From positions 1 through 64,000 of the forward strand of contig JANQPB010000026.1 of NCBI GenBank assembly GCA_028285495.1: a stretch of 64,000 nucleotides of DNA. The letters run 5' to 3'. Both the position numbers and the translations under genes were made by a program. This document shows positions 1 to 64,000 of this stretch, one piece after another. Origin of the DNA: Acidimicrobiales bacterium. GTDB lineage: Bacteria; Actinomycetota; Acidimicrobiia; Acidimicrobiales; SZUA-35. How positions within the stretch are numbered: position 1 is the stretch's first letter; every line of letters begins with the position of its first letter. The notes beneath the pieces are model-generated. The model did not search any database. It had not been told where the DNA came from and saw only the letters and a list, made by a program, of their open reading frames with translations.

Positions 1-234
1 CGGCGACAGCTCGAACCCGGCGGCCTCGGCCGCCGACGGCGAGTCGAACCACACCTCGGGCACCGTCGCCCCGTAGTTCCGACTGTCGGGGCGGTGATAG
101 AGCTTGGAACCGTCGTCTCGGATGTTGCCTTTGACCGGATAGCAGACCGGCATCTCCCTGGCGTCGCTCAACGGCGCGTGAGACCCAGCGCCGAACGGAT
201 GCAGCTCGTCAGAGAGCCCGTGGTCGTCAGCCAT
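1..234 (-). CDS. hypothetical protein, N-terminal part only (gene runs off the window start); small Cys/Tyr/His motif CYPVKGN..KLYHRPDSRNYGAT..WFDS
   Basis: ATG at ~234 with AGGA 8 nt upstream; GC3 ~78% in frame; not in ORF track because truncated at edge. Confidence 0.4.
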   Translation of the reverse strand, partial: MADDHGLSDELHPFGAGSHAPLSDAREMPVCYPVKGNIRDDGSKLYHRPDSRNYGATVPEVWFDSPSAAEAAGFELSP

Positions 235-358
235 GACAGTCGTTTCCTTTGCGGTGAGGCGGCGAGGGGTGTGGCCTACCTTGTCTTTGGTCGCCCAGCG
301 GCCAGGACGCTAGTCGATGCAAACGGCGATATCTACAGTCTTGGCGAGGTGTTTTGGA

Positions 359-1570
359 TCAGGAACCTCCGAACCAGACGAGCATCAATTCGTCCAACGT
401 CCCGTCCCTTCCGATCTCGATGACGGCGGCGTTGACCTGCTCGAGACGATCGCTCCCGGAGGGCAATGCGATCCCGTACGGGTCCCGGCCGACCGGTGGC
501 TCGATGAGCAACAGGTCGTCGCCGCCGGCCCGGTTCAGGGCGTGGGCGAGGACCGGGGCGTCGAACACCACGGCGTCGACGTCACCGGACCGGAGGGCGG
601 CGATGGCGCCGTCGAGGTCGGACTCCTCCCGGGGGAGGACGCCGATCTCGGCCTGGAGGAAGGGCACCGTCGCCGTCGCCTCGACGGTTGCCACCGGCCG
701 GCCGGCGAGATCGTCGAGGCCGCCGATGTCGGCCTCGAGCTCGGCCACCGTGAGCACCGACGTGGCCCTGGCGGTCACGAAGGCCAGCAGGAACAGACCG
801 ACCAGCATCCAGAACACGGCGATCAGCCGGCTCAACGTGGTGTTGATGTTCTTGACCGCCTCGCCGCCGGTGATGACGCTGACCGTCGACCACCAGATCG
901 CCTCCCCGATCCCCTCGCGGTAGTCGAACGGGAAGTCGTCGGAGTCGTGGCCCCGCTCGAACCACCACACGAGGTGGGAGACGACCAGTACCAGCACCAC
1001 CAGCACGGCGAGCGGCACGACGAACGTGCCGCTGCCGACGAGGGCGGCCAGGGTGCGGAACGTGCCGGCGGTGCCCTCGTCCCGGACCACGATCTGCTGG
1101 CCCGAGATGTAGTAGGGCTGGCTGAAGTCGATGATGGCCTCGCGCTCCCGCGTGATCGAGATGCCGGCGATGGCGGCATCGACGTCACCGGCCTCGGCCG
1201 AGTCGATGATGTCGCCGACGGTCTCCTCGACCACCCACTCGGTCTCGACCCCGAGCCGCTCGGCCACCGCGTTCCAGTAGTCGATGCTGAACCCGCTCAA
1301 GGCATCGGCCTGGACAGGGCCCCGTGCGTCGCCCTCGACGAAGACGAACGGCTCCAACGGCTTGGTGCCGACGGTGAGGACCTCGGCATCGGCCTGGGCC
1401 CCGACCGGCCCGCCGGCCAGCACCATGCCGAGCGCCGCCACCGACACGGCGGACAGCAGCCAGCGGCCGAACCGCCACCGGTCGGCCCCGACCGGCCCGG
1501 CCGGGCGTGGCCGAGCGGGCGCGTCCGCCGCGCCTCGCTGTCGGCAGGTCGTCAACTCCTGTTCCGGCAT
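359..1570 (-). CDS. ligand-gated ion channel, solute-binding (SBP type 3) domain split by a 2-TM pore module (prokaryotic iGluR/GluR0-like architecture)
   Basis: N-terminal signal/TM, SBP lobe (GTKPLEPFVF..DFSQPYY), hydrophobic TM-pore-TM block (WWSTVSVITGGEAV), second SBP lobe (DAVVFDAPVL..). Confidence 0.75.
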   Translation of the reverse strand: MPEQELTTCRQRGAADAPARPRPAGPVGADRWRFGRWLLSAVSVAALGMVLAGGPVGAQADAEVLTVGTKPLEPFVFVEGDARGPVQADALSGFSIDYWNAVAERLGVETEWVVEETVGDIIDSAEAGDVDAAIAGISITREREAIIDFSQPYYISGQQIVVRDEGTAGTFRTLAALVGSGTFVVPLAVLVVLVLVVSHLVWWFERGHDSDDFPFDYREGIGEAIWWSTVSVITGGEAVKNINTTLSRLIAVFWMLVGLFLLAFVTARATSVLTVAELEADIGGLDDLAGRPVATVEATATVPFLQAEIGVLPREESDLDGAIAALRSGDVDAVVFDAPVLAHALNRAGGDDLLLIEPPVGRDPYGIALPSGSDRLEQVNAAVIEIGRDGTLDELMLVWFGGS

Positions 1571-1653
1571 CGGGTGCGATCGTAGTGTTCAACCCGACCG
1601 GCCCCGCACTGCCGGTCGCCCGGGTCGTCGTCGCCGAGCGCCGGGCGGGCCAC

Positions 1654-2134
1654 TCACCGGAGGACGGCGTCGATCGTCAGGTTCTGGTCGCCGGCCGACA
1701 CGCACACGAACCGCTGGAGACACTGCCCGCCGCCCTCGAAGCCGGAGCCGCTCGGCGCGATGAACACCACCACGTGGCAGCCGGCGGCGACGGTGAAGCC
1801 GTACCGGCCCGAGCCCTCGCTTGTCGTCGATCCGAGCCAAGCCGACCGTGAGCCGTCGGCGGCCCGCAGGCCTCGGGAGAACATGTGGGGCGCCGAAGTC
1901 CCCCTTCTCGCTCAGGTCGTCGTACATCGTGATCTCGTACTGCCCGATGAAGTCGGTGATGCCGATCGAGCGCCGGCCCACGCCGTCGAGGGTGAAGTCC
2001 TGGCCGAACGGCCCTGGTAGCTGCTGCCGTCGCCGCGGCGACGGGGGCGACGAGGGCGACCGGAGCGAGACCGGGGCCCGTCCGGCGGCGTCGACGGGCG
2101 GGCGGGCGGGCGATGCCGCCGTGGCGCTCATCGG
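1654..2134 (-). pseudogene. hypothetical protein with interrupted reading frame (frameshift at C5/G5 homopolymer ~1895-1905)
   Basis: Two consecutive minus-strand frames both show near 100% GC3: frame A (..GITDFIGQYEITMYDDLSEKG..) and frame B (MFSRGLRAADGSRSAWLGSTTSEGSGRYGFTVAAGCHVVVF..). A single-base change in the G5 run joins them. Confidence 0.4.
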
Positions 2135-2592
2135 TCGACCTCCGCCCGCAGCACGGTCTCGGCCGTCAGGTCGACCCACGTGAGGAGCTCCGGCCTGGCC
2201 ACGTGGTCGACGTGGGAGCTGACGTCGGCCACGCGGCTGTCGTGGTGCGTGCCGTCCGACTCGACCGACAGGATGACGAACCCCTCGAGCTGATCGATCC
2301 GGTCGCCGCCGACCGCCTCGCAGTGGGACCTGGCCACCTCGGTGGCCCGGTGCTTCTCGTCGACGGCGAGCGGCGGCTGGTCGGCGCCGGCCGGTCGGCT
2401 GACGACCTCGACGACCCGTGAGTCCCGCCCGTGGGCCTCGACGGTTGCCGACCGGTCGTGGCTGTGGAGCAGGACGAGCGTGGCCGCCTGGTCACCCTGG
2501 TCCGAGCCGGGCACGATCTCGTCGTCGGTCACGCTGATCAGCGTGTGGCGGTCGCCGATGGCCGAGGCCACCTCGGGAGCGGCGATGGCCAC
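2128..2592 (-). CDS. hypothetical protein (weak metallophosphoesterase-like His/Asp motifs); start may lie upstream
   Basis: Strong GC3 periodicity on minus frame; acidic/His-rich sequence LVLLHSHDRSATVEAHG, ESDGTHHDS; the same-phase plus-strand ORF looks like antisense junk. Confidence 0.35.
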   Translation of the reverse strand: MAIAAPEVASAIGDRHTLISVTDDEIVPGSDQGDQAATLVLLHSHDRSATVEAHGRDSRVVEVVSRPAGADQPPLAVDEKHRATEVARSHCEAVGGDRIDQLEGFVILSVESDGTHHDSRVADVSSHVDHVARPELLTWVDLTAETVLRAEVDR

Positions 2593-2684
2593 GTCGATGG
2601 CGGCGCCGGCCGCGGCGGCAGGGGCGTCGGTTCCGTGACCGGGCGACAGTGCTCAGGTTGGAGGGACGGCGACGACGTCGGCGC

Positions 2685-3503
2685 TCAGCGGCGGCGAGCG
2701 GCCCCGAGGGTCACGCCGCCGTCGACGACCAGGACCTGCCCGGTGATGTAGCGGGCCCGGTCCGAGCAGAGGAAGACGACGGCGTTGCCGATGTCCCAGC
2801 CGGTGCCCTCGATGCCGAGCGGCGAGGCCCGGCGACGGCGATCGCGGAGCTCGTCCGACATGCCGTGGCCGTAGACCATCGGGGTGTAGACGGGCCCGGG
2901 TGCGACGCAGTTGACCCGGATGCCGTCGGCCGCGTGGTCGACGGCCATGGCCCGGGTCAACGAGATGACCGCCCCCTTCGACGTCGAGTAGGCGGTGAGC
3001 TGCGATGGTCGCATCGCCGCGATCGAGGCGATGTTGACGATCGCCCCGCCACTCGAGTCCGGTCCCCCGTCGAGCATCGCCGGGATCGCGTGCCGGGCCA
3101 TGAGGAACATCGAGTCGACGTTGACCTGCATGACCCTGGACCAGCGGCCGGGGTCCTCGTCGACGACCGAGCCCCGGCTCCCGATGCCGACGTTGTTGTC
3201 GAGCACGTCGAGCCGACCCCAGGCATCGACCGCGGCGGCCACGATCCGCTCGCAGTCGGCCTCGACGGTCACGTCGCCGACGAACGGCGCCGCCTCGCCG
3301 CCCTCGTCGTCGATCATGGCCACCGTGCGGGCCGCCGCCGTCTCGTCGCGGTCGACGACCAGGACCCGGGCCCCGGCCCGGGCCAGCAGGATGGCGGCGG
3401 CCCGACCGTTCCCGATGCCGTCGTCGAGGGCGCCGGCACCGGTGACGATCGCCACCCGGTGGCGGAGGCCGTCCGGGTCGTCCGGGTCCGGGCTGGCCTC
3501 CAC
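2685..3503 (-). CDS. SDR family NAD(P)-dependent oxidoreductase
   Basis: VAIVTGAGxxxGIG Rossmann motif, NNVG, YxxxK region (YSTSKGAV); start trimmed to GTG to avoid overlap with upstream gene. Confidence 0.85.
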   Translation of the reverse strand: MEASPDPDDPDGLRHRVAIVTGAGALDDGIGNGRAAAILLARAGARVLVVDRDETAAARTVAMIDDEGGEAAPFVGDVTVEADCERIVAAAVDAWGRLDVLDNNVGIGSRGSVVDEDPGRWSRVMQVNVDSMFLMARHAIPAMLDGGPDSSGGAIVNIASIAAMRPSQLTAYSTSKGAVISLTRAMAVDHAADGIRVNCVAPGPVYTPMVYGHGMSDELRDRRRRASPLGIEGTGWDIGNAVVFLCSDRARYITGQVLVVDGGVTLGAARRR

Positions 3504-3520
3504 CGGCTCGTCGGTCCCGC

Positions 3521-4396
3521 TCAGGCCTTGGCCGCGACGCCGGCGATGGCGCCGGTGATCTCGCCCCACAGGGGCTCGGGCAGGTCGTGCCCCATCTCGT
3601 CGAGCACCAGCAGCTCGGCTCCGGGGACCGCCTTGGCCGTCGCCTCGCCACCGGACACGGCGATCAGCGGGTCGACGGCGCCGTGGATCACCAGCGTCGG
3701 TGCGGTGACCGAGCCGAGGCGCTCGGTCCGATCGCCGGTCTTGGCGATGGCCGCCATCTGGAACGGCGCGCCGCCGGGATGGAAGGAGCGGTCGAAGGCC
3801 TCGGTCATCCGGACCCGGGCCCGGTCCTCGTCGAACAGGGGTCCGGCGATCAGCCGGCCGAGGGTGACGCCGCGCTCGATGGCGCCCTCCCGATCGGTCG
3901 GCGGCGGGGTGATCAGCGCCGTCATCGCCTCCGGCTTGGCCTGGCCGACCTCGGGGTTGCCGGTGGTCGACATGATCGACGTCATCGACCGGACCCGCTC
4001 GGGATGCTCGATGGCGAGCATCTGCACGATCATGCCCCCCATCGAGGCGCCGACCACATGAGCGGACTCCGCCCCGACCGCATCGAGCACGGCGACGGCG
4101 TCGAGGGCCATGTCGGACAGCGTGTAGGGCACCTCGCTGGTGATCCCACCCCCGGACTGGGCCTGGGCCAGCAGGGCGAACAGGTTCGGCGGCTCACCGT
4201 CGGTCTTCGAGCTCAGACCGCAGTCGCGATTGTCGAAGCGGACGACGTGGTGGCCGTCGTCGACCAGGCGCTGGCAGAAGCCCTCCTCCCAGGCGGTCAT
4301 CTGGGCGGTGAAGCCCATGACGAGGAGGACGGTGGGGTCGGCCGGGTCGCCGAACGTGTCGTACTCGAGCTTGACGCCGTCGTTGTCGGCCGTTGG
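3521..4396 (-). CDS. alpha/beta hydrolase fold protein
   Basis: HVVRFDNRDCGLS, nucleophile elbow GASMGG, C-terminal HGAVD..GH catalytic residues; start placed at GTG after GGAG-like SD (ORF extends to 4492). Confidence 0.8.
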   Translation of the reverse strand, partial: PTADNDGVKLEYDTFGDPADPTVLLVMGFTAQMTAWEEGFCQRLVDDGHHVVRFDNRDCGLSSKTDGEPPNLFALLAQAQSGGGITSEVPYTLSDMALDAVAVLDAVGAESAHVVGASMGGMIVQMLAIEHPERVRSMTSIMSTTGNPEVGQAKPEAMTALITPPPTDREGAIERGVTLGRLIAGPLFDEDRARVRMTEAFDRSFHPGGAPFQMAAIAKTGDRTERLGSVTAPTLVIHGAVDPLIAVSGGEATAKAVPGAELLVLDEMGHDLPEPLWGEITGAIAGVAAKA

Positions 4397-4578
4397 CACC
4401 GGTACCGCTCCGTTCTCCCGGGTTCGGCCGGGATTCGTCGATGGGGTCGCCCGTCCGAGCGACGTTAGCGAGCGCCGGCACCGGCGCGCCAAGCCGCAGC
4501 GAGCGCCACGACGGCCATCGGCTGACCATCCGAGACCACCGCCTGGCGGGCCGGGAACCGGCGATGGGGGGCCAGATG

Positions 4579-4630
4579 AGCGCCACCCGAGCTCCAGGTG
4601 GGCTCCAGGTGAGCTCCAGGTGAGCTCCAG
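4579..4630. repeat. short tandem repeat, ~11-bp unit (R)GCTCCAGGTG x4
   Basis: Direct tandem copies gagctccaggtg/ggctccaggtg seen in intergenic region upstream of aqpZ. Confidence 0.6.
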
Positions 4631-4729
4631 GTGAGATGGTAACGATCCGCCTGGCCGATGGGTCTATGCAGTCGACGGAGGATCGATCGCAGCGAGAGTC
4701 GGTCGGTCTCTGACCAAAGGGGAAATGCG

Positions 4730-5539
4730 ATGCGTAACGCAAAGCTGTTCGCCGCCGAATTGATCGGGACCATGATCCTGATGCTCGGCGGCCCGGGCAC
4801 GGCCGTGCTGGTACCCGGATTCGACGGCAAGCTGACCATGGTGGCACTCGGATTCGGGTTCGCCCTCCTGATCGCGGCCTATGCCGTCGGCCCGATCTCC
4901 GGCTGCCACATCAATCCGGCGGTGACCCTCGGCATGGCCGTGATGCGAAAGATCGAGATGGCGCTCGTACCCATCTACTGGGCCGCCCAGATCCTCGGCG
5001 CCATCCTCGGTGGCTTCATCATCTGGATCATCGCCCGGGGCCAGGCCGGCGGGTTCGACGCCGACCCGGCCAACTTCGCCACCAACCTCTGGGGTGAGGA
5101 GAACGGGTTCTTCAGCTTCGGGGCGATGGCGGTCACCGAGATCGTCCTGACGGCGGTGCTGATGTTCGTGGTGCTCAGCACCACCTCGAAGCGGTTCCCG
5201 GCGGCGATGGGCGGCCTGGCCGTCGGCATCACGCTCGCCCTCATCCACTTCATCAGCATCCCGGTCGACAACACCTCGGTGAACCCGGCCAGGAGCCTCG
5301 GCATGGCCGTGTTCGCCGGCGGTGACGCGATGACCCAGCTGTGGGCCTTCATCGTGTTCCCGCTGATCGGTGCGGTCGTCGGCGTCCTGCTGTGGCTGGC
5401 GGTCGACGACGCCAGCATCGAGGACACGGTGCTCGGCCAGAGCGACGCCCTCGTCGAGGTCCGTGACGCTGCGGCCGGTGCCGCCGGTGCCGTCGGCGGG
5501 GCGGCCGAGCGGGCCACCGGGGCCACCGATCGGAGCTGA
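4730..5539 (+). CDS. aqpZ: aquaporin Z (MIP family water channel)
   Basis: Two NPA boxes (HINPAVT, NPARS), six TM pattern, MRNAKLFAAELIGT N-terminus typical of AqpZ. Confidence 0.9.
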   Translation: MRNAKLFAAELIGTMILMLGGPGTAVLVPGFDGKLTMVALGFGFALLIAAYAVGPISGCHINPAVTLGMAVMRKIEMALVPIYWAAQILGAILGGFIIWIIARGQAGGFDADPANFATNLWGEENGFFSFGAMAVTEIVLTAVLMFVVLSTTSKRFPAAMGGLAVGITLALIHFISIPVDNTSVNPARSLGMAVFAGGDAMTQLWAFIVFPLIGAVVGVLLWLAVDDASIEDTVLGQSDALVEVRDAAAGAAGAVGGAAERATGATDRS

Positions 5540-5718
5540 CGGCAACCGACTCGCCGGCCCTTGCGCCGCCGACATGCGGGGTCCGACCAGGCGGCCGGCG
5601 CGGCCGCGGTCGGGCTCCGCTGTGCGTCTGAGCTCCGACATCGACCGGCCCGGCACCCGTCCGGCGACGGTCCCGTATTGGCCCCTTCGGTCGCCGGATG
5701 CCGCAGTAGCCTGGCCTC

Positions 5719-8538
5719 ATGAGTTCCGACACACCCGCTCATCGCTACGACGCCGCGCTGGCGGGCGAGATCGAGCTCCGGTGGCAGCAGCGGTGGCGTG
5801 ACGACCGCACCTACGAGACCGCCAACCCGACCGGCGTGCTCACCACCGGGCACCGGCCCGAGGGCGAGAGCCGCAAGCTCTTCGTGATGGACATGTTCCC
5901 CTACCCCTCGGGGGCGGGCTTGCACGTCGGCCACCCCCTCGGCTTCATCGGAACCGATGTCTACGCCCGCTACAAGCGGATGACCGGCCACCACGTGCTG
6001 CACACGATGGGCTTCGACGCGTTCGGCCTGCCGGCCGAAGAGCACGCCCGCCAGACCGGCACCCACCCCCGCGACAACACCGAGGCCAACATCGCCACCT
6101 ACCGGCGGCAGCTGACCCGCCTCGGCCTCGGCCACGATCCCCGCCGCGGGGTGTCGACCACCGACGTGGCCTACTACCGGTGGACGCAGTGGATCTTCCT
6201 GCAGATCTTCAACAGCTGGTACGACGCCGAAGCCGACCGGGCCAGGCCGATCGCCGAGCTGGAGGCCGCCTTCGCCGACGGCTCCCGGCCGACGTCGGAC
6301 GGGCGCCCCTGGGCCCAGCTGTCGCCGACCGAGCGGCGGCGCCTGATCAACGACCACCGACTGGCCTACGTCGACGAGGCCCCGGTCAACTGGTGCCCCG
6401 GGCTCGGCACCGTTCTGGCCAACGAGGAGGTGACGGCAGACGGTCGAAGCGAGCGGGGCAACCACCCGGTGTTCCGCCGGCCGCTGAAGCAGTGGATGAT
6501 GCGGATCACGGCCTACGCCGATCGGCTGATCGCCGACCTCGACCGGCTGGAGTGGCCCGAGCCGATCAAGATCATGCAGCGCAACTGGATCGGCCGATCC
6601 GACGGCGCCAGCGTCGACTTCCCGGCCGGTGCCGACGGCGGCGCCGCCATCACCGTGTTCACCACCAGGCCGGACACCCTGTTCGGCGCCACCTACATGG
6701 TCCTGGCCCCCGAGCACCCGCTGGTCGACGACCTGGTCGCCGACGCCTGGCCGGACGGCACGAACCCGAGCTGGACCGGCGGCGCAGCCACGCCGGCCGA
6801 GGCGGTTGCGGCCTACCGGGAGGCGGCCGCCCAGAAGTCGGAGCTCGACCGCCAGGAGAACAGGGAGAAGACGGGCGTCTTCATCGGCGCAACCGCAACC
6901 AACCCGGTGAACGGTGAGCCGATCCCGGTCTTCATCGCCGACTACGTGCTGATGGGGTACGGCACCGGTGCCATCATGGCCGTCCCCGGCCAGGACGAGC
7001 GCGACTGGGAGTTCGCCGAGGCGTTCGACCTGCCGATCGTCCGCACCGTCGAGCCGCCGGACGGCTTCGACGGGAAGGCCTACGTCGGCGATGGTCCGGC
7101 GATCAACTCGTCGTTCCTCGACGGACTCGAGGTCGACGCGGCCAAGGCCCGGATCATCGAGTGGCTGGAGGCGGAGGGCCACGGCCACGGCACGGTCACG
7201 TACAAGCTGCGAGACTGGCTGTTCAGCCGTCAGCGGTACTGGGGCGAGCCGTTCCCGATCGTCTACGGCGACGACGGCGAGCCGAGGGCGGTGCCCGAGG
7301 AGGCGCTGCCGGTCGAGCTGCCCGAGCTGATCGACTGGGCGCCGCGGGCCCTCGACGTCGACAGCGCGCCCGAGCCCCCGCTCGGCCGGGCCGAGCACTG
7401 GACCACGGTCGAGCTCGATCTGGGCGACGGCCCCCGCACCTACCAGCGAGAGCTGAACACGATGCCCCAGTGGGCCGGGTCGTGCTGGTACTACCTGCGC
7501 TACCTCGACCCGACCAACGAGAACGAGATGGTCGACCCCAGGGTCGAGCAGTACTGGCTCGGCGACCCCGATGGCCGGGTCGGCGGCGTCGACCTCTACA
7601 TCGGTGGCGTCGAGCACGCGGTGCTGCACCTTCTCTATGCGCGGTTCTGGCACAAGGTGCTGTACGACCTCGGCCACGTGTCCGGCCCCGAGCCGTTCCA
7701 GCGGCTGTTCAACCAGGGCTACATCCAGGCCTACGCCTACCAGGACGACCGCGGCATCTACGTCGACGCCGACCGGGTGGTCGAGCGCGACGGCCGCTTC
7801 GTCTTCGGCGACGGGCCCGACGCCGCCGAGGTGTTCCGCTCCTACGGGAAGATGGGCAAGAGCCTGAAGAACTCGGTCACCCCGGACGACATGTACACCG
7901 AGTACGGGGCCGACACGCTGCGGCTGCACGAGATGTTCATGGGCCCGCTCGACCAGGACCGGGTGTGGGACACCACAGCCGTCGTCGGCTCCCATCGACT
8001 ACTGCAGCGGGTCTGGCGCAACGTCGTCGACGAGGAGAGCGACGCCGTGGTCGTCAGCGACGAGCCGGCCGGCGACGAGCTGCGGCGCCTGCTGCACCGC
8101 ACGATCGCCGAGGTCGGCGCCGACATGGACGGCCTGCGGTTCAACACGGCGATCGCCAAGATCACCGAGCTGAACAACCAGCTGACCAAGGCCGACGGCC
8201 CGACTCCCCGCGAGGTGGCCGAGCCGCTCGTGCTGATGCTGGCGCCCCTGGTGCCCCACATCGCCGAGGAGCTCTGGCAGCGACTGGGCCACGACGAGTC
8301 GGTGGTCTACCGGCCGTTCCCGTCGGCCGACCCGGCGCTGCTGGTCGACGACACGATCGAGATCCCGGTGCAGGTCAACGGCAAGGTCCGGGCCCGGGTG
8401 ACCGTGGCCGCCGATGCCGACGAGGCGGCGATGCGGGCCGCAGCCCTCGGCGATCCCAAGGTGGCCGAGCAACTCGGCGGCGACGAGCCCCGCAAGGTCA
8501 TCGTGGTGCCAAACAAGCTGGTCAACGTCGTCGTGTGA
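5719..8538 (+). CDS. leuS: leucine--tRNA ligase
   Basis: Class I aaRS HIGH-type motif ([13 protein letters not shown]), KMSKS (KMGKSLKN), full-length LeuS-like 939 aa; opposite-strand 1006-aa ORF is antisense artefact. Confidence 0.97.
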
Positions 8539-8560
8539 CGGCCGACGGCCGTCACCCCGA

Positions 8561-8579
8561 GTCTCGCCTGTGGCGAGAC
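8561..8579. terminator. GC-rich hairpin between convergent leuS and regulator gene (putative bidirectional terminator, no U-tract)
   Basis: gtctcgcc-tgt-ggcgagac, 8-bp perfect stem 23 nt after leuS stop. Confidence 0.35.
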
Positions 8580-8595
8580 GTCGGCTGGGACGGCG

Positions 8596-9243
8596 TCATG
8601 CCTCCTCGATGCGGTAGACGCAGCGCTGGTCGCCGGAGAGCAGGTGCTGCTCGCGGGTGACGGTGATGTCGGCGCCGAGCACCTCCTGGAACAGCTCGAG
8701 CTCGGACCGGCACAGGGCCTGGCAGGACGTGGCCGCGTCGCAGATCGGGCAGTGGTGCTCGATGAGCAGCCGGCCCCGGCCGTCGTCGGCGTCGACCACC
8801 TCGGCCATGTAGCCCTCGTCGGATCGGATCTCGGCCAGGCCGGCGAGCGGATCGGCCCGGTCCGCCAGCCTCGTGCGGTAGTCGGCGGTCTGCTCGACGG
8901 TCCTGGCGGCGATGACCGCATCGAGGCCGACCTCGCCGACCGCAGTCCGGATCGACTCGATCAGCGACACGGTGAGGTCGGCGTGACGGTCGGGGAACAG
9001 GTCGGCGGCCAGGTCGGTCAGCGACCACTCGACCGGCGGGCGACCGGCACCGCTGCTGGCCCGAGGTGAGGACCGGACGAGGCCATGATCGGCCAGGTCG
9101 TTGAGGTGCAGGCGGATCGCCTCGGCGGTGAGGCCGAAGCGGTCGGCCAGCTCGGGCCCGGTGTGGGCCCGGCGCTTGAGCACGTCGACGATGCGGCGCT
9201 TGGCCGAGCTGAGCTGGGGTGCGGAGCGCGGGTCATCGGCCAC
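8596..9243 (-). CDS. HTH transcriptional regulator (ArsR/DeoR-type wing-helix N-terminus) with C-terminal Cys-rich metal/Fe-S-type sensing domain (SufR-like)
   Basis: N-terminal RRIVDVLKRRAHTGPELADRFGLTAEAIRLHLNDLADHGLV HTH; C-terminal HHCPICDAATSCQALC..RCVY cysteine cluster. Confidence 0.7.
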   Translation of the reverse strand: MADDPRSAPQLSSAKRRIVDVLKRRAHTGPELADRFGLTAEAIRLHLNDLADHGLVRSSPRASSGAGRPPVEWSLTDLAADLFPDRHADLTVSLIESIRTAVGEVGLDAVIAARTVEQTADYRTRLADRADPLAGLAEIRSDEGYMAEVVDADDGRGRLLIEHHCPICDAATSCQALCRSELELFQEVLGADITVTREQHLLSGDQRCVYRIEEA

Positions 9244-9322
9244 GTCGACACCGTAGCGAGCGTCGATCTATTTGCCAAGTCATGACTTGACAAATAGGGC
9301 TCGGACGATCGACGATGCGGTC

Positions 9323-11074
9323 ATGGAGACGCTCGCTGGCTCGCTCGACGATCTGAAGACCAACGGCCACCTGGTGACGAAGGTCGGCCGTCAACCGGTG
9401 GCGGTGTTCTGGCACGAGGACCGGGCGTGGGCCATCGACGACCGCTGCCCCCATCTCGGGCTCCCCCTCCACCGGGGCACGGTCGAGTCGGGCATGGTCA
9501 CGTGCCACTGGCACCATGCCCGCTTCGACCTGTCGTCCGGCTGCACCCTCGACCCGTGGGCCGACGACGCCGCGGCCTACGACGTCGAGATCCGGACCGG
9601 CAGCGACGACGGCGCCGTCGGGGCCGAGCAGGTCTGGGTCCGGCCGAGGACCGACGGCGATCCGCGGGCCCGTCTCCTCGCCCGGCTCGAAGACGGCCTG
9701 GAGGACCAGATCACCCTGGTGATCGCCAAGTCGGTGCTCGGGCTGCTCGACCTCGGCGAGCCGCCGCAGACGATCGTGGCCACCGCCGCCCGCTTCGCCG
9801 CCCGCAACCGCTGCGGCGGCTGGAGCAGCGGCTTGACCGTGCTCTGCGCGATGGCCGGCGTGCTCGACGACCTGGATGCGGACGATCGGCCGCTGGCGCT
9901 GACCCAGGCCCTGGCCTTCCTCGCCGCCGACGTGGCCGGCAACGCCCCCCGCTTCCCCCTCGATCCCCTCGACGGCACCGAGGTCGGCATCGGCCGACTC
10001 GGCGACTGGTACCGGCGCTTCGTCGACACCCGCTCCGGCGACGCCGCCGAGCGGGCCCTGGCCACCGCACTGCAGCGGCTCGACGAGCCGAGCGAGCACG
10101 GCCGGGCGACCGATCGACGGGAGGTCGAGGCCATGATGTTCGCCGCCGTCACCGACCACGTCTTCATCGACGAGGGCCACACGATCGACTTCACCAACAA
10201 GGCGTTCGAGCTGATCGACCTGCTCGGCCCCGAGACCGCCCCCGAGCTGCTGCCGACCCTGGTGCACCAGACCGCCGGGGCCACCCGCCACGAGGAGCTG
10301 TCGGAGTGGCGCCACCCCCACGACCTGGCGGCACTGCTGGCCGAGACGACGCTGACCTCGGGGGCCGGATGGGGTGACGACGAGGCCGTCGCCGCCCTCG
10401 GTCGGGAGCTGCTGGTCGACGACCCGGGCCACGTCGTCGGCGCCCTCGTGAAGGCGGGCGAGAACGGGGCCTCAGCCGAGGAGCTGGCCAGGGCCGTCGC
10501 CCTGGCCTCGGCGCTGCGCATCGTGCGGTTCCACACCCAGAACGACCACCGCGACTGGAACTCGGTCCACCACGGCTTCACCACCGCCAACGCCGTCCAC
10601 CAGGCCGTGACCCGCAACCCGACCCCCGAGCTGCTGCGGGGCGTCCTGCACTCCGCGCTCAAGGTCTACCTCGACCGGTTCCTGAACGTGCCGGCGGCCC
10701 GGCCGCCGCAGGCCGGGGCCGGCTCGCTCGAGGCCCTGGCTGCGTGCTGGGAGACCCAGGGCCAGGTCGACGACGCCGGTCGGGAGGCCTACGGCTACCT
10801 CGCCGGTGGCGGCGATCCGGCCTCGCTGATCGCCGCTCTCGGGTCGGCGCTGCTGGCCGAGGACGCCGGCTTCCACTGGTTCCAGCTCTACGAGGCCGCC
10901 GTCCGCCAGCACCGGGCCTGGCCCGATGGTTCCGAGGAGAGCCGACTGGTCCTCGTGGCCTTCGCCCGGTTCCTCGCCGCCCACACCCCGACCCGCCGGG
11001 AGCGGTCGCGGGTGGTCGACATCGCCCGCCGTCTGCGCCGCGGCGAGGAGCTCTTCGAGGCAACGACCCCCTGA
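9323..11074 (+). CDS. Rieske [2Fe-2S] domain protein fused to large C-terminal domain of unknown function
   Basis: CPHLG..H(17 aa)..CHWHHARF Rieske motif pair at N-terminus; ~480 aa His-rich uncharacterised C-terminal region; divergent from Cys-rich regulator. Confidence 0.8.
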   Translation: METLAGSLDDLKTNGHLVTKVGRQPVAVFWHEDRAWAIDDRCPHLGLPLHRGTVESGMVTCHWHHARFDLSSGCTLDPWADDAAAYDVEIRTGSDDGAVGAEQVWVRPRTDGDPRARLLARLEDGLEDQITLVIAKSVLGLLDLGEPPQTIVATAARFAARNRCGGWSSGLTVLCAMAGVLDDLDADDRPLALTQALAFLAADVAGNAPRFPLDPLDGTEVGIGRLGDWYRRFVDTRSGDAAERALATALQRLDEPSEHGRATDRREVEAMMFAAVTDHVFIDEGHTIDFTNKAFELIDLLGPETAPELLPTLVHQTAGATRHEELSEWRHPHDLAALLAETTLTSGAGWGDDEAVAALGRELLVDDPGHVVGALVKAGENGASAEELARAVALASALRIVRFHTQNDHRDWNSVHHGFTTANAVHQAVTRNPTPELLRGVLHSALKVYLDRFLNVPAARPPQAGAGSLEALAACWETQGQVDDAGREAYGYLAGGGDPASLIAALGSALLAEDAGFHWFQLYEAAVRQHRAWPDGSEESRLVLVAFARFLAAHTPTRRERSRVVDIARRLRRGEELFEATTP

Positions 11075-11279
11075 TCGCCCGGCTGCGGCGAACGGGGAGC
11101 CCCGAGTTGCGCCCGGCGAACCTCGACGGCACCAAGAAGGTGCCCTGACGACCGATACGGCCACCCGGCTCGAGACCGAGGGGGTGGCCCGCCCCGGGGC
11201 CGCCCCTGCCGCCGGCGGGGCCGTCGACGGCCGGCACGTCGAGCTAAAGCGGGGCCGGCAGCTCCCGAAAACACTGATC

Positions 11280-12647
11280 ATGGCCCTGCAATCGCTGCGC
11301 GATCACCTTCCGGACGGACGGGCGATCGACGACGAGCAGTTCGAGATCCGCCACCGGATCATCGGATGGGTCCTCGTCGCCCACGCCCCGGCCCTGATCG
11401 CCATCGGGCTCCTGAACGGCTTCGCCCTGTGGCACACCGCGCTCGAGACCTCTCCCGTGCTGGTCCTCGCTGCGCTCGGCTTCAGCCGCATGCACCGACT
11501 CCCGAGGTCGATCGCCACCTGTCTCGGGCTGGTGTACGCCGCCTCGACGCTGGTCCACTTCACCGGCGGCATCATCGAATCGCACTTCCAGTGGTTCGTC
11601 GTGCTGGCCCTGGCCGCCCTCTACGTCGACCTGCGGCCCTTCGTTGCCGTCGTGCTGTACACCGCCATCCACCATGCGGCGATGAGCATCTACCAGCCGA
11701 CGCTGGTGTTCGAGCACGAGCGGGGCCAGGAGAGCCCGTTCCTCTGGACCGGCGTGCACGTGGTGTTCGTCGTCATGCTCATCGGTGCACTGGCCATCAA
11801 CTGGTACACCCTCCAGGTCCAGCATCAGCGCTGGCTGCAGGCCGCGTCCGACCAGCAGGCGCTCGTCGAGCGGCAGGCCGCCCTGGCCCAGGAGAGCGCC
11901 GAGCTGGCCCAACGCCACGAGCACGCACTGCGCCGCCGCCAGGCTCAGAGCGAGGAGCTGGCGGGACGCTCAGCCGAGCTGGTCTCGGTCTCGGACTCGG
12001 TGCGCGACATCATCGGCTCGACGTCGGCGGCGATGGGTGAGATGACCGAATCGGCCTCGACGGTCAGCGATCTGGTCCGCGACGTCGTCGGGCTGGCCCG
12101 CCAGGCCGACGAGGAGACCTCGGTGACCCGGGCCGCAGTCGAGGAGCTCGAGGAGCAGAGCCGCCGGATCAACGAGATGGTCGACCTGATCGCCGAGATC
12201 GCCGACAAGACCAATCTCCTGGCCTTGAACGCAACGATCGAGGCGGCCAGGGCCGGCGAGGCCGGCCAAGGCTTCGCCGTCGTCGCAACCGAGGTGAAGA
12301 GCCTGGCCCAGCGGACCTCCGATGCCACCGAGCAGATCCGGTCGATGACCGACGAGGTCCAGGGCAAGATCGCCACGTCGTCGACCCGGGTCGCCGGCGT
12401 CGCCGACCTGGTCCGCTCGATCTCCGAGCGACAGAACGACGTCGAATCGCAGATGGACCTCCAGCGGGAGAACGTCGGCCGGGCCAGCGGCGACGTCGAG
12501 CTGGCCGGGACCACGATCCTGCAGGTCATCCAGGGCATCGAGGAGCTCAATGCCTCGGCCGGCAACGACCTCGGTGACCAGGAGCTCGGCGGTGTTGCGG
12601 GCGACCGCGTCCTCGACGGCGGGCCCGGACCCGTCGCCGCCCGCTGA
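11280..12647 (+). CDS. methyl-accepting chemotaxis protein with multi-TM N-terminal sensor region
   Basis: MCP signalling hairpin LLALNATIEAARAGEAGQGFAVVATEVKSLAQRT; 4 predicted TM helices at N-terminus; ATG at 11280. Confidence 0.85.
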   Translation: MALQSLRDHLPDGRAIDDEQFEIRHRIIGWVLVAHAPALIAIGLLNGFALWHTALETSPVLVLAALGFSRMHRLPRSIATCLGLVYAASTLVHFTGGIIESHFQWFVVLALAALYVDLRPFVAVVLYTAIHHAAMSIYQPTLVFEHERGQESPFLWTGVHVVFVVMLIGALAINWYTLQVQHQRWLQAASDQQALVERQAALAQESAELAQRHEHALRRRQAQSEELAGRSAELVSVSDSVRDIIGSTSAAMGEMTESASTVSDLVRDVVGLARQADEETSVTRAAVEELEEQSRRINEMVDLIAEIADKTNLLALNATIEAARAGEAGQGFAVVATEVKSLAQRTSDATEQIRSMTDEVQGKIATSSTRVAGVADLVRSISERQNDVESQMDLQRENVGRASGDVELAGTTILQVIQGIEELNASAGNDLGDQELGGVAGDRVLDGGPGPVAAR

Positions 12648-12805
12648 CCTCGCACGGTTGCGCCATCACCACGCCGGGTGCGACCGCCACGCCATCAGAT
12701 GACAAACGTGTAACACCTGGGCGGTTCACCGGTCCCCGCACCCGACTCGGGCGTCTAAGAAGGTGAGTGGGGCCTCGGCCCGGTGGCGAGCACGGAGGTG
12801 AGGGC

Positions 12806-13969
12806 ATGGGGATCGGGAACCGGGCGACCGCCCGGGCGGTCGACGGATCCCTGGCCGCGCTGGTGGCCGCCGGGTTGGCAGCGACCCTGGCCGTGGCGCT
12901 GGCCGCCTGTGGCGGGGACGCCGGCCCGGCGCCGGACGCCGGCCCGGACGACACCATCGCCTCCGCCGACACCGCAGCCGAGACCACGGCGCCGGACCCG
13001 ACCGGCGAGACGGCCGGCGCGGCCACCGACGACCAGGACGACTCCGACGACGGCGGCGACCGCGGCGAGCGGCCAGACGGGACGCCGACCACCACACGAC
13101 CGACGACGACGACCACCGCGCCGGAACCCGAGAACCTGCTCGACCCCGTCGGCCCCGGCGACGGCGGCGATGACGTCGTCGCCCTGCAGACCCGCCTCGA
13201 CGAGCTCGGCGTCGCCCCCGGCCCGGCCGACGGTGACTACGGTCGCCGCACCGAGCGGGCGGTCCGGGTGTTCCAGGAACTGGTCGACCTCCGGCCGACC
13301 GGGCGGGCCGACGCCAGGACGATGCGGGAGCTGGCCACCTACACCTACGACGGGCTCCTGCTCGTGGCCGGCGACGAGGGTGACGACGTCGAGGAGCTCC
13401 AGGAGCGGCTCGCCGGCGGACCTTTCGACCCCGGCCGGATCGATGGCGTGTACGGCGGCGCCACCGTCGCCGCGGTGTGGGCGCTCGAGAAGCTGGCCGA
13501 GATCCCGATCGACGGTGACTGGGGCCCGGCGGACGAGCTGGCGTGGCGAAAGCTGATGGACGGCGAGGTCGGCGGTCCCGAACGCGAGAACGACGAGCGC
13601 TGGGTCGAGGTCGACCTGTCCCAGCAGCTGATGAAGGTCTACGACCCGGGCGAGACGATCCCGGTGCTGGTCAGCCACGTGTCGAGCGGGAGCGGCATCC
13701 CGTGGGAGAACGAGGACCACAGCGGAAGCTCGATCACCCCGAAGGGCGACTTCCACATCAACCGCCGGATCAGCGGCTGGCGTGAGTCGAGCCTCGACAT
13801 CGGTCGGCTCTACAACCCGCTCTACTTCAACGGCGGGATCGCGTTCCACGGGGCGACGTCGGTGCCGCTCTACCCGGCCAGCCACGGCTGCGTTCGGGTC
13901 CCGATGCACATCGCCGAGTACCTCCCGGACGAGCTGCCGAACGGGACCGCCGTCCACGTGCTGGCCTGA
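12806..13969 (+). CDS. L,D-transpeptidase lipoprotein with tandem peptidoglycan-binding (PG_binding_1) domains
   Basis: Lipobox LAAC after signal peptide; two DDVxxLQxRL..GxYG..T..AVxxFQ repeats; YkuD catalytic motif SHGCVRV. Confidence 0.85.
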   Translation: MGIGNRATARAVDGSLAALVAAGLAATLAVALAACGGDAGPAPDAGPDDTIASADTAAETTAPDPTGETAGAATDDQDDSDDGGDRGERPDGTPTTTRPTTTTTAPEPENLLDPVGPGDGGDDVVALQTRLDELGVAPGPADGDYGRRTERAVRVFQELVDLRPTGRADARTMRELATYTYDGLLLVAGDEGDDVEELQERLAGGPFDPGRIDGVYGGATVAAVWALEKLAEIPIDGDWGPADELAWRKLMDGEVGGPERENDERWVEVDLSQQLMKVYDPGETIPVLVSHVSSGSGIPWENEDHSGSSITPKGDFHINRRISGWRESSLDIGRLYNPLYFNGGIAFHGATSVPLYPASHGCVRVPMHIAEYLPDELPNGTAVHVLA

Positions 13970-14086
13970 CCACCCGACCTCGTGCGGCCGGGCCAGGCTC
14001 CCGACCCACTGGGCCGAGGTGAGACCGGGCCAGGCGACCGCGTCACCGCCGGCCGGTGGCAGCGCGGTCGCCGGGCGGGTCCTACC

Positions 14087-14986
14087 ATGCCGGACATGAC
14101 GACCCGCATCGAGATCGGGACCTTCGGGGTCTGGACCAGCCTGCTCGACCTGCAACCGACCGCCCGGGTCCGGCAGCTGGTCCGGGAGCTCGACGAGATG
14201 GGCTGGGGCTGCCTGTGGCGGCCGGAGTCGACCGGGCGCGACCCGATGGTGTCGGCTGCGCTGTGGCTCGACGCCTGTCCCCGGATGGCGGTGGCGACGG
14301 GGATCGCCCAGACCTATGCCCGCCACCCGCTGACCACGATGGCCGCCACCCGCACGCTCGACGAGGCCTTCCCCGGACGGTTCCTGCTCGGTCTCGGGGT
14401 CAGCCATGCCCCGCTGGTCGAGGGGGTCCGCGGGCTCGACTATTCAACCCCACTGGCCGACATGGCGGCCCATCTCGATGCCATGGACGCTGCGCCGTTC
14501 ACCGGCCTCGCCCCGGAGGGCCGACCACCGCGGATCCTGGCCGCCCTCGGCCCGAAGATGCTGGCCCTGGCGGCCGAGAAGGCCGACGGCGCCCACCCGT
14601 ACTTCACGACCCCTGACCACACGGCGATGGCCAGGGACATCCTGGGGCCGGACAAGTTCCTGGCCCCGGAGCACATGGTGGTGCTCGACGCCGACGCCGA
14701 CCGGGCCCGCCGGGTGGCCCGGGCCAACATGGCCCGCTACCTGCAACTCCCGAACTACACCCGCAACCTCGAGCGGATCGGCTTCACCCGCGACGACATC
14801 GAGTCGGTCAGCGACCGCCTGGTCGACGCCATCGTGCTGTGGGGCGACGTCGAGTCGATCGTGCCCCGACTCCGTCAGCACCTGGAGGCCGGCGCGGATC
14901 ACGTCTGCGTCCAGGCCCTGGTCGAGGACCCGTCGCAACCCCCGGTCGACGACTGGCGCCGCCTGGCCGAGGCGCTGCTCGGGTAG
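14087..14986 (+). CDS. LLM-class (luciferase-like) F420-dependent oxidoreductase
   Basis: TIM-barrel LLM hallmarks (IGTFGVW, LGLGVSH, PRILAALGPKML), TIGR03620-like size. Confidence 0.8.
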   Translation: MPDMTTRIEIGTFGVWTSLLDLQPTARVRQLVRELDEMGWGCLWRPESTGRDPMVSAALWLDACPRMAVATGIAQTYARHPLTTMAATRTLDEAFPGRFLLGLGVSHAPLVEGVRGLDYSTPLADMAAHLDAMDAAPFTGLAPEGRPPRILAALGPKMLALAAEKADGAHPYFTTPDHTAMARDILGPDKFLAPEHMVVLDADADRARRVARANMARYLQLPNYTRNLERIGFTRDDIESVSDRLVDAIVLWGDVESIVPRLRQHLEAGADHVCVQALVEDPSQPPVDDWRRLAEALLG

Positions 14987-15007
14987 ATCGCCGACGGGCG
15001 ACGGCGG

Positions 15008-18000
15008 TCAGAGGCGACGGGCCCGGCACGGCTCGGTCACGCACGGCGGCACGTCGCCGAGGCCGCCGAGGCCGGACAGCGGGACGCCGGTCAGGCCGCC
15101 GCTGAGCCCGACCGGCCCACCGGCGACGAGCGACCGCAACACCCGGGGCGGACCGGTCGGCGCCGTCGTGGTCGTGGCCCGCTCGGTCGTGGTCGAGGAG
15201 TCGGGCGGTCCGGTCGTCGGCCCGGACGTCGTCGGCCCGGACGTCGTCGGGCTGCTCGTCGGCGCTGACGTGGTCGACCCGGTCGCCGGTTGGGTCGTCG
15301 GCGACCCACCACCCGGCGCCGTCGTCGATGGCGAGGTCGTCGACGGCGACGTCGTCGTCGCCCCCGGGCTCGTGGTCGTTTGGCCCGAGCCGGGGCTGGT
15401 CGTCGGCGTCGTGCCACCGCCCGGCGCCGTCGTCGTGCTCGGCGGGCCGGTGGTCGGCGTAGTCGGGCTCGGACCGCCGCCCGGGTCGAGGTGGGTGAAC
15501 CCGCCCGGCACGAGCAGCACGGTTCCCGCGCTCGGCGAGCGCAGGCTGACGTCGACGGTCCCGGCCTCGGCCCTGGTCGGGGCAACGGCGATGATCCAGT
15601 TGCTGCTCTGGTAGATCAGGTCGCCCGGTTGATCGCCGAACCACACGAAGACGAGGCTGGGGAAGACGCCGTCGATGCTCACCATCGTCTGCTGGTCCAT
15701 CCATCCGGACGTCGGGGTGATCGAGTGGACGGCGAAGGCACCGTTGACCGTCGTCGTCGGCGGGGCCCCACTGGTCGTCGTCGGCGCCACCGTCGTGGTC
15801 GTCGGCTGGCCGGTGGTCGGCGGGTTCGTCGTCGGCGGTGGCTGCGAGGACCGGGTGGTGGTCGTTGTCGTCGTCGGGGCCGTGGTCGGCTGGGTCGTCG
15901 CCCCTCCCCCGCCTGGCGGCGAGGTGGTCGGGGCCGTGCTCGGTTGGACGGTCGTCGGCCCGCTCGTGGTCGGTTGGGCGGTCGATGGCGACGTCGGCCC
16001 GGTGGTCGGTCCCGTCGTCGGCTCGGTCGGGGCCTCGGTCGTCTGGCTCTGGGTGCTGGTCGGCCCCGTCGTCGGCCCGGGCGACGTGGTCGCCGTCGCA
16101 CCCGGCCCTGTTGTCGGTGTCGGCGGTCCGGTGGTCGGCGGTCCGGTGGTCGGCGACGGGGTGGTCGGTGACGTGTCGCCCGGTGCGGTCGACGTCGGGC
16201 CCGTCGTCGACGTGGTCGATCCGGGGGCGGTGGTGGTGGTGCTCGGCTCGTCGACGGTGGCCTCGGGCACGTCGAAGGTGGTCACCCAGGCGTCGCCGAG
16301 GCGGACCGACCGATCGTCCTCGGGCACGGCCTCGACCACCATCGCATAGTCGCCCGGCGGCAACGTGGTCTCGAGGCGGGCCCGATCGCCGGTCCCGTCG
16401 GCCAGCAGCACCGCCCCCGTCTCGTCGGTCTCGTCGCTCTGCCAGTCGACGAGCACCGGATGCTCGACCAGGCCGTATGGCTGGCCGTCGCGGATGGCGA
16501 CGAGCGTCGCCTCCCAGCGATACGGCTCGCCGGTCAACGTCCCGGGCTCGCTCATGGCCAGCTCGGCGACGACCCCGTCGGCGGTGGCCTCGGTCAGGCC
16601 GGTGACGCTGACCTCGACCTCGGTCGGATCGCCCTCGATGCCGAGTGCCCAGGCCTGGTTGATCCGCACCGGGTTGGCGGCGAGGCCGGCGTAGGCCGGC
16701 GGGCGGTCGGCCGTGCCGACCAACTGGGTCCTGACCTCCCGAGGGTCGAGGTCCGGGTTGGCCGAGAGCACGGCCGCCGCCGCCCCGGCAGCGGTCGGTG
16801 ACGCCATCGACGTGCCGTTCATGAACGAGTAGCCGCCAGGCACGGTCGACAGGATCAGCACCCCGGGGGCGAACAGGTCGACCGGCGACCCGTAGTTCGA
16901 GAAGGAGGCCCTGGTGTCGTCCGGGGCCGACGCCCCGACGGTGATCATGTTGGGCGCCTCGATGTTGGCCGGCCACACCGGCTGGGCGTCGAGGTTGACG
17001 TCGGCGTTGCCGGCGGCCACGACGACGAGCACCCCGCTGGCCTCGGCGTGGGCGACGGCGTCGATCAGGACCTGGGCCGCCCACGACGGGGTCCCCGGTT
17101 GGGTGCCGAGCGACATGTTGATGATGTTGGCGCCGTTGTCGGCGGCGTAGCGGACGGCTCGGGCGATGCCGGAGAGGGTCATGCCGCCGGCCCCGTCGAC
17201 GTTGAGGTCCATGATCTCGACCTCGGGGGCCATGCCGACCACCCCGACCCCGTTGTCGGCCGATGCGGCGATCGTCCCGGCCACGTGGGTGCCGTGGTCG
17301 TTCTGCCCGGCGCTCCACGGCTGATTGTCCTCGTTGCCGAAGTCCCAGCCGTTGCAGTCGTCGACGAAGCCGTTGCCGTCGTCGTCGGCCAGGTTGTCGC
17401 AGACCTCGTCGTCGTTCACCCAGCTCTGCCCGGCCAGGTCGGGATGGCCGAAGTCGACCCCGGTGTCGATCACCGCCACCACCACGCCCTCGCCCCGGGC
17501 ACCGGCCTTGGCCTCGACCCCGTCGATGTCGGCGTCGGCGACCTGCACAGGCGGGTTGTCGAGCGCGGACAGGTTGTCGCCGGTGTTGTCGAGCGTCCAC
17601 TGGTACGGCTCGTAGGGGTCGGCGGCGAGGGCGATCGGCGGATCGACGACGGCCTCGAAGCCGCTCCCGTCGAGCGCGTCGGCCTCGTCGGCCACCACCG
17701 CCACCGTGCCGTCGCCGATCGGCACGGCCGAGACCACGCCCTCGATGGCCAGCAGCTCGTCGACGACGTCCTGTTCGGTCAGCGGATCGTCCGCCCGGAC
17801 GACGGGGCGGCCGCTGCTGGCCGACGACGAGCCGACGAGCGGGATGAACGTGCCGCCGTCGTCGTGGAATCCGGGAATCCCGTCGACGAAGACCACCACC
17901 GTGTCCTCGTCGAGGCGGTCGATCAGCGACTGGTCGAGCGTCCAGGCCGGGTCGGGCGGCGGCGGGGCCGACGGCTCGACCGGCTCCGCTGGCGCCACGC

Positions 18001-18232
18001 CGTCGTCGACGGGCTCGTCGGCGGGATCGCCGGTGTCGGCGATGGGGATCGGCGGGCGGACGATGAAGCGGTGCAACCCGTCCGGCGCCGGCGGCGGCAC
18101 CGGATCGGGGACCCCCTCGACGACCGGGGGCGGCGGCGGGAGCGCCGCCGCCTGGTCCGACGACGGCACGAGCCCGCACCCGGCGCCGATGAGGGCGATG
18201 GCCGGGACGGCTCGGACCAGCGCACGAACCAC
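15008..18232 (-). CDS. S8 family subtilisin-like serine protease lipoprotein with long Pro/Thr-rich linkers and an IPT/TIG-like domain
   Basis: Catalytic triad motifs DTGVD, HGTHVAG, GTSMASP; N-terminal lipobox IGAGC preceded by GGAGG SD at ~18245; ~400 aa of PT-rich low complexity; track ORF (to 19051) over-extended into next gene. Confidence 0.9.
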   Translation of the reverse strand: MVRALVRAVPAIALIGAGCGLVPSSDQAAALPPPPPVVEGVPDPVPPPAPDGLHRFIVRPPIPIADTGDPADEPVDDGVAPAEPVEPSAPPPPDPAWTLDQSLIDRLDEDTVVVFVDGIPGFHDDGGTFIPLVGSSSASSGRPVVRADDPLTEQDVVDELLAIEGVVSAVPIGDGTVAVVADEADALDGSGFEAVVDPPIALAADPYEPYQWTLDNTGDNLSALDNPPVQVADADIDGVEAKAGARGEGVVVAVIDTGVDFGHPDLAGQSWVNDDEVCDNLADDDGNGFVDDCNGWDFGNEDNQPWSAGQNDHGTHVAGTIAASADNGVGVVGMAPEVEIMDLNVDGAGGMTLSGIARAVRYAADNGANIINMSLGTQPGTPSWAAQVLIDAVAHAEASGVLVVVAAGNADVNLDAQPVWPANIEAPNMITVGASAPDDTRASFSNYGSPVDLFAPGVLILSTVPGGYSFMNGTSMASPTAAGAAAAVLSANPDLDPREVRTQLVGTADRPPAYAGLAANPVRINQAWALGIEGDPTEVEVSVTGLTEATADGVVAELAMSEPGTLTGEPYRWEATLVAIRDGQPYGLVEHPVLVDWQSDETDETGAVLLADGTGDRARLETTLPPGDYAMVVEAVPEDDRSVRLGDAWVTTFDVPEATVDEPSTTTTAPGSTTSTTGPTSTAPGDTSPTTPSPTTGPPTTGPPTPTTGPGATATTSPGPTTGPTSTQSQTTEAPTEPTTGPTTGPTSPSTAQPTTSGPTTVQPSTAPTTSPPGGGGATTQPTTAPTTTTTTTRSSQPPPTTNPPTTGQPTTTTVAPTTTSGAPPTTTVNGAFAVHSITPTSGWMDQQTMVSIDGVFPSLVFVWFGDQPGDLIYQSSNWIIAVAPTRAEAGTVDVSLRSPSAGTVLLVPGGFTHLDPGGGPSPTTPTTGPPSTTTAPGGGTTPTTSPGSGQTTTSPGATTTSPSTTSPSTTAPGGGSPTTQPATGSTTSAPTSSPTTSGPTTSGPTTGPPDSSTTTERATTTTAPTGPPRVLRSLVAGGPVGLSGGLTGVPLSGLGGLGDVPPCVTEPCRARRL

Positions 18233-18400
18233 CAAGAACGACCTCCAACCGACGAGTCGGGCCCGGCTCGAACCGGGGGCCGCTCCAACCCGGAGGGCCA
18301 ACCCCGATATCGGCAGAGGAGGGCACGCCACTTGAATCCGGGAGCCTCCGGCCGATCGGTCCCGCTTGAGCTCGATCGGGCCGGTCGATAGGGTCCGGGC

Positions 18401-19039
18401 ATGCCCGAGCTCGACCACCTGATCTTCGCCTCGACCGACCTCGAGGTCGGCACCGCCCGCATCGCCGAGCTGACCGGGTCGACCGCTGTCGCCGGCGGCC
18501 GTCACCCCGGGATCGGCACCCACAACGGCCTGCTGACGTTCGACACCACGACCTACTTCGAGATCATCGCCATCGACCCGACCCAGGACGCGCCGGATCG
18601 ACCGAGGCCCTTCGGTCTCGACGACGGGGCCGAGCCCCGCCTGGCCGGCTGGGCGATCCACCCGGCCGACGGCGAGCGCATCGAGGACCTGGTGGCGCTG
18701 CTCGTCGGCGCCGGCCACGACCCCGGACCGGTGCTCGACATGAGCCGGGCCAAGCCGGATGGCACCGAGCTGTCGTGGCGACTCACGATCGGCGATCCGA
18801 CCGACACCCCGGCGGCCACGCCGTTTGCCATCGACTGGGGTGACTCGCCGAGCCCGGCGACCTCGCTGCCGTCGATGGGTGAGCTGGTCGAGTTCCGGGT
18901 CCAGCACCCCGATGCCGCGGCCAGGGCGGTGGCCGAGGCGGTTGCCGCCGCCGTCGACCAGACGGTGGTCGTCGGTGACGGCCCGCCGAAGCTGACCGCC
19001 GTCGTCGACACCCCTGGCGGCCGGGTCGAGATCAGCTGA
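18401..19039 (+). CDS. VOC/glyoxalase-like domain protein
   Basis: Glyoxalase_6-like N-terminus (LDHLIFASTDLEVG..GRHPGIGTHNGLL) and second beta-alpha-beta-beta-beta half. Confidence 0.6.
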   Translation: MPELDHLIFASTDLEVGTARIAELTGSTAVAGGRHPGIGTHNGLLTFDTTTYFEIIAIDPTQDAPDRPRPFGLDDGAEPRLAGWAIHPADGERIEDLVALLVGAGHDPGPVLDMSRAKPDGTELSWRLTIGDPTDTPAATPFAIDWGDSPSPATSLPSMGELVEFRVQHPDAAARAVAEAVAAAVDQTVVVGDGPPKLTAVVDTPGGRVEIS

Positions 19040-19271
19040 TGCCCTGACCACCGAAGGTCGCCCGCTCGGGTTGCCCGCCTGGGCAGGCCGAGGGGCACCG
19101 CCAGGGGAACCGAAGTCCGCCTGCCCGCTCCTGGCCCGGCGCCGCCGGTGCGGTCAGGCTGAGACCGCAGTGCGTGAGCGAATCCCGTCCTCGGTCGAGT
19201 CGGCCCCCGAGCTCGAGACGCCCCTCCGGGCGGAGGTTGGCACCGCGGCGGCCGCGTCGGCGGCGCCAGGG

Positions 19272-21677
19272 ACCATGGCGGGGCGACCCCCACCGGTCGT
19301 CGACGACAGCGCGGCCGATCTGCTCGACGGCCAGCAGCGGGCCACCGCCTTCCTGGCCTCGTTGGAGCAGGCGGCCAGAGGCGTGATCGGCCCGACCGGC
19401 ATCCCGGGCCAGATCATGCTGGCCCAGCAGGTGTCGGAGCTGTCGGCGCTGCCGGCCAGCCGGCTGCTCGCGCAGCTGGCCCAGGCCGTGCCGGAAGCCA
19501 CCAGCGCCGGATCGGCGGCCGGCCTCCGGAACTCGGCCGTTGCCCGATTGGGCCGGCAGGTCCGAACCTGGCACGAGGCCGAGCGGTCCCAATCGTTGCT
19601 GCCTCCCCTCCTGAAGCCGGTCGCCGGCCAGCCGCCGGAACCCGGGGTCGGGGCGACCGGCGAGAAGCCGTCCGAGGCCGGCGCCGTCGCTCGGGAGCTC
19701 GGCTCGGGCCGGCCACTGGGATCGGGTCAGGGGGCGCGCTTCCGGACCGCCCTGGGAACCGACGTGAGCGGGGTACGGATCCACACCGACAGCCGGGCCG
19801 CAGCGCTGGCCGGCCGGTTGGGGGCTCGGGCCTTCACCGTCGGCGACGATGTCGCCTTCGCCCCCGGTCAGTTCCGGCCGGGCGAACCGGTCGGCGACGC
19901 CCTCCTGGCCCACGAGCTGGCCCACGTGGCCCAGCAGCGCTCGGCCGGCGCCGCCGTGGCCGCCAAGAGCACGACCAGCGGTGGGGTGGCATCGCTGGAG
20001 GCCGACGCCGACCAGACCGCCGTCGAGGCGACGCTCTCGCTGTGGGGCGAGGCCCTTGGATGGGCCGGGCGCGTGGCCCGCCGCACCGGTCCGCGGCTGC
20101 GCAGCGGGCTGCAGCTCCAGCGCTGCACCTGCAGCCCGACGCCGACACCGACGCCGGTACCGAAACGGGTCGACCTGCACGGCGGGGCCCAGGTACCAGA
20201 CGCCACCACCCAGCAGGCGATCCTCAACACCCTCATGCCCGGTCGCCTCGCCCCGGCGGCGGCACCGGCCGCCGGGGGCCCGGCGGCGGCCCCCGTCCAG
20301 CTGCCGTGGAAGGGGGCGGCCGACCCGGTGAGCGGCACCGTGTCGCCGGCGGCTGCGGCATCGAGAGCGGCGCTGAAGACCGCACTGACCAACGCCGTGC
20401 TGGCCGAGCTGAACAGCGTCAACACCGACATGTTGGGCGAGGAGGCCGCCTACGCCGCCGCCCGCATGCCGACCTCGAGCTTCGAGGGGGCGGGCGCCGC
20501 AGCCAAGCAGGTCGTCGACACCGTGTACGGCAGCTACGCCAGCGCGGCCGCACTCAGCGCCGCCGATCAGACCCACCGGTCGAGCTTCGCCTTCACCGCA
20601 TCGGGAGCGAACCCCAACCTCCTCGACGCCTACGACCCGGCCGACCGGATCGCCGTCAACCAGGCCATCAGTGCCGAGGCGGTCATCGAGTGGATCCTCG
20701 GCCGGCCGCCGTCCCAGACGGCGATGGCGGCCGAGCGCTGCGCTCCCGCCCGCGGCAACGAGGCCGAGGTGTGGCTCAACGCCGAGGTCGTCACCCCGTT
20801 GGCCAACGGTCCCCGCAAGGCCGACTTCGAGCGCTACGACCGCTTCGGCTTCGCCATCACCAGCGACGACGCCGGCGTCAGCCGGGTGGTCATCCCCACC
20901 ACCCGCGACACCAGTCGGCCCTCGGTCTCCGAGGGCGAGAAGGCGGCGAAGTGGGCGAACTTCGAGACGCTCATCCACGAGTACATCCACGTGCTCGAGC
21001 ACCCCAACTTCACCGAGGGGAAGGCCCAGGCCAGCGACATCATGACCGAGGGCTTCACCGAGTGGTTGACCAAGCCGGCGGTCGAGGCCGCCTACCGGCG
21101 CCTGTCGAGCGACGTCGCCCTGCGCCGCACGGTGGAGGGGACCCCGGCCGGCGACCCCGACCCGCCGAACCCGGTGGGGAACTTCCTCGGTCCGACCTAC
21201 AGCTATGTCGCCAGCTACGCCGACCAGGCCAACGCCATCGCGTCGCTGGTCCCCCACGTCACCGATGCCGGGCTCAAGGCGGTCTACTTCCTCGGCCACG
21301 TCGAGTACCTCGGGCTCGACCCGACCGGGAACGCGGCCGCCCCGGCCACCACCCGGGGTGAGGTCGACACACCGTCTGGGGTGACGACCGTGGCCCAGCT
21401 GAGCGCCCTCACGGGCGTGAGCGAGGCCGACCTCCGGGCCAGCAACCCGGGGCTCCCCGCCTCGGGATCGCCGCTGCCGGCGACGCTGACCGTTCCCGGC
21501 TTCACCCAGCACGTCGTGATCGAGCACACGAGCGGCGCCACCACCAAGACCGAGACCATCGCCGACGTGGCCCGCCAGCACGGCCTCACCGAGGCCCAGA
21601 TCCGGGCCTACAACCCGGGGCTGGTCGGCGCCTCGCTGACCGTCGGCCAGAAGGTCCTGATCCGGAGCGCGCCATGA
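19272..21677 (+). CDS. multidomain zincin-like protein: DUF4157 domain (HELAH) + second HExxH domain (HEYIH) + two C-terminal LysM domains
   Basis: RFRTALGTDVSGVRIHTD..AFTVGDDVAF..LLAHELAHVAQQ (DUF4157 signature); LIHEYIHVLEHPNF; LysM repeats VTTVAQLSALTGVSEADLRASNPGL and ETIADVARQHGLTEAQIRAYNPGL..GQKVLI; no N-terminal signal peptide. Confidence 0.8.
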   Translation, partial: TMAGRPPPVVDDSAADLLDGQQRATAFLASLEQAARGVIGPTGIPGQIMLAQQVSELSALPASRLLAQLAQAVPEATSAGSAAGLRNSAVARLGRQVRTWHEAERSQSLLPPLLKPVAGQPPEPGVGATGEKPSEAGAVARELGSGRPLGSGQGARFRTALGTDVSGVRIHTDSRAAALAGRLGARAFTVGDDVAFAPGQFRPGEPVGDALLAHELAHVAQQRSAGAAVAAKSTTSGGVASLEADADQTAVEATLSLWGEALGWAGRVARRTGPRLRSGLQLQRCTCSPTPTPTPVPKRVDLHGGAQVPDATTQQAILNTLMPGRLAPAAAPAAGGPAAAPVQLPWKGAADPVSGTVSPAAAASRAALKTALTNAVLAELNSVNTDMLGEEAAYAAARMPTSSFEGAGAAAKQVVDTVYGSYASAAALSAADQTHRSSFAFTASGANPNLLDAYDPADRIAVNQAISAEAVIEWILGRPPSQTAMAAERCAPARGNEAEVWLNAEVVTPLANGPRKADFERYDRFGFAITSDDAGVSRVVIPTTRDTSRPSVSEGEKAAKWANFETLIHEYIHVLEHPNFTEGKAQASDIMTEGFTEWLTKPAVEAAYRRLSSDVALRRTVEGTPAGDPDPPNPVGNFLGPTYSYVASYADQANAIASLVPHVTDAGLKAVYFLGHVEYLGLDPTGNAAAPATTRGEVDTPSGVTTVAQLSALTGVSEADLRASNPGLPASGSPLPATLTVPGFTQHVVIEHTSGATTKTETIADVARQHGLTEAQIRAYNPGLVGASLTVGQKVLIRSAP

Positions 21678-22174
21678 CCGAGCACGACCCGACCGCAGAC
21701 GCCGTCCTGGCCCAGGTGGCCGAGGGCCAGCTCCGAGCCTTCGCCGGTCTCCTGGCCGACCACGACCGGGCGGCCATGCAGCGGGTTTTCGATCCGGGCG
21801 GCGACGAGGCACCGGAGACGGCCGGCCTGCTCGACGGGATCGCCGTGTGGCGACGGGCGTTCCCACCGTGCCCGCTCGCGCCCAACGGCCTCACCGTCGC
21901 CTTCGACGAAGCGGGCCTGGCCGTTCACGTGACCGTGGCGGAGCCCGAGCTGACCGAGCCGGCCGACGACCAGCTGGGTCCGCCGGCGCGGATCCTCGAC
22001 TCCGGGCTCTCGTCGTGGACCGACCTGCTGGTGTGGCCCGACCGGGGCGTCCTGCTCCACCGGCACCGGTACCGCCCGGTCGGAGGTCGGCTCGACCTCG
22101 TCCGGGCCATGGAGATCGACCAGCTGCTCGCGTCGTCGGTGGCGACGGTCCGCGTCACCCGGAGGCGGCGATGA
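21674..22174 (+). CDS. hypothetical soluble protein, translationally coupled (ATGA) to upstream zincin/LysM gene
   Basis: Start ATG overlaps stop of 19272..21677; stop overlaps next start; acidic 166-aa protein without TM. Confidence 0.6.
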   Translation: MTEHDPTADAVLAQVAEGQLRAFAGLLADHDRAAMQRVFDPGGDEAPETAGLLDGIAVWRRAFPPCPLAPNGLTVAFDEAGLAVHVTVAEPELTEPADDQLGPPARILDSGLSSWTDLLVWPDRGVLLHRHRYRPVGGRLDLVRAMEIDQLLASSVATVRVTRRRR

Positions 22175-22962
22175 GCCAGACGACCCGTCGGCGGGCGACG
22201 GAGCGGGCGGCCGAGAGGCCCGCCGCCGGGGGCCGAACCGGGATCGCCGCCGGTCTCGACCGCCGCCTCGACTCGTTCGTGGCCGCCTCGGCCCGGTTCG
22301 ACCGGCCGTTTCGGCGCTTCGGCGCGGCCGGCGTCGCGGTCGGGGCCGTGCTCGGGCTGGCGGTCGTCGGTGCGACGAACGGCTCGCTGGCGGCTGCGGC
22401 GCTCATCCTGGTCGTGGTCGGGCCGGTGACGTACGGGTTGGGCCTGGCCACGGCGATCGTCCTCGACCGGGAGACGCTGATCTTCCTCCATCACGCCCTG
22501 GCCGTGGTCGGCGTCGCCGTGGCCGCGGCGGCGACAACCGGCGCCGAGCCCGGTCCCCTGCTGGCCGGGACCGGCGTTGCGCTGATGGCCGGCTCCTCGA
22601 TCGGTCGCCTCGGCTGCCTCGCCGTCGGCTGCTGCCACGGCCGACCGGCTCGCCACGGCGTGCGCTACCCGATGGCGCTGGTGGCCGACGGGTTCCCGGC
22701 CCCACTTGTCGACCTGCGGCTCCGGCCCGTGCAGCTGCTCGACGCCGCCCTGACCGCAGCGCTCGCCGTCACCGGCGGCCTGCTGGCCATCAGCGGTCGG
22801 CCGGCGACCGCAGCGGTGGTCATGGCCGCCGGGTACGGGCTTGGCCGCATCGCCCTCCAGCTCCAGCGCGGCGATCGGGGCCGCCGACTGCTCGGCCTCG
22901 ACCACGTCCAGTGGACGGTCCTGGCCATCGCCGCCTGGCTCGGCCCACTCGTCGTCTGGTGA
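22171..22962 (+). CDS. polytopic membrane protein, possibly prolipoprotein diacylglyceryl transferase (Lgt)-like
   Basis: ATGA overlap with preceding gene; 6-7 TM helices; motif SSIGRLGCLAVGCCHG resembling Lgt G-R-x-G-N/C-F-x-N-G signature. Confidence 0.55.
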   Translation: MSQTTRRRATERAAERPAAGGRTGIAAGLDRRLDSFVAASARFDRPFRRFGAAGVAVGAVLGLAVVGATNGSLAAAALILVVVGPVTYGLGLATAIVLDRETLIFLHHALAVVGVAVAAAATTGAEPGPLLAGTGVALMAGSSIGRLGCLAVGCCHGRPARHGVRYPMALVADGFPAPLVDLRLRPVQLLDAALTAALAVTGGLLAISGRPATAAVVMAAGYGLGRIALQLQRGDRGRRLLGLDHVQWTVLAIAAWLGPLVVW

Positions 22963-22992
22963 TCGCCGGGCCGGGCGCCGCGCCGGAGGCGC

Positions 22993-24048
22993 TCAGGCGT
23001 CTTCGACCAGCGCCCGCAGCTTGCCCATGGTCTCGACCTCGTCCTGGCCGGGGGCCAGGTTGACGTTGAGCACGCTCACGCCGGCCTCCTTCCAGACGCC
23101 GAGGCGCTCCTTCACGTGCGACTCGGGGCCGACCAGGCTCGATCGCTCCAGGAAGTCCTTCGGCACCTTGGCCGCGGCCTCGGCCTTGTGCCCGTCGAGG
23201 TAGAGGTCCTGGATCTCGATGGCCTCCTCCTCGTAGCCGTACTTCTTGGCGATCGTGTTGTAGAAGTTCTTGTCCCGGGCCCCCATGCCACCCCAGTAGA
23301 GGGCCGTGGCCGGCCTCGACAGGTCGTGGACCTTGTCGGCCGCCTCGCCGACGAACTCGTCGCCGATGGCGACCATGGCCCCGGCGGCGATGTCGAGCCG
23401 GCCGAGCGACTCGTCCCGCTTGGCCTGACCGGCCTTCAGGTCGTCGCCCCAGACCCGCTGGAACTCGTCTGGCACGAAGAACACCGGCAGCCAGCCGTCG
23501 GCCGAGCGGGCGGTGGCCTTGACCGACAGCGGCATCAGCGACGCCCAGTAGATCGGCACCTCGCTGCGGACCGGGTGGTTGATCAGCTTCAGCGGCTTGC
23601 CGAGGCCGGTGCCCTCGCCATCGGGCAGGGGCAGCTTGACGGTCTTGCCGTCGTACACGAGGGGCTCGCGCCGCAGCGTCGCACGGACGACGTCGATGTA
23701 CTCGGAGATCCTGGCCATCGGCTTCTCGTATGGCACGCCGTGGAAGCCCTCGACCACCTGGGGGCCGCTGGCCCCGAGGCCGAGGATGAAGCGGCCGTTC
23801 GACACCATGTCGAGCCCGGCCGCGGTCTGGCCGATGGCCGCCGCGGTGCGCGAGTAGACGTTGAGGATCCCGGTGCCGAGCTCGATCCGCTCGGTCCTGG
23901 CCGCCAGGTACCCGAGCTGGCTGACGGCGTCCCAGCTGTAGGCCTCGGCCACCCAGGCCACGTCGAGCCCGGCCTGCTCCATCTCGACCACACGGTCGAC
24001 GGCTGCGGCGAAGTCGCCGGCGTAGTTGATCGTCGTTCCCAGCTTCAT
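22993..24048 (-). CDS. LLM-class F420-dependent oxidoreductase
   Basis: Full-length luciferase-like monooxygenase fold, MKLGTTINYAG.., GLGASGPQVVEGFHG. Confidence 0.9.
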   Translation of the reverse strand: MKLGTTINYAGDFAAAVDRVVEMEQAGLDVAWVAEAYSWDAVSQLGYLAARTERIELGTGILNVYSRTAAAIGQTAAGLDMVSNGRFILGLGASGPQVVEGFHGVPYEKPMARISEYIDVVRATLRREPLVYDGKTVKLPLPDGEGTGLGKPLKLINHPVRSEVPIYWASLMPLSVKATARSADGWLPVFFVPDEFQRVWGDDLKAGQAKRDESLGRLDIAAGAMVAIGDEFVGEAADKVHDLSRPATALYWGGMGARDKNFYNTIAKKYGYEEEAIEIQDLYLDGHKAEAAAKVPKDFLERSSLVGPESHVKERLGVWKEAGVSVLNVNLAPGQDEVETMGKLRALVEDA

Positions 24049-24127
24049 GGCCGCCGATCGTAGCGCTCGCCCCCGGCCGGGACCGATTCGCCGGCACCGG
24101 CCGGGCGCCGTCGGTTACGGTCCGCCC

Positions 24128-25654
24128 ATGATCACCTGTATCCGTCGGGCCGACTGGGTGGTTGCGTGGGAGGACGGCCGCCACGTCTACCACCGTGACG
24201 TCGACCTCGCCTTCGACGACGGCGCCGCCTCCGACGCTGCCGGCATCGTCCACCTGGGGTCCGACTACCAGGGACCGGCCGACCGCGAGCTCGACGGCTC
24301 CGACCGCCTGCTGCTGCCGGGCCTGGTCAACGTGCACTCGCACCCCTCGTCCGAGCCGATGAACAAGGGATACCGGGAGGAGTTCGGCAACCCCCTGCTG
24401 TACTGGAGCCCGCTGTACGATCGGGCCGGTCTGCTCCGGCCCGACGACGAGGGCAGGCGGGCCGCCACCGAGCTGGCCCTCGCCGAGATGCTCACCAGCG
24501 GCGTGACCTCGGTCTGTGACCTGGCGGCCCCGTGGCCGGGGTGGCTCGACGTGCTGGCCGGCAGCGGGATGCGGGCGTGGGCCGTCCCCGGCTTCGCCTC
24601 GGCCAGGTGGGTGCCCCGCACCGCCAAGGGTGGGGCCGGCGGGGCCGAGCCGGTTGGCCCCGTCAACGCCAACGACGTCGGCTACGACTGGGACGAGGCG
24701 GCCGGCCACCGGGCCCTCGAGGCGGCGATCGCCGTGGCCGAGCGGGCCGACGCCCACCCGAGCGGTCGGCTCGCCGGGATGCTGTCGCCGGCCCAGGTCG
24801 ACACCTGCAGCGAGGAGCTGATCCGGGCTGCGATCGAGGCCGCGGACGAGCACGGCTGGCGGATCCAGATCCACGCCGCCCAGAGCCTGTTCGAGTTCCA
24901 CGAGATGACCCGCCGCCACGGCTGCACCCCGATCCAGTGGCTCGACCGGATCGACGCCCTCCGGCCGACGACCACCGTGGCCCACGGGATCTTCCTCGAT
25001 CGGCACTCGTGGACCCGGTGGCCGACCGACCTCGACCGCGATCTGCTGGCCGACACCGGCACCGGCCTGGCCCACTGCCCGGTGGTGTTCTCCCGCCACG
25101 GGCAGGCGGCGGAGAACATCGGCGGGTACCTGCGGTCGGGCATCACCGTCGGCATCGGGACCGACAGCTTCCCCCACAATCTGCTCGAGGAGCTGCGGAC
25201 CGCGGCGACGCTCGGCTGGCTGACCACCGGCGACGTCCGCTCGATCACGACCGGTGAGCTGTTCGCGGCAGCCACGGTCGGCGGTGCGTCGCTGGTCGGG
25301 CGGGACGACCTCGGTCGGCTCGCCGTCGGGGCGGCCGCCGACGTGGTGTCGGTCGATCTCACCCACCGGGCCATGGTCCCGGTCCGGGATCCGCTGCGGA
25401 GCCTCATCTACACCGCCGCCGACCGGGCGGTGACCGACGTCTTCGTCGCCGGACGCCCGGTCGTGGTCGACGGGCGGGTCACCACCATCGACGTCGACGA
25501 CGCCGGCCGCCGCCTCGACGAGGCCAGGCGTCGGGCCGAGGCCACGGCCGGCGATCGCCATCATCTCGGCCTGGCGGCCAGCGACCTCTCACCGCTGAGC
25601 CTGCCCGTCAGCCGCCCCGTCGGCGACGGGCGGGCGGGCGCGGCCGGGCCCTGA
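24128..25654 (+). CDS. amidohydrolase family protein (chlorohydrolase/aminohydrolase-like)
   Basis: Metal-binding LLPGLVNVHSH motif, HxH..H..D pattern, ~500 aa. Confidence 0.85.
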   Translation: MITCIRRADWVVAWEDGRHVYHRDVDLAFDDGAASDAAGIVHLGSDYQGPADRELDGSDRLLLPGLVNVHSHPSSEPMNKGYREEFGNPLLYWSPLYDRAGLLRPDDEGRRAATELALAEMLTSGVTSVCDLAAPWPGWLDVLAGSGMRAWAVPGFASARWVPRTAKGGAGGAEPVGPVNANDVGYDWDEAAGHRALEAAIAVAERADAHPSGRLAGMLSPAQVDTCSEELIRAAIEAADEHGWRIQIHAAQSLFEFHEMTRRHGCTPIQWLDRIDALRPTTTVAHGIFLDRHSWTRWPTDLDRDLLADTGTGLAHCPVVFSRHGQAAENIGGYLRSGITVGIGTDSFPHNLLEELRTAATLGWLTTGDVRSITTGELFAAATVGGASLVGRDDLGRLAVGAAADVVSVDLTHRAMVPVRDPLRSLIYTAADRAVTDVFVAGRPVVVDGRVTTIDVDDAGRRLDEARRRAEATAGDRHHLGLAASDLSPLSLPVSRPVGDGRAGAAGP

Positions 25655-25707
25655 CGCCCGATCGGTCGGGCCCGACGGCCGCGCCGGGCCGATGCCCCCG
25701 GCCGACG

Positions 25708-27060
25708 TCAGCCGGCCGAGCCGGTGCGGCGCAGCTCCCGCCACTCGCCACGGTCGGCGAAGACGGCCTGCTCGGCCATGTCGACCGCGTGCTCACCGGC
25801 CCGCTTGATCGCCCGCGACAGCCGATCGAGCTCCATGCTGCCCCGGTGGTCGCCGGCCCGGCCATCCGACAGCCAGCGGAACACCCCGCCGTGCAGGTCG
25901 TCGAGCTGACGCTCCATGGAAACGACGCCGTCGACCGACCCGGTGCTGCGGTCGACGACGTCGGCGACGGCATCGCCGACCATCACCTCGAGCAGCGACA
26001 GCATGTCGCCGAGGCCGGGAGGCGTCGGCGAGTCCTTCGGCAGGTGGACGGACAGCGCGGCCTCGGCGACGTCGACGAGGCCGTCGGCCACCCGCTCGAG
26101 GTGGATGACCGTGTTCTCGAGCGCCAGCAGGGCCCGGAGGTCGCCGGCCACCGGCTGCCGCAGGGCGATGATCTCGAGCACCCGGTTGACGACCGCCAGC
26201 TGGGCGGCGTCGACCCTGGCGTCGGCGTCGCGGACCCGCCGCCAGCCCTCGGTCCGACCGAACGGCAGGCTGCCCTCGAGCGCGGCGGCGGCACACTGGA
26301 TCATGGCGACGACATCGCGACCCATCCGGTCGACCATCGCCGTCACCTCCTCGAGGTCGCCGTCGAAGCCGGCGCGGCTGACCGTCGGCGTCGGGGGTGC
26401 GAGCCGCCCGACGAGTCGCTCGACCTGCACGGCCAGCTCGTGGCGGAGGCTCCGGTAGGCATTGAGGCCCCCACCCTCGGGGTCGATCGTCCGCCAGGCC
26501 TCGTAGTGCCGATCGTCGAGCACGGGGATGCGGTCGTGGCGGTCGAGGGTGATGATGATGTCGGCCGCCTGCTCGACCTCCGGGGTCAGCGGCTTCGGGA
26601 ACTCGTCGAGCATCTCGATGCCGACCTCGTGCATGGCGTGGACCGCCTCGACCAGGAGGTCGTCGGCCGGCTTGCGTCCGGCCGACAGGGCGATCGCCCG
26701 GTCACCGGCCTGTCGGCGGAACAGCGCCGCCGCCATCTGGGACGCGCCGTCGTTGCGCTGGCACACGAAGAGCACGACCGGTTGATGGTCGACGACCAGG
26801 CCCTGGTTCTTGGCCAGCGCCCGCAGCCGCTGCCGGGTGAAGCGCTCCACGAAGACCGGGGCGTGGGCCACCGACGACGACCGCCTGGTCAGCTCGGCGG
26901 TCGATTCGTCGAGATACTGCTCGAGGGTCTCCCGGGTCAGGAGCCGACCGAACTCGACGTCGAGCCGGTTGAGGATCCCGCGCCGGATCAGGCGGTGCTC
27001 GGTCGAGAGGTGCAGGTGGTCCGGCGTCGGGGCGGTCGAGGTGGGCAGCAGTAGCGTCAT
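25708..27060 (-). CDS. fusion protein: ArsC/LMW-PTP-like phosphatase domain + PhoU-like domain
   Basis: P-loop VVLFVCQRNDGASQMAAALF (CX5R-type arsenate reductase/LMW-PTP) followed by two PhoU-type helical repeats (RVLEIIALRQPVAGDLRALLALENTVIHLERVADGLVDVAE; RAIKRAGEHAVDMAEQAVF). Confidence 0.75.
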   Translation of the reverse strand: MTLLLPTSTAPTPDHLHLSTEHRLIRRGILNRLDVEFGRLLTRETLEQYLDESTAELTRRSSSVAHAPVFVERFTRQRLRALAKNQGLVVDHQPVVLFVCQRNDGASQMAAALFRRQAGDRAIALSAGRKPADDLLVEAVHAMHEVGIEMLDEFPKPLTPEVEQAADIIITLDRHDRIPVLDDRHYEAWRTIDPEGGGLNAYRSLRHELAVQVERLVGRLAPPTPTVSRAGFDGDLEEVTAMVDRMGRDVVAMIQCAAAALEGSLPFGRTEGWRRVRDADARVDAAQLAVVNRVLEIIALRQPVAGDLRALLALENTVIHLERVADGLVDVAEAALSVHLPKDSPTPPGLGDMLSLLEVMVGDAVADVVDRSTGSVDGVVSMERQLDDLHGGVFRWLSDGRAGDHRGSMELDRLSRAIKRAGEHAVDMAEQAVFADRGEWRELRRTGSAG

Positions 27061-27167
27061 CGTGGTCCTCCCGTCAGCACTCAGCGTGCACCCGCCCGCG
27101 ACGGTCGACCAGGGTCGGAGGTCCGAAGCGGGGTCGGCCCGACCGACCCCGCTTCGGGCGATCGGCT

Positions 27168-28523
27168 TCAGCGCTCGTTGATCGAAGCCGGCTCGGGTGG
27201 GGCGTGACCATCGAGGTCGGCGTCGAGCTCGCCGTTGAGGTCGCCCTCCGGCAGCGTGGGTTGCCCGTCGAGCCCGCCGTCCCGGGTCAGGACCTCCAGC
27301 AGGTTGACGCCGGTGGCGTTCTCGATCTGCTCGACCACGGAGATCACGGCCCCCGGCAGCTGCCCGGCGACGGCGGCGACCCCGCCGTCCCCCGAGCCGC
27401 CCCCGTCGATCACAGTCACCTTGTCGATGTCGATGTCGGCCACCGTGTCGGTGATGTGGGCCACCAGGTCGGGCAGCATGTTGAGCAGCATCACGTCGCG
27501 GGCGCTCGGGCCGGCGTTGGTGAACTCCGACGCCATTCGCTGGAACACCTCGATGTTGGCGTTGCCGTTCTCGACGATGGTGGCGGCCCGACCGCGGGCC
27601 TCCAGCTCCATCGCCTCCCGCTTGGCCCTGGCCGGGGCGACGACGTCGGCCTCCAGCCGGCGCCGCTGCAGCTCGATGCGCTCGCCCTCCAGCGTCTGCT
27701 CGGCCTCGACCCGGGCCTGCTCGGCGGCGACGTCGGCCCGCTTCTCCGATGACATGGCCTCGGCGTCGAGCTCGGCCTTGCGGACCCGGAGCTTGTTCTC
27801 CTGCTCGGCGATGGCCAGGTCGGCCTGGACCCGGGCCAGCTCGGCCCGCTGCCGGCCCTGGGCCTCGGCCTCCTGGGCCTCGGCCGCCTGGGCCGCCTCG
27901 GTCTCGCGGGCCTCCCGCAGCACGCTGGCGGTGCGGCGACGACCGACGGCGTCGAGGTAGCCCGCCTGGTCGGTCACGTTCTGGATCTTCAGCACGTCGA
28001 GCTCGAGGCCGAGCGTCTTGATGTCGTCGTCGGCCTCCTCGATCAGCACCTGGGCGAACTTCAACCGGTCCTCGTTGACCTCCTCGGGGGTCAGGGTCGC
28101 CAGCACGCCACGGAGGTTGGCCTCGAGGTTCTCCTTGGCGATCTGCTGGATGTACTCCGACGGCCGGCCGAGGAATCGTTCGACCGAGTTCTCGAGGATC
28201 CCCTCCCGGCTGGCGACCTTGATGTTGGCCACGCCCTGCACGTCGAGCGGGATCGCGCCCTTCGAGTAGGCGTTGGTCACCGAGACCTCGATCGGGATCG
28301 TGTTCAGGTCCATGTACTCGACCTTCTCGATCAGCGGGATCCGCAGCGTCCGACCGCCCTTGATGACCCGGTAGCCGACCGTGCGGCCGTCGGGGAGCGA
28401 CCGGCTCCGGCCGGAGACGACGGCGACCCGGTTCGGCGGGCAGATGATGATCAGACCGCGAATGGCCAGGGCCACGGCGATCAGGGCCGCCGCACAGAAG
28501 GCGGCGATGATGAGCGGCAACAT
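27168..28523 (-). CDS. flotillin/SPFH (band 7) domain protein, YqiK-like
   Basis: N-terminal TM then SPFH domain, long Ala/Glu/Arg coiled-coil (EAAQAAEAQEAEAQ..), true ATG at 28523 (upstream 220 codons of ORF are Ser-rich wrong-frame text). Confidence 0.9.
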   Translation of the reverse strand: MLPLIIAAFCAAALIAVALAIRGLIIICPPNRVAVVSGRSRSLPDGRTVGYRVIKGGRTLRIPLIEKVEYMDLNTIPIEVSVTNAYSKGAIPLDVQGVANIKVASREGILENSVERFLGRPSEYIQQIAKENLEANLRGVLATLTPEEVNEDRLKFAQVLIEEADDDIKTLGLELDVLKIQNVTDQAGYLDAVGRRRTASVLREARETEAAQAAEAQEAEAQGRQRAELARVQADLAIAEQENKLRVRKAELDAEAMSSEKRADVAAEQARVEAEQTLEGERIELQRRRLEADVVAPARAKREAMELEARGRAATIVENGNANIEVFQRMASEFTNAGPSARDVMLLNMLPDLVAHITDTVADIDIDKVTVIDGGGSGDGGVAAVAGQLPGAVISVVEQIENATGVNLLEVLTRDGGLDGQPTLPEGDLNGELDADLDGHAPPEPASINER

Positions 28524-28524
28524 G

Positions 28525-29193
28525 TCAGCTCTCCTCTCCCGAGTCGAGCCCGGCCAACGACGTGACCATCGCCGTGCCGTTCTCGATCTCCACCACGACG
28601 ACGGACGCTCCGACGTCGAACCGTTGCTCCATCCCGTCGTCGACGGGACGGGCGACCATGTAGTGCGGCTGCCCACCGAGATCGATCCGGACCCGTCCGG
28701 GATGCCCGTCGCCCATCGGCAGGACGACGACGCCCGGGCGACCCTCCAGGGTCCGATCGCTGATCTGTGAGGTGGCCTCGGAGCTGCGGACGAGGCCGAA
28801 CAGCACCGAGTTCGACACCGAGGCGAAGCCGCCGACCAGCGTCGAGGTGACGAACGTGAGGACCGAGCCGTAGTCGAGGGCGCTGAGCACCAGCCCGACC
28901 AGGCCGAAGAACGCGGTGAAGAACACGATCGTGCGGAACGAGACCAGGCTGGCGAAGATGGCGCCGAGCGGTCCGCCGCCGACGGCGTCGAACCCGCCGC
29001 CGGACTCGCCGTCGAGCTCGACGTCACCCCCGACGTCGACCTCGACCTCGACGTCGGCGTCGAGATCGAGCCCGCCGGCCTCCAGCTCGCCGCCCCCCTC
29101 GAAGTCGGCACCGCCGATGTCGAGGCCGCTGAGCAGCATCGGCACCAGGAAGATGCCGCCGAACAGCGCAGCCGCCGCATAGATCCAGATCAT
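28525..29193 (-). CDS. NfeD-like membrane protein (YqiJ-like partner of flotillin)
   Basis: TM helices plus C-terminal OB-fold-like segment GRPGVVVLPMGDGHPGRVRIDLGGQPHYMVARP; 1-nt spacing to flotillin gene; SD GAAGGGGGAG. Confidence 0.7.
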   Translation of the reverse strand: MIWIYAAAALFGGIFLVPMLLSGLDIGGADFEGGGELEAGGLDLDADVEVEVDVGGDVELDGESGGGFDAVGGGPLGAIFASLVSFRTIVFFTAFFGLVGLVLSALDYGSVLTFVTSTLVGGFASVSNSVLFGLVRSSEATSQISDRTLEGRPGVVVLPMGDGHPGRVRIDLGGQPHYMVARPVDDGMEQRFDVGASVVVVEIENGTAMVTSLAGLDSGEES

Positions 29194-29549
29194 GGCTCCC
29201 CCTTCGCTCCCCTCGCCCCGGACAGCACGGCGTCGACGCCGGATCGGACCGCGTCCCAATCGGCCTCCCAGGCGTACAGCACGTCACGGCCGAGGTCGGT
29301 TGCCGAGTAGACCTTCCTGGCCGGCCCGCTGTCGGACTCGACCAACTCGTGCTCGATCCGCCCACGCTCGGTCAACCGCTTGAGCACCAGGTAGACGCTG
29401 GCCTCGCTCGGGACGGCCAGCCCCCGCTCCTCGAGCTTCTGGATCAGGGCATAGCCGTAGATCGGCTCCTCGACGATCGACGCCAGGACGCACATGTCGA
29501 GCACGCCCTTGAGGATCTGTGAGTGATGCTGCTCGACCCGTGAGACCAC
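29190..29549 (-). CDS. PadR family transcriptional regulator
   Basis: GVLDMCVLASIVEEPIYGYALIQKLEERG..YLVLKRLTERGRIE winged-helix PadR signature; overlaps start of nfeD-like gene (operon). Confidence 0.9.
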   Translation of the reverse strand: MVSRVEQHHSQILKGVLDMCVLASIVEEPIYGYALIQKLEERGLAVPSEASVYLVLKRLTERGRIEHELVESDSGPARKVYSATDLGRDVLYAWEADWDAVRSGVDAVLSGARGAKGEP

Positions 29550-29718
29550 GTTGAGGGGTTCCTCCTGAACCGCCGACGACCGCTGTTCCGTACCGCTCCT
29601 GACGGCACCGACCCCAGGTTTCGAGCAAGTACGCGCCAGATAGCTTACAGAGCAAGGTACTATGGATTGCAGAGTAGGTCAAGTCCCGTCCGATACCACG
29701 AGCTGCCACACTGCTGCG

Positions 29719-30375
29719 ATGGACGAATCGGCTATCGCCCCGGCCGCGCCGACCAGGGTGCTCGACCTCGACCGCCAGCAGTGGGCGGCAGGGCTGAACC
29801 TGGCGGTCAAGGCGGCCCTGATCCTGTCGTTCGTCGTCGCGATCGGCTTCGAGCCGAGCACCGTCGAGGGCAAGGCGATGGGCTTCCGGGCGCCGCTGTT
29901 CCTGGCGCCGGCCATCCTGGTGCCGGTGCTGGCCCGCTGGCGGGGCTGGGACCCCTACCCCCACATCGGCGATGCCCTCGCCTCGGCGCCGTTCCTGATC
30001 GACACGCTCGGCAACCTCTTCGGGTTCTACGACGACTACCCGGTGACCGACGACGTGTTGCACGCCCTCAACTGGATCCTGCTGGTCGGGGCCTACCACG
30101 CCTTCCGCTTCCGCAACGTGCCCGACCGGCGGGATGCGATCCTGCTCGGCTACGGGTTCGGGGCGCTGGCCATCGTGTGGTGGGAGGCGATGGAGTGGGC
30201 GGTGTCCGAGGACGGCTTCGGCGGCGCCGGCGGGCTGTCGCTGACCTACGAGGACACGATCGGCGACCTCATCCTCTCCAGCACCGGCGGCCTGCTCGGC
30301 TCGATCCTCGGAGTGTGGCTGCTCGGTCCGCCGATCGCGGCCGCAGCTGGACGCCGGCAGTCGGTCAGCAGCTGA
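29719..30375 (+). CDS. integral membrane protein of unknown function
   Basis: 5-6 hydrophobic helices, divergent from padR operon; start at internal ATG 29719 (upstream part of ORF non-protein-like). Confidence 0.55.
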   Translation: MDESAIAPAAPTRVLDLDRQQWAAGLNLAVKAALILSFVVAIGFEPSTVEGKAMGFRAPLFLAPAILVPVLARWRGWDPYPHIGDALASAPFLIDTLGNLFGFYDDYPVTDDVLHALNWILLVGAYHAFRFRNVPDRRDAILLGYGFGALAIVWWEAMEWAVSEDGFGGAGGLSLTYEDTIGDLILSSTGGLLGSILGVWLLGPPIAAAAGRRQSVSS

Positions 30376-30384
30376 CGACCGGAC

Positions 30385-31731
30385 TCAGCTCCGCAGGGCG
30401 ACCGGCTGGCTGGTGAGGGTGCCGACGTGGAGGTCGGTCATCCACTCGGCCTCGCCGTCGCGGACCAGGCGCTCGAGCAGAGGCCGGCTGGCCAGCTCGG
30501 CGAAGACCGCCCGCAGCTCCCAGCGGGCCAGGTTGGCCCCGAGGCAGAAGTGGGCCCCGTGGCCGTAACCGACGTGGAAGTTGGGATGACGGCCGACGTC
30601 GAACCGGTACGGGTCGACGAACTGGCGCTCGTCCCGGTTGGCCGACGGGTACCACAGCCCGACGGTGTCGCCGGCCCGGATGTGCTGGCCGTGCAGCTCG
30701 ACGTCACGGGTGGCGGTGCGGGCGAACTGGATGACGGGACTGGTCCAGCGCACGATCTCCTCGACCGCCGGCTCGACGAACCGGTCGGGGTCGTCCCGGA
30801 GCCGGGCCAGCTCGGTCGGGTGGTCGAGCAGGGTCAACACGCCGCGACTGATCGCGTTGCGGGTGGTCTCGTTGCCCGCCGCGATCAGCAGGGCCAGGTA
30901 GCCGTGGAGCTGCTGCTGGGTCAGGGGACGGCGCTCGCCGTCCGGTCCGGCGACACCGGCCTCGACCAGCACGGTGGTGAGGCCGTCGCCAGGGAACGCC
31001 CGCTTCCTGGCGATCAGCGCCTCCAGGTACTCGAAGAACTCGACCCGCAGGCGGCGGCGCATGTCGGCCCTCGTCTCGCCGGGCTCGGCCCAGGCCATCG
31101 ACGGGGTGTCGAAGGCCGAGTCGGTCCAGCGGTGGATGTCGCTCCAGTCGTCGACGGGGAGGCCCATCAGCTCGCAGATCGTGGCCAGCGGCAACCCGAC
31201 GGCGAGGTCGTCGACCAGGTCGGCCCGACCGTCCGCCTCGAGCCGACGCTCGAAGCCGTCGACGAACCGCCTGGCCAAGCTCGCCAGCTCGCCGGCGACG
31301 GCTCGGCACCGCGACGGGGTGAAGGCCCTGGCGGTCAGCAGGCGGAACTCGGTGTGACGGGGGTCGTCGAGGTACACGAGGTCGTAGGGCTCGTCAGGAT
31401 CCCAGCCGTAGCGGGCGTCGCGCTTGGCCTTGACCTCCCACAGCCGACGGTCGTGGGCCTCGCTGGCCAGTCGGAGGCGCGGACCGCCGTTGATGAACGT
31501 CTCGTCGTCGGCACCGATCCGCTTGACGTCCTCGTAGCGGGTGATGGCCCAGAACGGTGCGATCCCGTCGCGCTCGTACCAGTACGCCGGCGCCTCGTCC
31601 CGCAGCAGGTCCCAGTCGGCCCAGGGGTAGCCCTCGGCCTCGTAGCGGTCGATGTCGTGGATGTCGACGTCGTCGAGCCGGCCGGTCGGCCGGACGGTGG
31701 TCACGCGTGCTCCGGTGACGCTCTCGGTCAT
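30385..31731 (-). CDS. cytochrome P450
   Basis: Heme-binding loop FGYGHGAHFCLGANLAR, EXXR (ETTR), AGNETT I-helix motif. Confidence 0.9.
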   Translation of the reverse strand: MTESVTGARVTTVRPTGRLDDVDIHDIDRYEAEGYPWADWDLLRDEAPAYWYERDGIAPFWAITRYEDVKRIGADDETFINGGPRLRLASEAHDRRLWEVKAKRDARYGWDPDEPYDLVYLDDPRHTEFRLLTARAFTPSRCRAVAGELASLARRFVDGFERRLEADGRADLVDDLAVGLPLATICELMGLPVDDWSDIHRWTDSAFDTPSMAWAEPGETRADMRRRLRVEFFEYLEALIARKRAFPGDGLTTVLVEAGVAGPDGERRPLTQQQLHGYLALLIAAGNETTRNAISRGVLTLLDHPTELARLRDDPDRFVEPAVEEIVRWTSPVIQFARTATRDVELHGQHIRAGDTVGLWYPSANRDERQFVDPYRFDVGRHPNFHVGYGHGAHFCLGANLARWELRAVFAELASRPLLERLVRDGEAEWMTDLHVGTLTSQPVALRS

Positions 31732-31817
31732 GGCCCCCAAAACCCCCTCGGAAACCGTCTCGTCTCGTCGATGCCAAGGCTAGTGAGCGCGGCCGGTCCG
31801 GATCGAAACGGCGAGGG

Positions 31818-33935
31818 TCAGCGGTCGTCGGCCGCGGCGGACGTCCGGCCGAGCTCACCCCGGATCTCGGCGCCGTGCTCGTCGAGGGTCGGGGCACGGC
31901 CGGGTGCCGGGCCGGCGCCGCCGACCAGCTGCCCGAACACGGTCAGCCTCCCGAACGCCGCCGACTCCTGCTCGACCACCAGGCCGTTGGCGGCGGCCAG
32001 GGCCGAGGCCGTCAGGCCATGGGTCTCGACGTCCACCTCGTGCCGACCGCTCCGCCACCGCGGGCGCCCGTCGTCGCCATCGAACCAGGTGTCGTCGCCG
32101 CTTCCCGGGTGGTCGAACCCGCCCTGCTCGGCGGCCGGCCGGCCGTCGTAGCGGGTGAACTCGGCGGCCTGGGCCACCATCGTGCTCTGGATCAGCGACG
32201 TTCGGACGTGCTGGCCCCGCCCGCCCCCGGCCGGCGAGCGGCCGCGCTGCCACCAGCCGAGGACCACCCCGAACGCACCGATCAGCGGGGTGGTCACGTC
32301 GTGCACCGGCACGCTGAGGAAGACCGGCTCACCGCCGTCCTGGCCGACGCCGCCCTGGGCCGCCATCATGCCCCCCAGGGCCTGCACGAGCGGGTCGAAG
32401 GCGGCCCGATCGGCCATCGACTCGTCGAGCCCGTAGCCGGGCGACGACAGGAACACGAGGTCGGGGTTGACCGCCCGCAGGGTGGCCTCGTCGCAGCCGA
32501 GGCGCTCGCTGACCCCGGGCCGGAAGTTCTCGATCACCGCGTCGGCCGACGCCACCAGCCGGTGCAGCTCGGCCCGGCCGGCGTCGCTGTTGAGGTCGAT
32601 GGCGATGCTGCGCTTGCCCTGGTTCCACGAGAGGAACAGGGGGCCGATGCCCCGGAACGGGTCGCCGGTCGGGGCCTCGACCTTGATCACCTCGGCCCCG
32701 AGCATGGCCAGGTGGCGGCTGACCACCGGCCCGGCGATGAACGACGAGAGGTCGACGACCCGCAATCCCCGCAGGGGTGACTCGGACGTGTCGCCGCCGC
32801 CGTCGGCGGGCTCGGGCGCCCGGTCGCGTCGGTCGGCCCAGTCGGCCAGCACCTCGTCGGTGTGACCGCCGAGTGGCGGGGCCGGGGCGGCGACGGCGCC
32901 GGGCGCCGACTCGACCGTGACCGGGAGGCCCATCATCTCGACCGGCCCCAGCTCGGGGTGCTCGACGGTGACGAGCATGTCGTTGGCCGCCACGAGCGAG
33001 GTCCGGAGGAACTCGTCGCGGCTCAGCACCGGCTGGGCCGGCACGTCGGCCTCGGCCAGCACTCGCAGCCACTCGTCGCGGGGCCGCGTGGCGAAGGCCT
33101 CGTCGAGGATCGGGGTGATCCGGGCGATCGCCTCGTCCTCGAGCAAACCCCACGGAGGGTTGGCCAGCAGCGGGTCGTCGAGCAGGTCCGGCCGACCGAT
33201 CACGTCGAGCATCCGGGTGTAGAAGCGGGCGGTGCCGCAGGCCAGGAAGAACCACCGGCCGTCGCCGGCCTCGATCAGGCGGTAGCAGGCCACCCGGCCC
33301 TTCGACCCCAACCCCGACACGGCGGTGCGGGGCTCGCCGTCGCCGGCAAGGCGGAACTCGCCCAGTTGCATGGCCGCGGCGCCGGCCACCTCCGAAACCT
33401 CGTAGGTCGGGGCGACGCCCCGGCTGCGTCGGACCAGCAGGCCGGCTGCGGCGGCCAGCGCCCCCAGCACCCCGGCGCCGTAGGAGGCGACCGGGATCAC
33501 GACGTCGACCGGCGTCTCGCCGTACGACTGCTGGTTCCAGGCGATCCCGGTGGCGGCGTGCAGCAGGGTCCGGCCGATCGGGTCGCCGACCTTCGGCCCC
33601 CGCTCGCCCCACGGCGGCATGGTCACGATCACCGCCGCCGGGTTGGCCGCCCGCAGCCGCTCGGCCTGGCCGGCCCGGTCGACGATCACCACGTCGGCGG
33701 CCGGCACCAGCTCGTCGAGCACGCGCCGCCGATCCAGCACCGCCGAGCGCTTGTTGCGGTTGACGGTCTGGAAGCCGGGGTCGCTCCGGTAGGGGTCGCC
33801 ACCGGCGGGCTCGGCCTTCACCACGTCCGCTCCCTGGTCGCCCAGGAACATGGCGGCGAAGGGCCCGGCGATGCCGGTGGCCGCGTCGAGAACCCGGACC
33901 CCGACGAGGGGACCGCTCGATCCGGGGATCGGCAC
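31818..33935 (-). CDS. family III CoA-transferase (CaiB/BaiF), tandem duplicated/fused two-module protein
   Basis: Two repeats of LxGxRVxD(L/A)..GP..(A/S)..LxxxGAxVIKVE signature (LVGVRVLDAATGIAGPF.. and LRGLRVVDLSSFIAGPV..). Confidence 0.85.
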   Translation of the reverse strand: MPIPGSSGPLVGVRVLDAATGIAGPFAAMFLGDQGADVVKAEPAGGDPYRSDPGFQTVNRNKRSAVLDRRRVLDELVPAADVVIVDRAGQAERLRAANPAAVIVTMPPWGERGPKVGDPIGRTLLHAATGIAWNQQSYGETPVDVVIPVASYGAGVLGALAAAAGLLVRRSRGVAPTYEVSEVAGAAAMQLGEFRLAGDGEPRTAVSGLGSKGRVACYRLIEAGDGRWFFLACGTARFYTRMLDVIGRPDLLDDPLLANPPWGLLEDEAIARITPILDEAFATRPRDEWLRVLAEADVPAQPVLSRDEFLRTSLVAANDMLVTVEHPELGPVEMMGLPVTVESAPGAVAAPAPPLGGHTDEVLADWADRRDRAPEPADGGGDTSESPLRGLRVVDLSSFIAGPVVSRHLAMLGAEVIKVEAPTGDPFRGIGPLFLSWNQGKRSIAIDLNSDAGRAELHRLVASADAVIENFRPGVSERLGCDEATLRAVNPDLVFLSSPGYGLDESMADRAAFDPLVQALGGMMAAQGGVGQDGGEPVFLSVPVHDVTTPLIGAFGVVLGWWQRGRSPAGGGRGQHVRTSLIQSTMVAQAAEFTRYDGRPAAEQGGFDHPGSGDDTWFDGDDGRPRWRSGRHEVDVETHGLTASALAAANGLVVEQESAAFGRLTVFGQLVGGAGPAPGRAPTLDEHGAEIRGELGRTSAAADDR

Positions 33936-34022
33936 CGGCGTTCGTCCGTCATCGCTGTCCAGGAACCGAAGCGTACGAGGACCCTTTCCTCACCTCAATT
34001 CCCGGCGGGTAGGGTTGCGGCC

Positions 34023-35390
34023 GTGGACTCCCGCATCGTCGTGGTCGCCAACCGACTCCCGGTCCGGTGGGTCGAAGACCGCTGGGAGACCAGCCCAGGC
34101 GGTCTGGTCCGGGCCCTGGTCCCCATCCTCGAGGAGCGCAAGGGCGCCTGGGTCGGCTGGGGTGGCGTCGCCGGGGAGACGATCGAGCCGTTCGGCCACG
34201 CCGGGATCGAGCAGATCCCGGTGCCGCTGTCGACCGACGACATCGACGACTTCTACTTCGGGTTCTGCAACGGCACGCTGTGGCCGCTGTACCACGACGC
34301 GATCGCCAGCCCCGACTTCCACCGCCACTGGTGGCGGGCCTACGAGCGGGTCAACCGCCGCTACGCCGAGGCGGTGGCCGAGGTGCTCGACCCCGAGGGC
34401 ATCGCCTGGGTCCAGGATTACCAGCTCCAGCTCGCCCCCGGCTTCATCCGCAACCTGGTGCCGTCGGCCAAGATCGGCTTCTATCTGCACATCCCCTGGC
34501 CACCGGTCGAGCTCTTCTCCCGACTCCCGTGGCGGGCCGAGATCCTGCGGGGCCTGGTGGCGGCCGACGTGGTGGCCTTCCAGACCAGGCGGAGCGCCGA
34601 GAACTTCACCCGCTGCGTCCGTCGCTACCTCGGCGGGGTGCCGAAGGCCCAGGGCACGATCGACGTCGGCGGGCGGACGGTCCGGGTCCAGCGGGCCCCC
34701 ATCGGGATCGACGTCGACGAGTTCCGCCAGCTGGCTGCCTCGCCCGAGATCCAGGATCGGGCGCGACGGCTGCGGGAGGACCTCGGCAAGCCGGAGAAGC
34801 TCATCCTCGGGGTCGACCGGCTCGACTACACCAAGGGCATCGACGTCCGGCTCAAGGCGGTCGACACACTCCTGGCGATGTCGGCCGACCGCCCCGACCG
34901 CTACGCCTTCGTCCAGGTGGCCGTGCCGACCCGCGAGGAGGTGCCCGCCTACAAGGACCTCAGGGAGCGGGTCGAGGGCATGGTCGGCCGGATCAACGGC
35001 GAGTACGCCAGACCGGGCTGGTCGCCGATCCACTACCTGCACCGGTCGATCCCGCTCCACGACCTCGTCACCTACTACGTCGCCGCCGACATCATGCTGG
35101 TGACCCCCCTTCGCGACGGGATGAACCTGGTGGCCAAGGAATACGTGGCCTGCCGCCCGGACAACGACGGCGTGCTCATCCTCAGCGAGTTCGCCGGGGC
35201 GGCCGAGAACATGCGGTCGGCCCTCCTGGTCAACCCCCACGACGTCGACCAGGTGGCCACCACGCTGCAGAACGCGGTCGAGATGGAGCCGGAAGAGATC
35301 GAGTCACGAATGCGCTCGCTGAAGAAGACGGTGAAGCGGGAAGACGTCTACCGCTGGGCCCGCGTCTGCCTGTCGGCCCTGGAGGCATGA
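34023..35390 (+). CDS. otsA: alpha,alpha-trehalose-phosphate synthase (UDP-forming)
   Basis: [10 protein letters not shown].., [17 protein letters not shown]20 family; GTG start at 34023; the 842-aa track ORF includes antisense of upstream gene. Confidence 0.9.
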
Positions 35391-36166
35391 GCACCGTCCC
35401 GCCGGGCGCCCGCCAGCCGGAGCCCACCGACATCGACGAGGCCACCCTGACCAACCTGGCATCGACGCCGAGGCTGCTGGTGGCCAGCGACTTCGACGGG
35501 GTGCTGTCGCCGATCGTCGACGACCCGATGCGGTCGTTCCCGATTCCGGCCTCGATCGAGGCCCTGGCCCGCCTGGCCGAGCGTCCCGACACCGACGTGG
35601 CCATCGTCTCGGGTCGGGAGCGGAGCCGGCTGCAGCTGCTGGTCCCCGAACCGGAGCGGTTCACGCTGGTCGGATCGCACGGGGCGGAGCTCGACGGGAT
35701 CGACGTCGACGAAGGCGACCGCCGCCGGCTCGAGCGCCTCACCGGCGACCTGCGGGCACTCGGTGAGCGGTTCGATGGGTTCTTCGTCGAGGCCAAGGCC
35801 CTGTCGGTGGCCGCCCACTTCCGGCGGATCGCCACCGGTCGCCGGGACGAGGCGATCGCCGCCGTCGATCGGCTGATCGAGCGCTGGCCGGCCAAGGTGG
35901 TGACCGGCAAGGAGGTCGTCGAGTTCACGATCGGCACCGCCGACAAGGGCGACGCCGTCGTCGCCCTTCGCGATCGGACGGCGGCCACCGTGACCGTCTA
36001 CCTGGGCGACGACGTGACCGACGAGGATGCCTTCGCCGCCCTCGACCCCGGCGACGTCGGTATCAAGATCGGTCCCGGGCCGACGGCGGCCACCCACCGC
36101 CTCGATGCGCCGGCCGCGGTGACCACATTCCTGTCCGCTCTGGCGGAACGGCGGTGCCGAACCTGA
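35387..36166 (+). CDS. otsB: trehalose-phosphatase (HAD family)
   Basis: HAD motif I LVASDFDGVLS, K-G-D motif TADKGDAV, GDDVTDEDAF motif III; ATGA overlap with otsA. Confidence 0.85.
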   Translation: MSTVPPGARQPEPTDIDEATLTNLASTPRLLVASDFDGVLSPIVDDPMRSFPIPASIEALARLAERPDTDVAIVSGRERSRLQLLVPEPERFTLVGSHGAELDGIDVDEGDRRRLERLTGDLRALGERFDGFFVEAKALSVAAHFRRIATGRRDEAIAAVDRLIERWPAKVVTGKEVVEFTIGTADKGDAVVALRDRTAATVTVYLGDDVTDEDAFAALDPGDVGIKIGPGPTAATHRLDAPAAVTTFLSALAERRCRT

Positions 36167-36271
36167 CCGCCGGGTGGCGATGGCCAGCGGCCGCCGACCG
36201 GGCGGTCCCCGACGCAGCTTGCCTCGCTGGCCTGACGCTGTCAGGCTGATCGAGGACGCGAGAGGAGCGGC

Positions 36272-37777
36272 ATGACCGACACCGACACGACCACGCTCAG
36301 CGAACCGACACCGCCGGTCGAGCACGTCGACGTCCTGATCGTCGGCGCCGGCATCTCCGGCATCGGCGGGGCCTACCACCTGCGCCAGCAGTGCCCGGAC
36401 AAGACCTTCACGATCCTCGAGACGATGGACGGCTTCGGTGGGACCTGGCGGACCCACACCTACCCGGGGATCCGGTCCGACTCCGACCTCTACACCTTCG
36501 GCTACCGGTTCAAGCCGTGGACCGGGGCCCCGATCGCCACCGCCGAGAAGATCCTGACCTACATGGGCGAGGTTATCGACGAGCACGACCTCGACCGCCA
36601 CATCCGCTACAACCACACGATCGAGCGGGCCGAGTGGTCGGCCGACGAGCAGCGCTGGACGCTCTCGGTCACCAGGACCGACACCGACGAGCGGCTGCGC
36701 TTCACCTGCGACTTCCTGTGGATGTGCCAGGGCTACTACCGCCACGCCGAGGGCTACACCCCGACCTGGGATGGCATGGACCGGTTCACCGGCCCGATCG
36801 TCCACCCCCAGACCTGGCCGGACGACCTCGACTACGCCGGCAAGCGGGTGGTCGTCATCGGGTCGGGTGCCACCGCCGCCACCATCATCCCGGCCATGGC
36901 CGCCGAGGCCGGCCACATCACGATGCTGCAGCGCTCCCCCACCTACTTCGCCACGGGCCGCAACGCCAACGAGCTGGCCGACACGCTGCGCGAGCTGGAG
37001 ATCGACGAGACCTGGATCCACGAGATCGTGCGCCGCAAGATCCTCTTCGACCAGTCGCAGATCACGACGATGTCGGCCCAGCACCCCGACCTCGTCAAGG
37101 CGGAGCTGGCCAACGGCATCAAGGAGATCCTGGGCGAGGACTACCCGCTCGACCCCGACTTCACCCCGACCTACCGACCCTGGCGCCAGCGGATCGCGTT
37201 CGTGCCGGACGGCGACCTGTTCCACGCCATCGCCGACGGCAAGGCGTCGGTCGTCACCGACCAGATCGAGACGTTCACCGAGACCGGCGTCCAACTGACC
37301 TCGGGTGAGCACCTCGACGCCGACCTCATCATCACCGCGACCGGCTTCAACCTGAGCGTGCTCGGCGACATCGAGTTCGTGATCGACGGGGAGCCCCTCG
37401 ACTTCAGCCGGACCGTCGGCTACCGGGCGATGATGTTCACCGGCGTGCCGAACATGGCCTGGGTCTTCGGCTACTTCCGGGCCAGCTGGACCCTCCGGGC
37501 CGACCTGGTCGCCGACTTCGTGTGCCGGCTGCTCACCCACATGGACGAGCTCGGCGCCCGCACCGTCGTGCCCGAGCTGCGGCCCGACGACGCCGACATG
37601 GCCATCGGGCCATGGGTCGACGACGACAACTTCAACCCGGGCTACCTGATGCGGTCGCTCCACCTGCTGCCGAGGCAGGGCGACCGCCAGCCGTGGCTCC
37701 ACACGCAGGACTACATGACCGACAAGGACGAGCTGCCCGCCGCCGACCTCGACGACGGGGCGCTCGTCTTCAAGTAG
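36272..37777 (+). CDS. flavin-containing Baeyer-Villiger-type monooxygenase
   Basis: FAD GxGxxG (VLIVGAGISGIGGA), BVMO fingerprint FTGPIVHPQTWP (FxGxxxHxxxW), NADP GxGxxA (VVIGSGATAA). Confidence 0.9.
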   Translation: MTDTDTTTLSEPTPPVEHVDVLIVGAGISGIGGAYHLRQQCPDKTFTILETMDGFGGTWRTHTYPGIRSDSDLYTFGYRFKPWTGAPIATAEKILTYMGEVIDEHDLDRHIRYNHTIERAEWSADEQRWTLSVTRTDTDERLRFTCDFLWMCQGYYRHAEGYTPTWDGMDRFTGPIVHPQTWPDDLDYAGKRVVVIGSGATAATIIPAMAAEAGHITMLQRSPTYFATGRNANELADTLRELEIDETWIHEIVRRKILFDQSQITTMSAQHPDLVKAELANGIKEILGEDYPLDPDFTPTYRPWRQRIAFVPDGDLFHAIADGKASVVTDQIETFTETGVQLTSGEHLDADLIITATGFNLSVLGDIEFVIDGEPLDFSRTVGYRAMMFTGVPNMAWVFGYFRASWTLRADLVADFVCRLLTHMDELGARTVVPELRPDDADMAIGPWVDDDNFNPGYLMRSLHLLPRQGDRQPWLHTQDYMTDKDELPAADLDDGALVFK

Positions 37778-37795
37778 CCGGCACCGGGCGACGGC

Positions 37796-38278
37796 CTACG
37801 GCTGGAGCGCAGCCACGTCGGCCGCGATCTCCTCCGGCGTGGTCATCGGCTCGTAGCGGGCGACGACCTTGCCGTCGCCGTCGACGAGGAACTTGGTGAA
37901 GTTCCAGGCGATGTCGGACGTCGCCCCCTCCCCCGGCTGCTCGGACCGCAGCCACCGGTAGAGGGGTGCGGCCCCGTCGCCGTTGACCTCGATCTTGGCG
38001 AACATCGGGAACGTCACCCCGTAGGTCGAGGTGGCGAACTCGAGGATCTCCTCGTTGGTGCCGGGCTCCTGGTCACGGAACTGGTTGCAGGGGAAGGCCA
38101 ACACGTTGAAGCCGGCCTCGTTGTGCTCGTCGTGGAGGGTACGCAGACCTGCGTACTGGGGGGTCAGGCCTCAACGGCTGGCGACGTTGACCACCAGCGA
38201 GGCGTTGCCCCGGTAGGTGGCGAAGTCGACCTGATCGCCGTTGATGTCGTCCATGACGAAATCGAAGAAGCTGGTCAT
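37796..38278 (-). CDS. gpx: glutathione peroxidase, putative selenoprotein (in-frame TGA at the catalytic Cys/Sec position)
   Basis: N-terminal 35 codons MTSFFDFVMDDINGDQVDFATYRGNASLVVNVASR-TGA-GLTPQY.. continue in frame into ORF 37796..38104 (..LAFPCNQF..WNFTKFLVD). TGA (~38171-38173) sits exactly where GPx has NVAS(K/R)[C/U]G(L/F)T. Coordinates given in ORF-track frame (my row indexing may be off by 1). Confidence 0.75.
38138..38158 (-). promoter_or_regulatory. bacterial SECIS-like hairpin downstream of the gpx UGA
   Basis: mRNA: UGA-GGCCUGACCCCC-CAGUACGCAGGUCUGCGUACC; perfect stem GUACGC/GCGUAC with apex GCAGGUCUGC, identical to the apical loop of E. coli fdhF SECIS; spacing ~12 nt from UGA. 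Confidence 0.55.
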
Positions 38279-38350
38279 GGGCCGCACCCTAGCCCGTCCC
38301 GGCCGGCACCCCAGGGGTGACGGGGCCCGGGACGGTGGCGCACGGCCCGG

Positions 38351-38728
38351 TCAACCGGGGACCGTGTCGAGGCGCAGGACCTCGTCGACCCGGAGCAGGG
38401 CCGGTGGCCGGCCGGTGCCGGACGGTAGCTCGCCCCAAGCCTCGTCGCCGACCAGAACCCGCGGGTTGGTCAGCTCGCGGGCGACACCGTCGATCGTCAG
38501 CGTGGCCCGGCCGGCGGTGCACACGTTCTTGACCCAGTCGGTCGCCTCGGCGCCGTAGACGAGCACGACGGCGTAGCCGCCCTCGACGGGGATCGCCTCG
38601 ACCGGTGTGCGGTAGACGGTGCCGGAGAGCCGGCCGACATGGGTCAGGACCGGGCGGTCCCCCTTGGCCAGCTCCCGGCGGTTGAACGTGTACTTGTTGA
38701 TGTGGCGCATGAAGCTCGGCATCGGCAC
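38351..38728 (-). CDS. deazaflavin (F420)-dependent nitroreductase family protein (Ddn/DUF385-like)
   Basis: MNxFNRR..GGxxxVLLTHxGRKSGxxxxTPV..YVVVxSxGG..DWxxN-type motif pattern of PNPOx-like F420H2 reductases. Confidence 0.8.
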   Translation of the reverse strand: MPMPSFMRHINKYTFNRRELAKGDRPVLTHVGRLSGTVYRTPVEAIPVEGGYAVVLVYGAEATDWVKNVCTAGRATLTIDGVARELTNPRVLVGDEAWGELPSGTGRPPALLRVDEVLRLDTVPG

Positions 38729-38870
38729 GGTGAGCTCCTCCTGATCGTGTGATGTCCGTTCACCAGGAGCCTGACCGTCGGCGCTGGTCCCCCGGTCGAC
38801 CGCGGGTCGAGCCGCGGTCGAGCGGCGCCGATCCGCTGGCTACGGTTGCGGGATGGGACATGAGGAACGG

Positions 38871-39323
38871 ATGGCCGCGGCCGGGATCGAGCTGCCGGAT
38901 GGCTACCCGCCCGGCGGCATGTACGTCCCGGCGGTGGTGTCTGGCAACCTCCTGCACGTCGGTGGTCACGGGCCGGTCCGCTCGGACGGCTCGACCATCG
39001 CCGGCAAGGTCGGCGACGACGTCGATCTCGACACCGCCAGGGAAGCGGCCCGCTTGACCGGGCTGCAGATCCTCCGCTCGGTCAGGGCCGAGCTCGGCTC
39101 GCTCGATCGGGTCGCCCGGGTCGTCAAGGTCTTCGGCATGGTCAACTGCGCGCCGGGCTTCAATCGGACGCCGGCGGTGATCGACGGGTGCTCGGCGCTG
39201 TTCCACGAGGTGTTCGGCGATGCCGGGATCCACACCCGCTCCGCCGTCGGGATGGCCGAGCTGCCCTTCGACATCGCCACCGAGATCGAGGCGGTCTTCG
39301 AGCTGGTGCCGGGCGACGGCTGA
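38871..39323 (+). CDS. RidA/YjgF family reactive-intermediate deaminase
   Basis: YjgF/chorismate-mutase-like fold motifs (GNLLHVGG, ..AxxVxxFxxVNCAP..R), 150 aa. Confidence 0.85.
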   Translation: MAAAGIELPDGYPPGGMYVPAVVSGNLLHVGGHGPVRSDGSTIAGKVGDDVDLDTAREAARLTGLQILRSVRAELGSLDRVARVVKVFGMVNCAPGFNRTPAVIDGCSALFHEVFGDAGIHTRSAVGMAELPFDIATEIEAVFELVPGDG

Positions 39324-39374
39324 GGTCGGACCGGCGCCCGGCCGGCGAGCCGGTGGCCCGCCACCGGCCGGCGA

Positions 39375-40376
39375 TCAGCCGGCGAGCGCGCCGAGGTCCT
39401 CGAGCGAGAACCCGAGCTCTGCCTCGGTGACGACCTCGTCGGCCGGCGGCGGGGCGATGCCCTGGTCGACGCCGTGGTCCCAGAGGTCGTAGACGACGGC
39501 CAGCCCGCCGACCTCCCCGACCTGGGCGCCGTCCGCCGCACCGCGCTCGTCGACGGCGAGCTCGAAGCGGTGGAGCAGATCGTCGTCGTCGATCCACAGG
39601 TCGAGCAGATAGCGGGCCTCGGTCGAGGCGCCGAGCTCGACCTCGAACGCGGCCCGCTGCTCGTCGCTCATCCGCTCGGCCAGGGCGGCGACATCGAGCG
39701 AAGCCCGGTGGTGGGTCGTCGTCACGCCCCGGACGTCCTCCCGGCCAACGATCTCGACGTCGGCCTCGGCCTCGGCCAGTCCCTCGAGCAGCGAGATCGG
39801 CGAGTCGGTCCCGCCGCCGACGCCGAAGTCGGCCGCCATCGAGCTCCCGGCGGCGTCGCTCTCGAGCCACGCATCGTCGACCCCGAACATGGCGAGCAGG
39901 CCCCACTTCACCCAGCTGGTGTCGCCGATCGTGATCATCCGCAGCGGCTCGTCGAGCAGGCCGGCGAACAGCTCGGCCATCGCCTCGGCGCCGTCGGCCT
40001 CCCCTGCGGTCGCGGCCGAGAGCAGGTCGCCGACGTCCATGGTGATCTCCGACGCATCGGCCTCGCGGTCGAACGCACCGGCGAGGGTCATCGTGAACGC
40101 ACCGGGGAGGTCGCCCCCGGCCTGCCCGCCGACGGTGATCGTCGCCTCGAAGCGGGCCGAGCTCATCGCCTCGGCCCGATCGAGGGCCCGTCCGAGCACG
40201 GCCGACCGGAGCGTCCCGGAGGCGGCGCCCCCCTCCACCGTGTCGTCGCCGTCAGACGCCGGGGTCCCGGCCCCGGAGGCCAACCGGTCGGCCGCTGTCT
40301 CGACGGTGTCGGGGTCGCCGCAGCCGGCCAGGAGCAGGCCGATGACGGCCAGCAGGATGATCGGTGTTCGCTTCAT
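39375..40376 (-). CDS. lipoprotein of unknown function
   Basis: MKRTPIILLAVIGLLLAGCGD signal peptide with lipobox; ATG at 40376; acidic, Ala/Asp-rich mature protein. Confidence 0.7.
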   Translation of the reverse strand: MKRTPIILLAVIGLLLAGCGDPDTVETAADRLASGAGTPASDGDDTVEGGAASGTLRSAVLGRALDRAEAMSSARFEATITVGGQAGGDLPGAFTMTLAGAFDREADASEITMDVGDLLSAATAGEADGAEAMAELFAGLLDEPLRMITIGDTSWVKWGLLAMFGVDDAWLESDAAGSSMAADFGVGGGTDSPISLLEGLAEAEADVEIVGREDVRGVTTTHHRASLDVAALAERMSDEQRAAFEVELGASTEARYLLDLWIDDDDLLHRFELAVDERGAADGAQVGEVGGLAVVYDLWDHGVDQGIAPPPADEVVTEAELGFSLEDLGALAG

Positions 40377-40610
40377 GGTCGCCCTCTCTTGAGGATGGGT
40401 TGCTCCGGTAGCTGTCGGCACGACACGAGCGGAACTGGACGGACTCGACCGGACCCGGTGGGAGGCGGGCGCCACCGGCCGGCGACGACGATGGTGGCCG
40501 CCCCTGGTCGCCCGACCGCGGTTCGACCGCTCGACCGGGGGCTGGCAGGCTTGCACGGTGCTCGACCTCACCCCGGCCCCTGCGCGACGTCCGACGGCCG
40601 ACGGGCGGCG

Positions 40611-41519
40611 ATGACCGCCGTCGCCGACGCCCGCACCGCCGATCCTCGCGGATTGCCGGCCGCCGCGCTGGCGATGGTCGGCTGGGCTGCGTCCGGGGTC
40701 ATCGCCAAGGGGATCGACGAGCTCGGCCCGCTTGCGGTCGTCTTCTGGCGGATGTGGATCTACGCCGCGATCGTGCTGGTGTTCCTCCAGCTCCGCGGTA
40801 CCCCGCTGCGGGGCTCGTCGATCCGGGCGTCGCTCGGCGGCGGCCTCTCCCTCGGGGCCGACATCATGCTGTTCTTCGTCTCGCTCCGGCTGACCACCGT
40901 GGCCAACGCAACCGTGATCGGATCGTGCCAGCCCGTGATCATGCTGCTCATCGCCGGCCGGCTGTTCGGCGAGCGGCCCCGCCGGGCCGACTGGGGCCTG
41001 GCCATGGTCGCCCTGGTCGGGGTGGCGATCGTCCTGTTCGGCTCGAGCGGACTACCGGAGTGGAGCCTCGCCGGCGACCTGCTGTCGGTGGTCACGGTCG
41101 TTGCCTGGACGCTCTACTTCGTGTTCTCCAAGCTGACCCGGGACACGATCGACTCGTCGCAGTACACGGGGGCGACGGCGCTGATCGCGGCGCTCGTCGC
41201 CACCCCGTTCGCCATCGGGTCAGGACAGGTCTTCGATGCGCCGTCGCCGACGGCCTGGCTGTGGCTCGGCATCCTGTCGATCGGCCCGGGCTTCACCTCG
41301 CACATGCTGATGAACTGGGCGTTCGGGCACATCCCGGCGTGGCTCGGCTCGACCCTGACGCTGGCCATCCCGGTCACCTCGACCCTGCTGGCCTGGGTCT
41401 TCCTCGGCGAGCCGGTCGTTGCCCTCCAGTTCGGCGGCATGGCCGTGGTGATCGTCGCCCTGGCCGCGCTGGTGACCGGCCAGTCCGGGGCGAGGTCGGC
41501 TGCGGCCGACGTCGGCTGA
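40611..41519 (+). CDS. EamA/DMT superfamily transporter
   Basis: 10-TM topology with duplicated EamA halves; ATG at 40611 (track ORF over-extended upstream by 379 codons). Confidence 0.85.
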   Translation: MTAVADARTADPRGLPAAALAMVGWAASGVIAKGIDELGPLAVVFWRMWIYAAIVLVFLQLRGTPLRGSSIRASLGGGLSLGADIMLFFVSLRLTTVANATVIGSCQPVIMLLIAGRLFGERPRRADWGLAMVALVGVAIVLFGSSGLPEWSLAGDLLSVVTVVAWTLYFVFSKLTRDTIDSSQYTGATALIAALVATPFAIGSGQVFDAPSPTAWLWLGILSIGPGFTSHMLMNWAFGHIPAWLGSTLTLAIPVTSTLLAWVFLGEPVVALQFGGMAVVIVALAALVTGQSGARSAAADVG

Positions 41520-41559
41520 CCGGGCGAGCGCGGCGAGCCGCCGACCCACGCGGCGGACC

Positions 41560-42201
41560 TCAGCCTCGGGTGCGGGCACCCCGTGGCGGCATGGTCTCCT
41601 CGGGGACCCCGAGCTCGTCGAGCCGCCGCCAGACCCGCTCGGCGACGCGTTCGACCCGCTCGAGCGGTGGATCGACGGCTCCGGCCTCGGCCCACGTCGC
41701 CAGCTCGCGGGCCAGACCGTCGAAGTCGACGGCCAACACCAGCAGCGGCACGGCCAGCCGCTCCTCCTGGTCGAGCGCCGAGATGCCGGCATAGCCGTCG
41801 ACGACCGGGCGCTCGTCGTGGCCGGCGGCGACGGCCCTGGCGATGTCGGCCAGGCGGATGTCGGGGACCGTTCGGACCGACCCGTCGCCCGACCCGATGG
41901 CGGCGTCGACGTCGATGGCACGAGTCGCGGGGTCGGGCAGCAGGCTGTGGGCCGGTCGGCGCTGCAGCGCCCTGGCCACGTGGTGAAGCGGCACATCGAG
42001 GCGGCGCATGGCCTGGAGCAGTGCGCCGACCCGGGCCGGATCGACCTGGGCCAGCCGCACCAGGGCCGAGCGGAGCGTCCAGTCACCCGTGTGGGGGGCC
42101 TCGGCGTAGTTGAGCAGCGAGCGGATCTCGTCGACCCCGTCCGGGCGGCCCAGTGCCTCGTGGCGTTCGGCCAACCGGCGACCGACCTCGCGAGCGTCCA
42201 T
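41560..42201 (-). CDS. hypothetical protein
   Basis: Protein-like composition from internal ATG 42201; embedded inside a 750-aa antisense-type ORF that is rejected. Confidence 0.5.
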   Translation of the reverse strand: MDAREVGRRLAERHEALGRPDGVDEIRSLLNYAEAPHTGDWTLRSALVRLAQVDPARVGALLQAMRRLDVPLHHVARALQRRPAHSLLPDPATRAIDVDAAIGSGDGSVRTVPDIRLADIARAVAAGHDERPVVDGYAGISALDQEERLAVPLLVLAVDFDGLARELATWAEAGAVDPPLERVERVAERVWRRLDELGVPEETMPPRGARTRG

Positions 42202-42263
42202 GGGGTCACAGGGTAGACACGGCGTCGACGCCACGGAGCCGTCAGGCGGAGAGGACCGGGCCG

Positions 42264-42515
42264 ATGAGCGGCGGAACCAGCGATCCGAGCGAGCACTTCC
42301 CGCCCGAGATCCGGGCCCTGCCGGCCTTCGACGGCCCGTTCGACGCCTTCAGGCTGGCCGCCGATGGCTGCGAGGTCCTGTTCGCCACCTGCCCGGCCGG
42401 CCCGTCGATCGAGCCGCATCGGCACCCGACCGACGACGTCGGGGTGATCACCCGGGGGCGCCCCGTCCTGACGATGGACGGCGAGGCGACCACCGACGGC
42501 CCGGGCGAGTGGTAG
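42264..42515 (+). pseudogene. cupin-domain protein interrupted by in-frame TAG (reading frame continues ..GEW*HVPAGAE..EFWFEAGD)
   Basis: Cupin motif 1 EPHRHPTDDVGVITRG and motif 2 PAGAEHA-like split by amber codon at 42516-42518; GGAGAGGA SD before ATG 42264. Confidence 0.45.
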
Positions 42516-42793
42516 CACGTGCCGGCCGGGGCCGAGCGCGCCGCCGACGTCGAGATCGACAGCGCCGAGACCGAGTTCTGGTTCGAGGCCGGCGACCGCC
42601 CGGCCGCCTCCGGTCCTGGCCCCGACCCACCTGGTCCGGGACGGCACGGTCCTCAACGTGTGGAGCCGGTACGAGCCGCTGATCGCGCTGGAGGAGGCCC
42701 GCCGAGCCCGAGGCCTGCGGGCCCTGCTCGGTGCGTCGGCCGACCTCGGCGGCGCCCCGACCGCCACGACGGTGGCGGAGATGCGAGCCGGGC

Positions 42794-45037
42794 TCAGGGC
42801 CCGACCAGCAGGTCGTGCAGGTGGTCGAGCAGGTCGAACGCCGCGTTCCGGGCGACCGGCGGTGCGCCGAAGCTGAAGAAGAAGGCGCCGCGGGCCCCGG
42901 CCGCCGGCGTTGCGTCGGCCAGCGGTGTGCCGTCGGCGACGGCGAACGCAACCGGATCGGTGCCGTCCATGCCGCCGGGGGCGTTGGCGACGATCTGGGC
43001 GCCGGCGATGGCGTCGCCCGAGGCCAGCGGCCGAGGGGCCGTCAGCACGCTCACGTACCCGGTCGACCCGAAGGTCGGATCCACGACGACGACGTTCGTC
43101 GTGGCCGCCAGCTGCCCACCGGTGGTGGCGATGCCGAGGTCGTCGAACAGGTAGCCCTCGGTGGCCAGGATCGGCGTGGTGACGTCGTTGAGGCTGGACC
43201 CGACCTTGGTCGGTACCACCGACGACGAGACCAGCACGAAGTCCGCGTCGTCGAGCCCGGCGATGGCGGCGGCGTCGAGATCGTCGTCGTCGAGCACCGT
43301 CACCGCGTAGCCGAGGTCGAGCAACCAGTCGCGCAGCGGGCGGTCGGCCCGGACCAGCGGGTCCTGGCCGGCGACCATCACGGCCATCGGCGTCTCGTCG
43401 ATCTCCACCGCCCCGACCTCGCAGGCCGGGCCCTGGGGGCGGCCGGTGCCCCGCTGGTCGACGCCCGTGCACAGCGGACCGCTGACAACGCCGATCAGCG
43501 GGCTGCCGTCCTGGGGCAACCGGGTCGGCGTCGGACCGCCGTTGTCCGCGAGCGGGTCGAGGAGCGGGTTGCCGGCCGGGGCGACGTCGCCGGTCCCGCC
43601 GCCGAAGCCGCAGGTCAGGTCGTCGGCCTGGTTGAACCCGAGACTGGAGACCGCTCCGGTGGCGACGCAGTTGGCTCCCCCGCCGGCCGGCAGGGCGACC
43701 ACCGAGGCCGTGGCGGTCAGCTCGTTCGCCCCGACATCGAGGTTGGCCCCGGTTGCCGCCGAGTTGTCGACGAGGGTCACGAACGACAGGTCGAGATCGG
43801 CCGAGATCGTGCGGATCCCGCCGCCAGACGAGCCGGCGCCGGCCTCGTTGTCGGTGATCGTCGAGTTCTCGACGGTGAGGGTGGGGACGGGGCCGTCCTG
43901 CGCCTCCAGCTCGACCCCGCCGGCGTTGGGCCCGAACGGTCCGCTGCCGCCGGTGTTGTCGGCGACGGTCGAGCCGGTGATCGTCATCGTCGGCCCGACG
44001 ACGTTGGTCTGCATCGACACGCCGGTCCCCTCGTTGAGCTGGACGATCGAGTCGGTGACCTCCAGGTCGGTGCAGAACGAGCAGCGCAGGCCGCCGGTGA
44101 GGTTGGCCACGATCCGGCTGTCGTCGACGATGAGGGCCTGGCCGGAGTCGGCGTTGCCGGTGTTGCGGAGGCCGTAGCCGCCGTTGCCGCCGGCGACCAC
44201 GTCGGTCGCGTTAATGGCGGCGTCGATGCCGGCGACGCCGTGCTGGCCATTGTCGATCAACGAGGTGTCGCTGATGTCGAGCGTGCCGAACGAGATGGCG
44301 ATGCCGTGCACGGCGCTGTCGGCGAACAGCGATCCGCTGACGATCGCGTCGCTGACCCGGGCCCTGGCCCCGGAGGGCTGGTTCACCAGGAACGTCGAGT
44401 CGATGATCGTGAGCCGGTTGCCCGGGCTGACGACGTCGTCGCTCGTGCCGACGACGACCGCCGCGTCCTGGGCCCCGAGGTCGCTGAACGAATCGGTGAC
44501 CGTCACCCCGGTGAGGGTGGCGCCGCCGAGCGAGAAGACGTTGGTACCGGCGTCGGGCGGGTCGTCGCCGCCACGGACCGTCAGCTGCTCGAGGAACAGG
44601 CGTGACCCGGCGTCGTGGTTGTCGATCACCCGGTCGAACTCGCAGGTGTTGACGATCTCGGAGCCGTTGCCCTCGATCGTCAGATCGTTGGCCTCGGTGT
44701 GGTCGAGGTCGCCGTCGGCGTTCAGGTCGTCATCGTCGGGTGGGCGGAAGAAGCCGCTCATGCCGATCTCGACCGGCATCTTGACCACGCAATCGTCGAG
44801 CTCGTAGGTCAGGCCGGCGCCGAGCTGGATCACGGTGTCGTCGCCGTCGCTGTTGGCCGAGCCGAACGCCTCCCGCAGCGAGGTGACGCCGTCGGCGGCG
44901 ACCGTGTCGGCGGTGGTGGTGACCACGACGACGGTGGCCGCAGACGACGGACTGCCGACGCCGGCGACGAGACCGGCGACGACCGCAAGGGCGACCAGGA
45001 CCCGCAGCGGGGTCGTCTTCGGGATGCTCGAAACCAT
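42794..45037 (-). CDS. secreted right-handed parallel beta-helix repeat protein with N-terminal CSLREA (choice-of-anchor Q) motif
   Basis: Signal peptide, DGVTSLREA motif, dozens of Gly/Asn/Thr/Asp-rich beta-helix rungs (IxNSTxxxNxAxxGGG..), 740 aa. Confidence 0.8.
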   Translation of the reverse strand: MVSSIPKTTPLRVLVALAVVAGLVAGVGSPSSAATVVVVTTTADTVAADGVTSLREAFGSANSDGDDTVIQLGAGLTYELDDCVVKMPVEIGMSGFFRPPDDDDLNADGDLDHTEANDLTIEGNGSEIVNTCEFDRVIDNHDAGSRLFLEQLTVRGGDDPPDAGTNVFSLGGATLTGVTVTDSFSDLGAQDAAVVVGTSDDVVSPGNRLTIIDSTFLVNQPSGARARVSDAIVSGSLFADSAVHGIAISFGTLDISDTSLIDNGQHGVAGIDAAINATDVVAGGNGGYGLRNTGNADSGQALIVDDSRIVANLTGGLRCSFCTDLEVTDSIVQLNEGTGVSMQTNVVGPTMTITGSTVADNTGGSGPFGPNAGGVELEAQDGPVPTLTVENSTITDNEAGAGSSGGGIRTISADLDLSFVTLVDNSAATGANLDVGANELTATASVVALPAGGGANCVATGAVSSLGFNQADDLTCGFGGGTGDVAPAGNPLLDPLADNGGPTPTRLPQDGSPLIGVVSGPLCTGVDQRGTGRPQGPACEVGAVEIDETPMAVMVAGQDPLVRADRPLRDWLLDLGYAVTVLDDDDLDAAAIAGLDDADFVLVSSSVVPTKVGSSLNDVTTPILATEGYLFDDLGIATTGGQLAATTNVVVVDPTFGSTGYVSVLTAPRPLASGDAIAGAQIVANAPGGMDGTDPVAFAVADGTPLADATPAAGARGAFFFSFGAPPVARNAAFDLLDHLHDLLVGP

Positions 45038-45156
45038 GGACGTTCCCTCCAAGCAGACTCCTGCGTGAGCATAGTTCGACGCCCGGGGCCGACGGACCGA
45101 CGACGGGATCGGAATCCGGGGTCGCCGTCCGGGCCCGCTGCTACGTTCGAGTCCCG

Positions 45157-45885
45157 ATGCGCAGGCGTGGACCCGCTGGCTACTACGAGTGGCTCGACTT
45201 CAACAGCCCGATGACCGACGAGACGGCGAACCGGCTCGTGGCCAGGCTGGCCGCGGGGGAACCGAGACGCATCCTCGACATCGGGTGCGGCTGGGGCGAG
45301 CTGCTGCTCCGGTTGCTCGATGCGTGCCAACGGGCGACCGGCCACGGCATCGATCGCGATGGCGTGCTCATCGACCGGGCGCTGGCCAACGCGTCGGCTC
45401 GCCGGTTGCGGGACCGGGTGACGTTCTCGGCCGAGCTCGCCGACGCCGAGCCGGCCGACCTGGTTCTGACCGTCGGGGCCGAGCACGCCATCGGCACGCT
45501 CGACGAGGCCATGGCCCACCTGTGGACGCTGGTCGAGCCATGCGGGCGGCTGTTGCTCGGCACGGCGTTCTGGGAGCGACCGCCCGGCCCGGAGCAGCTG
45601 GAGGTCTTCGGTCCGCTCCCCCGGCTCGACGAGCTGGTCGACCGTACCGTGGCGGCCGGATGGCGGCCGCTCGACCTCCAGGTGGCGACCATGGCCGACT
45701 GGGACCGCTTCGAATTCGGCTACCTGCGCAACTGGGAGCAGGTGGTCATGGCCGCAACCGATCCGGAGGCGGCGGACGAGGCACGCTCGGCCGCCGACGC
45801 CCATCGAGCCGGCTATCTCACTCGACGGGGGGTGCTCGGGTTCGCCTACCTGACCCTCGGCCGTCCGGCCGAGCCGTCCAGGTAG
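45157..45885 (+). CDS. class I SAM-dependent methyltransferase
   Basis: Motif I ILDIGCGWGELL, motif post-I GIDRD; 242 aa. Confidence 0.85.
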   Translation: MRRRGPAGYYEWLDFNSPMTDETANRLVARLAAGEPRRILDIGCGWGELLLRLLDACQRATGHGIDRDGVLIDRALANASARRLRDRVTFSAELADAEPADLVLTVGAEHAIGTLDEAMAHLWTLVEPCGRLLLGTAFWERPPGPEQLEVFGPLPRLDELVDRTVAAGWRPLDLQVATMADWDRFEFGYLRNWEQVVMAATDPEAADEARSAADAHRAGYLTRRGVLGFAYLTLGRPAEPSR

Positions 45886-45937
45886 ACCACGGCCTGCCCG
45901 CTGCGGTCACCACACCGGCCGGCCGGCCCGTCGCTGG

Positions 45938-46786
45938 TCAGCTGCGGAACCAGGCGTCCTCCCGCTCGAATCGGGCGGCATTCCAGGCCAGCGCTGCGTT
46001 GAGGCCCTCCTCGGCCCGAAGCTTCTCGAAGTGGGCGATCTCCTCGGATGACCGGGGGCTGGTCAGTGCGATCGCCTCGAGCTCCATGGACCGTTCGATG
46101 ACCTGCCGGACCCCCATCAGCTCGTACGCCATGTTGATCAGCTTCTTGTTGTACTCGACGGTCGGCGGGGGCAGCTTGGCGATGGTCTCCGCCTGGAGGC
46201 GCACGGCGTCGTCGAGCTCGTCGGCGGCGACGACCTGGTTGACGAGGTCGAGTCGCTTGGCCTCGGCGGCGTCGATGAGGTTCCCGGTGTAGAGCAACTC
46301 GCGGGCCTTGGTCATCCCGACGACCCACGGCCAGACGGCGGGGATGTACGGACCACCGGTCCGAATCTCCGGTGCACCGAAGCGGGCGTCATCGGAACAG
46401 ATGCGGAGGTCGCAGAACGTCGCCGTCGCCAGCCCGCCGGCGATGCAGTAGCCCTGGATCTGGGCGATGATCGGCTTCGGGTTGTTCCAGAACACATCCC
46501 ACCAGCTGGAGGCGCTGAAGCCCTTCCCCTTCAGGAAGCCGGCTCGCATCTCGACCGCCTCGGGCCGCCCGTCGGCGCCGGAGATGTCGAACCCGGCGCT
46601 GAACGCGCGCCCTGCGGCCTTCAACACGATGACCCGGATGTCGTCGTCGGCCCAACCGGCGTCCTCGAGGGCATCGCGGACCTCGAGCTGCAGGTCGTCG
46701 GACAGTGCGTTCAGCTTCTCCGGCCGGTTCAGGGTGACGACGGCCATCGGCCCGTCCTTCTCGTACAGGATCGTCTCGTAGGACAT
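45938..46786 (-). CDS. enoyl-CoA hydratase/isomerase (crotonase) family protein
   Basis: VTLNRPEKLNAL, FSAGFDI, oxyanion-hole GxCIAGG-type (QGYCIAGG); ATG at 46786. Confidence 0.9.
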   Translation of the reverse strand: MSYETILYEKDGPMAVVTLNRPEKLNALSDDLQLEVRDALEDAGWADDDIRVIVLKAAGRAFSAGFDISGADGRPEAVEMRAGFLKGKGFSASSWWDVFWNNPKPIIAQIQGYCIAGGLATATFCDLRICSDDARFGAPEIRTGGPYIPAVWPWVVGMTKARELLYTGNLIDAAEAKRLDLVNQVVAADELDDAVRLQAETIAKLPPPTVEYNKKLINMAYELMGVRQVIERSMELEAIALTSPRSSEEIAHFEKLRAEEGLNAALAWNAARFEREDAWFRS

Positions 46787-47166
46787 GGTCGTCAGCTCCG
46801 TTGTCGCGGTGTCGCCGACGCTACGTGAGGTCGAGGCCGGGAGCCAGACAACGATGGCGGCCGGGACCGGGCCGGCGACCGGGCACCGGCCGCTCGGTCG
46901 AACGCGATGCGGGTCGTTCCGACGCTCGACCAGCTTCGTCAGCTCCCGGACGGCCAACCTGCCGGTGGGGGCCGGGCCGCGGCCGCCGACGCCGCCGCGT
47001 CGCCTCCTGTCGTGCCGACGTGGCCATCCCGGCCGACCGGGTTGAGCGACCACGTTCCACCACCGGCCGAGCGCCGGCCCCTGCCTCCACACCACCGGTG
47101 TGCTCCACCGGCGAGCGCTCCCCTACCCTTGACCGACATCACGGCAACGGACGGGGATGCGAGCTG

Positions 47167-47448
47167 ATGTCCGAGGACTTCTCCGCTGACGAGAAGGCAC
47201 GAATGATCGAGCACATGAACGACGATCACCTCGATGCGTGCCTGCTGTATGCGCAGCACTACCTGGGTATCGGTTCGGCGACGTCGGCCTCGATGACCGA
47301 CATCACCCGCTCGACGATGACGCTCGACATCGAGTCGGGCGACGGGACCAGCCGGACCGAGACCTATGCGTTCGAGCGCCAGCTGACCTCGGTCGAGGAC
47401 GCAGCACTGTTCCTGGCCCGGATGGTGGACGACCTCGACGACGCCTGA
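47167..47448 (+). CDS. DUF2470 domain protein (HugZ C-terminal-like)
   Basis: MIEHMNDDHLDACLLYAQHY.. matches DUF2470 core; 93 aa; ATG at 47167 in ORF-track frame. Confidence 0.6.
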   Translation: MSEDFSADEKARMIEHMNDDHLDACLLYAQHYLGIGSATSASMTDITRSTMTLDIESGDGTSRTETYAFERQLTSVEDAALFLARMVDDLDDA

Positions 47449-47487
47449 GGCGACCGCACCTCGTCGCCCGGTCGCCGCAGCGGGCTC

Positions 47488-47910
47488 TCAGCTGCCGTAG
47501 TCCCAGGAGATGCGCCGTTCGACCGCGACCTCGATGTAGGCCGACCCAGGGCGGGCCGCCGTCGGCAGGTCTCCATCGGGAACGCCCCGGCGCGACGCGC
47601 CCTTCCGCATCAGCGCCAGCACCGTGTCCTCGTCTCGGTGCACGGTGGCCGTTCCCTGGATCATCGCACCCTTGATGTCCGACATCGTCGAGCCGGACTC
47701 GACCATCAGCGAGACCTTCGGGTTCTGCTCGATGTTCCTGATCTTGGTCGTACCGTCGACGCAACCGCAGTAGACCCGGTCGCCGTCGCGGAAGTAGCCG
47801 AGCGGCACGCTGTGCGGATAGCCGTCCGGGGTGATCGTGCTGAGGACGATCCACCCGGGCTTGTCGTCGAGGAAGTCGTCGAATGCGTCGCGGTCGAGTG
47901 GTCCCGGCAT
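47488..47910 (-). CDS. PPOX-class F420-dependent (pyridoxamine 5'-phosphate oxidase-like) enzyme
   Basis: Split-barrel FMN/F420-binding fold motifs (GWIVLSTITPDGYPHSVPLGYF..DGDRVY); ATG at 47910. Confidence 0.8.
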   Translation of the reverse strand: MPGPLDRDAFDDFLDDKPGWIVLSTITPDGYPHSVPLGYFRDGDRVYCGCVDGTTKIRNIEQNPKVSLMVESGSTMSDIKGAMIQGTATVHRDEDTVLALMRKGASRRGVPDGDLPTAARPGSAYIEVAVERRISWDYGS

Positions 47911-48166
47911 GCTGCTCCTCGATGGTTCGGGCGATCGGGCATCGTGTGATCGGGCCTCGCCGGCTCGACCGGCTGCGGCCCCAAGGGGCCCAATCCTGCC
48001 GCACGCCGCACGTCGCAAGCCACCCCGCAACGGGCCCGGTGGCCGACGGATCGGGGTGACGGTCCGGGCGAGGATTCGCGATTCACCCTGGGCGATGGCC
48101 GCCCTCCCGGGCGCGCTCACCCAGGGGTGCTCGATACTGAGCCCGATCGCCAGGTTCGGAGGAGAG

Positions 48167-48361
48167 ATGGTGCGGTATCGGATTGTCGTCGAGGGACCGG
48201 TCGGGAGTCGTGTCGTCGCCGTGTTCGCCGATCTGGTGGCGGAGATCGAGGACGGGCGCACGGTGCTGGTCGGGCCCGTCAAGGACCAGGCGCAGTTGCA
48301 CGGCATCCTCGCCCTGATCCGGGATCTCAACGCGCCGCTGGTCGCCGTCGAGCGCCGCTGA
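48167..48361 (+). CDS. small hypothetical protein (64 aa)
   Basis: GGAGGAG SD 5 nt before ATG 48167; compact hydrophobic/charged composition; convergent with LuxR regulator. Confidence 0.45.
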   Translation: MVRYRIVVEGPVGSRVVAVFADLVAEIEDGRTVLVGPVKDQAQLHGILALIRDLNAPLVAVERR

Positions 48362-48382
48362 GCGGTCGTGGTCGGGTCGCGG

Positions 48383-50566
48383 TCAGAAGAGCCCCGCGTC
48401 GCGACAGACCTGGACCGCCTCGGACCGGGAGCTGACGCCGAGCTTCCGGTAGGCCGACCGTGCGTAGGTCTTCACGGTGTTGAACGACAGGAACAGCTCG
48501 CGGCCGATCTCGCGCTGGGTGAGGTTGGAGCTGAAGGCCCGGAGCACCTGGATCTCGCGGGCGGTCAGCGCCGCGGTTCCGGCCGGTCGGCGGTCGTCCG
48601 GTGTCGGGGCGGTCGACGGGAGTCGGCCGGCGATCAGATCGACGTAGCGCTCGATGAGCGGTGACGGTTGCTCGATCTCCTCGATGAGATCGCGGGCGGC
48701 CACGATCACCCGCTCTGCGTCGTCGATCGAACCGGTCTCGATCCAGTGGTTGGCCTCGGCCAGGTGGAAGAGCGCGACGGCGTACGGGCTGTAGATCGTC
48801 TCGCCGATGGTGCGGAGGGGCTCGACCGCCCGTCCGGCCTGGTCGGCGTCTCCGGTGAGCAACCGACCGACGTGGGCGAGGCTCATGTGGATGGCCGTCG
48901 ATGGCAGCCCGACCTCCTCGGCCATCCGCATCGCCTGGTCGGTGAGCGAGCGGGACGTCGCCGGGTCCTGGCGCTGGAAGGCCAGGAGTCCCTGGAGCGA
49001 GCGGGCGGCGATCGTGGGGATGCGGTCGGTCGCACCGGACGTCACCTCGATGCACTGCTCGAGGCGGGCCTCGGCCGGCCCCGTCCGGCCGTCGAGGGTG
49101 AGCGCCATCGCCGACACCAGCAGGCACTCGGCGACGTCGCCCGGTGGTCCGTCGAACGATCCGTTGCGCCCGTCGAACAGCTCGAAGACCCGATCGGCCT
49201 CGGCCGCCGCATCGGCGATCCGGCCGTCGGCGTGGAGCAGGCTCACCCGGGTGGCGAGGGCCATCAGGCGGTTGGTCGGCTGGTCGTCGGTGTGCTCGTC
49301 CGCCCGGCCGGCCCAGGTCTTGGCCTGATCGACCCGACCGCCGTAGAGGGTGGCCCTAGCGGCCAGGAGGAACATCCCGGCATCGGCCTCGGGCGTCTCG
49401 GCCAGTGCGCCGATCCAGCGGGCGACCGTCGCATAGCGGCCTCGGAGGGTGTAGTCCGATGCGTGCTTCGCCACCAGGGCGATGGCCCGCCCGTTGTCGC
49501 CGGCTTCGATCAACTGCTCGATGGCCGGCCGAGGTTGGTGGTCGGCGAGGTACCAGTCCGCAGCGAGCCGATGCCCGACCCGCCTCGCGTCCGCGTCCAG
49601 CCGGTGCTTGAGCACGTCTCGGAGCAGATCGTGGTAGCGGTACCAGATGCGACCGGACTCGTGGCGGCGGCGGGCCAGACCGCGGCGTTCGAGGTCCTCG
49701 GCGATCGCCCCAGCCGACGCCGGGTCGGTGAGCGCGGCCGCCAGCTCGACCACGAACCGATCGACGACCGACGTGTGGTGGAGGAACGTCCGGTGGTCCG
49801 GTGGAAGCGTGTCGAGCAGCTCCTCGGCCAGGTAGTCGACGATGAGCCGGTCGCTGCTGACGAACCGGGACAGGAACTCGTCCCGATCGTCGACCGTCCG
49901 GAGGGACTGGGCGGCCAGGCTGATGGCGGCCGGCCACCCCTCGGTCGACTCGACGAGGAGCTCGACCTGCTGCGGCGACAAGTCGAGCGAGAAGGCCTGG
50001 CGGAGCAGCTGGTCGGCCTCGTCCGTGGTGAAGCCGAGATCGTCGGAACGGAGCTCGCTCACCCACCTCGCAGCCCGCAGGCGGGCCAGGCGGAGCGGCG
50101 GGTCGACCCTGGTCGACAGCACGAGCAGCGACCGTGGCCCGACCTGCTCGATCATGGCCTGCACGATGCGGTGGCTCTCGGGGTTGTCGATGACGTGGTA
50201 GTCGTCGAGCACGATGGCGGCCGGACCGTCGGCCTGGACCGCGTCCAGGAGCACGGGCAGGCCCTCCTCCACCCACGCGGCCGGCGTCGACGAGCCGGGA
50301 CCGGGAAGGGAACGACCCACGTCCGGGATCAGGGCCTCCGAGGACTCGAGGACGCCGGCGATCAGCCGCATCGGATCGTTGTCGGCCGGGGTCAGCGAGC
50401 TCCAGCAGCACCGGATCGCCGGCACCCCGCCTGCCCAGCTCCGCAGCAACGTCGTCTTGCCCCACCCACCGGGGGCCGAGATCACCAGCAGTCGTTCGTC
50501 GTCCTCCGGCCGTGGGAGACGGTCGAGGAGCCCTCGACGGACCACGTCATCGGACCTCACCTCCAC
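48383..50566 (-). CDS. LuxR-family transcriptional regulator with N-terminal AAA/NB-ARC ATPase and TPR-like middle region (LAL/MalT-type)
   Basis: Walker A ISAPGGWGKTTLL, Walker B VLDDYHVI, C-terminal LuxR HTH (LTAREIQVLRAF..EIGRELFLSFNTVKTYARSAYRKLGV); GTG start ~50566 after GGGGGAG. Confidence 0.85.
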   Translation of the reverse strand: MEVRSDDVVRRGLLDRLPRPEDDERLLVISAPGGWGKTTLLRSWAGGVPAIRCCWSSLTPADNDPMRLIAGVLESSEALIPDVGRSLPGPGSSTPAAWVEEGLPVLLDAVQADGPAAIVLDDYHVIDNPESHRIVQAMIEQVGPRSLLVLSTRVDPPLRLARLRAARWVSELRSDDLGFTTDEADQLLRQAFSLDLSPQQVELLVESTEGWPAAISLAAQSLRTVDDRDEFLSRFVSSDRLIVDYLAEELLDTLPPDHRTFLHHTSVVDRFVVELAAALTDPASAGAIAEDLERRGLARRRHESGRIWYRYHDLLRDVLKHRLDADARRVGHRLAADWYLADHQPRPAIEQLIEAGDNGRAIALVAKHASDYTLRGRYATVARWIGALAETPEADAGMFLLAARATLYGGRVDQAKTWAGRADEHTDDQPTNRLMALATRVSLLHADGRIADAAAEADRVFELFDGRNGSFDGPPGDVAECLLVSAMALTLDGRTGPAEARLEQCIEVTSGATDRIPTIAARSLQGLLAFQRQDPATSRSLTDQAMRMAEEVGLPSTAIHMSLAHVGRLLTGDADQAGRAVEPLRTIGETIYSPYAVALFHLAEANHWIETGSIDDAERVIVAARDLIEEIEQPSPLIERYVDLIAGRLPSTAPTPDDRRPAGTAALTAREIQVLRAFSSNLTQREIGRELFLSFNTVKTYARSAYRKLGVSSRSEAVQVCRDAGLF

Positions 50567-50778
50567 CACGACTCCCCCCTGTCCAGTCCCCGGACCGGAC
50601 GGTCGCCGGTCGTCAGGCCTCGACCTCGAACCTAGCCCGACGGTAGGGCCGCAGCGGACCGCAGCGGCGTTGCCTGGCGATCGATTCACCCAGGGTGAGG
50701 ACTCGACCCGTCACCCACCTCCGTCGTTGGATGACCGCAGCCGCAACCGGCGGCATGGCCGACAGGAGGATCGATCCC

Positions 50779-51426
50779 ATGTTGAGCAACGGCGGGGCCG
50801 CCGACCGGTCCGCCCCGGTGACGGCGACGGGCGGCCGCCTCCGGCTCGTCCTCGTGTCCGCCGCGGTCGGGGCCACCGTCCTGGCGGCCAGCTGCGGAGG
50901 TGGCTCGTCCGCCGCCCAGCCCGACGACACGATCCCCGGTTCGCCACCGGACCACGTCCCGAGCGAGTCGACCGCCTCGACCACGACATCGCCGGCAGCA
51001 CCGCCGACCGAGAGCACCGCCGGCACGTCGGCGACCACCACCCCGTCGACCGGCACGGCGACCGACGAGGACGAGGGCCAGGACACCCCGACCATCATCG
51101 ACTGGACCATCGACGTCGACGCCGCCGAGTGCCGGGTCAGCGACCTGCCCGGCTCGCCGGGGGGCGAGGCCGTCGTCCCGGCCAGCTGGGCCGCCGGCAA
51201 CGCCGAGTACGTCGACTTCATCGTCGATGGCGACCTCCGCCCGGCCAACACGGTCCGCGACGTGCGGGGGACGGGCAACATCCAGGTTCCCTGCGACCCC
51301 GAGCTCAACGACGGCCACGAGGTGATCATCGTCGCCTACGCCGGGCCGCCGGCCGACCCCGGCATCCCCGTCGAGGGCTCGCGGCTGATCGTCACGACCA
51401 CCGCCACCGTCGACAACGGCGGCTGA
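50779..51426 (+). CDS. lipoprotein of unknown function
   Basis: AGGAGGA SD, signal peptide with lipobox LAASC, Thr/Ser/Pro linker then compact C-terminal domain. Confidence 0.6.
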   Translation: MLSNGGAADRSAPVTATGGRLRLVLVSAAVGATVLAASCGGGSSAAQPDDTIPGSPPDHVPSESTASTTTSPAAPPTESTAGTSATTTPSTGTATDEDEGQDTPTIIDWTIDVDAAECRVSDLPGSPGGEAVVPASWAAGNAEYVDFIVDGDLRPANTVRDVRGTGNIQVPCDPELNDGHEVIIVAYAGPPADPGIPVEGSRLIVTTTATVDNGG

Positions 51427-51812
51427 CACCACCGTCCCCGGACCGTCGCCGGGGCGAATCAACCGGCCGGTTCGAGCCGGCCGACCCCGAGGGAAGCACA
51501 CCCCATGACCGCCCCGGCATCGACCGCCACATCGCCACACCAACCGACGTTCCGGTCCTCGGGCGACCCCACCGAGACCGAGCACGATCTCGCCGCCCGG
51601 CGGCACCCGGCACCAGCGCCGGCCATCCCCTCGCGACACCGGGACGCAGGCCGACCCGCCTCCCGTCGCCCGACACCCCGCCGCCGCGCCGGTCCCCTCG
51701 GTGCATCCACCGCATCGAGGGGACCATGGCGAGCGGCGGCGCCGTCCACCCCCGTCGGGACAGGCGGACGGACGACCGACGCACAGACCCGCACACGGAG
51801 AGTTGGAGACAC

Positions 51813-52595
51813 GTGACCCTCGTCAAGCTCGACCCCGATCCCGACCACCTGTTCCACGCCGCGTCGCACATCCTCGGCGCCATCGTGCGACCCGACGTCC
51901 CCCTTCGGATTCGACACAGCCGAGTCCTCGCCTCCCGGGGCGACCTCACCTACCACCACGAGTCGCACGAGCTCGACGCCAGCCTCCGCGACACGGTCGA
52001 ACGATCGGGCTGGCGGGCGGCGGTGGGCGACGAGTCCTTCACCGCCACCGCCAGGAGCCGCATCGAGATGGACGTGGCCGGCGACCTCGCGCTCACCGGC
52101 AACCTCAAGATGCACCGGGCCAGCGGCGGCGGACAGATCTGGCTCGGCCACGAGGGAGGTGACGTCTCCGTGTTCCACCTCGCGGACGACGAGCTGATCG
52201 TGCTGGCACAGGGCGAGGTGCTGGCTCACGACGACGCGCTCGACGTGGCGCTCGAGCGGCGGGTGCCCCGGGAGATGGCCATCGTCCGGGACACGACCTA
52301 CGCCTGGGTCATGCGGGGCACCGGCCACGTCGCCACCGCGACCCCGGGCGAGACCGTCGTCCTCGACGTCACCGAGGACGACCCCGTCCTGGTCGAGGGC
52401 GACGCCCTGCTCGCCTACACGAGCGGCATCGAGCTCACCCCACCAGACGACTACGAGCGCCGCGCCGCCATGCGAGGCGTCAAGTGGCTCCTGAAGAACA
52501 TCCCCCAGATCAACCTGTCGACGGGGAGGGAGCGGATCTGGATGGTGGCCAACGGCCGCGGCTCGGTCGTGATCCGGTCCGGCGACCAGTCGTGA
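51813..52595 (+). CDS. hypothetical protein, possibly AIM24 (DUF124/TIGR00266) family
   Basis: GTG at 51813 preceded by GGAGAGTTGGAGA; beta-rich Gly/Asp/Val pattern (MRGTGHVATATPGETVVLDV..DDPVLVEGDALLAYTSGIEL); ~260 aa; upstream 530 codons of track ORF are antisense text. Confidence 0.5.
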   Translation: MTLVKLDPDPDHLFHAASHILGAIVRPDVPLRIRHSRVLASRGDLTYHHESHELDASLRDTVERSGWRAAVGDESFTATARSRIEMDVAGDLALTGNLKMHRASGGGQIWLGHEGGDVSVFHLADDELIVLAQGEVLAHDDALDVALERRVPREMAIVRDTTYAWVMRGTGHVATATPGETVVLDVTEDDPVLVEGDALLAYTSGIELTPPDDYERRAAMRGVKWLLKNIPQINLSTGRERIWMVANGRGSVVIRSGDQS

Positions 52596-52750
52596 CGCGG
52601 GCCGGGCCAACACCACACGGGTTCGTGGCCCGGGCACGAGCCCGACCCGGTCCCCGATCGCGTCGAAGAAGGGACGCCGAGATCCGTAAGGCGGCGTGAG
52701 GTCGACGGTCAGGACGGGTGACACCGCAACGAACCCGAAGGGATCTCACC

Positions 52751-53560
52751 ATGTCCACCTCGACCCGAACCGCGATCGTCGTCACGACGTTGATCGTCGC
52801 CACCGTCATCGGAGCCGGCGGGCCAGCATCGGCCCGCCCCGCCGACGACGGTCCGACCGGCTGGACGTGGCGCCCGGCCTGCACCCCACTGGCGGCCGAG
52901 TACTTCGACGTCGAGATCGACGAGTCCGGCGACGGCAACATCAGCGTCGCCGACGACGGCGTCGTCAACTGCGACGAGGCCGTCGTGCTGTGGAGCATGG
53001 CCAACAGCTCGTCGGTCGTCGACGACGACGAGCCGATCATCGACGAGCTCGTGCTCCAGGTCGCCGACCTCGAGGCTGCCGGCCAGACCGGGATCGACTT
53101 CTCCATCGAGCTCGATCCGTGCTTGGCGGGATTCCAGGTGCTCCGCGACGGCGACTCGCTCGTGCACGAGGAGATGATCGGGGACGGGTGCGAGATGACG
53201 GTTGCGGTTGACTTCACCGGCGCCCCGGCCGAGGCGGAGATCCACGTCGTGCAACAGACCGGCACGATCGCCCCTCCGCACATCTGGACCGTGGACGACG
53301 ACCACGTCACCAACCTCGTCGGACTACCGAGCGGAACGTGGTACGTCAAGGTCTTCGACGGGTTCACGCCGGGCAGCTCGATCAGCGTCGACGCCGAGGG
53401 CGTCTCCGGCGCCGACACGGTCTACGGCGTTGGCCACGACGCCACCGTCGACATCCAGATCGCCACGGAGTTCGGGTTCTCACCGACGCCGCCACCGCAA
53501 CCGGAGCGCCCGGAGCTCCCCATCGCGGGCGGCCACGGCGCCGGCGTACGGGGCCGCTAG
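52751..53560 (+). CDS. secreted hypothetical protein
   Basis: Signal peptide MSTSTRTAIVVTTLIVATVIGAGGPASA; acidic Cys-containing mature protein (4 Cys). Confidence 0.55.
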   Translation: MSTSTRTAIVVTTLIVATVIGAGGPASARPADDGPTGWTWRPACTPLAAEYFDVEIDESGDGNISVADDGVVNCDEAVVLWSMANSSSVVDDDEPIIDELVLQVADLEAAGQTGIDFSIELDPCLAGFQVLRDGDSLVHEEMIGDGCEMTVAVDFTGAPAEAEIHVVQQTGTIAPPHIWTVDDDHVTNLVGLPSGTWYVKVFDGFTPGSSISVDAEGVSGADTVYGVGHDATVDIQIATEFGFSPTPPPQPERPELPIAGGHGAGVRGR

Positions 53561-54095
53561 CAGGCACGAGGATGGTGGGCATCGGCCTCCAGGCGGTCGG
53601 ATCAGCGGTCGGGGTGGCCGATGCCCGAGACGGTGACCGTGGCCGGGAACGGGGTCGACGTCGTCCGTCGGACGATCGACTCCGAGCCGTCGCCGCCGGG
53701 TTCAGGGCCGCCCTGCCCCGATAAGGCGAGGTGAGCGACTCCGAGCGCGACACCGGCGCTCCCGCGACGAGGCCAGACCGCCTCGGACCGGTCCGCCGAG
53801 CACCGCCGGGAGGTCGGCGGCACGAGCGGCCGCGGCGCCGACGCCCTCACGCCCGTTCGGCTCCACCACCGATCGAGGATCGAGACGGGTCGGGCGATCG
53901 GGAACGCACGCATCCGCCCAGCCCGGCACGAGCGGGCCGCCCGATGGCGGTGACGACGTCCGCCGTGCCCGAGCAGCGGGACGCTGCTCCAAGCGCGTCC
54001 GAGCGATCGCCGGGTCGGTCCGGACCGCAGCCGCGCGCTTCGCGTCGACGAAGTACCCCCCGCTGAATCCGGCGACCGAGGGATCGGTCCCCCAT

Positions 54096-54869
54096 CTACG
54101 GTCGTCGCTCGTCCAACCAGGTGAAGAAGGCGGCGAAGCGGGCTTGCTGACGTCCGTAGGTCACGATCGTGCCGTCGATACCGACGTCGCTCAGGGAGAC
54201 ACCGGTGTCGACGACGTCACGGCCGTTCGCGGCACACGTGTCTCGCTGCTCGTCGGTCAGCGGCTCATCGATGACCGCGAAGTCGGATCCCGGCGGTGTG
54301 CCTCCCTGCGGTCGACAGAGCACCTCGACCGGCGGGCCGTTGTAGAGGGTCCTCGCATCGAAGCTCGGGACGTCGTCGTCGAACGCCTCGATCAGCGCTC
54401 GAACGTCGTCCTGCAGCGCCGGTGACGCGGCGAAGAAGATGTTCTGCGGCGAGGCCGTGGTCGCCGTCGTGCTGGTCTCGGTCGTCGTGCCACTGGTGTC
54501 GGTCGACGTCGTGTCGGTGTCGACGGTCGTCGCCGTCGTGCTGGACTGGGTCGTCGTCCCCGTCGTGGCCGTCCCCGTCGTGGCGGTCGCCGTCGTCGCC
54601 GCGTCGGCGGTGGTCCTGCTCGTTTCGGTCGACGTCGTCGCGGTGTCGGCCGTGCTCCCGGACGTCCCCCCGGGCGTCTGGGCGCTGCTGGTTGCGCTCG
54701 CGGGTGATCCCGAGGCCGAAACGCCGTCGTCTTGACCACTCCGAAGAGCGCTGAGCGCCACGAGCGCAGCGGGTATGGCGAGCGCCGCTGCGATGATCAC
54801 CTGCCATCGGTGCAGGTAGGGACTCGTGGGCGACCCCTCCGTGCGTGATCCACCGGACTGTGGGTCCAT
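54096..54869 (-). CDS. membrane-anchored protein with Thr/Ser-rich linker and small C-terminal domain
   Basis: N-terminal TM anchor WQVIIAAALAIPAALVALSAL, ~90 aa T/S/A-rich low-complexity stalk, C-terminal globular segment. Confidence 0.5.
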   Translation of the reverse strand: MDPQSGGSRTEGSPTSPYLHRWQVIIAAALAIPAALVALSALRSGQDDGVSASGSPASATSSAQTPGGTSGSTADTATTSTETSRTTADAATTATATTGTATTGTTTQSSTTATTVDTDTTSTDTSGTTTETSTTATTASPQNIFFAASPALQDDVRALIEAFDDDVPSFDARTLYNGPPVEVLCRPQGGTPPGSDFAVIDEPLTDEQRDTCAANGRDVVDTGVSLSDVGIDGTIVTYGRQQARFAAFFTWLDERRP

Positions 54870-55321
54870 GAGTGCCCCCAGGAAATCGATCTATGGAGAT
54901 TCTGACATCCCGGTAACGGTCGATGCCCGGAATTGACTCCAATGTGAGCAAGAGCACCGACAGGACATGCAACAATCAAGTTGTGATCGACCTGTCGACG
55001 CTCGGCGTCGTGGCCGCCGTCACGTCATCTGGATTCGGGCAGTCATGCGGGCTCGGGCGCATCGAGGCGACCACGAGACGAGGCGTGACGGACCGACGTC
55101 GTGCTCGCCATTCGGCCCCGCTGCGGCCGGGCCCCCGGGCCTGACCGCGGGCCCGGCCGAGTTGCCGCCGAGCCCCGTCTGCCCCGGTCGAGGCCTCGGT
55201 CGCACCACGCGGCGGGCAGGATCGGCCGAACGCCCGGGATCGGTGTCCGTCGGTCAGAACCGGCGCAGGTCGGGCATCGACGCGCGACACTGAGGGCGGC
55301 AACGTCGAAAGGTGACGAGCG

Positions 55322-56908
55322 ATGCCGGTGAAGTACGTCAAGCTGCAGAAGCACGGCAGGAAGGGCCGGAAGCGCAGGATCTTCCTGCTCGACGGCCCTC
55401 GGGACAACGCAGACAAGTTTCGCCAGGTGCTGTGGGGCGACCATCTGACGATTCTGCGCGAGGCGAACGCCGACTACTACGAGGTGGAATGGGCGCCATT
55501 GTCCGACGATCCACAGACCAAATACATCCGAAAGACCCACACCACCGACGACCGCCCGTTGGAGATCATCTTCGTCGACGTCGGCCAAGGAGACGGAGCG
55601 GTCCTCATCACACCGGAAGCCGGCACGACCGAGCGTGTGCTCGTCATCGACGCAGGCAAGGACGACCACATGGCTCGCTTCCTGCGGGAGCGGTTCGGTA
55701 GTTACGGCAACGGCTACGACTTCAGCGGTGCGCTCATCACCCACACCGACTCCGACCACTACCTCGGCTTCAAGCCGGTCTTCGACGCCAGGAGGCTCAG
55801 CGACACCGGCGCAGACGCCGGGCCGTTGTTCAGGTTCGGAACCGTCTTCCACCCGGGATTGCTCGAGGGGCCGGGTGGACCGAACGTGACGAGCTGGGAC
55901 CGTCTCGGGGGGCGGGTCGAGATCGACGGTCGGAACTACCTGACCGACCTGCTCAACTCGAACGTCGACGTGAGACGCCGGTTCACCGACAACCCCGACG
56001 AGGACTACGACTTCGCCAGCGTCGTCGCCTCGATCTTCAGGAACAGGGGCAACCAGTCGTTCAAGATGTTGTCGAACCGGCACGGGTCCACCTCCGGCGT
56101 TGCCGGCGACACCCGCCGGTTCGTGCCGGGGCTCGCGCCGAGCGACACCGGTGGCGGCTACTCGGTGCAGATCCTCGCCCCGTTCGTCGAGCAGGCGAAC
56201 GGGGCCAACGCGCTGAGAACGCTCAGCAGCTACGGAGAGACGAAGAACGGCCACTCCGTGATCCTCAAGCTCGAGATCGGTGGTTTCCGGGTGCTCTTCG
56301 GCGGCGACCTCAACGACAAGGCCGAGAAGTTCATGCTCAAGGAGCTCGCCGGGTTGTCCCGCTGGCCCAGGCGGGCGTCCGCGGACCATGCGAGGATGAT
56401 CGAGGCGGGCAGGGCCCTGTTCGGGGCCGACGTGTTGAAGGTGTGTCACCACGGATCGGAGAAGGTCACCGACGAGTTCCTGCAGGCCGCCGACGCCGCG
56501 GTCTTCGTCGTGTCCTCCGGGGAAACGGGGGGCCACGTGCACCCGCGCCCGGAGCTGCTCGGGCGGCTCGGGAAGGCCGGGCGCACCGACCAGCCGGTGA
56601 TCCTCTCGACCGAGCTGCAACGCTCGACCAAGCCAGACGACGACCCGAGCGCCGTGCAGGACGCCGTCGACGCCGTCGACACGCTCGCCAGCCGCTCGAC
56701 CGAGGCCCGGATCCGGGATCTGAAGGAGCGGATCGAGAGGTTGGGCCGAACGAACGTCGGCGTGTACGGGTCGATCTATGTCAAGACCGACGGAACCGAC
56801 CTCATCGCCGCGTTCAAGAAGGAGACGGGTTCGCACACCGACAAGTGGTTCTATTTCCACTACACGATCAACGACGACGGCAGCCTGAAGCTGTCGGACA
56901 CCGTCTGA
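55322..56908 (+). CDS. MBL-fold metallo-hydrolase (ComEC/Rec2 C-terminal-like nuclease domain) with basic N-terminal extension
   Basis: IIFVDVGQGDGAVLI..VLVIDAG and ITHTDSDHYLG (HxHxDH variant) motifs; lower local GC with AGA/AGG/GGT/AAA codons unusual for this genome. Confidence 0.8.
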   Translation: MPVKYVKLQKHGRKGRKRRIFLLDGPRDNADKFRQVLWGDHLTILREANADYYEVEWAPLSDDPQTKYIRKTHTTDDRPLEIIFVDVGQGDGAVLITPEAGTTERVLVIDAGKDDHMARFLRERFGSYGNGYDFSGALITHTDSDHYLGFKPVFDARRLSDTGADAGPLFRFGTVFHPGLLEGPGGPNVTSWDRLGGRVEIDGRNYLTDLLNSNVDVRRRFTDNPDEDYDFASVVASIFRNRGNQSFKMLSNRHGSTSGVAGDTRRFVPGLAPSDTGGGYSVQILAPFVEQANGANALRTLSSYGETKNGHSVILKLEIGGFRVLFGGDLNDKAEKFMLKELAGLSRWPRRASADHARMIEAGRALFGADVLKVCHHGSEKVTDEFLQAADAAVFVVSSGETGGHVHPRPELLGRLGKAGRTDQPVILSTELQRSTKPDDDPSAVQDAVDAVDTLASRSTEARIRDLKERIERLGRTNVGVYGSIYVKTDGTDLIAAFKKETGSHTDKWFYFHYTINDDGSLKLSDTV

Positions 56909-57053
56909 ACGGGGCACGAGGTCCGGGGGTCGACCGCGTCCGGTCGGGCGGCAGGCCTCGGGCTGCGACCGGGCTCGTGTCGATGCCGAGCCGTCGGAGA
57001 CCGCCGACGCGGCGCGAGGCCGGCAGGCCGACCCGACGGCGATGACCGGGCCG

Positions 57054-57587
57054 TCAGCGAGCCGTCCGGGTACGAGCCGTGGCCAGCGCGTCGGCGATGT
57101 CGTCCAGGGACTTCCCGGCTAATCCACCGCCGGTGAAGGCCTCGTCGTCGGAGACCTCCGAGCCAGCCCACGACGGGGGGACGAACTCGTCGAGAAGCGA
57201 CGGGTCGCCGAGGTCGACCTCCATCAGGACGAGCCCGGCCAGCGATTCCTCGAAGACGTTGACCGCGCACGGGCGGCCATCGACCTCGATGGCCCAGCGA
57301 GTCTTGACGAGCCTTTTCGCCGGCAGCGCCCCGAGGACGCGGAACTCGTCCTCGTCGAGATAGAGGCTCGTGTGCATGATCGCCCGGGGATCTGAGGTGT
57401 TGAGGCGGCGCTTGTGACCGAGCTTCCGGTCGGGCTCGGCCCCAGGTCGGTCAACCCTTCGGAGGCGGAGGCGGGTGCCGTCGACGTAGAGGTCGACGAT
57501 TCGGCGGGGGTCGGTCGCCCCCGCTGGGATCTCGTCGAGCAGGAACCGGCGCTCGTACTCGCCGACGGCGTACTTCTCGTTGACCAT
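57054..57587 (-). CDS. CYTH (triphosphate tunnel metalloenzyme / class IV adenylate cyclase-like) domain protein
   Basis: N-terminal EYERRFLL (ExExK-like) motif and beta-rich alternating charged pattern of CYTH tunnels; 177 aa. Confidence 0.65.
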   Translation of the reverse strand: MVNEKYAVGEYERRFLLDEIPAGATDPRRIVDLYVDGTRLRLRRVDRPGAEPDRKLGHKRRLNTSDPRAIMHTSLYLDEDEFRVLGALPAKRLVKTRWAIEVDGRPCAVNVFEESLAGLVLMEVDLGDPSLLDEFVPPSWAGSEVSDDEAFTGGGLAGKSLDDIADALATARTRTAR

Positions 57588-57886
57588 CCGTCCAGGATGT
57601 CAGGTCGACGCCGACGAACCGCCAGCTCCGCTCGACGCACGCCTCCGGGGCGCCAGTGCAGCGCTTGCGAGCACCGGTGGCCCGGCCCGGATCGCCACCG
57701 ACGGTGGCCCCAGCGGCGGGCCGCGACCGGGTCAGCCCGGTCTTGAACACCACCGCAACGAGCTGGACCCGGTCGCGGCGTGCGGCCTCGTCATCGCCCG
57801 ACTCACGCGGGTCTCGGCCGGGGGCATCACGTTCGGCGCAGAACGTCGCGGCAGGCGAGGCACCCGGGGCCGGCAGACCGGTCGTG

Positions 57887-58117
57887 TCACCCGGCGAAGG
57901 TGGAGCCTGCGGGATCCGGTTGGCCCCGATCCTTGGGGATGAGGATCCACAACAGCACGTAGACGAGCTCGCCGGCGCCGACGAGCCCGAACAACAGGAA
58001 GGCCAACCGGACCAGCGTCCGGCTGAGGCCGAAGCGCGAGGCCAGCGCCGCGCAGACGCCGGCGAGCACCCGACCATCGCCCCGGGCCGGTCGAGTCAGC
58101 TGAGATCGTGCTGCCAC
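57887..58117 (-). CDS. PspC-domain membrane protein
   Basis: RVLAGVCAALASRFGLSRTLVRLAFLLFGLVGAGELVYVLLWILIP matches PspC domain; GTG start with GGAGGA SD. Confidence 0.6.
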   Translation of the reverse strand: MAARSQLTRPARGDGRVLAGVCAALASRFGLSRTLVRLAFLLFGLVGAGELVYVLLWILIPKDRGQPDPAGSTFAG

Positions 58118-58462
58118 GTGGTGGTCCTCCCAACGGGATGCTCGTCGAGCTCCCCTCGCCGAATCCTACCGAACCAGGATCCGATGCCGGACAGCGGCGC
58201 AGCGGCGTCGGTCCCGCGGCGAGGATCGGCTCGTGTCGTGCTCGCGGGCGTGAGGTGGGCGGTGGTGCGCCAGGACACGCATGACACAAGGTTCGACGTC
58301 GGGTATTCGCGACCCGAGCTGAGGCGGACGCCATGGTCAAACGCTTCGAGCGGGGCGACCCGCCTCACCAGACCCACTCCATCGAGGAACGCCCTGCGGA
58401 TCGTCGAAGGGCCGCCGCGAGCTCGCGGCTGTCACCGATCCTGGCGATCGGGTGGTGGTCGT

Positions 58463-59500
58463 CTACCCGGTCGAACGGAGACCGGCTGGCCGGTCTCCGT
58501 TCGGCTGGGGAGCATGGGTAGGTGCGGTCGGTGGGGCTGCGAGCGAGCCTCCCTGGTCGGGCAGCGCCTGGACGGTGCGGCGCCAGGTACCGGGCGGGGC
58601 TCCGTAGTGTCTCTTGAAGACGGACCCGAATGCGGCTTCCGATTGGTAGCCGAGGCTGCGAGCGACCTTTCCAACGCTGTCGTCGGACTGGACCAGGCGT
58701 TGGGCGGCGAGCCTCATGCGCCAGCCGGCCAGGTAGCGAAGGGGCGGTTCGCCGACGAGGTTCGAGAAGCGGGCGGCGAGCCCGGAGCGGGACATGCCGA
58801 CCTCGCGTGCGAGGTCGCCGACAGACCAGTGGCGCCCTGGTTCTTGATGGAGACGCCGGAGCGCCTGCCCGACGTGGGGATCAGCGAGGGCTCCGAGCCA
58901 GCCGGTGCCGACAGCGGGCTCGGTCCGAATCCAGGCGCGAACGGTCTGGACGAGCAACAGATCGAGGAGCCGATCGAGGGCGAGTTGCGAGCCCGGTTCG
59001 GAGCTCTTGGCCTCGCGGGCGATGAAGCGCAGCGAGTCCTCGAGCCAACCGGCGTCGACCATGTCCTCGCTGCGCAGGAGAACGAGGGGCGGGAGGATCG
59101 CCCGGAGCGGGTGACTCCCGCCCGAGGCGAAGTAGAAGTTGGCGCAGATGATGGTGGTGCGTCGACCGTCGCCGCCGCCTTCGATCTGTCGGCAACCCGT
59201 CAGCTCGGCGTCTGCATCGTCGGGAGCCTCGGACAGCAGCGCCGACGAGTCTGCGGCGTCCTCGGTTGGATGATCCGACAGTACGTGCGCCGTCCCGTGG
59301 GCCAAGAAGACGAGATCTCCCGGACCGAGGTGCGTGGTCTCACCGTCGAGCCGGAGGAAACAGGAGCCTCGGGACACGATGTGGACGGTGGCGTGGTCCT
59401 TGTCGGGAAAGAAGGTGGACCACGGGGCCCCGAGCTCGATCTCGCCCGCCACCCTGCCGGTGACCTGGAGATGTCGTAGTACGTCGGTCAACACGTCCAT
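58463..59500 (-). CDS. AraC family transcriptional regulator (cupin-type sensor + HTH_18)
   Basis: N-terminal cupin-like region; C-terminal dual HTH (SVGDLAREVGMSRSGLAARF.. and GKVARSLGYQSEAAFGSVFKRHYG). Confidence 0.85.
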   Translation of the reverse strand: MDVLTDVLRHLQVTGRVAGEIELGAPWSTFFPDKDHATVHIVSRGSCFLRLDGETTHLGPGDLVFLAHGTAHVLSDHPTEDAADSSALLSEAPDDADAELTGCRQIEGGGDGRRTTIICANFYFASGGSHPLRAILPPLVLLRSEDMVDAGWLEDSLRFIAREAKSSEPGSQLALDRLLDLLLVQTVRAWIRTEPAVGTGWLGALADPHVGQALRRLHQEPGRHWSVGDLAREVGMSRSGLAARFSNLVGEPPLRYLAGWRMRLAAQRLVQSDDSVGKVARSLGYQSEAAFGSVFKRHYGAPPGTWRRTVQALPDQGGSLAAPPTAPTHAPQPNGDRPAGLRSTG

Positions 59501-59645
59501 CGTGAGAACTCTCCTCGACGCTGATCTACCGAAAATCCGGTCGACCTGGACGATTGCGATAGAAGTCTGGAGTTCTCAGGCTACCGAATCCAGGATCAGG
59601 TGCGTACGCTCGATCTTGACCTAGTGGGCAGCGAGGAGTGCGACG

Positions 59646-60395
59646 ATGAGGTTGGCGAACAAGGTGGCGGTCATCACCGGCGGCGGCAGCGGGATCGGGC
59701 TGGCCGTCGCCCAGGCCTTCGTTGGCGAGGGCGCCCAGGTGGCCATCTCCGGCCGCAGCGCCGACACCCTGGCCGCAGCGCGAGACCGCCTGGGAGGCTC
59801 TGCCATCGCCGTTCCGGGCGATGTCACCAACCACCGTGACCTCGAGCGGCTGTTCAACAGCACCGCAGAGCAGCTCGGCAAGATCGACGTTCTCGTCGCC
59901 AACGCCGGTGCCATCAACTTCACCCTGCTCGGACACACCACCGAGGCCGATTTCGACACCGCCAGCGATCTCAACTTCAAGGCCGTGTTCTTCACCGTCC
60001 AAGCCGCCCTCTCGCTCCTCAACGACGGCGCCTCCGTGATCATCACCGGCAACGCGCTGGCCTCGAACCCGGTGGTCGGACCGTCCGTCGCCATCGCCGC
60101 CAAGGCCGCCGTCAGGTCGCTGGCCCGCACGTTCGCCGTCGAGCTCGCACCGCGAGGAATCAGGGTCAACGTCTTGAGCCCGGGTCCGACCGCCACCGGC
60201 GCCCCCGCTCCAAGCGACGAGGTCGATGAGATCTCCGCTCAGATCACGAAGCAGATCCCCCTCGGCCGCTGGGGCGCTCCCGAGGACGCCGCCAGTGCCG
60301 CCCTGTTCCTGGCCACGGACGAATCGTCCTACATCACCGGAGCCGACCTCCCAGTTGGAGGCGGAATCGGCATGGGCTGGGTCCCGCAAGCCTGA
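59646..60395 (+). CDS. SDR family oxidoreductase
   Basis: VAVITGGGSGIG, NAG, catalytic S..Y/K region; divergent from AraC regulator. Confidence 0.9.
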   Translation: MRLANKVAVITGGGSGIGLAVAQAFVGEGAQVAISGRSADTLAAARDRLGGSAIAVPGDVTNHRDLERLFNSTAEQLGKIDVLVANAGAINFTLLGHTTEADFDTASDLNFKAVFFTVQAALSLLNDGASVIITGNALASNPVVGPSVAIAAKAAVRSLARTFAVELAPRGIRVNVLSPGPTATGAPAPSDEVDEISAQITKQIPLGRWGAPEDAASAALFLATDESSYITGADLPVGGGIGMGWVPQA

Positions 60396-60532
60396 GACGG
60401 CGACACGCAAGCGATCCGCAGCGGGCGCGGGATCACCAGGAACGGCGGGGATGCGCTCACCGGCCGTGAAGGCCGACGAGGCGGCACCGTCTCGGTCTCA
60501 GGTGGGAGCGGGCTTCGGCCGAGAGACCTGTC

Positions 60533-61116
60533 ATGCCTCGACGTCATCGCCGGCTCGGGCTGCTGGTGCTGTCGTTGTTGATCGCCGGCTGTGCCTCGAC
60601 CGACCCAGGAGCGACACCTCCGGCTGCCGTCGATGCGACCTCGACCGCCTCGACCAGAGCCCCTCGACCGTCGATCAGCGGTGTCGAGACCGGCTCGCCT
60701 GGACCAGCACGAGCCAGCGACCCGGACACTGCCGACCACGCATCGGCCGACCGAGAGGAAGCACTCAGCCTCCTCGCCGCCGACATCGAAGCCGATCCCG
60801 GCTGCGTCCGCGATCGATTCACCGGCGGACGGTGTCGCTCTGCAGCGGCTTCTTCGAGGAACTCGTCGACGAAGACGTCGCAGACCAACTCCCGCAGGAC
60901 GAGCTCGACTGCATCGTCCGTCTCAGCCGCGACGACCCGGAGATCGTGGCGCTTCACCTGGCCGGGACGCGCAACGGCGCCACCGTCGAGGACGTCTACC
61001 CCGAAGCCATGGTGGCGAAGCTCCAGCGAGGTCAGACAGCCCGCTCCGAGATCCTCACGAGGATGCGAGCGCTCGGAGCGTGCCCGACCGGCCCGAGCGC
61101 CCGGATCGATCCGTGA
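60533..61116 (+). pseudogene. lipoprotein gene with apparent frameshift (~60835-60850)
   Basis: Frame 2: lipoprotein signal MPRRHRRLGLLVLSLLIAGCAST.. protein-like to ..DPGCVRDRFTGG; frame 1 continues protein-like ..CSGFFEELVDEDVADQLPQDELDCIVRLSRDDPEIVALHLAGTRNG.. to stop at 61116; the remainder of each frame is Arg/Ser junk. Confidence 0.35.
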
Positions 61117-61326
61117 GCGCCGCCACCCGTGCTTCGCCGGTCAGGTCGCTCCGGAGTCCGCGTCCAGCTTCAACGCAAGGAGGGCCAGGCCGATCGCCAG
61201 AGCAACCCGCGTGCCCGGGGGTCGCCGTTGGCCCCGTCCCCACCCCACCGACGGTCATGGCCAGGCCAGCGTCGAATCTGGCGTGCGGACGGTCGCCCTT
61301 CCAGGCTCGCTGTCATCGAGTAGGGC

Positions 61327-62604
61327 TCAGCCCCTGGGGTCGGTGACCTGCCCGGCGAACAGTACGGCGCCGGTGTCAACGTGGCGGACGAGATAGAGGA
61401 ACGGCCGGTCGGCTGCCACCAACAACTCCGGCTCGGGCGGGCCAGAGGTTGCGAACCCGAGGCCCGTCGCGGCTGCCGCTTCCGTGCCGATCTCGTCGAC
61501 GGCGATGTCCGCCCCGTGCACCGCACCGTCGAGGAACACGCCGGGGCCGATGCCGGGGAAGGCACCCGGAGCGATCCCGCGTTCGGTCAACCAGCCCAGG
61601 AAGTCGATCGCCGTCGTGGTCTCCCACTCGGGCATGCGCAGCTCGTATGGGCCTGTCGTGAACACACCGTCGATCTCAGCCAAGAAGTCGGACGACAACC
61701 GGGAACGGACGTCATCGAAGCGACCCTCGTCAGGCACGATGATCAACATCGCATAGTCGTCACCCAGGTACGGGACCTCGGCCCCGACGAACCCGTCACC
61801 AACCCCCCGGGGGCCGGGCTGCTCGAGATCGACCAGGTACGTCATCTCGACGGTGGTCCCGTCGAGCCGAGTGAAGGGACCTTCGATGGTTCCGTACTTG
61901 CCGAAGATCGTGCGCCACTGGGCCTTGAAGTAGACGGTGTCGGTCAACACCAACACGGTGCTGCCGTCGATGAAGCCAGCCGGGAGCAGCTCAGGGATCA
62001 GGTCGTTGGTCTGCTCCGACACCCACGAGTTGATCCGCTCGCGAGAGCCTTCGGGATCGCTGACGTCAATCGTCTCGACGTCGGCTCCGTGGTGGCTGGC
62101 CATCAGGTCGACCCAATCTTGATCGGGGGCGGCCGTCGTCGAGGGCCACAGCCGGTCCGAGACGGTGACGATCGGCGTCGCCGTCTCGTCGATGGCGACG
62201 GCGGTGCCGTTCGAGGCCGCAAGTTGGGCATCAAGAGCGTTCCAGGCATCGTGGGCGGCCATGCCAACCGGTAGGGCGAGCGCTTCATCGATGGCCGCTG
62301 CCGTCGCATCGTCAGCCGCACCGCGGGCCATCAACAGCGCGTGGCCGATACTGAGCGGGCTGAACACCAGGTTCTCGCCGACCGGCTGGGTACGCATCAG
62401 ATCGAGACCGCCGTCGGTGAACCCGGAGACCAGATCATCGATCGGCGCATCGGCCACAGGCAGGGCTCGCTCGACACCGGACGAGGGCTCGACCACCCCA
62501 CCGGCCGAACCGGAGCTGTCGCCGCCGCACGCCGCTGCGACGAGAAGCGCAGCGACGACAGCCAGCATGCCGAGACGAGGGTGGACGAAGGCGATCCGTG
62601 TCAT
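61327..62604 (-). CDS. serpin (serine protease inhibitor) family lipoprotein
   Basis: Serpin C-terminal signature ..FVADRPFLYLVRHVDTGAVLFAGQVTDP, reactive-centre hinge IGTEAAAATG; N-terminal lipobox LVAAAC; ATG at 62604. Confidence 0.85.
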   Translation of the reverse strand: MTRIAFVHPRLGMLAVVAALLVAAACGGDSSGSAGGVVEPSSGVERALPVADAPIDDLVSGFTDGGLDLMRTQPVGENLVFSPLSIGHALLMARGAADDATAAAIDEALALPVGMAAHDAWNALDAQLAASNGTAVAIDETATPIVTVSDRLWPSTTAAPDQDWVDLMASHHGADVETIDVSDPEGSRERINSWVSEQTNDLIPELLPAGFIDGSTVLVLTDTVYFKAQWRTIFGKYGTIEGPFTRLDGTTVEMTYLVDLEQPGPRGVGDGFVGAEVPYLGDDYAMLIIVPDEGRFDDVRSRLSSDFLAEIDGVFTTGPYELRMPEWETTTAIDFLGWLTERGIAPGAFPGIGPGVFLDGAVHGADIAVDEIGTEAAAATGLGFATSGPPEPELLVAADRPFLYLVRHVDTGAVLFAGQVTDPRG

Positions 62605-62860
62605 GGTCGGTAGGACGCCAGGGCGGGGCCGCTGGTTCCCCGACGTCCCCGCCAGCCGGTCGGCGACGGGCACGACCCGACCCGCCCGGGTACGGCGCCA
62701 GAGCGCTCGGGTCGCACCAACGCCAACGTTCGGCGTCATGGGGCGGGCCGACGTCGAACCGGCCAGGTCCGAAGGCGACGGCACCCAGCGGCTGCCGAGA
62801 CCACACGCTCGGAGTCTCGGGTTGCCACAGTCGGTGATCAGCGGGCCGGTCGTCGACCGT

Positions 62861-63427
62861 TCACATCATCCCCAGTTCGAGGCGAGCCACGTCCGACAGT
62901 CTCGAGGCGTCCCAAGGGGGATCGAACACGAGCTGGACGGTGACCACCTCGACGCCGACGAGCGCGGCTACGGCGTCGTGGAGGTCCTGGCGGATGATGT
63001 CGCCCATCCCGCAGAACGGGGCGGTGACCGACATGTCGATGTCGACCCGCCAGCCCCCGCCGGGGAGCTCTTCGCCGTCGACCCGGTAGACGAGACCGAG
63101 CTCGACGATGTCGACCGGGATCTCCGGGTCGTAGACCGTGGCCGCCGCGGCCCACACCTGGTCGAGGCTGAACTCGCCGTCGCTGTCCTGAACGTCGGAG
63201 GAGCCGGGCCGGACGAAGCCGAACTCGACCGAGTCCTCCTGGCTGAGCCGCACCATCTCGCCCTCGGCGGTGTTGACGGTGGCGGTCCCGCCGAGCGCCT
63301 GGAGGAGGGTCACCCGTTGACCGGCGGGCAGAACGGTCCGGTGGCCGGCCGGGACCACGGTGGCCACGCAGTCCCGCGGGAGCTTGAAGCCTGCGGTCGA
63401 GCCGATGCTGACGTTCGATTCACGCAT
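62861..63427 (-). CDS. DUF59 (MIP18/SufT-like) Fe-S assembly-associated protein with N-terminal extension
   Basis: C-terminal VYDPEIPVDIVELGLVYRVD..MSVTAPFCGMGD..VVTVQLVFDPPW matches DUF59; immediately downstream of sufD. Confidence 0.7.
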   Translation of the reverse strand: MRESNVSIGSTAGFKLPRDCVATVVPAGHRTVLPAGQRVTLLQALGGTATVNTAEGEMVRLSQEDSVEFGFVRPGSSDVQDSDGEFSLDQVWAAAATVYDPEIPVDIVELGLVYRVDGEELPGGGWRVDIDMSVTAPFCGMGDIIRQDLHDAVAALVGVEVVTVQLVFDPPWDASRLSDVARLELGMM

Positions 63428-64000
63428 CGGCATCAACGGCGCCGTGGCCAAGTCGTTCGGCCACCCAGGCACGGACCGCGTCGATCTCGATCTCGTCGAC
63501 GGTCTGCTCGGCGAAGCCGGCGATCAGCAGCTGGCGGGCCTGATCGGCCGGGACTCCCCGCGACCGCAGGTAGTAGAGGGCGTCGTCGTCGAGCTGACCA
63601 ACGGTGGCACCGTGCTTGCAGGCCACCTCGTCGGCCAGGATCTCGAGGCGGGGTTGGGTGTTGACCTCGGCTCGGGTCGACAGCAGGAGATTGTCGTTCG
63701 ACTGCTCGGCGTCGGTGCCGTCGGCGCCGGGGCTGACCTCGATCGCGCCGTTGAACACCCCGGTGCTGCGATCGTCGAGGATGCCTCGGAATGCCTGGCG
63801 GCTCGTGCAGTCGGCGACCCGGTGGATCACGGTGATCTGCTGGTCGAGGGTCTGGTCGCCGTTGCCGGCGTAGAGCCCGGCGAGGTCGGCCATCGCCCCT
63901 TCCCCGATGAGCTCGACCCGGTAGTCGAGACGGCCGTAGCTGGCACCGAGGTTGAACGCTCGGGCCCGAAAGTGGCTGGATTCGGCCACGTGCACCTCGA
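63420..64000 (-). CDS. sufD: Fe-S cluster assembly protein SufD (C-terminal part; gene continues past window end)
   Basis: SufD C-terminal beta-helix region ..DAEQSNDNLLLSTRAEVNTQPRLEILADEVACKHGATVGQLDDDALYYLRSRGVP.. Confidence 0.8.
   Translation of the reverse strand, partial: EVHVAESSHFRARAFNLGASYGRLDYRVELIGEGAMADLAGLYAGNGDQTLDQQITVIHRVADCTSRQAFRGILDDRSTGVFNGAIEVSPGADGTDAEQSNDNLLLSTRAEVNTQPRLEILADEVACKHGATVGQLDDDALYYLRSRGVPADQARQLLIAGFAEQTVDEIEIDAVRAWVAERLGHGAVDADA

Follow-up and report, generated by a model that had tools for sequence, protein, structure and literature searches.

The question raised by this locus is what kind of system is encoded by three overlapping genes within the window, i.e., the entire analysed stretch of 64,000 nucleotides. 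Gene 1 (19275..21677), gene 2 (21674..22174) and gene 3 (22171..22962), which like all features described below are located on the + strand, are all coding; their open reading frames are intact and their GC contents at codon position 3 (GC3; 0.93, 0.91 and 0.91, respectively) are similar to those of neighbouring genes. For an alternative upstream extension of gene 3 the GC3 is 0.53. The overlapping stops and starts of the original prediction were borne out at both junctions, where an ATGA joins gene 1 to gene 2 (21674-21677) and gene 2 to gene 3 (22171-22174). The ATG of gene 1 itself lies at 19275 and not, as given there, at 19272, and the public record P0001 (835 aa), to which gene 1 is identical, starts with a GTG at 19170, 35 codons upstream of this ATG. 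The best overall explanation, to which a probability of about 0.6 was assigned, is an orphan cassette of the contractile injection system (CIS) type in which genes 2 and 3 would have the roles deduced below.

Counted from its ATG, gene 1 encodes a DUF4157-type cargo or effector protein of 800 aa, whose full-length homologues (P0002-P0006) exhibit 36-46% identity. Its conserved first region (aa 8-147; 19296..19715), which starts from a VVDD..GQQR motif, is shorter than that of the homologues and had no match in a Pfam search; it was recognized by BLASTP, with many DUF4157 proteins aligning over aa 8-285. The predicted DUF4157/eCIS_core zincin, which follows it, is confirmed (aa 148-225; 19716..19949; PF13699, E 1.4e-25), including HELAH at aa 213-217 (19911-19925) and LEADAD (19995-20012) as the likely third-ligand helix. 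H213, E214, H217, Q220 and Q221 are invariant in the homologue alignment, and the HExxHxxQ-E signature has been described previously (PMC3482391). The proposed second HExxH is present as well: HEYIH (aa 568-572; 20976-20990) is part of a metallopeptidase-like domain (aa 315-690; 20217..21344), and with Glu592 of MTEGF (21042-21056) located 20 residues past the second His this domain is of the HExxH+E, gluzincin-like type. Both HExxH sites are invariant among full-length homologues. Of the two C-terminal LysM repeats that had been expected, one (aa 759-796; 21549..21662) is a LysM domain according to Pfam (PF01476, E 2.7e-6, 27.7 bits with a cut-off of 20.9 bits; match given at aa 761-797), while the upstream one (aa 703-727; 21381..21455) is a degenerate LysM-like half repeat that shares 48% of its residues with the true LysM across 23 aa and escaped Pfam even at E 10. 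In agreement with the predicted lack of a signal peptide, no N-terminal hydrophobic signal is visible from any candidate start.

This order of N-terminal region, DUF4157/eCIS_core "releasing" zincin, junction, linker, second HExxH+E domain and LysM is the plan of a CIS cargo. In eCIS, DUF4157 is located N-terminal to variable toxins (PMC8213781), AlgoCIS cargo has the plan NTD-DUF4157-CTD, with a second metalloprotease motif in Cgo1 (PMC8894135; bioRxiv 2026.05.27.728243), and toxins combining DUF4157, LysM and an enzyme have already been tested (PMC11297309). The earlier statement that the locus was not recognised as a described system has thus to be revised, as the plan of gene 1 is known from CIS cargo and eCIS toxins (PMC8213781, PMC8894135, PMC11297309), and the large protein belongs with the DUF4157 effectors and not with the housekeeping enzymes. 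The trio is co-conserved as a unit, being found with differing genomic flanks in eight distinct loci (the window, L001, L002, L039, L088, L090, L094 and L096). As no CIS structural genes are located within the 64-kb window, the cassette is an orphan, which speaks against taking CIS delivery of this copy for granted; L001 and L002 are other orphan trios, with full-length genes. What the three genes form is an orphan version of a CIS-type effector cassette, a kind that normally stands beside phage-tail-like injection machines.

The most informative features, a Cys motif at the junction and the connection to CIS, had been missed by the original prediction. The motif, PRLRSGLQLQRC (aa 273-284; 20091..20126), is found in most of the proteins P0001-P0092 and is located at the boundary between constant and variable parts, about 20 variable residues past the third helix; it ends on an invariant Cys284, next to which follows the Pro/Thr-rich linker TCSPTPTPTPVP. 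It is carried by 72 of the 119 DUF4157 ORFs near LGT-like genes. Conversely, 52 of 69 genome loci with an Lgt-like gene contain DUF4157 in the flanks, with the DUF4157 gene being adjacent and on the same strand in 48 of the 69, and these loci often lie within CIS clusters, CIS structural genes being present in, e.g., L004, L007, L008 and L053. Two independent fusions, P0076 (DUF4157-TGL-LGT) and P0088 (LGT-DUF4157-SH3), were observed. In an independent metagenome sample, for which loci were picked by the DUF4157 core alone, the Lgt-like gene was found beside motif-bearing DUF4157 genes only (17 of 22 vs 0 of 58; Fisher p 2.6e-13; motif with LGT 17, motif without LGT 5, LGT without motif 0, neither 58). 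Whether side by side, in permuted order or fused, Lgt-like genes of at least seven phyla are genomically coupled to DUF4157 genes with ...SGLxLQRC, although this association could go back to the shared ancestry of one DUF4157 subfamily instead of a direct enzyme-substrate relation. The DUF4157 partners, often present in arrays of 2-5, have varied C-terminal domains (TGL, Het-C, M35, SH3, unknown), few of them with LysM. The literature search turned up no paper that connects Lgt-like proteins with CIS or DUF4157, and the Cys-variant Lgt-like protein represents a widespread, apparently undescribed partner of DUF4157 cargo.

In the window this partner is gene 3, which encodes a Cys-variant Lgt-like polytopic membrane protein of 263 aa with a pI of 11.4. 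Its predicted resemblance to Lgt is supported by a PF01790 score of 33 bits (cut-off 24.9) over the partial profile (positions 90-231 only), and the family profile matches E. coli Lgt (5AZB) at E 9e-6; the NCBIfam Lgt equivalog yielded a score of 28.9 vs a cut-off of 334. At the site of the Lgt signature (G142RLGNFINGELWG154) gene 3 contains GRLGCLAVGCCHG (aa 145-157; 22603..22641), corresponding to the family motif GRxGCxxxGCCHG, of which R146, G148, C149, C154, C155 and G157 are invariant in 77 of 77 sequences and H156 is present in 76. Y222, R226 and R233 are likewise invariant (77/77); R146 and these three align to R143, Y235, R239 and R246 of the E. coli enzyme. The family has 12 fully invariant residues, all of which are retained in gene 3, and the equivalent of E. 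coli H103 is kept in 51 of 77 sequences. As the phosphatidylglycerol-binding Arg/Tyr/Glu set of Lgt is kept and accompanied by an invariant C-x4-CCH cluster, we infer from the sequence that gene 3 is an enzyme and not a passive anchor. What speaks against an Lgt-type activity is that Cys takes the place of both N146 and E151 of the signature, of which E. coli Lgt requires E151 (PMC4728403). The copy in the window is furthermore atypical and may be partly decayed, because it has Q230 where 75 of 77 relatives have Glu and lacks both the eighth helix (TM8) and the C-terminal domain of about 110 aa of most relatives, but P0132 and P0134 are short forms as well.

The active site of gene 3 is predicted, from charge bias only, to face the cytoplasm, where the signal-less cargo is found, because its loops show the opposite charge pattern to those of E. 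coli Lgt, whose signature motif and TM4-5 head lie on the periplasmic side, positive charge marking the cytoplasmic face (PMC4728403). In the Lgt-like family the mean numbers of K+R are 3.0 for the N-tail and 0.71, 4.05 and 2.55 for loops 2, 4 and 6, with 0.12, 0.22 and 0.44 for loops 1, 3 and 5; in the fusion P0076, 683 soluble residues without a signal precede the first helix. Of the proposal of a peptidoglycan-directed effector with immunity and export partners, the effector and the cognate partner stand, but a Sec-type export partner is unlikely, since the Lgt-like protein is a conserved DUF4157/CIS accessory, lacks several of the features that define Lgt and is predicted to be cytoplasm-facing. 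For the same reasons the trio is not a housekeeping unit for lipoprotein processing either.

Gene 2 encodes a protein of 166 aa that is acidic as predicted (pI 5.15), lacks a signal peptide and belongs to a rare family of about 160 aa with no match in Pfam or NCBIfam. As the original prediction had suggested, it behaves as a cognate partner: in the loci seen, the family occurs only beside the effector type with the second HExxH domain (dom2-type) and directly after it, and even L094, with its permuted order LGT-effector-gene2, keeps it after the effector. Other loci contain unrelated small ORFs at this position. Since it always directly follows a gene-1-type effector in the loci seen, gene 2 probably keeps the peptidase harmless in the producer as its inhibitor or immunity protein, if not perhaps as an effector-specific chaperone. 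The absence of a signal peptide argues against immunity, as a peptidoglycan-directed toxin normally needs an extracytoplasmic immunity protein.

How the membrane protein and the junction might act together is a more tentative matter. In the mechanism that is preferred here, albeit as a hypothesis with the odds against it, gene 3 would move a lipid, probably diacylglyceryl from phosphatidylglycerol, onto Cys284, the DUF4157 zincin would then cleave just N-terminal of Cys284 in an LspA-like role, and the membrane-tethered or lipid-anchored effector would either enter a CIS whose genes lie elsewhere in the genome or act at the membrane. Against lipidation of Cys284 counts that the junction departs from a canonical lipobox, with Arg at -1, Gln at -2 and a basic instead of hydrophobic upstream segment; an equally plausible role for the Cys is that of a zinc ligand in a cysteine switch, or of a plain part of an autocleavage site. 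This leads to an unlikely but credible alternative, in which the junction is the autoproteolytic release site of DUF4157, with Cys284 possibly as a latency "cysteine switch", and the Lgt-like protein serves as a scaffold or membrane dock for unmodified cargo, its cytoplasmic loops and C-terminal domain binding the DUF4157 subfamily and, e.g., keeping the cargo or the CIS at the membrane until loading or firing. The position of the motif exactly at the constant/variable boundary, from where it could fold back into the cleft, the extra cytoplasmic domain of most relatives and the binding of DUF4157 proteins to CIS spike and baseplate proteins fit this alternative. Streptomyces, moreover, has membrane tethering factors for CIS (CisA). 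The PVC-metallopeptidase was also predicted to be an autoproteolytic releasing peptidase by Zhang et al. (PMC3482391). A passive dock would, however, not need 12 invariant residues mapping to the Lgt catalytic cavity and an invariant CCH cluster, and the copy in the window lacks the C-terminal domain, yet is in frame with a strong codon bias. As DUF4157 domains without the Cys motif retain HExxH and the Glu helix, the Cys does not qualify as a general zinc ligand.

That the locus is a decaying, non-functional remnant of a lost CIS cluster, with gene 3 as a truncated and inactivated copy, would fit the lack of CIS genes in 64 kb, the losses in gene 3 and its unique Q230 for a near-invariant Glu and the short N-terminal region of gene 1, but is quite improbable given the intact ORFs with ATGA overlaps and neighbour-like GC3, the 12 of 12 invariant residues, the full-length genes of the other orphan trios and the short Lgt-like forms elsewhere. 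Very improbable is a lysis or release cassette, in which gene 1 would be a LysM-targeted, endolysin-like endopeptidase, gene 3 a holin-like or envelope-modifying protein and gene 2 a regulator or antiholin, with the release of tail-like particles or remodelling of the producer's wall as outcome. Although gene 1 combines LysM with a conserved metallopeptidase domain, a soluble hydrolase is tightly translationally coupled to a membrane protein and cell lysis does release eCIS (PMC8213781), the Lgt-like gene accompanies many types of C-terminal domains, few with LysM, gene 1 follows a cargo and not an endolysin plan, and 7-8 helices with catalytic-type residues are unlike holins.

Among known systems, eCIS toxins and cargo (AlgoCIS Cgo1/Cgo2, EAT14 "DUF4157; LysM; Transglut_prok", Streptomyces Tme, Sle2) share with gene 1 the common N-terminal region, DUF4157 and a variable C-terminus, the lack of a Sec signal and, in some tested toxins, LysM; Cgo1 also has its second metalloprotease motif in the C-terminal domain, and tandem paralogues are frequent. 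In contrast, the cassette of the window lies outside any CIS cluster, the C-terminal peptidase domain of gene 1 is without a Pfam family, and the papers on these toxins and cargo do not mention the junction Cys motif or Lgt-like or gene 2 partners. The polymorphic toxins with a PVC-metallopeptidase (Zhang et al., 2012) have the same constant N-terminal releasing peptidase, a variable C-terminal toxin and a small gene immediately downstream that changes with the toxin type; many PVC-type toxins, however, were noted by Zhang et al. to lack an adjacent immunity gene, whereas the trio has a cognate small gene and includes a conserved membrane enzyme. The VgrG2b C-terminal metallopeptidase with PA0261 (P. 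aeruginosa H2-T6SS) is likewise a DUF4157-annotated gluzincin with an adjacent small immunity gene, and it depletes membrane lipoproteins, which ties it experimentally to lipoprotein linkers close to the lipidated Cys (PMC6899460). Unlike in gene 1, its DUF4157 forms the C-terminus of a spike protein and is the toxin proper, acting in the periplasm; its immunity protein is exported, and no Lgt-like partner has been reported. E. coli Lgt (PDB 5AZB; PF01790) and the gene 3 family have a homologous membrane core from TM3 to TM7 with conserved equivalents of R143, E202, Y235, R239, E243 and R246, but GRxGCxxxGCCHG stands in place of GRLGNFINGELWG, with Cys for both N146 and E151, the head domain is reduced to about 31 residues rich in Arg, an equivalent of H103 is kept in only part of the family, the inverted charge bias of the loops implies an opposite orientation, and most members have an extra TM8 and cytoplasmic domain. 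Lgt-then-LspA maturation handles Sec/Tat-exported precursors with a small residue at lipobox -1, on the outward side of the membrane, while the trio would have a substrate without a signal peptide, a basic motif and an enzyme predicted to face inward; the analogy is a functional one only and comprises an Lgt-type transferase, a peptidase and a conserved Leu-x-x-Cys with a flexible linker behind it.

All three plus-strand reading frames that the original prediction had placed at 19272-22962 are present in the window, which has a G+C content of about 73%, and they show a G+C content at codon position 3 of 0.93, 0.91 and 0.91, respectively. The proposed overlaps of stop and ATG were also found, as ATGA at 21674-21677 between gene 1 (19275-21677) and gene 2 (21674-22174) and as ATGA at 22171-22174 between gene 2 and gene 3 (22171-22962). 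Gene 1 had been given a start at 19272; the reading frame is correct, but its ATG lies three bases later, at 19275. The public record of the gene 1 protein (P0001) begins at a GTG at 19170, 35 codons upstream of this ATG. CIS cargo is expected to have a disordered loading sequence at its N-terminus; depending on the start codon, 7 (ATG) or 42 (GTG) residues precede the conserved VVDD region of the protein, and 80-90 residues precede it in homologues. The start of gene 3 at 22171 is sound, as the alternative upstream extension has a G+C content at codon position 3 of 0.53. The gene 2 protein (166 aa) is acidic, as had been claimed, with a pI of 5.15, and the gene 3 protein (263 aa) is very basic (pI 11.4).

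The gene 1 protein matches PF13699 (DUF4157/eCIS_core) in Pfam at aa 148-225 with 89.7 bits against a cut-off of 22 bits (E 1.4e-25). Its metal site, HELAHVAQQ followed by LEADAD, reads HELAHVxQQ with a downstream LExDAD helix in the homologues, and H213, E214, H217, Q220 and Q221 are invariant among them. HExxHxxQ with a downstream Glu on a third helix is the defined signature of DUF4157/PVC-metallopeptidases (PMC3482391). A PDB sequence search with the DUF4157 region yielded nothing useful. The domain lies N-terminal to a variable effector part: relatives share aa 8-290 and then continue into TGL, Het-C, M35, ART, SH3 or other domains. Many relatives (P0008-P0029 and others; loci L012, L029 and L039) contain two DUF4157 domains, the first of which (HELTHVVQQ) has neither the LExDAD helix nor the Cys motif at the junction to the variable part. 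It is followed by a conserved region, LIVEDD..GQMRKSxFL, which is the one that opens gene 1 of the window.

The second metal site of gene 1 lies in domain 2 and reads HEYIH, with E592 at +20; in homologues the site is HEY[IL]HxLxHP, and an invariant Glu-Gly follows the second His at a distance of 20 residues. The H, E, H and E-G positions do not vary among eight homologues. By its sequence pattern, this Glu spacing is that of thermolysin-type gluzincins (clan MA(E)). A Foldseek search of the PDB with a model of domain 2 gave no significant match. Both of the HExxH sites that had been noticed are conserved, being kept in the full-length homologues P0002-P0006 (36-46% identity to gene 1) and in the partial homologues P0048 and P0083. 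Of two LysM repeats that had been proposed, one passes in Pfam (PF01476, aa 761-797; 27.7 bits against a cut-off of 20.9), whereas the first is a degenerate half repeat. Neither this first repeat nor the region ahead of DUF4157 nor the junction segment has a match in Pfam.

Gene 2 has no match in Pfam or NCBIfam and belongs to a rare family, with 39 representatives, all of about 160 aa, among 1.84 billion cluster representatives. A word-indexed search with the family alignment retrieved only 12 proteins, and the alignment is too divergent for a pattern scan of metagenomes. The trio is co-conserved, with all three families occurring together in eight distinct loci. Loci L001 and L002 have unrelated flanks without CIS genes, a cyanobacterial locus (L039) carries three further DUF4157 genes, and L088 has three tandem DUF4157 genes, the last of which is of the gene 1 type. 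In L090/L091 the trio lies downstream of a Pvc15-type AAA ATPase, in L094/L095 the order is Lgt-like gene, effector, gene 2, and L096 is a further instance. A housekeeping role of the trio was rejected given its rare and patchy occurrence, its different flanks and its CIS context elsewhere.

The gene 2 family follows a domain-2-type effector in 8 loci and was found nowhere else among the loci examined; in each inspected locus the homologue comes immediately after the effector gene, on its 3′ side, and these effectors share their C-terminal domain. Two loci, L003 and L057, break the pairing, as they encode a domain 2 effector but no gene 2 homologue. In L057, from Deminuibacter soli (Bacteroidota), two tandem gene-1-type paralogues (3215-9982) lie directly upstream of the Lgt-like gene. 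Where Lgt-like loci encode DUF4157 proteins with other C-terminal domains, unrelated small ORFs occupy the position of gene 2, among them one for a HEAT-repeat protein and two from Bacteroidota with lipoprotein-type signals. That the small ORFs between DUF4157 and Lgt-like genes elsewhere are remote gene 2 homologues was dismissed, as hhalign probabilities were below 1%. Co-variation of a small gene with the toxin domain is the hallmark of cognate immunity or inhibitor proteins. The Lgt-like protein was also considered as specific immunity protein and rejected, as it is constant while the effectors vary. Two of the roughly 39 gene 2 relatives (P0160 and P0170) have N-terminal extensions resembling lipoprotein signal peptides (..LITLIAC.. 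and ..FLAVSTGC..), and the others, including the protein of the window, have no such signal. This suggests that the family may be able to work on either side of the membrane.

The resemblance of gene 3 to Lgt, as originally predicted, holds only in part. The protein matches PF01790 (LGT; EC 2.5.1.145) in Pfam with 33 bits against a cut-off of 24.9, but only over profile positions 90-231 of 240, and its score against the NCBIfam Lgt equivalog is 28.9 bits, below the cut-off of 334. A PDB sequence search with gene 3 alone gave nothing useful; only a profile of the family reached E. coli Lgt (5AZB; E 9e-6). In this alignment a Cys motif, GR[LIV]GC[LF]xxGCCHGRPA, which is invariant in 17 relatives and present as GRLGCLAVGCCHG in gene 3, corresponds to the Lgt signature G142RLGNFINGELWG154, and YxxxRFxxExxRGD corresponds to Y235/R239/E243/R246. 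In 77/77 sequences, Cys thus stands at the positions of both N146 and E151 of Lgt (C149 and C154, respectively), and E. coli Lgt with the exchange E151A or E151Q is inactive (PMC4728403). Invariant among the 77 family members are R146, G148, C149, C154, C155, G157, G163, Y166, P186, Y222, R226 and R233. Among these are the equivalents of the essential Arg pair R143/R239 of Lgt (R146 and R226) and of Y235 (Y222), so that the family retains the two Arg that bind phosphatidylglycerol in Lgt. At the equivalent of H103GGL, the motif that opens TM3 in Lgt, the window protein has HH at 107-108, and about two thirds of the members (45-51/77) have a His there, without GGL. As gene 3 departs from Lgt in its signature motif, in its equivalog score and in its predicted orientation, it should not be filed as an Lgt.

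Within its family, gene 3 is atypical in having neither TM8 nor the C-terminal domain of the longer members, for which Pfam gave no match. The protein ends after its seventh helix, and a convergent gene starts 31 nt further on. It is the only one among the 77 with Gln at aa 230, the equivalent of E243, which is Glu in 75/77, and Asp takes the place of the Glu that corresponds to E202. The RRR at the N-terminus is not followed by a hydrophobic region, and a Tat signal was therefore discarded.

In E. coli Lgt, the TM4-TM5 head and the signature motif are periplasmic and the positively charged face is cytoplasmic (PMC4728403); in the alignment, its K/R-rich loops follow TM1, TM3 and TM5. The charge bias of the 77-member family is the reverse. 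Mean numbers of K+R are 3.0 in the last 20 N-terminal residues, 0.12 in loop 1, 0.71 in loop 2, 0.22 in loop 3, 4.05 in loop 4 (the head), 0.44 in loop 5 and 2.55 in loop 6. Gene 3 of the window has 12 Arg before its first helix, the longer members continue after an eighth helix with RRRR and a soluble domain, and a fusion protein (P0076) has 683 soluble, signal-less residues ahead of its first helix. By the positive-inside rule, the family would thus be oriented N-in, with its catalytic-type residues near the cytoplasmic face.

A motif scan of one genome per species yielded at least 421 Lgt-like relatives in Acidobacteriota, Bacteroidota, Chloroflexota, Myxococcota, Actinomycetota, Cyanobacteria and other groups, and the flanks of 69 good loci were examined, with genes called in the fetched loci as stop-to-stop ORFs and with home-made HMMs. 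A DUF4157 ORF lies within 10 kb of the Lgt-like gene in 52/69 loci and adjacent on the same strand in 48/69, often in arrays of two to five. At least 14/69 loci contain two or more CIS structural genes in their flanks, as counted with insensitive home-made profiles. In L004, the order is Pvc16, AAA, DUF4157, small ORF, Lgt-like, spike and gp25, and in L007 it is sheath, tube, Pvc16 and Lgt-like; the relatives in L088, L090 and L093, like that in L004, also lie in CIS loci. Two fusions combine the partners in opposite orders, P0076 as DUF4157-TGL-Lgt-like and P0088 as Lgt-like-DUF4157-SH3, and both have CIS-flavoured neighbourhoods. Near the DUF4157-TGL-Lgt fusion in L092 there is an isolated ORF of 336 aa (4563-5573) that matches only Phage_sheath_1C, the C-terminal sheath domain, and may be what is left of a CIS cluster that was lost; a GerE/HD regulator gene lies directly upstream of the fusion gene. 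Eleven weaker matches (L077-L087) are short proteins (~265-300 aa) from Elusimicrobia and Clostridia with the motif GR.GC...GCCHG, which appear to form a separate branch. Only one of these 11 loci has a DUF4157 neighbour, and in three (L077, L082 and L086) the gene upstream encodes a conserved protein of ~205 aa with a THGHFDH metallo-beta-lactamase-type motif. The Cys-variant Lgt family thus extends beyond its CIS-linked branch and has a second, different conserved context.

In the window, which covers 64 kb of a 309-kb contig, no homologue of sheath, tube, gp25, spike, Pvc16 or Pvc15 was found with a CIS detection that is insensitive. By this count the cassette is not located in a CIS operon or within about ten genes of one, as is expected for CIS cargo, and it counts as an orphan like those of L001 and L002. 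Its neighbours are ordinary enzymes, including an S8 subtilase, a Glyoxalase_3 protein, an amidohydrolase, a PhoU/LMW-phosphatase protein and a Band_7 protein, among others. The cassette and its neighbours lie between two genes for luciferase-like (F420/FMN-type) monooxygenases (13982-14986, plus strand; 22993-24048, minus strand). About 5 kb upstream, a YkuD L,D-transpeptidase with two PG_binding_1 domains (12767-13969, plus strand) is another peptidoglycan-directed protein near the cassette. The large S8 subtilase (15008 to ~18200, minus strand) has a long Pro/Thr/Gly-rich low-complexity tail, and its high G+C produces several spurious ORFs of great length, up to 1347 aa, on the two strands.

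The Lgt-like gene is tied to a specific feature of its DUF4157 neighbours. Nearly all relatives of gene 1 contain the motif P[RST]L[RK]SGL[RQKS]LQRC about 70 residues past the DUF4157 HExxH, followed by a low-complexity linker and then the variable domain; in proteins with two DUF4157 domains, it is present on the second only. The junction of the window protein is PRLRSGLQLQRC (aa 273-284), followed by TCSPTPTPTPVP. A second sample, independent of the Lgt-like gene, comprised 80 metagenomic loci found by the DUF4157 core pattern alone, and the motif was searched with a regular expression that takes in the variants SGLTLQRC and SGLTISRC. Among loci with the motif, the Lgt-like gene was present in 17 and absent in 5; among those without it, the gene was present in 0 and absent in 58 (Fisher p 2.6e-13, for loci that are not phylogenetically independent, those with the motif being also the closest relatives of the query). 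The five loci with motif and no Lgt-like gene are mostly on short or cut contigs, and the expression matched in 0/114 control windows. One large DUF4157 subfamily, defined by the junction Cys, thus accompanies the Lgt-like gene in different phyla, in different gene orders and in fusions.

Taken together, sequence and locus comparison identify gene 1 as encoding a CIS-cargo-type effector, with a predicted cognate small partner and a conserved Lgt-like accessory. With decreasing confidence, we infer that the gene 2 product probably neutralises or chaperones the peptidase-LysM domain, that the Lgt-like protein may be an enzyme acting from the cytoplasmic side, and that it might act on the junction Cys, DUF4157 being the peptidase that goes with it. 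An Lgt homologue of inverted topology with a CCH active-site cluster would put a lipid on the Cys that is invariant at the SGLxLQRC junction; acting as an LspA-like peptidase, the DUF4157 zincin would cut ahead of the lipidated Cys, and the effector domain would thereby leave with an N-terminal lipid anchor. The junction Cys is suggested as substrate by the exclusive co-occurrence of motif and Lgt-like gene, by the layout of Leu-x-x-Cys plus linker and by the retained phosphatidylglycerol-binding residues. It is also suggested by VgrG2b C-ter, a DUF4157-annotated toxin reported to strip lipoproteins off membranes (PMC6899460). This lipidation mechanism is tentative, and we give it a probability of about 0.25-0.3; a Sec-independent, cytoplasm-side lipoprotein pathway dedicated to injection-system cargo is likewise less likely than not.

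The junction motif is basic, with Arg at -1, and two residues of the Lgt catalytic network are replaced in the family; both points speak against lipidation, and the Cys could instead be a zinc 'switch' or a mere part of an autocleavage site. The Lgt-like protein might, alternatively, be a dock or scaffold, with autocleavage taking place at the junction, a reading that seems rather unlikely as well. If action at the cytoplasmic face proves true, the enzyme would be the first Lgt-fold protein with reversed orientation and would provide the first cytoplasmic lipidation route for bacterial effectors, which would matter for engineering CIS into tools of protein delivery. Should lipidation not hold up, the Lgt-like gene still marks, as a newly found accessory, one large class of CIS/DUF4157 loci, and the gene 2 family and the domain 2 peptidase are still new partner and effector families.

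As far as the literature was searched, no published description of the linked Lgt-like family, the junction motif or the gene 2 family was found. No paper joining contractile injection with diacylglyceryl turned up, searches for eCIS together with Lgt gave unrelated matches only, and no mention of the LQRC motif was found. Lgt is not mentioned in the AlgoCIS supplements, and in the eCIS enrichment table of Geller et al. LGT is not enriched (2 occurrences, odds ratio 0.35; PMC8213781). DUF4157 itself is the most widespread marker of CIS effectors, and its function has repeatedly been called unknown or elusive in CIS papers (PMC8213781; PMC11297309; bioRxiv 2026.05.27.728243); the cassette offers a testable route to this function. 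Zhang et al., who gave the domain the name PVC-metallopeptidase, predicted that it frees the toxin by autoproteolysis (PMC3482391), and according to Geller et al. many eCIS toxins have DUF4157 as their N-terminal domain (PMC8213781). [quoted passage not shown] The order found in gene 1, with an N-terminal region, DUF4157, a linker and a variable enzymatic C-terminal domain, is this published architecture of CIS cargo, and gene 1 is a new member of the known DUF4157 effectors.

Follow-up and report, generated by a model that had tools for sequence, protein, structure and literature searches.

A probable selenocysteine-containing glutathione peroxidase gene with an in-frame UGA and a putative SECIS hairpin in an Acidimicrobiales-like genome

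Bacterial glutathione peroxidases (GPx) that carry selenocysteine (Sec) as the peroxidatic residue are known as a predicted family, and no new mechanism has to be invoked for the gene described here. Five Sec-GPx were found in the Sargasso Sea data (PMC1088965), Treponema denticola has one Sec-GPx gene (PMC1794560), the GOS data contained 40 Sec forms vs 3,287 Cys forms (PMC2398784), and in a 2026 review the Sec-GPx with its UxxT motif is listed as “predicted with high confidence” (PMC13188914). An earlier note on this DNA had called Sec-GPx rare outside a few lineages. They are indeed uncommon in bacteria, but their rarity was overstated, since they have been described since about 2005 (PMC1088965, PMC2398784, PMC13188914). 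The Sec trait is known in Actinobacteria and is horizontally mobile among them (PMC5029168), and in Actinomarina, of the class Acidimicrobiia, selA/B/C/D are present in 84 of 84 complete genomes (bioRxiv 10.64898/2026.04.03.716425). We found no report of a Sec-GPx in Acidimicrobiales in the open-access literature.

The gene lies on the minus strand of the 64-kb stretch of DNA that was analyzed, referred to below as the window. With bacterial Sec-GPx (e.g. T. denticola WP_010957027.1) it shares the PF00255 domain, a predicted peroxidatic Sec in the UxxT motif (UGLT in the window), a putative SECIS hairpin inside the ORF right after the UGA, and the rarity of Sec forms beside Cys homologues. It differs in its host, a MAG from an uncultured Actinomycetota (Acidimicrobiales-like), and like the whole family it is a prediction. 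Mammalian GPX4, the selenoprotein phospholipid hydroperoxide glutathione peroxidase, is also a monomer-type GPx with the NVASxU/CG, FPCNQF and WNFTKFL motifs and the catalytic tetrad, but its SECIS is located in the 3' UTR and acts via SBP2/eEFSec, whereas the putative SECIS of the window gene is located inside the coding sequence and would be read by SelB. Thioredoxin-dependent Cys-GPx (E. coli BtuE-type PRK10606, poplar GPX5 2p5q and yeast Hyr1/Gpx3 3cmi) have the same fold and size as the window protein, most relatives of which are homologous Cys forms; unlike these, the window protein has a predicted Sec in place of the peroxidatic Cys.

A known system to compare the hairpin with is the SECIS of E. 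coli fdhF, which in NC_000913.3 reads TGACACGGCCCATCGGTTGCAGGTCTGCACC; in E. coli K-12 the Sec codon is codon 140 of fdhF and is followed by CACGGCCCATCGGTTGCAGGTCTGCACC. The 5' arm of this hairpin, GGUUGCA, has one base more than the 3' arm, UGCACC, and the extra base is a bulged U. The bulged U is important for SelB of E. coli. It is the WH3/4 domains of SelB that bind the fdhF hairpin (PMC7590224).

From the comparisons presented below we consider it very probable that the locus is a functional gene for a Sec-containing peroxidase of the GPx family (GPX4-like, 160 amino acids) with the hairpin acting as a bacterial SECIS.

The reading frame and the position of the UGA

Translation of positions 38278..37796 on the minus strand gives a GPx frame of 160 codons with a single internal stop, reading MTSFFDFVMDDINGDQVDFATYRGNASLVVNVASR(stop)GLTPQYAGLRTLHDEH...WNFTKFLVD...ALQP(stop). 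The features of the frame are the following:

37796..38278, minus strand: complete predicted Sec-GPx coding sequence, with ATG at 38278..38276, the putative Sec-UGA as codon 36 and TAG at 37798..37796
38174..38278, minus strand: N-terminal 35 codons, ending in the conserved L-V/I-V-N-V/L-A-S motif and missing from the automated annotation
38171..38173, minus strand: in-frame UGA (U36) at the peroxidatic Cys/Sec position, aligned with the Cys codons of homologues
38081..38089, minus strand: codons for C64-N65-Q66 of the FPCNQF motif, from alignment to GPX4-type chains
37901..37906, minus strand: codons for W125-N126 of the WNFTKFL motif, from alignment to GPX4-type chains

The earlier note had stated that the GPx frame is broken only once, by a TGA at the catalytic Cys/Sec codon, and this is what we find: the TGA at 38173..38171 stands in the context NVASR(stop)GLTPQY, and the GSHPx match runs in full across the stop. 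When a Cys is placed at the stop, the protein matches positions 1-108 of the 108 positions of the Pfam GSHPx profile (PF00255) with E = 1.4e-40 and 137.7 bits, vs a cut-off of 27. The split pieces reach profile positions 1-31 and 56-108 only, with E = 7.6e-6 for positions 1-31 in the N-terminal piece by itself. The nearest natural solved structures are GPX4-type peroxidases (E ~1e-43, residues 3-154). Since the NVASxCG, FPCNQF and WNFTKFL motifs align with these structures, the internal stop occupies the peroxidatic position, and the catalytic tetrad consists of U36 (UGA), Q66, W125 and N126. In NCBIfam, which we found to hold no dedicated Sec-GPx model, the generic GPx models came out on top, all of them under their cut-offs, and PRK10606 glutathione peroxidase was the best match.

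The sole Cys of the window protein is C64. Where 14 of 21 members of the Sec clade have a Cys (GDGAC[D/E]LY) the window protein has an Ala, and therefore no obvious resolving Cys besides C64; the Cys-type relatives mostly have a His at this position. The N-terminal 35 codons show a GC3 of 0.88, and in the orthologues their frame and length are preserved, with V, N, A and S invariant. Downstream of the UGA dN/dS amounts to 0.12-0.25. For the N-terminal 35 codons it is 0.4-1.2, i.e. fast evolution, in comparisons that are short, noisy and variable.

As the earlier note had pointed out, the ORF caller split the gene and the N-terminal third was lost. In the ORF list the gene appears as 38 amino acids at 38171..38287 and 102 amino acids at 37796..38104, and the public protein collection holds only the C-terminal 102-aa fragment (P0005). 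One could take these pieces at face value and assume two products, i.e. a 35-aa peptide and a protein of about 102-125 amino acids with an initiation site of its own, with the hairpin serving translational coupling or attenuation. The GTG at 38104, which opens the 102-aa ORF called by the annotators, fits such an arrangement, but a 102-aa protein would be devoid of the peroxidatic residue and of half of the GSHPx domain, neither a conserved start nor a ribosome-binding site came to light, and the sequence from the UGA to the GTG shows the conservation of GPx coding DNA. We regard two separate products as hardly credible and return to the single Sec-containing frame.

About 30 ORFs of the window were annotated with Pfam; they are ordinary chromosomal genes, and nothing selenium-related is found among them. 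They include genes for LeuRS, an aquaporin, an MCP, an L,D-transpeptidase, luciferase-like monooxygenases, a subtilase, a P450, a CoA-transferase, a flavin monooxygenase, an F420H2-quinone-reductase-like protein, a RidA-like protein, an EamA transporter and a serpin.

The hairpin downstream of the UGA

The sequence that follows the UGA reads GGCCUGACCCCCCA-GUACGCA-GGUC-UGCGUAC-CCUC and contains the following features:

38157..38170, minus strand: spacer of 14 nt that separates the UGA from the foot of the hairpin and spans G-L-T-P and a part of the Q codon, with synonymous sites free to vary
38139..38156, minus strand: predicted SECIS hairpin of 18 nt, with 5' arm GUACGCA at 38156..38150, loop GGUC at 38149..38146 and 3' arm UGCGUAC at 38145..38139
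38139..38158, minus strand: 20-nt element CAGTACGCAGGTCTGCGTAC, encoding Q-Y-A-G-L-R-(T) and near-invariant in all TGA-bearing orthologues

The stem thus has 7 bp and the loop 4 nt, the distance from the UGA is 14 nt to the hairpin and 21 nt to the loop, and the energy is -8.5 kcal/mol for the bare hairpin and -9.5 with flanks. The earlier note had described a perfect hairpin of 21 nt about 12 nt downstream of the UGA. The hairpin is real, but it is not perfect over the 21-nt string, of which 7 bp pair and the outer C, A and C are left unpaired, and the measured distance is 14 nt.

The claim in the same note that the apex is identical to that of the E. coli fdhF SECIS was borne out by comparison with NC_000913.3: the apical 10 nt are GCAGGUCUGC (10-mer GCAGGTCTGC), where GGUC is closed by A-U, C-G and G-C, and both hairpins lie in-frame 3' of the UGA. 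The two differ in the distance from UGA to loop, which is 18 nt in fdhF vs 21 nt in the window, in the stem, which in the window is a perfect 7 bp without the bulge of fdhF, in the lower part of the stem, and in the host protein. By analogy with fdhF, the window hairpin is presumably bound by the WH3/4 domains of SelB.

For a more general judgment we used the bacterial SECIS (bSECIS) consensus (PMC13188914 Fig. 2), which demands a loop of 3-9 nt on an upper stem of 4-16 bp, with G at the first two positions of the loop, a distance of 16-37 nt from UGA to loop and an MFE of at most -7.5 kcal/mol. The window hairpin fits every one of these constraints (GGUC, 7 bp, GG first, 21 nt, -8.5 to -9.5 kcal/mol), as a check proposed in the earlier note had asked for, and at the nucleotide level it is conserved in the TGA-bearing genes only. 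The model is permissive in this DNA of 71% G+C, where 17% of the 1189 TGA trinucleotides of the window precede a contiguous hairpin that passes it, and the z-score of the 71-nt fold is -0.51, so that the hairpin alone is within chance. It is the combination of a TGA at the catalytic codon with an element conserved in the orthologues that is far beyond chance.

No Rfam SECIS model (RF00031, RF01988-RF01990 and others) reached its gathering score anywhere in the window, and at E-values up to 10 none was found between 37750 and 38350, where two chance matches inside the GPx 3' half were the only ones obtained. The Rfam SECIS models cover few bacterial SECIS types (bioRxiv 10.64898/2026.04.03.716425).

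Orthologues and constraint on the element

Two sets of homologues were collected with the protein as query, 80 loci from species-representative genomes and 80 loci from metagenome contigs. In the genome set 20 of 80 loci, among them the ten closest, carry TGA at the position of codon 36, and in the metagenome set 27 of 80 do so, giving 47 orthologues, while TGC or TGT is aligned there in 112 Cys-type homologues (60 + 52). Of the ten closest genome loci, eight are from Acidimicrobiales or Ilumatobacteraceae MAGs and one each from a MAG of Myxococcales and of Gammaproteobacteria. The remaining ten TGA-bearing genome loci belong to Gammaproteobacteria/Pseudomonadales (including Azotimanducaceae), a second Myxococcales MAG, one Alphaproteobacteria MAG and one unclassified Pseudomonadota MAG. 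Complete chromosomes with orthologues are OZ241353.1, OY282447.1, OY282460.1 and OZ244560.1. The TGA-bearing orthologues thus span at least four bacterial lineages, with frames open on both sides of the UGA, and in an NJ tree the Sec forms make up one clade. The actinobacterial origin proposed in the earlier note agrees with these relationships, the nearest GPx relatives being Acidimicrobiales MAGs, and with the LeuRS of the window, which is 100% identical to an NCBI protein (P0125) encoded on a 309,123-bp contig. The proteins that cluster with it at 90% identity and above bear the name “MAG: Actinomycetota bacterium”, and the more distant matches, at about 70%, are from Acidimicrobiales MAGs. 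Synteny with relatives is limited to the neighbouring flavin monooxygenase gene, which is shared with one locus (L006).

The earlier note had named TGC or TGT in close relatives as the sign of a nonsense mutation. The nearest orthologues carry TGA instead, and with 47 such orthologues a private nonsense mutation is ruled out. An assembly artefact at the TGA is likewise ruled out, by an independent Logan assembly of SRR20820731, whose 1.4-kb contig (L084) agrees with the window at 100% identity over 1387 nt, the TGA included.

In every TGA-bearing sequence CAGTACGCAGGTCTGCGTAC or a close variant is present at the same distance. When the 21 TGA sequences (the window and the 20 genome loci) were compared with 60 Cys homologues, the third-position entropy of the TGA sequences was 0-0.28 bits at CAG-TAC-GCA-GGT-CTG-CGT (codons +5 to +10), compared with 1.56-1.94 bits at codons +1 to +4 and 1.17-1.96 bits at the codons after the element. 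In the Cys homologues the same six codons showed 0.84-1.75 bits. The synonymous sites are therefore frozen in the TGA forms and variable in the flanks and in the Cys homologues, which reveals a constraint on the nucleotides and not on the peptide. By the same comparison the hairpin is ruled out as a by-product of the peptide. The frozen synonymous sites are the main argument for the hairpin as a functional element.

The Cys forms in which the peptide YAGLR(A/T/Q)L is retained encode it with different synonymous codons and diverge from the element in the stem or at synonymous sites. L085 and L087 have GCC, by which the closing pair is opened. We find GCC GGG CTG CGC in L088, GCG GGA CTG CGC in L103, and ACA GGC in L009. 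Since L009 is nested in the Sec clade beside L011 in the NJ tree, we take it as a Sec-to-Cys revertant in which the hairpin is decaying. The same pattern is repeated by L127, a Cys form with the L031-type peptide YAGLCTL that lies next to the L031 type.

Pairing in the stem was analyzed in 48 TGA sequences, 45 of which were distinct, so that the 7-bp stem gave 315 cells. The stem was paired in 99% of these cells, and compensatory changes were found at two of the seven stem pairs, along with G-U wobbles. Pair 21-32 is CG in 42 sequences, UA in two (L107 and L119, at the cost of an Arg-to-His change) and UG in one, pair 22-31 is GC in 43, AU in one (L017, with Ala-to-Thr and Arg-to-Cys) and GU in one, and at pair 19-34 UA and UG alternate. 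The compensatory changes in L107, L119 and L017 alter residues that are otherwise conserved. Between 0 and 7 of 500 column shuffles reached the observed measures, and slid registers paired far worse. Three metagenome sequences (L098, L123 and L124) have a variant apex, GCC-GGGU-UGC, which gives a 6-bp stem and a CGGGUU loop with the G still early. Since the element hardly varies, there is little covariation to be seen, but what there is is genuine.

These data also bear on the possibility that the gene is a pseudogene or a sequencing error, i.e. a Cys-GPx in which TGC has become TGA and where the hairpin is a coincidence of the peptide. Such a change takes a single base, and hairpins fitting the SECIS model are common behind random TGAs of the window, as quantified above. 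Against this stand the TGA shared by the orthologues, the identity of the second assembly, the freezing of the synonymous hairpin sites in TGA forms only, and a frame free of other stops and frameshifts. We consider a pseudogene or error next to impossible, and the reading as a selenoprotein gene, which the earlier note had put forward, is strengthened by the 47 TGA orthologues, the conserved element and the compensatory stem changes.

Decoding of the UGA and significance of the gene

Among the 27 confidently called genes of the window, 22 end with TGA and 5 with TAG, showing that the genetic code is standard. This is of importance for the alternative that the UGA is decoded in another way, either by a code in which it is reassigned to Trp or Gly, or by SECIS-independent near-cognate read-through with Trp or Cys. 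Some JGI gene calls do translate the orthologous codon as W (P0001 and P0007), and calling in the style of code 4 fits these short contigs. However, UGA terminates most genes of the window, a Trp at the peroxidatic position would result in an inactive GPx, and simple read-through leaves a conserved hairpin at a fixed distance of 21 nt unexplained. We therefore find other decoding very improbable, and Sec remains the residue that we predict for codon 36. Apart from the GPx gene, our search of the window and the loci for further genes with an in-frame TGA, a coding signal on both sides and a GGUY hairpin gave no convincing candidate.

Insertion of Sec would depend on Sec machinery encoded by selA/B/C/D elsewhere in the genome. 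Using tblastn with E. coli SelA, SelB and SelD, no homologues of selA, selB or selD were found in the 64-kb window, and ARAGORN found neither a tRNA-Sec nor any other tRNA in it. Similarly, no tRNA-Sec was detected with ARAGORN in the 20 TGA-bearing genome loci and L009 or in loci L085-L168, and tblastn of about 2.1 Mb of flanks from the 160 related and 4 further loci gave no selA, selB or selD, with one weak GTPase match in L051. The absence from the window says little, since 64 kb is a small fraction of the genome.

It could nevertheless be imagined that the gene is a relic, i.e. that the lineage inherited a Sec-GPx but this genome has recently lost the Sec machinery, leaving the gene silent or truncated and not yet decayed. 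A window without sel genes or tRNA-Sec fits a relic, bacteria show the Sec trait in a patchy distribution and often lose it (PMC1794560), and Sec-to-Cys conversions have occurred inside the clade (L009 and L127). Yet the UGA, the two halves of the frame and the 20-nt element are undamaged and agree with the consensus, lineages that have given up Sec have a Cys codon together with a hairpin in decay, and the sel absence carries little weight for the reason just given. We find a relic unlikely, and prefer a gene that is in use.

For such a functional Sec-GPx gene the established bacterial pathway suggests the following course of events. SelD would make selenophosphate, SelA would convert Ser-tRNA(Sec) to Sec-tRNA(Sec), and SelB-GTP would carry Sec-tRNA(Sec) while its C-terminal winged-helix domains bind the 18-nt hairpin. 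SelB would then deliver Sec-tRNA(Sec) to UGA codon 36 in the A site, where most ribosomes would not terminate, and Sec would thereby be inserted as the peroxidatic residue, beside Gln66, Trp125 and Asn126.

In Acidimicrobiales, Myxococcales, Gamma- and Alphaproteobacteria alike the 20-nt element is frozen, and fdhF has an identical apex, a pattern that would fit a SelB-binding optimum that is independent of the host. One could speculate that the Sec-GPx clade carries such a “universal” SECIS and that the gene could move horizontally as a self-contained cassette for Sec insertion that works in any Sec-competent host. On this view the gene would also be the first sign of selenocysteine being used for peroxide defence by Acidimicrobiales-like Actinomycetota of soil and freshwater. 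This is an idea that we offer tentatively and hold to be doubtful rather than likely.

If the Sec-GPx reading is true, the hosts of Sec-GPx would come to include an actinobacterial lineage that is aerobic and high in G+C. The clade would also offer a natural series for studying the exchange between Sec and Cys and the needs of SelB, comprising intact SECIS elements, compensated stems and Cys revertants with decayed hairpins. An annotation error recurs across these genomes, in which the gene is cut to a 102-aa fragment or the UGA is read as Trp, and because gene callers truncate or mistranslate the gene in this way, both the repertoire for peroxide defence of these uncultured Actinomycetota and their dependence on selenium are under-reported.

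Sequence variation at the SECIS and the active-site codon

Three TGA-bearing metagenome orthologues of the Sec-GPx gene carry a variant SECIS apex in which GCCGGGUUGC replaces GCAGGUCUGC, so that the stem has 6 bp and the loop, CGGGUU, 6 nt:

L098:440-484, variant apex
L123:263-307, variant apex
L124:399-443, variant apex

As judged from its sequence, the CGGGUU-loop apex may represent a second SECIS flavour within one gene family. There are also Cys-type genes which retain a characteristic peptide of the TGA-bearing forms and have partly lost the hairpin:

L009:10100-10150, YAGLR.L peptide retained, hairpin partly lost
L085:3001-3480, YAGLR.L peptide retained, hairpin partly lost
L088:3001-3474, YAGLR.L peptide retained, hairpin partly lost
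L103:4153-4200, YAGLR.L peptide retained, hairpin partly lost
L127:10106-10150, L031-type YAGLCTL peptide retained, hairpin partly lost

The Cys form L009 branches within the Sec clade, and from their sequences all five genes look like recent Sec-to-Cys conversions accompanied by SECIS decay.

Gene neighbourhood in the window

The gene adjoining GPx is convergent with it, the two stop codons lying 18 nt apart, and a gene of the same type adjoins the Sec-GPx of the Acidimicrobiales MAG L006 (L006:11949-13391). Apart from this monooxygenase neighbour shared with L006, no synteny around Sec-GPx was seen in relatives. The probable F420-linked genes around GPx fit an actinobacterial host.

36272..37777 (+), flavin/Baeyer-Villiger-type monooxygenase, convergent with GPx
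38351..38728 (-), similar to F420H2-dependent quinone reductase, probable F420-linked
13970..14983, luciferase-like monooxygenase, probable F420-linked
22996..24114, luciferase-like monooxygenase, probable F420-linked

Elsewhere in the window, an ORF at 362..1588 (-) contains periplasmic solute-binding and ligand-gated ion channel domains (SBP_bac_3, Lig_chan, Lig_chan-Glu_bd), and its product resembles a glutamate-receptor-type channel of prokaryotes. In one ORF of ~890 aa (18996..21674, +) an eCIS core domain occurs together with a LysM domain at the C-terminus, and a subtilase (Peptidase_S8, ~16700..17500, -) adjoins this ORF on the opposite strand; gene boundaries at 15.0-22.9 kb are ambiguous because of long overlapping high-GC3 ORFs on both strands. 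The ORF of ~512 aa at 61330..62865 (-) matches the serpin domain over its full length (E = 1e-60); serpins, which are serine protease inhibitors, are uncommon among bacteria.

Public annotation and the 'Cys-block' position

In some JGI gene calls (public protein entries P0001 and P0007) the UGA orthologous to 38171..38173 is read as Trp (NVASAWGLTPQYAGLRAL, NVASEWGLTPQYAGLRAL), presumably owing to code-4 calling of short contigs. In public protein sets, Sec-GPx is therefore present as a truncated protein or else bears a false active-site Trp.

A further position of the protein varies among the homologues:

37958..37972 (-), 'Cys-block' position, AAPLY, residues 103-107

The residue here is Cys in 14 of the 21 Sec-clade proteins (GDGAC[D/E]LY), His in 53 of the 60 Cys-type relatives (GDGAHPLY) and Ala in the window GPx, a pattern possibly relevant to the question whether Sec is accompanied by a resolving Cys and thus by dependence on thioredoxin.

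Follow-up and report, generated by a model that had tools for sequence, protein, structure and literature searches.

Positions 54870-57600 of the 64-kb stretch of Acidimicrobiales DNA analysed here (the window) hold a gene for a 528-aa MBL-fold hydrolase and, convergent to it, a gene for a 177-aa CYTH-type protein. An earlier note on this DNA had read the pair as the cargo of a horizontally acquired low-GC island with a defence or competence-like function, and the question raised by the locus is whether the two genes were imported and work together. According to the analysis presented here, the MBL protein is probably a stand-alone enzyme, composed of an SH3-like domain and an MBL domain of the ComEC/Pce clade, which is encoded by an accessory gene that is not a recent import and is unlinked to an independent, NeuTTM-like CYTH protein.

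The drop in GC content was confirmed. The window as a whole has 71.4% GC, as opposed to 54.6% at 54870-55010 (51.2% at 54870-54990), where the drop had been noticed, and only one other region of the 64 kb, at 59455-59662, is equally low over 141 bp. When the window was scanned for GC, no stretch of 1587 bp was lower than the MBL gene itself (55322-56908, 65.5%), and the interval 54870-57600 (67.3%) fell into the bottom 0.3% among windows of equal size.

The codon usage of the MBL gene, which had been described as anomalous, was on the other hand typical of its surroundings. Its GC3 was 0.907, against 0.82-0.97 in 25 reference genes, its CAI of 0.662 lay within the reference-gene range of 0.54-0.84, and by leave-one-out synonymous log-likelihood it ranked 16 among 29 genes; a uniform codon usage of this kind is what the earlier note had itself set against its reading. 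Among the codons singled out there as unusual (AGA, AGG, AAA and GGT), AAA (n = 1) and GGT (0.15 of Gly codons) were ordinary, while AGA and AGG together were indeed enriched (13 of 44 Arg codons vs. 93 of 1067 elsewhere; Fisher p = 1e-4), these AGR codons being the only ones that were. A view of the AGG codons as footprints of Lys-to-Arg amelioration (AAG to AGG) was not supported, as the frequency of Lys among homologues at AGR-coded Arg sites did not differ significantly (0.18 vs. 0.15; p = 0.16 and 0.34).

With window-average synonymous usage, the same protein would be encoded at 66.5% GC, compared with the 65.5% observed, and nearly all of the GC deficit is therefore a matter of amino-acid composition: Lys accounts for 4.9% of the residues vs. 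1.2%, Phe, Tyr and Asn are also more frequent, and Ala and Pro less so. The MBL gene has resided in this genome for long enough that its third codon positions now resemble those of the host, and neither its own low GC nor the AT-rich intergenic stretch beside it marks a recent import. The low GC would rather arise from a strongly conserved, Lys/Asn/Phe/Tyr-rich protein being encoded in a 71% GC genome, beside an ordinary AT-rich promoter region. Seen like this, the "island" results from the make-up of a conserved protein encoded at high genomic GC, which may serve as a warning when islands are called from GC content.

The AT-rich stretch at 54870-55010 is part of a 452-bp intergenic region between the MBL gene and a divergent Thr-rich gene (54096-54869, minus strand), and presumably holds divergent promoters; a scan with the sigma-70 consensus returned no site within it. 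The remainder, a non-coding leader upstream of the MBL gene (55011-55321, plus strand, 74.3% GC), lacked the frame-specific GC3 periodicity of coding DNA and is not kept in the closest relative, where about 50 bp lie upstream of the gene. A riboswitch or structured leader at 55000-55325 was rejected, with no Rfam match and a fold z-score of -0.14 vs. shuffles. SOS regulation was likewise dismissed: LexA-box patterns of Alpha-, Beta/Gamma-proteobacteria and Actinobacteria, searched for in the 250 bp upstream of 80 family genes and in 450 bp of the window, gave only 3 scattered matches, in the wrong lineages. On the other side, the MBL and CYTH genes are separated by a GC-rich convergent spacer of 145 bp (56909-57053), in which no intrinsic-terminator-like site was found.

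Neither did the surroundings display the hallmarks of a genomic island or an integrated mobile element, which the typical codon usage also fails to suggest. The 64 kb contain no tRNA gene, the region has no Rfam element, no recombinase appeared among the Pfam matches of neighbouring genes, and the MBL gene is not bracketed by any direct or inverted repeat pair, only short, low-identity chance pairs being detected. Beyond generic SDR and AraC paralogues, the window showed no synteny with MBL family loci or with CYTH relatives. Since neither gene is syntenic with relatives of the organism, this is a variable segment of the chromosome, although it lacks the hallmarks of an island.

The convergent gene (57054-57587, minus strand) was found where the earlier note had placed it, and the CYTH assignment proposed there was also upheld, although by profile search only. 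No Pfam, NCBIfam or PADLOC model matched the 177-aa protein itself, Pfam even at E = 10, and PF01928 was found in just two of the 31 members of its family, both distant; the sequence has diverged too far for detection by the Pfam CYTH model. A profile built from its homologues (A3) and compared with the PDB, however, matched NeuTTM (2fbl/3typ) over nearly the whole length (E 3.8e-22). Further, E9, E11, R40, R42, K94 and R96 are invariant in the family, with R12 and K58 also conserved, and these motif residues and the profile match place the protein in the CYTH/TTM superfamily (PF01928). With NeuTTM (NE1496 of Nitrosomonas europaea) it shares the N-terminal E-x-E-[RK] and the conserved Arg, Lys and Glu of the triphosphate tunnel, while differing in some 25 extra C-terminal residues and, in most members of its family, in an Arg at the fifth position of E-x-E-x-K. 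NeuTTM is a specific inorganic triphosphatase (PMC3440374), and judged by sequence the 177-aa protein is most likely a tri/polyphosphate hydrolase.

Its closest homologues are 81, 80 and 73% identical and begin a graded series that extends down to 29%; those with a source name are mostly from Acidimicrobiia/Actinomycetota, a pattern typical of vertical descent. The CYTH protein would count as an independent neighbour, common to related Acidimicrobiia and with no functional link to the MBL gene. In support of this, no CYTH gene occurs within 10 kb of 81 MBL relatives (best tblastn E 0.23), and no MBL gene was called on the contigs of CYTH relatives. The two genes do not form a system.

We then considered the MBL protein on its own (55322-56908, plus strand). 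The ATG at 55322 is backed by the family alignment and has GAAAGG 10-15 nt upstream. Residues 1-75 (55322-55546, plus strand) form an N-terminal bacterial SH3-like β-barrel (SH3b) and residues about 79-500 (55556-56821, plus strand) the MBL catalytic domain, as judged from homologues and an AlphaFold model (pLDDT 81.4, pTM 0.84). Residues 401-480 are modelled with low confidence (pLDDT 45-63) and yet are highly conserved, and the largest insertion, at about residues 160-300, is predicted to be ordered rather than a disordered loop. The earlier note had recognised an MBL nuclease-type fold behind a Lys/Arg-rich N-terminus, which agrees with these results: the Lys/Arg-rich loop (KHGRKGRKRR, residues 10-19) lies inside the SH3-like domain, and DVGQGDGAVLI (residues 86-96) and ITHTDSDH (residues 139-146) both fall on invariant columns of the family.

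The protein has the alpha-beta/beta-alpha sandwich of the MBL superfamily (PF00753) and all five of its metal-binding motifs, comprising D86 in DVGQGDG, H141-x-D143-x-D145-H146, N309-G-H311-S, G328-D329 and C375-H376-H377-G378. The DVGQG form of motif 1, the H-x-D-x-D-H of motif 2 and the HHGS of motif 5 assign the protein to the ComEC/Pce clade, in line with its structural neighbours, of which ComEC was the closest, followed by Pce (phosphorylcholine esterase); the SH3b domain matched the endolysin 4krt. From the complete motif set, including the ComEC-type H-x-D-x-D-H, we infer a phosphodiesterase with two metal ions (Mn2+ or Zn2+), bridged by a hydroxide that would attack the phosphodiester. 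No hydrophobic N-terminal signal or membrane segment was seen when the sequence was read by eye, and the enzyme would be cytoplasmic and stand-alone, its SH3-like barrel preceding the MBL domain. By analogy with the ComEC domain, an endonuclease and 5'-to-3' exonuclease, the most likely substrate would be DNA, and the SH3-like domain and the family-specific insertions may serve in the recognition of a substrate or partner.

The H-x-D-x-D-H motif also characterises the ComEC domain, a DNase that depends on Mn2+ (PMC12455585). When compared with the MBL domain of ComEC/Rec2 from Moorella glycerini (PDB 9ic4), the MBL protein is soluble and stand-alone, has neither the OB fold nor the transmembrane competence channel, carries an SH3b N-domain, contains about 70, 22 and 80 extra residues at three places, and reads KNGHS in motif 3, where 9ic4 has NNNS. 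The ComEC/Rec2 model TIGR00361 scored 32.8 bits, far from its cut-off of 190, with the best stretch pairing residues 369-418 with profile positions 601-651, and neither Competence nor DUF4131 was matched in Pfam. The absence of the ComEC channel domain speaks against the competence-like role that had been envisaged.

A second group of known proteins are the defence MBLs, ComEC-like pro-nucleases with insertions that block the active site (PMC12799240; 10.1101/2025.09.03.673762). In the protease-gated modules, two disordered insertions bearing conserved cleavage residues lie across the active site. HamM, Avs1a, the Lamassu and DRT MBLs and CanC resemble the MBL protein in being separate ComEC-like MBLs with insertions; however, they lack SH3b and are always encoded beside a sensor and a protease of the trypsin-like or caspase type, usually fused to each other, whereas the MBL family has no conserved neighbour and resides in housekeeping contexts that are syntenic within genera. 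The best NCBIfam and PADLOC matches of the MBL protein were nuclease-type Avs1a, ComEC and LmuA, all below threshold. LmuA (PDLC03854) gave 48.6 bits (E 1.5e-13), with its best stretch limited to residues 306-420, Avs1a (NF041809) 37.7 bits vs. 420 (E values 1e-8 to 1e-9), the 6A-MBL enzyme (NF058524) 18.1 vs. 220, and RTasMBL an E value of 7e-8; the protein belongs to none of the Avs1a, 6A-MBL and LmuA families. No protease is present among the Pfam-annotated genes at 48.4-63.5 kb of the window, so that the adjacent protease of the gated pro-nucleases is missing, and no STAND NTPase, 6A-MBL partner or LmuB SMC gene was seen in the window. As for Pce/CbpE of Streptococcus pneumoniae (PDB 2bib, 1wra), which is secreted and bears choline-binding repeats, the MBL protein has no evident signal peptide and an SH3b domain in place of the repeats, and the family gave no sequence-profile match to Pce.

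Full-length homologues of the MBL protein numbered 915, at 45-52% identity, and the mean column identity of the family alignment (A1) was 58%. The best relative among 5.8 billion proteins was 52% identical, 302 clusters at 50% identity reached an E value of 1e-30 or better, and relatives were present in about 400 of 185,579 species genomes. Identity across phyla amounted to 45-50%, and the annotation was either generic or, wrongly, "ComEC family competence protein". A neighbour-joining tree broadly followed the phyla, but Acidimicrobiia were split over three or more positions and a sequence from Solirubrobacterales was nested in a Variovorax/Burkholderiaceae group. Both flanks were syntenic within Rhizobium/Ciceribacter, Flagellimonas and Caulobacter, and mainly the upstream side within Methyloversatilis, with no synteny of MBL loci between orders. 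Across the family, the GC content of the gene equals that of its flanks (mean difference -0.002, sd 0.026). Carriage by phages or plasmids was rejected: no member of the family was present on IMG/VR viral contigs, the phage search produced one weak partial match (21% coverage), and the plasmid search two distant homologues (26-31% identity).

To find a conserved partner gene, all-against-all clustering was applied to 4729 ORFs from 81 MBL loci. None emerged; the commonest neighbour clusters were present in at most 12 of the 81 loci, and those that recur track related lineages. Similarly, 148 neighbours of MBL relatives fell into 184 Pfam families, the commonest found in 4 of the 148, and the only peptidase family in the 25 commonest was the metabolic Peptidase_M20 (3 of 148). 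None of these 148 neighbours matched a specific defence system in Pfam or PADLOC, which speaks against the defence reading. In a set of 44 loci, for which ORF calls were crude and gene ends approximate, the upstream gap was at least 50 bp in 41 of 43 cases and the downstream gene was convergent in 29 of 44. The MBL gene is a chromosomal accessory gene of a widespread family, mostly monocistronic, rare and patchily distributed across phyla and syntenic within genera, and at the present locus it would be transcribed alone.

Outside the core family, at about 30-35% identity, diverged relatives with intact motifs occurred as fusions, in either order, with modules of the TM0106-type RecB-like nuclease, RNase_H_2 or DUF2779 kind (P0240, P0241, P0244), and one distant relative (P0314) was fused to a TIR domain. 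Both P0314 and P0244 adjoin DUF433 and MazE antitoxin-type genes. The RecB-like nuclease and TIR fusions hint at DNA as the substrate and leave a small chance of an immune role. DNA is also favoured by the sub-threshold matches of the MBL protein to nuclease-type MBLs.

How do the other explanations fare? That a low-GC island was acquired horizontally and that its MBL nuclease and CYTH protein act together as a defence or competence-like module appears highly improbable. The window's lowest-GC stretch, the AGR enrichment, the patchy distribution of the MBL gene and the lack of synteny with relatives for both genes would fit such an origin, but GC3 and synonymous usage are typical, tRNA, Rfam element and bounding repeats are all missing, and so is the ComEC channel domain; the two genes are convergent and not co-transcribed, the partnership recurs at none of the 81 MBL loci nor on the contigs of CYTH relatives, and the graded CYTH homologues look vertically inherited. 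An immune effector encoded by a single gene, i.e., a self-inhibited DNase triggered by infection and leading to abortive infection, is a different proposal, which we regard as unlikely. Its own insertions or SH3 domain might hold it in check until an unlinked host or phage protease releases it, by analogy with HamM, Avs1a and CanC. Its closest HMM matches are the defence MBLs LmuA, Avs1a and RTasMBL, insertions relative to ComEC are common to both groups, distribution is patchy, and the TIR fusion and the antitoxin-type neighbours of distant relatives point the same way. Conversely, every HMM score is far below the family cut-off, the protease gene that always adjoins the published modules has no conserved counterpart across the MBL loci, the neighbourhoods are housekeeping or metabolic without a defence-island signature, positions are stable within genera, viruses and plasmids are nearly or wholly devoid of the family, and the largest insertion is predicted to be ordered.

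Activity on something other than nucleic acid also seems doubtful. In that case the protein would be a phosphodiesterase resembling Pce, its substrate being, for instance, an ester of phosphocholine, a phospho-sugar or a lipid head group, and SH3b would bind a glycan or peptide ligand. Pce is the second-best structural match, SH3b domains typically bind cell-wall ligands, as in the endolysin matched here, and some neighbours are phosphoesterases or HAD hydrolases (a HAD gene directly downstream in Rhizobium L008, Metallophos upstream in Flagellimonas L065 and Phosphodiest in L086). This contrasts with sequence profiles that match ComEC and defence nucleases but not Pce, with a motif 2 that agrees with ComEC, and with diverged relatives fused to DNA nucleases; moreover, a cell-envelope substrate would require export, for which no N-terminal segment was apparent by eye, and the hosts are mostly Gram-negative, without teichoic acid.

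Taken as a stand-alone ComEC-type enzyme, the MBL protein is the product of an accessory gene that is unremarkable and uncharacterised, and its kind of enzyme is known. A single such gene matters little, and the value of the family is modest: it is sizeable, very well conserved and poorly annotated. It represents the closest free-standing relative both of the ComEC nuclease domain and of the protease-gated defence pro-nucleases, and its characterisation, for which Caulobacter, Variovorax and Rhizobium, among others, offer tractable hosts, could reveal what that nuclease does when it is ungated or gated in another way. There is a slight chance that proteins combining SH3b with a ComEC-type MBL domain are unrecognised stand-alone DNases of immunity or conflict, which need no adjacent protease and in which SH3b and the insertions act as sensor or gate. 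If so, the wider superfamily would employ one scaffold twice, once as an active nuclease working alongside RecB-like nucleases and once, catalytically dead, as the sensor domain of a TIR effector (P0314).

The MBL gene (55322-56908, + strand) is best explained as a solitary gene for a predicted cytoplasmic phosphodiesterase, with an SH3b domain and an MBL fold of the ComEC clade, which is probably a DNase. It adjoins an unrelated NeuTTM-like CYTH gene (57054-57587, - strand) in a poorly syntenic, otherwise ordinary chromosomal region. The 528-aa gene, the motifs quoted for it in the earlier note and the convergent ORF were all found, and its MBL nuclease-type fold is real; the proposal made there, that the two genes are the cargo of a defence or competence island gained by horizontal transfer, is not supported.

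The drop in GC content from which the island had been deduced was confirmed, with values of 54.6% for positions 54870-55010 and 51.2% for 54870-54990 vs. 71.4% for the window. Only two 141-bp regions as low as this occur in the 64 kb. The second (59455-59662) is an AT-rich region between the divergent genes of an AraC-type regulator (58463-59500, -) and an SDR (59646-60395, +), in agreement with AT-richness being a normal property of divergent promoter regions in the window. The dip is genuine and, by the standards of the window, extreme: the MBL gene, at 65.5% GC, represents the minimum among all 1587-bp stretches. Nevertheless, both the GC3 (0.907) and the CAI (0.662) of the gene fell within the ranges of 25 reference genes of the window (0.82-0.97 and 0.54-0.84, respectively), and it ranked 16/29 by leave-one-out log-likelihood of synonymous codon choice. 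The low values were found at the first and second codon positions (GC1 0.616, GC2 0.439); the protein contains four times as much Lys as the window (4.9% vs. 1.2%), and is also richer in Phe, Tyr and Asn and poorer in Ala and Pro. Recoding of the protein with window-average synonymous usage predicted 66.5% GC, compared to the 65.5% observed. Concerning the four codons described as rare (AGA, AGG, AAA and GGT), AGA and AGG were indeed enriched (13/44 Arg codons vs. 93/1067, p = 1e-4), while the remainder of the supposed codon anomaly did not hold. An origin of these AGR codons from Lys AAG was tested and received no significant support. Across 80 relatives, the GC content of the MBL-family gene equalled that of its own flanks (difference -0.002, sd 0.026).

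Since codon usage in the MBL gene is uniform with that of the window, the island reading is refuted by the very measure that the earlier note had chosen for it. Further, no tRNA was detected in the 64-kb window, no repeat pairs bracketing the MBL gene were found, and no recombinase was present among the Pfam matches of the neighbouring genes. The intergenic region upstream of the MBL gene (452 bp) consists of an AT-rich part, which presumably holds divergent promoters and in which a promoter consensus scan returned no site, followed by a non-coding stretch of 74% GC without coding periodicity or an Rfam match and with ordinary folding energy. The divergent gene (54096-54869, -) encodes a 257-aa protein without a family match, in which an N-terminal hydrophobic anchor and a C-terminal globular part are separated by a long Thr/Ser/Ala-rich low-complexity region, with degenerate repeats at 54459-54665 (spacings of 42, 27 and 15 nt). 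In codon usage (log-likelihood -1.046), the gene is one of the window's most atypical.

Taken alone, the sequence-model matches of the MBL protein were weak: a sub-threshold Lactamase_B match in Pfam, weak matches to Avs1a, ComEC/Rec2 and a 6A-MBL enzyme in NCBIfam, and weak matches to LmuA, Avs1a and RTasMBL in PADLOC. A search of 5.8 billion proteins yielded 915 matches, with a top identity of only 52%; the 120 of these that were listed range from 500 to 534 aa in length, with query coverage of 92-100%. In an alignment of 25 relatives (mean column identity 58%), D86 (DVGQGDG), H141-x-D143-x-D145-H146, N309-G-H311-S, G328-D329, C375-H-H-G378 and H407-P-R-P were invariant. The AlphaFold model reached a pLDDT of 81.4 and a pTM of 0.84, with ComEC and Pce as its nearest structural neighbours, and no signal peptide or membrane segment was evident by eye. 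The exact MBL protein is not recorded in either the protein or the contig collections, although the adjacent CYTH protein is (P0121, 100% identical).

The MBL protein was compared with two known groups of nucleases. The ComEC domain is an Mn2+-dependent endonuclease and 5'-to-3' exonuclease with an H-x-D-x-D-H motif (PMC12455585), which is shared by the MBL family. Relative to ComEC, the family is longer by approximately 70 residues between motifs 2 and 3, by about 22 following motif 4 and by about 80 towards the C-terminus, where the additional sequence includes a helical hairpin. The MBL protein is not a ComEC because the channel domain is missing. Recent work describes the ComEC-like MBL proteins encoded at Hachiman, AVAST, Lamassu, DRT and "canu" loci as pro-nucleases, whose active site is blocked by disordered insertions that an adjacent trypsin-like or caspase protease cuts (PMC12799240; 10.1101/2025.09.03.673762). 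The MBL family has a ComEC-like fold as well, and insertions of its own. However, the adjacent protease that defines these systems is missing and the protein scored far under the cut-off of each defence family; it is therefore not a member of the defence pro-nucleases.

Relatives of the MBL protein were found in about 400 of 185,579 species (one genome per species), including Acidimicrobiia, Flavobacteriaceae, Saprospiraceae, Rhizobiaceae, Sphingomonadales, Caulobacter and Burkholderiales, among others. A neighbour-joining tree mostly followed phyla, although Acidimicrobiia appeared at no fewer than three positions (at least), a Solirubrobacterales sequence fell within the Variovorax/Burkholderiaceae group, and the window protein shared a deep branch with that of an Acidimicrobiales MAG. 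The alignment revealed an insertion common to the window protein and two relatives, P0001 and P0042. When 4729 ORFs from 81 MBL-family loci were clustered, no neighbour family was present in more than 12/81 loci, and those that recurred reflect lineage-level synteny: both flanks are conserved within Rhizobium/Ciceribacter, Flagellimonas and Caulobacter, and mainly the upstream flank in Methyloversatilis, with no context shared between orders. The Acidimicrobiia loci showed four different contexts, and the window represents a fifth, since its genes are missing from the others save for generic SDR-type paralogues. The gene is usually monocistronic: in crude ORF calls at 44 loci, where gene ends are approximate, the upstream gap was at least 50 bp in 41/43 and the downstream gene was convergent in 29/44. 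The 148 nearest neighbours spread over 184 Pfam families, led by ABC transporters and histidine kinases with four each, and in PADLOC gave generic ATPase- and kinase-type matches only; properly called neighbourhoods contained cobalamin, sugar, amino-acid and DNA-repair genes without a pattern. The family was absent from IMG/VR viral contigs; phages gave a single match, weak and partial, and plasmids two distant homologues. A 26%-identical relative on Rhizobium leguminosarum plasmid pSK02 (NZ_CP022566.1:103947-105416) lies between DUF3616 and S1/P1 nuclease genes on the same strand, with two Ku genes a few kb away, and may belong to a DNA-catabolic or end-processing cluster. By distribution and context, the gene therefore behaves like a chromosomal accessory gene, occasionally transferred and stable once acquired, and unlike defence-island or mobile-element cargo.

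When 1.84 billion cluster representatives were searched with a profile, 302 clusters were retrieved at E <=1e-30 and 5346 at <=1e-10, and many among the matches listed span most of the profile with the SH3b plus MBL architecture. In P0241 and P0244, an N-terminal TM0106-type RecB-like nuclease/RNase_H_2 module is fused to SH3b plus MBL, while in P0240 a TM0106-like module with DUF2779 is found at the C-terminus; the MBL motifs are intact in each of the three. Nuclease fusion in both orientations provides the best available argument that DNA would be the substrate of the family. Another relative, P0314 (contig L090:1110-3128), combines a TIR domain, a hydrophobic segment, SH3b and an MBL domain devoid of D86, H146, D329 and the HH pair, which suggests a further, non-catalytic use of the scaffold within immune-type proteins; P0314 may be such a protein, with the dead MBL scaffold as its sensor. 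These fusions lie on short contigs, where DUF433 adjoins P0314 and a MazE antitoxin gene adjoins P0244; at about 30-35% identity to the window protein, they are therefore leads and not proof.

The 177-aa CYTH protein had no match in Pfam, NCBIfam or PADLOC. Its 93 homologues grade from 100, 81, 80 and 73% down to 29% identity, and those with a source name are mostly from Acidimicrobiia or Actinomycetota. A profile of 31 homologues matched NeuTTM (2fbl/3typ; E 3.8e-22), and the homologues conserve the E-x-E-[RK] motif as well as the Arg and Lys residues of the tunnel, so the earlier fold call was right. NeuTTM has been described as a specific inorganic triphosphatase (PMC3440374), and tri- or polyphosphate hydrolysis is the likely activity rather than the signalling role proposed before. 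The MBL and CYTH genes are not linked: they are convergent, no CYTH relative occurred within 10 kb at the 81 MBL loci (best E 0.23), and the contigs that encode the three closest CYTH relatives lack an MBL gene. These contigs (L083, L084 and L085), which come from related Actinomycetota/Acidimicrobiia, match the window over the CYTH gene alone, at approximately 83% nucleotide identity; homology to the window is confined to 57034-57604, i.e., the gene and about 20 bp on each side, and each neighbourhood is different. The CYTH gene is therefore conserved and its context is not. A 5.3-kb metagenome contig (L082), identical to 56303-61627 and ending inside the MBL gene, confirms the local calls of PspC, the AraC-type regulator and the SDR.

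Elsewhere in the window, a bacterial serpin of 485 aa (Pfam Serpin, 9e-61), extended at its N-terminus by about 130 residues, is encoded at 61327-62784 (-). With a GC3 of 0.825 and a CAI of 0.538, its gene ranks second among those scored for atypical synonymous codon usage. A LuxR-family regulator of 768 aa, which includes an AAA_16 ATPase region (48383-50689, -), is followed by a long ORF (50214-52595, +) whose C-terminus matches AIM24; gene calls at 50.2-52.6 kb are ambiguous owing to several overlapping high-GC3 ORFs on both strands.
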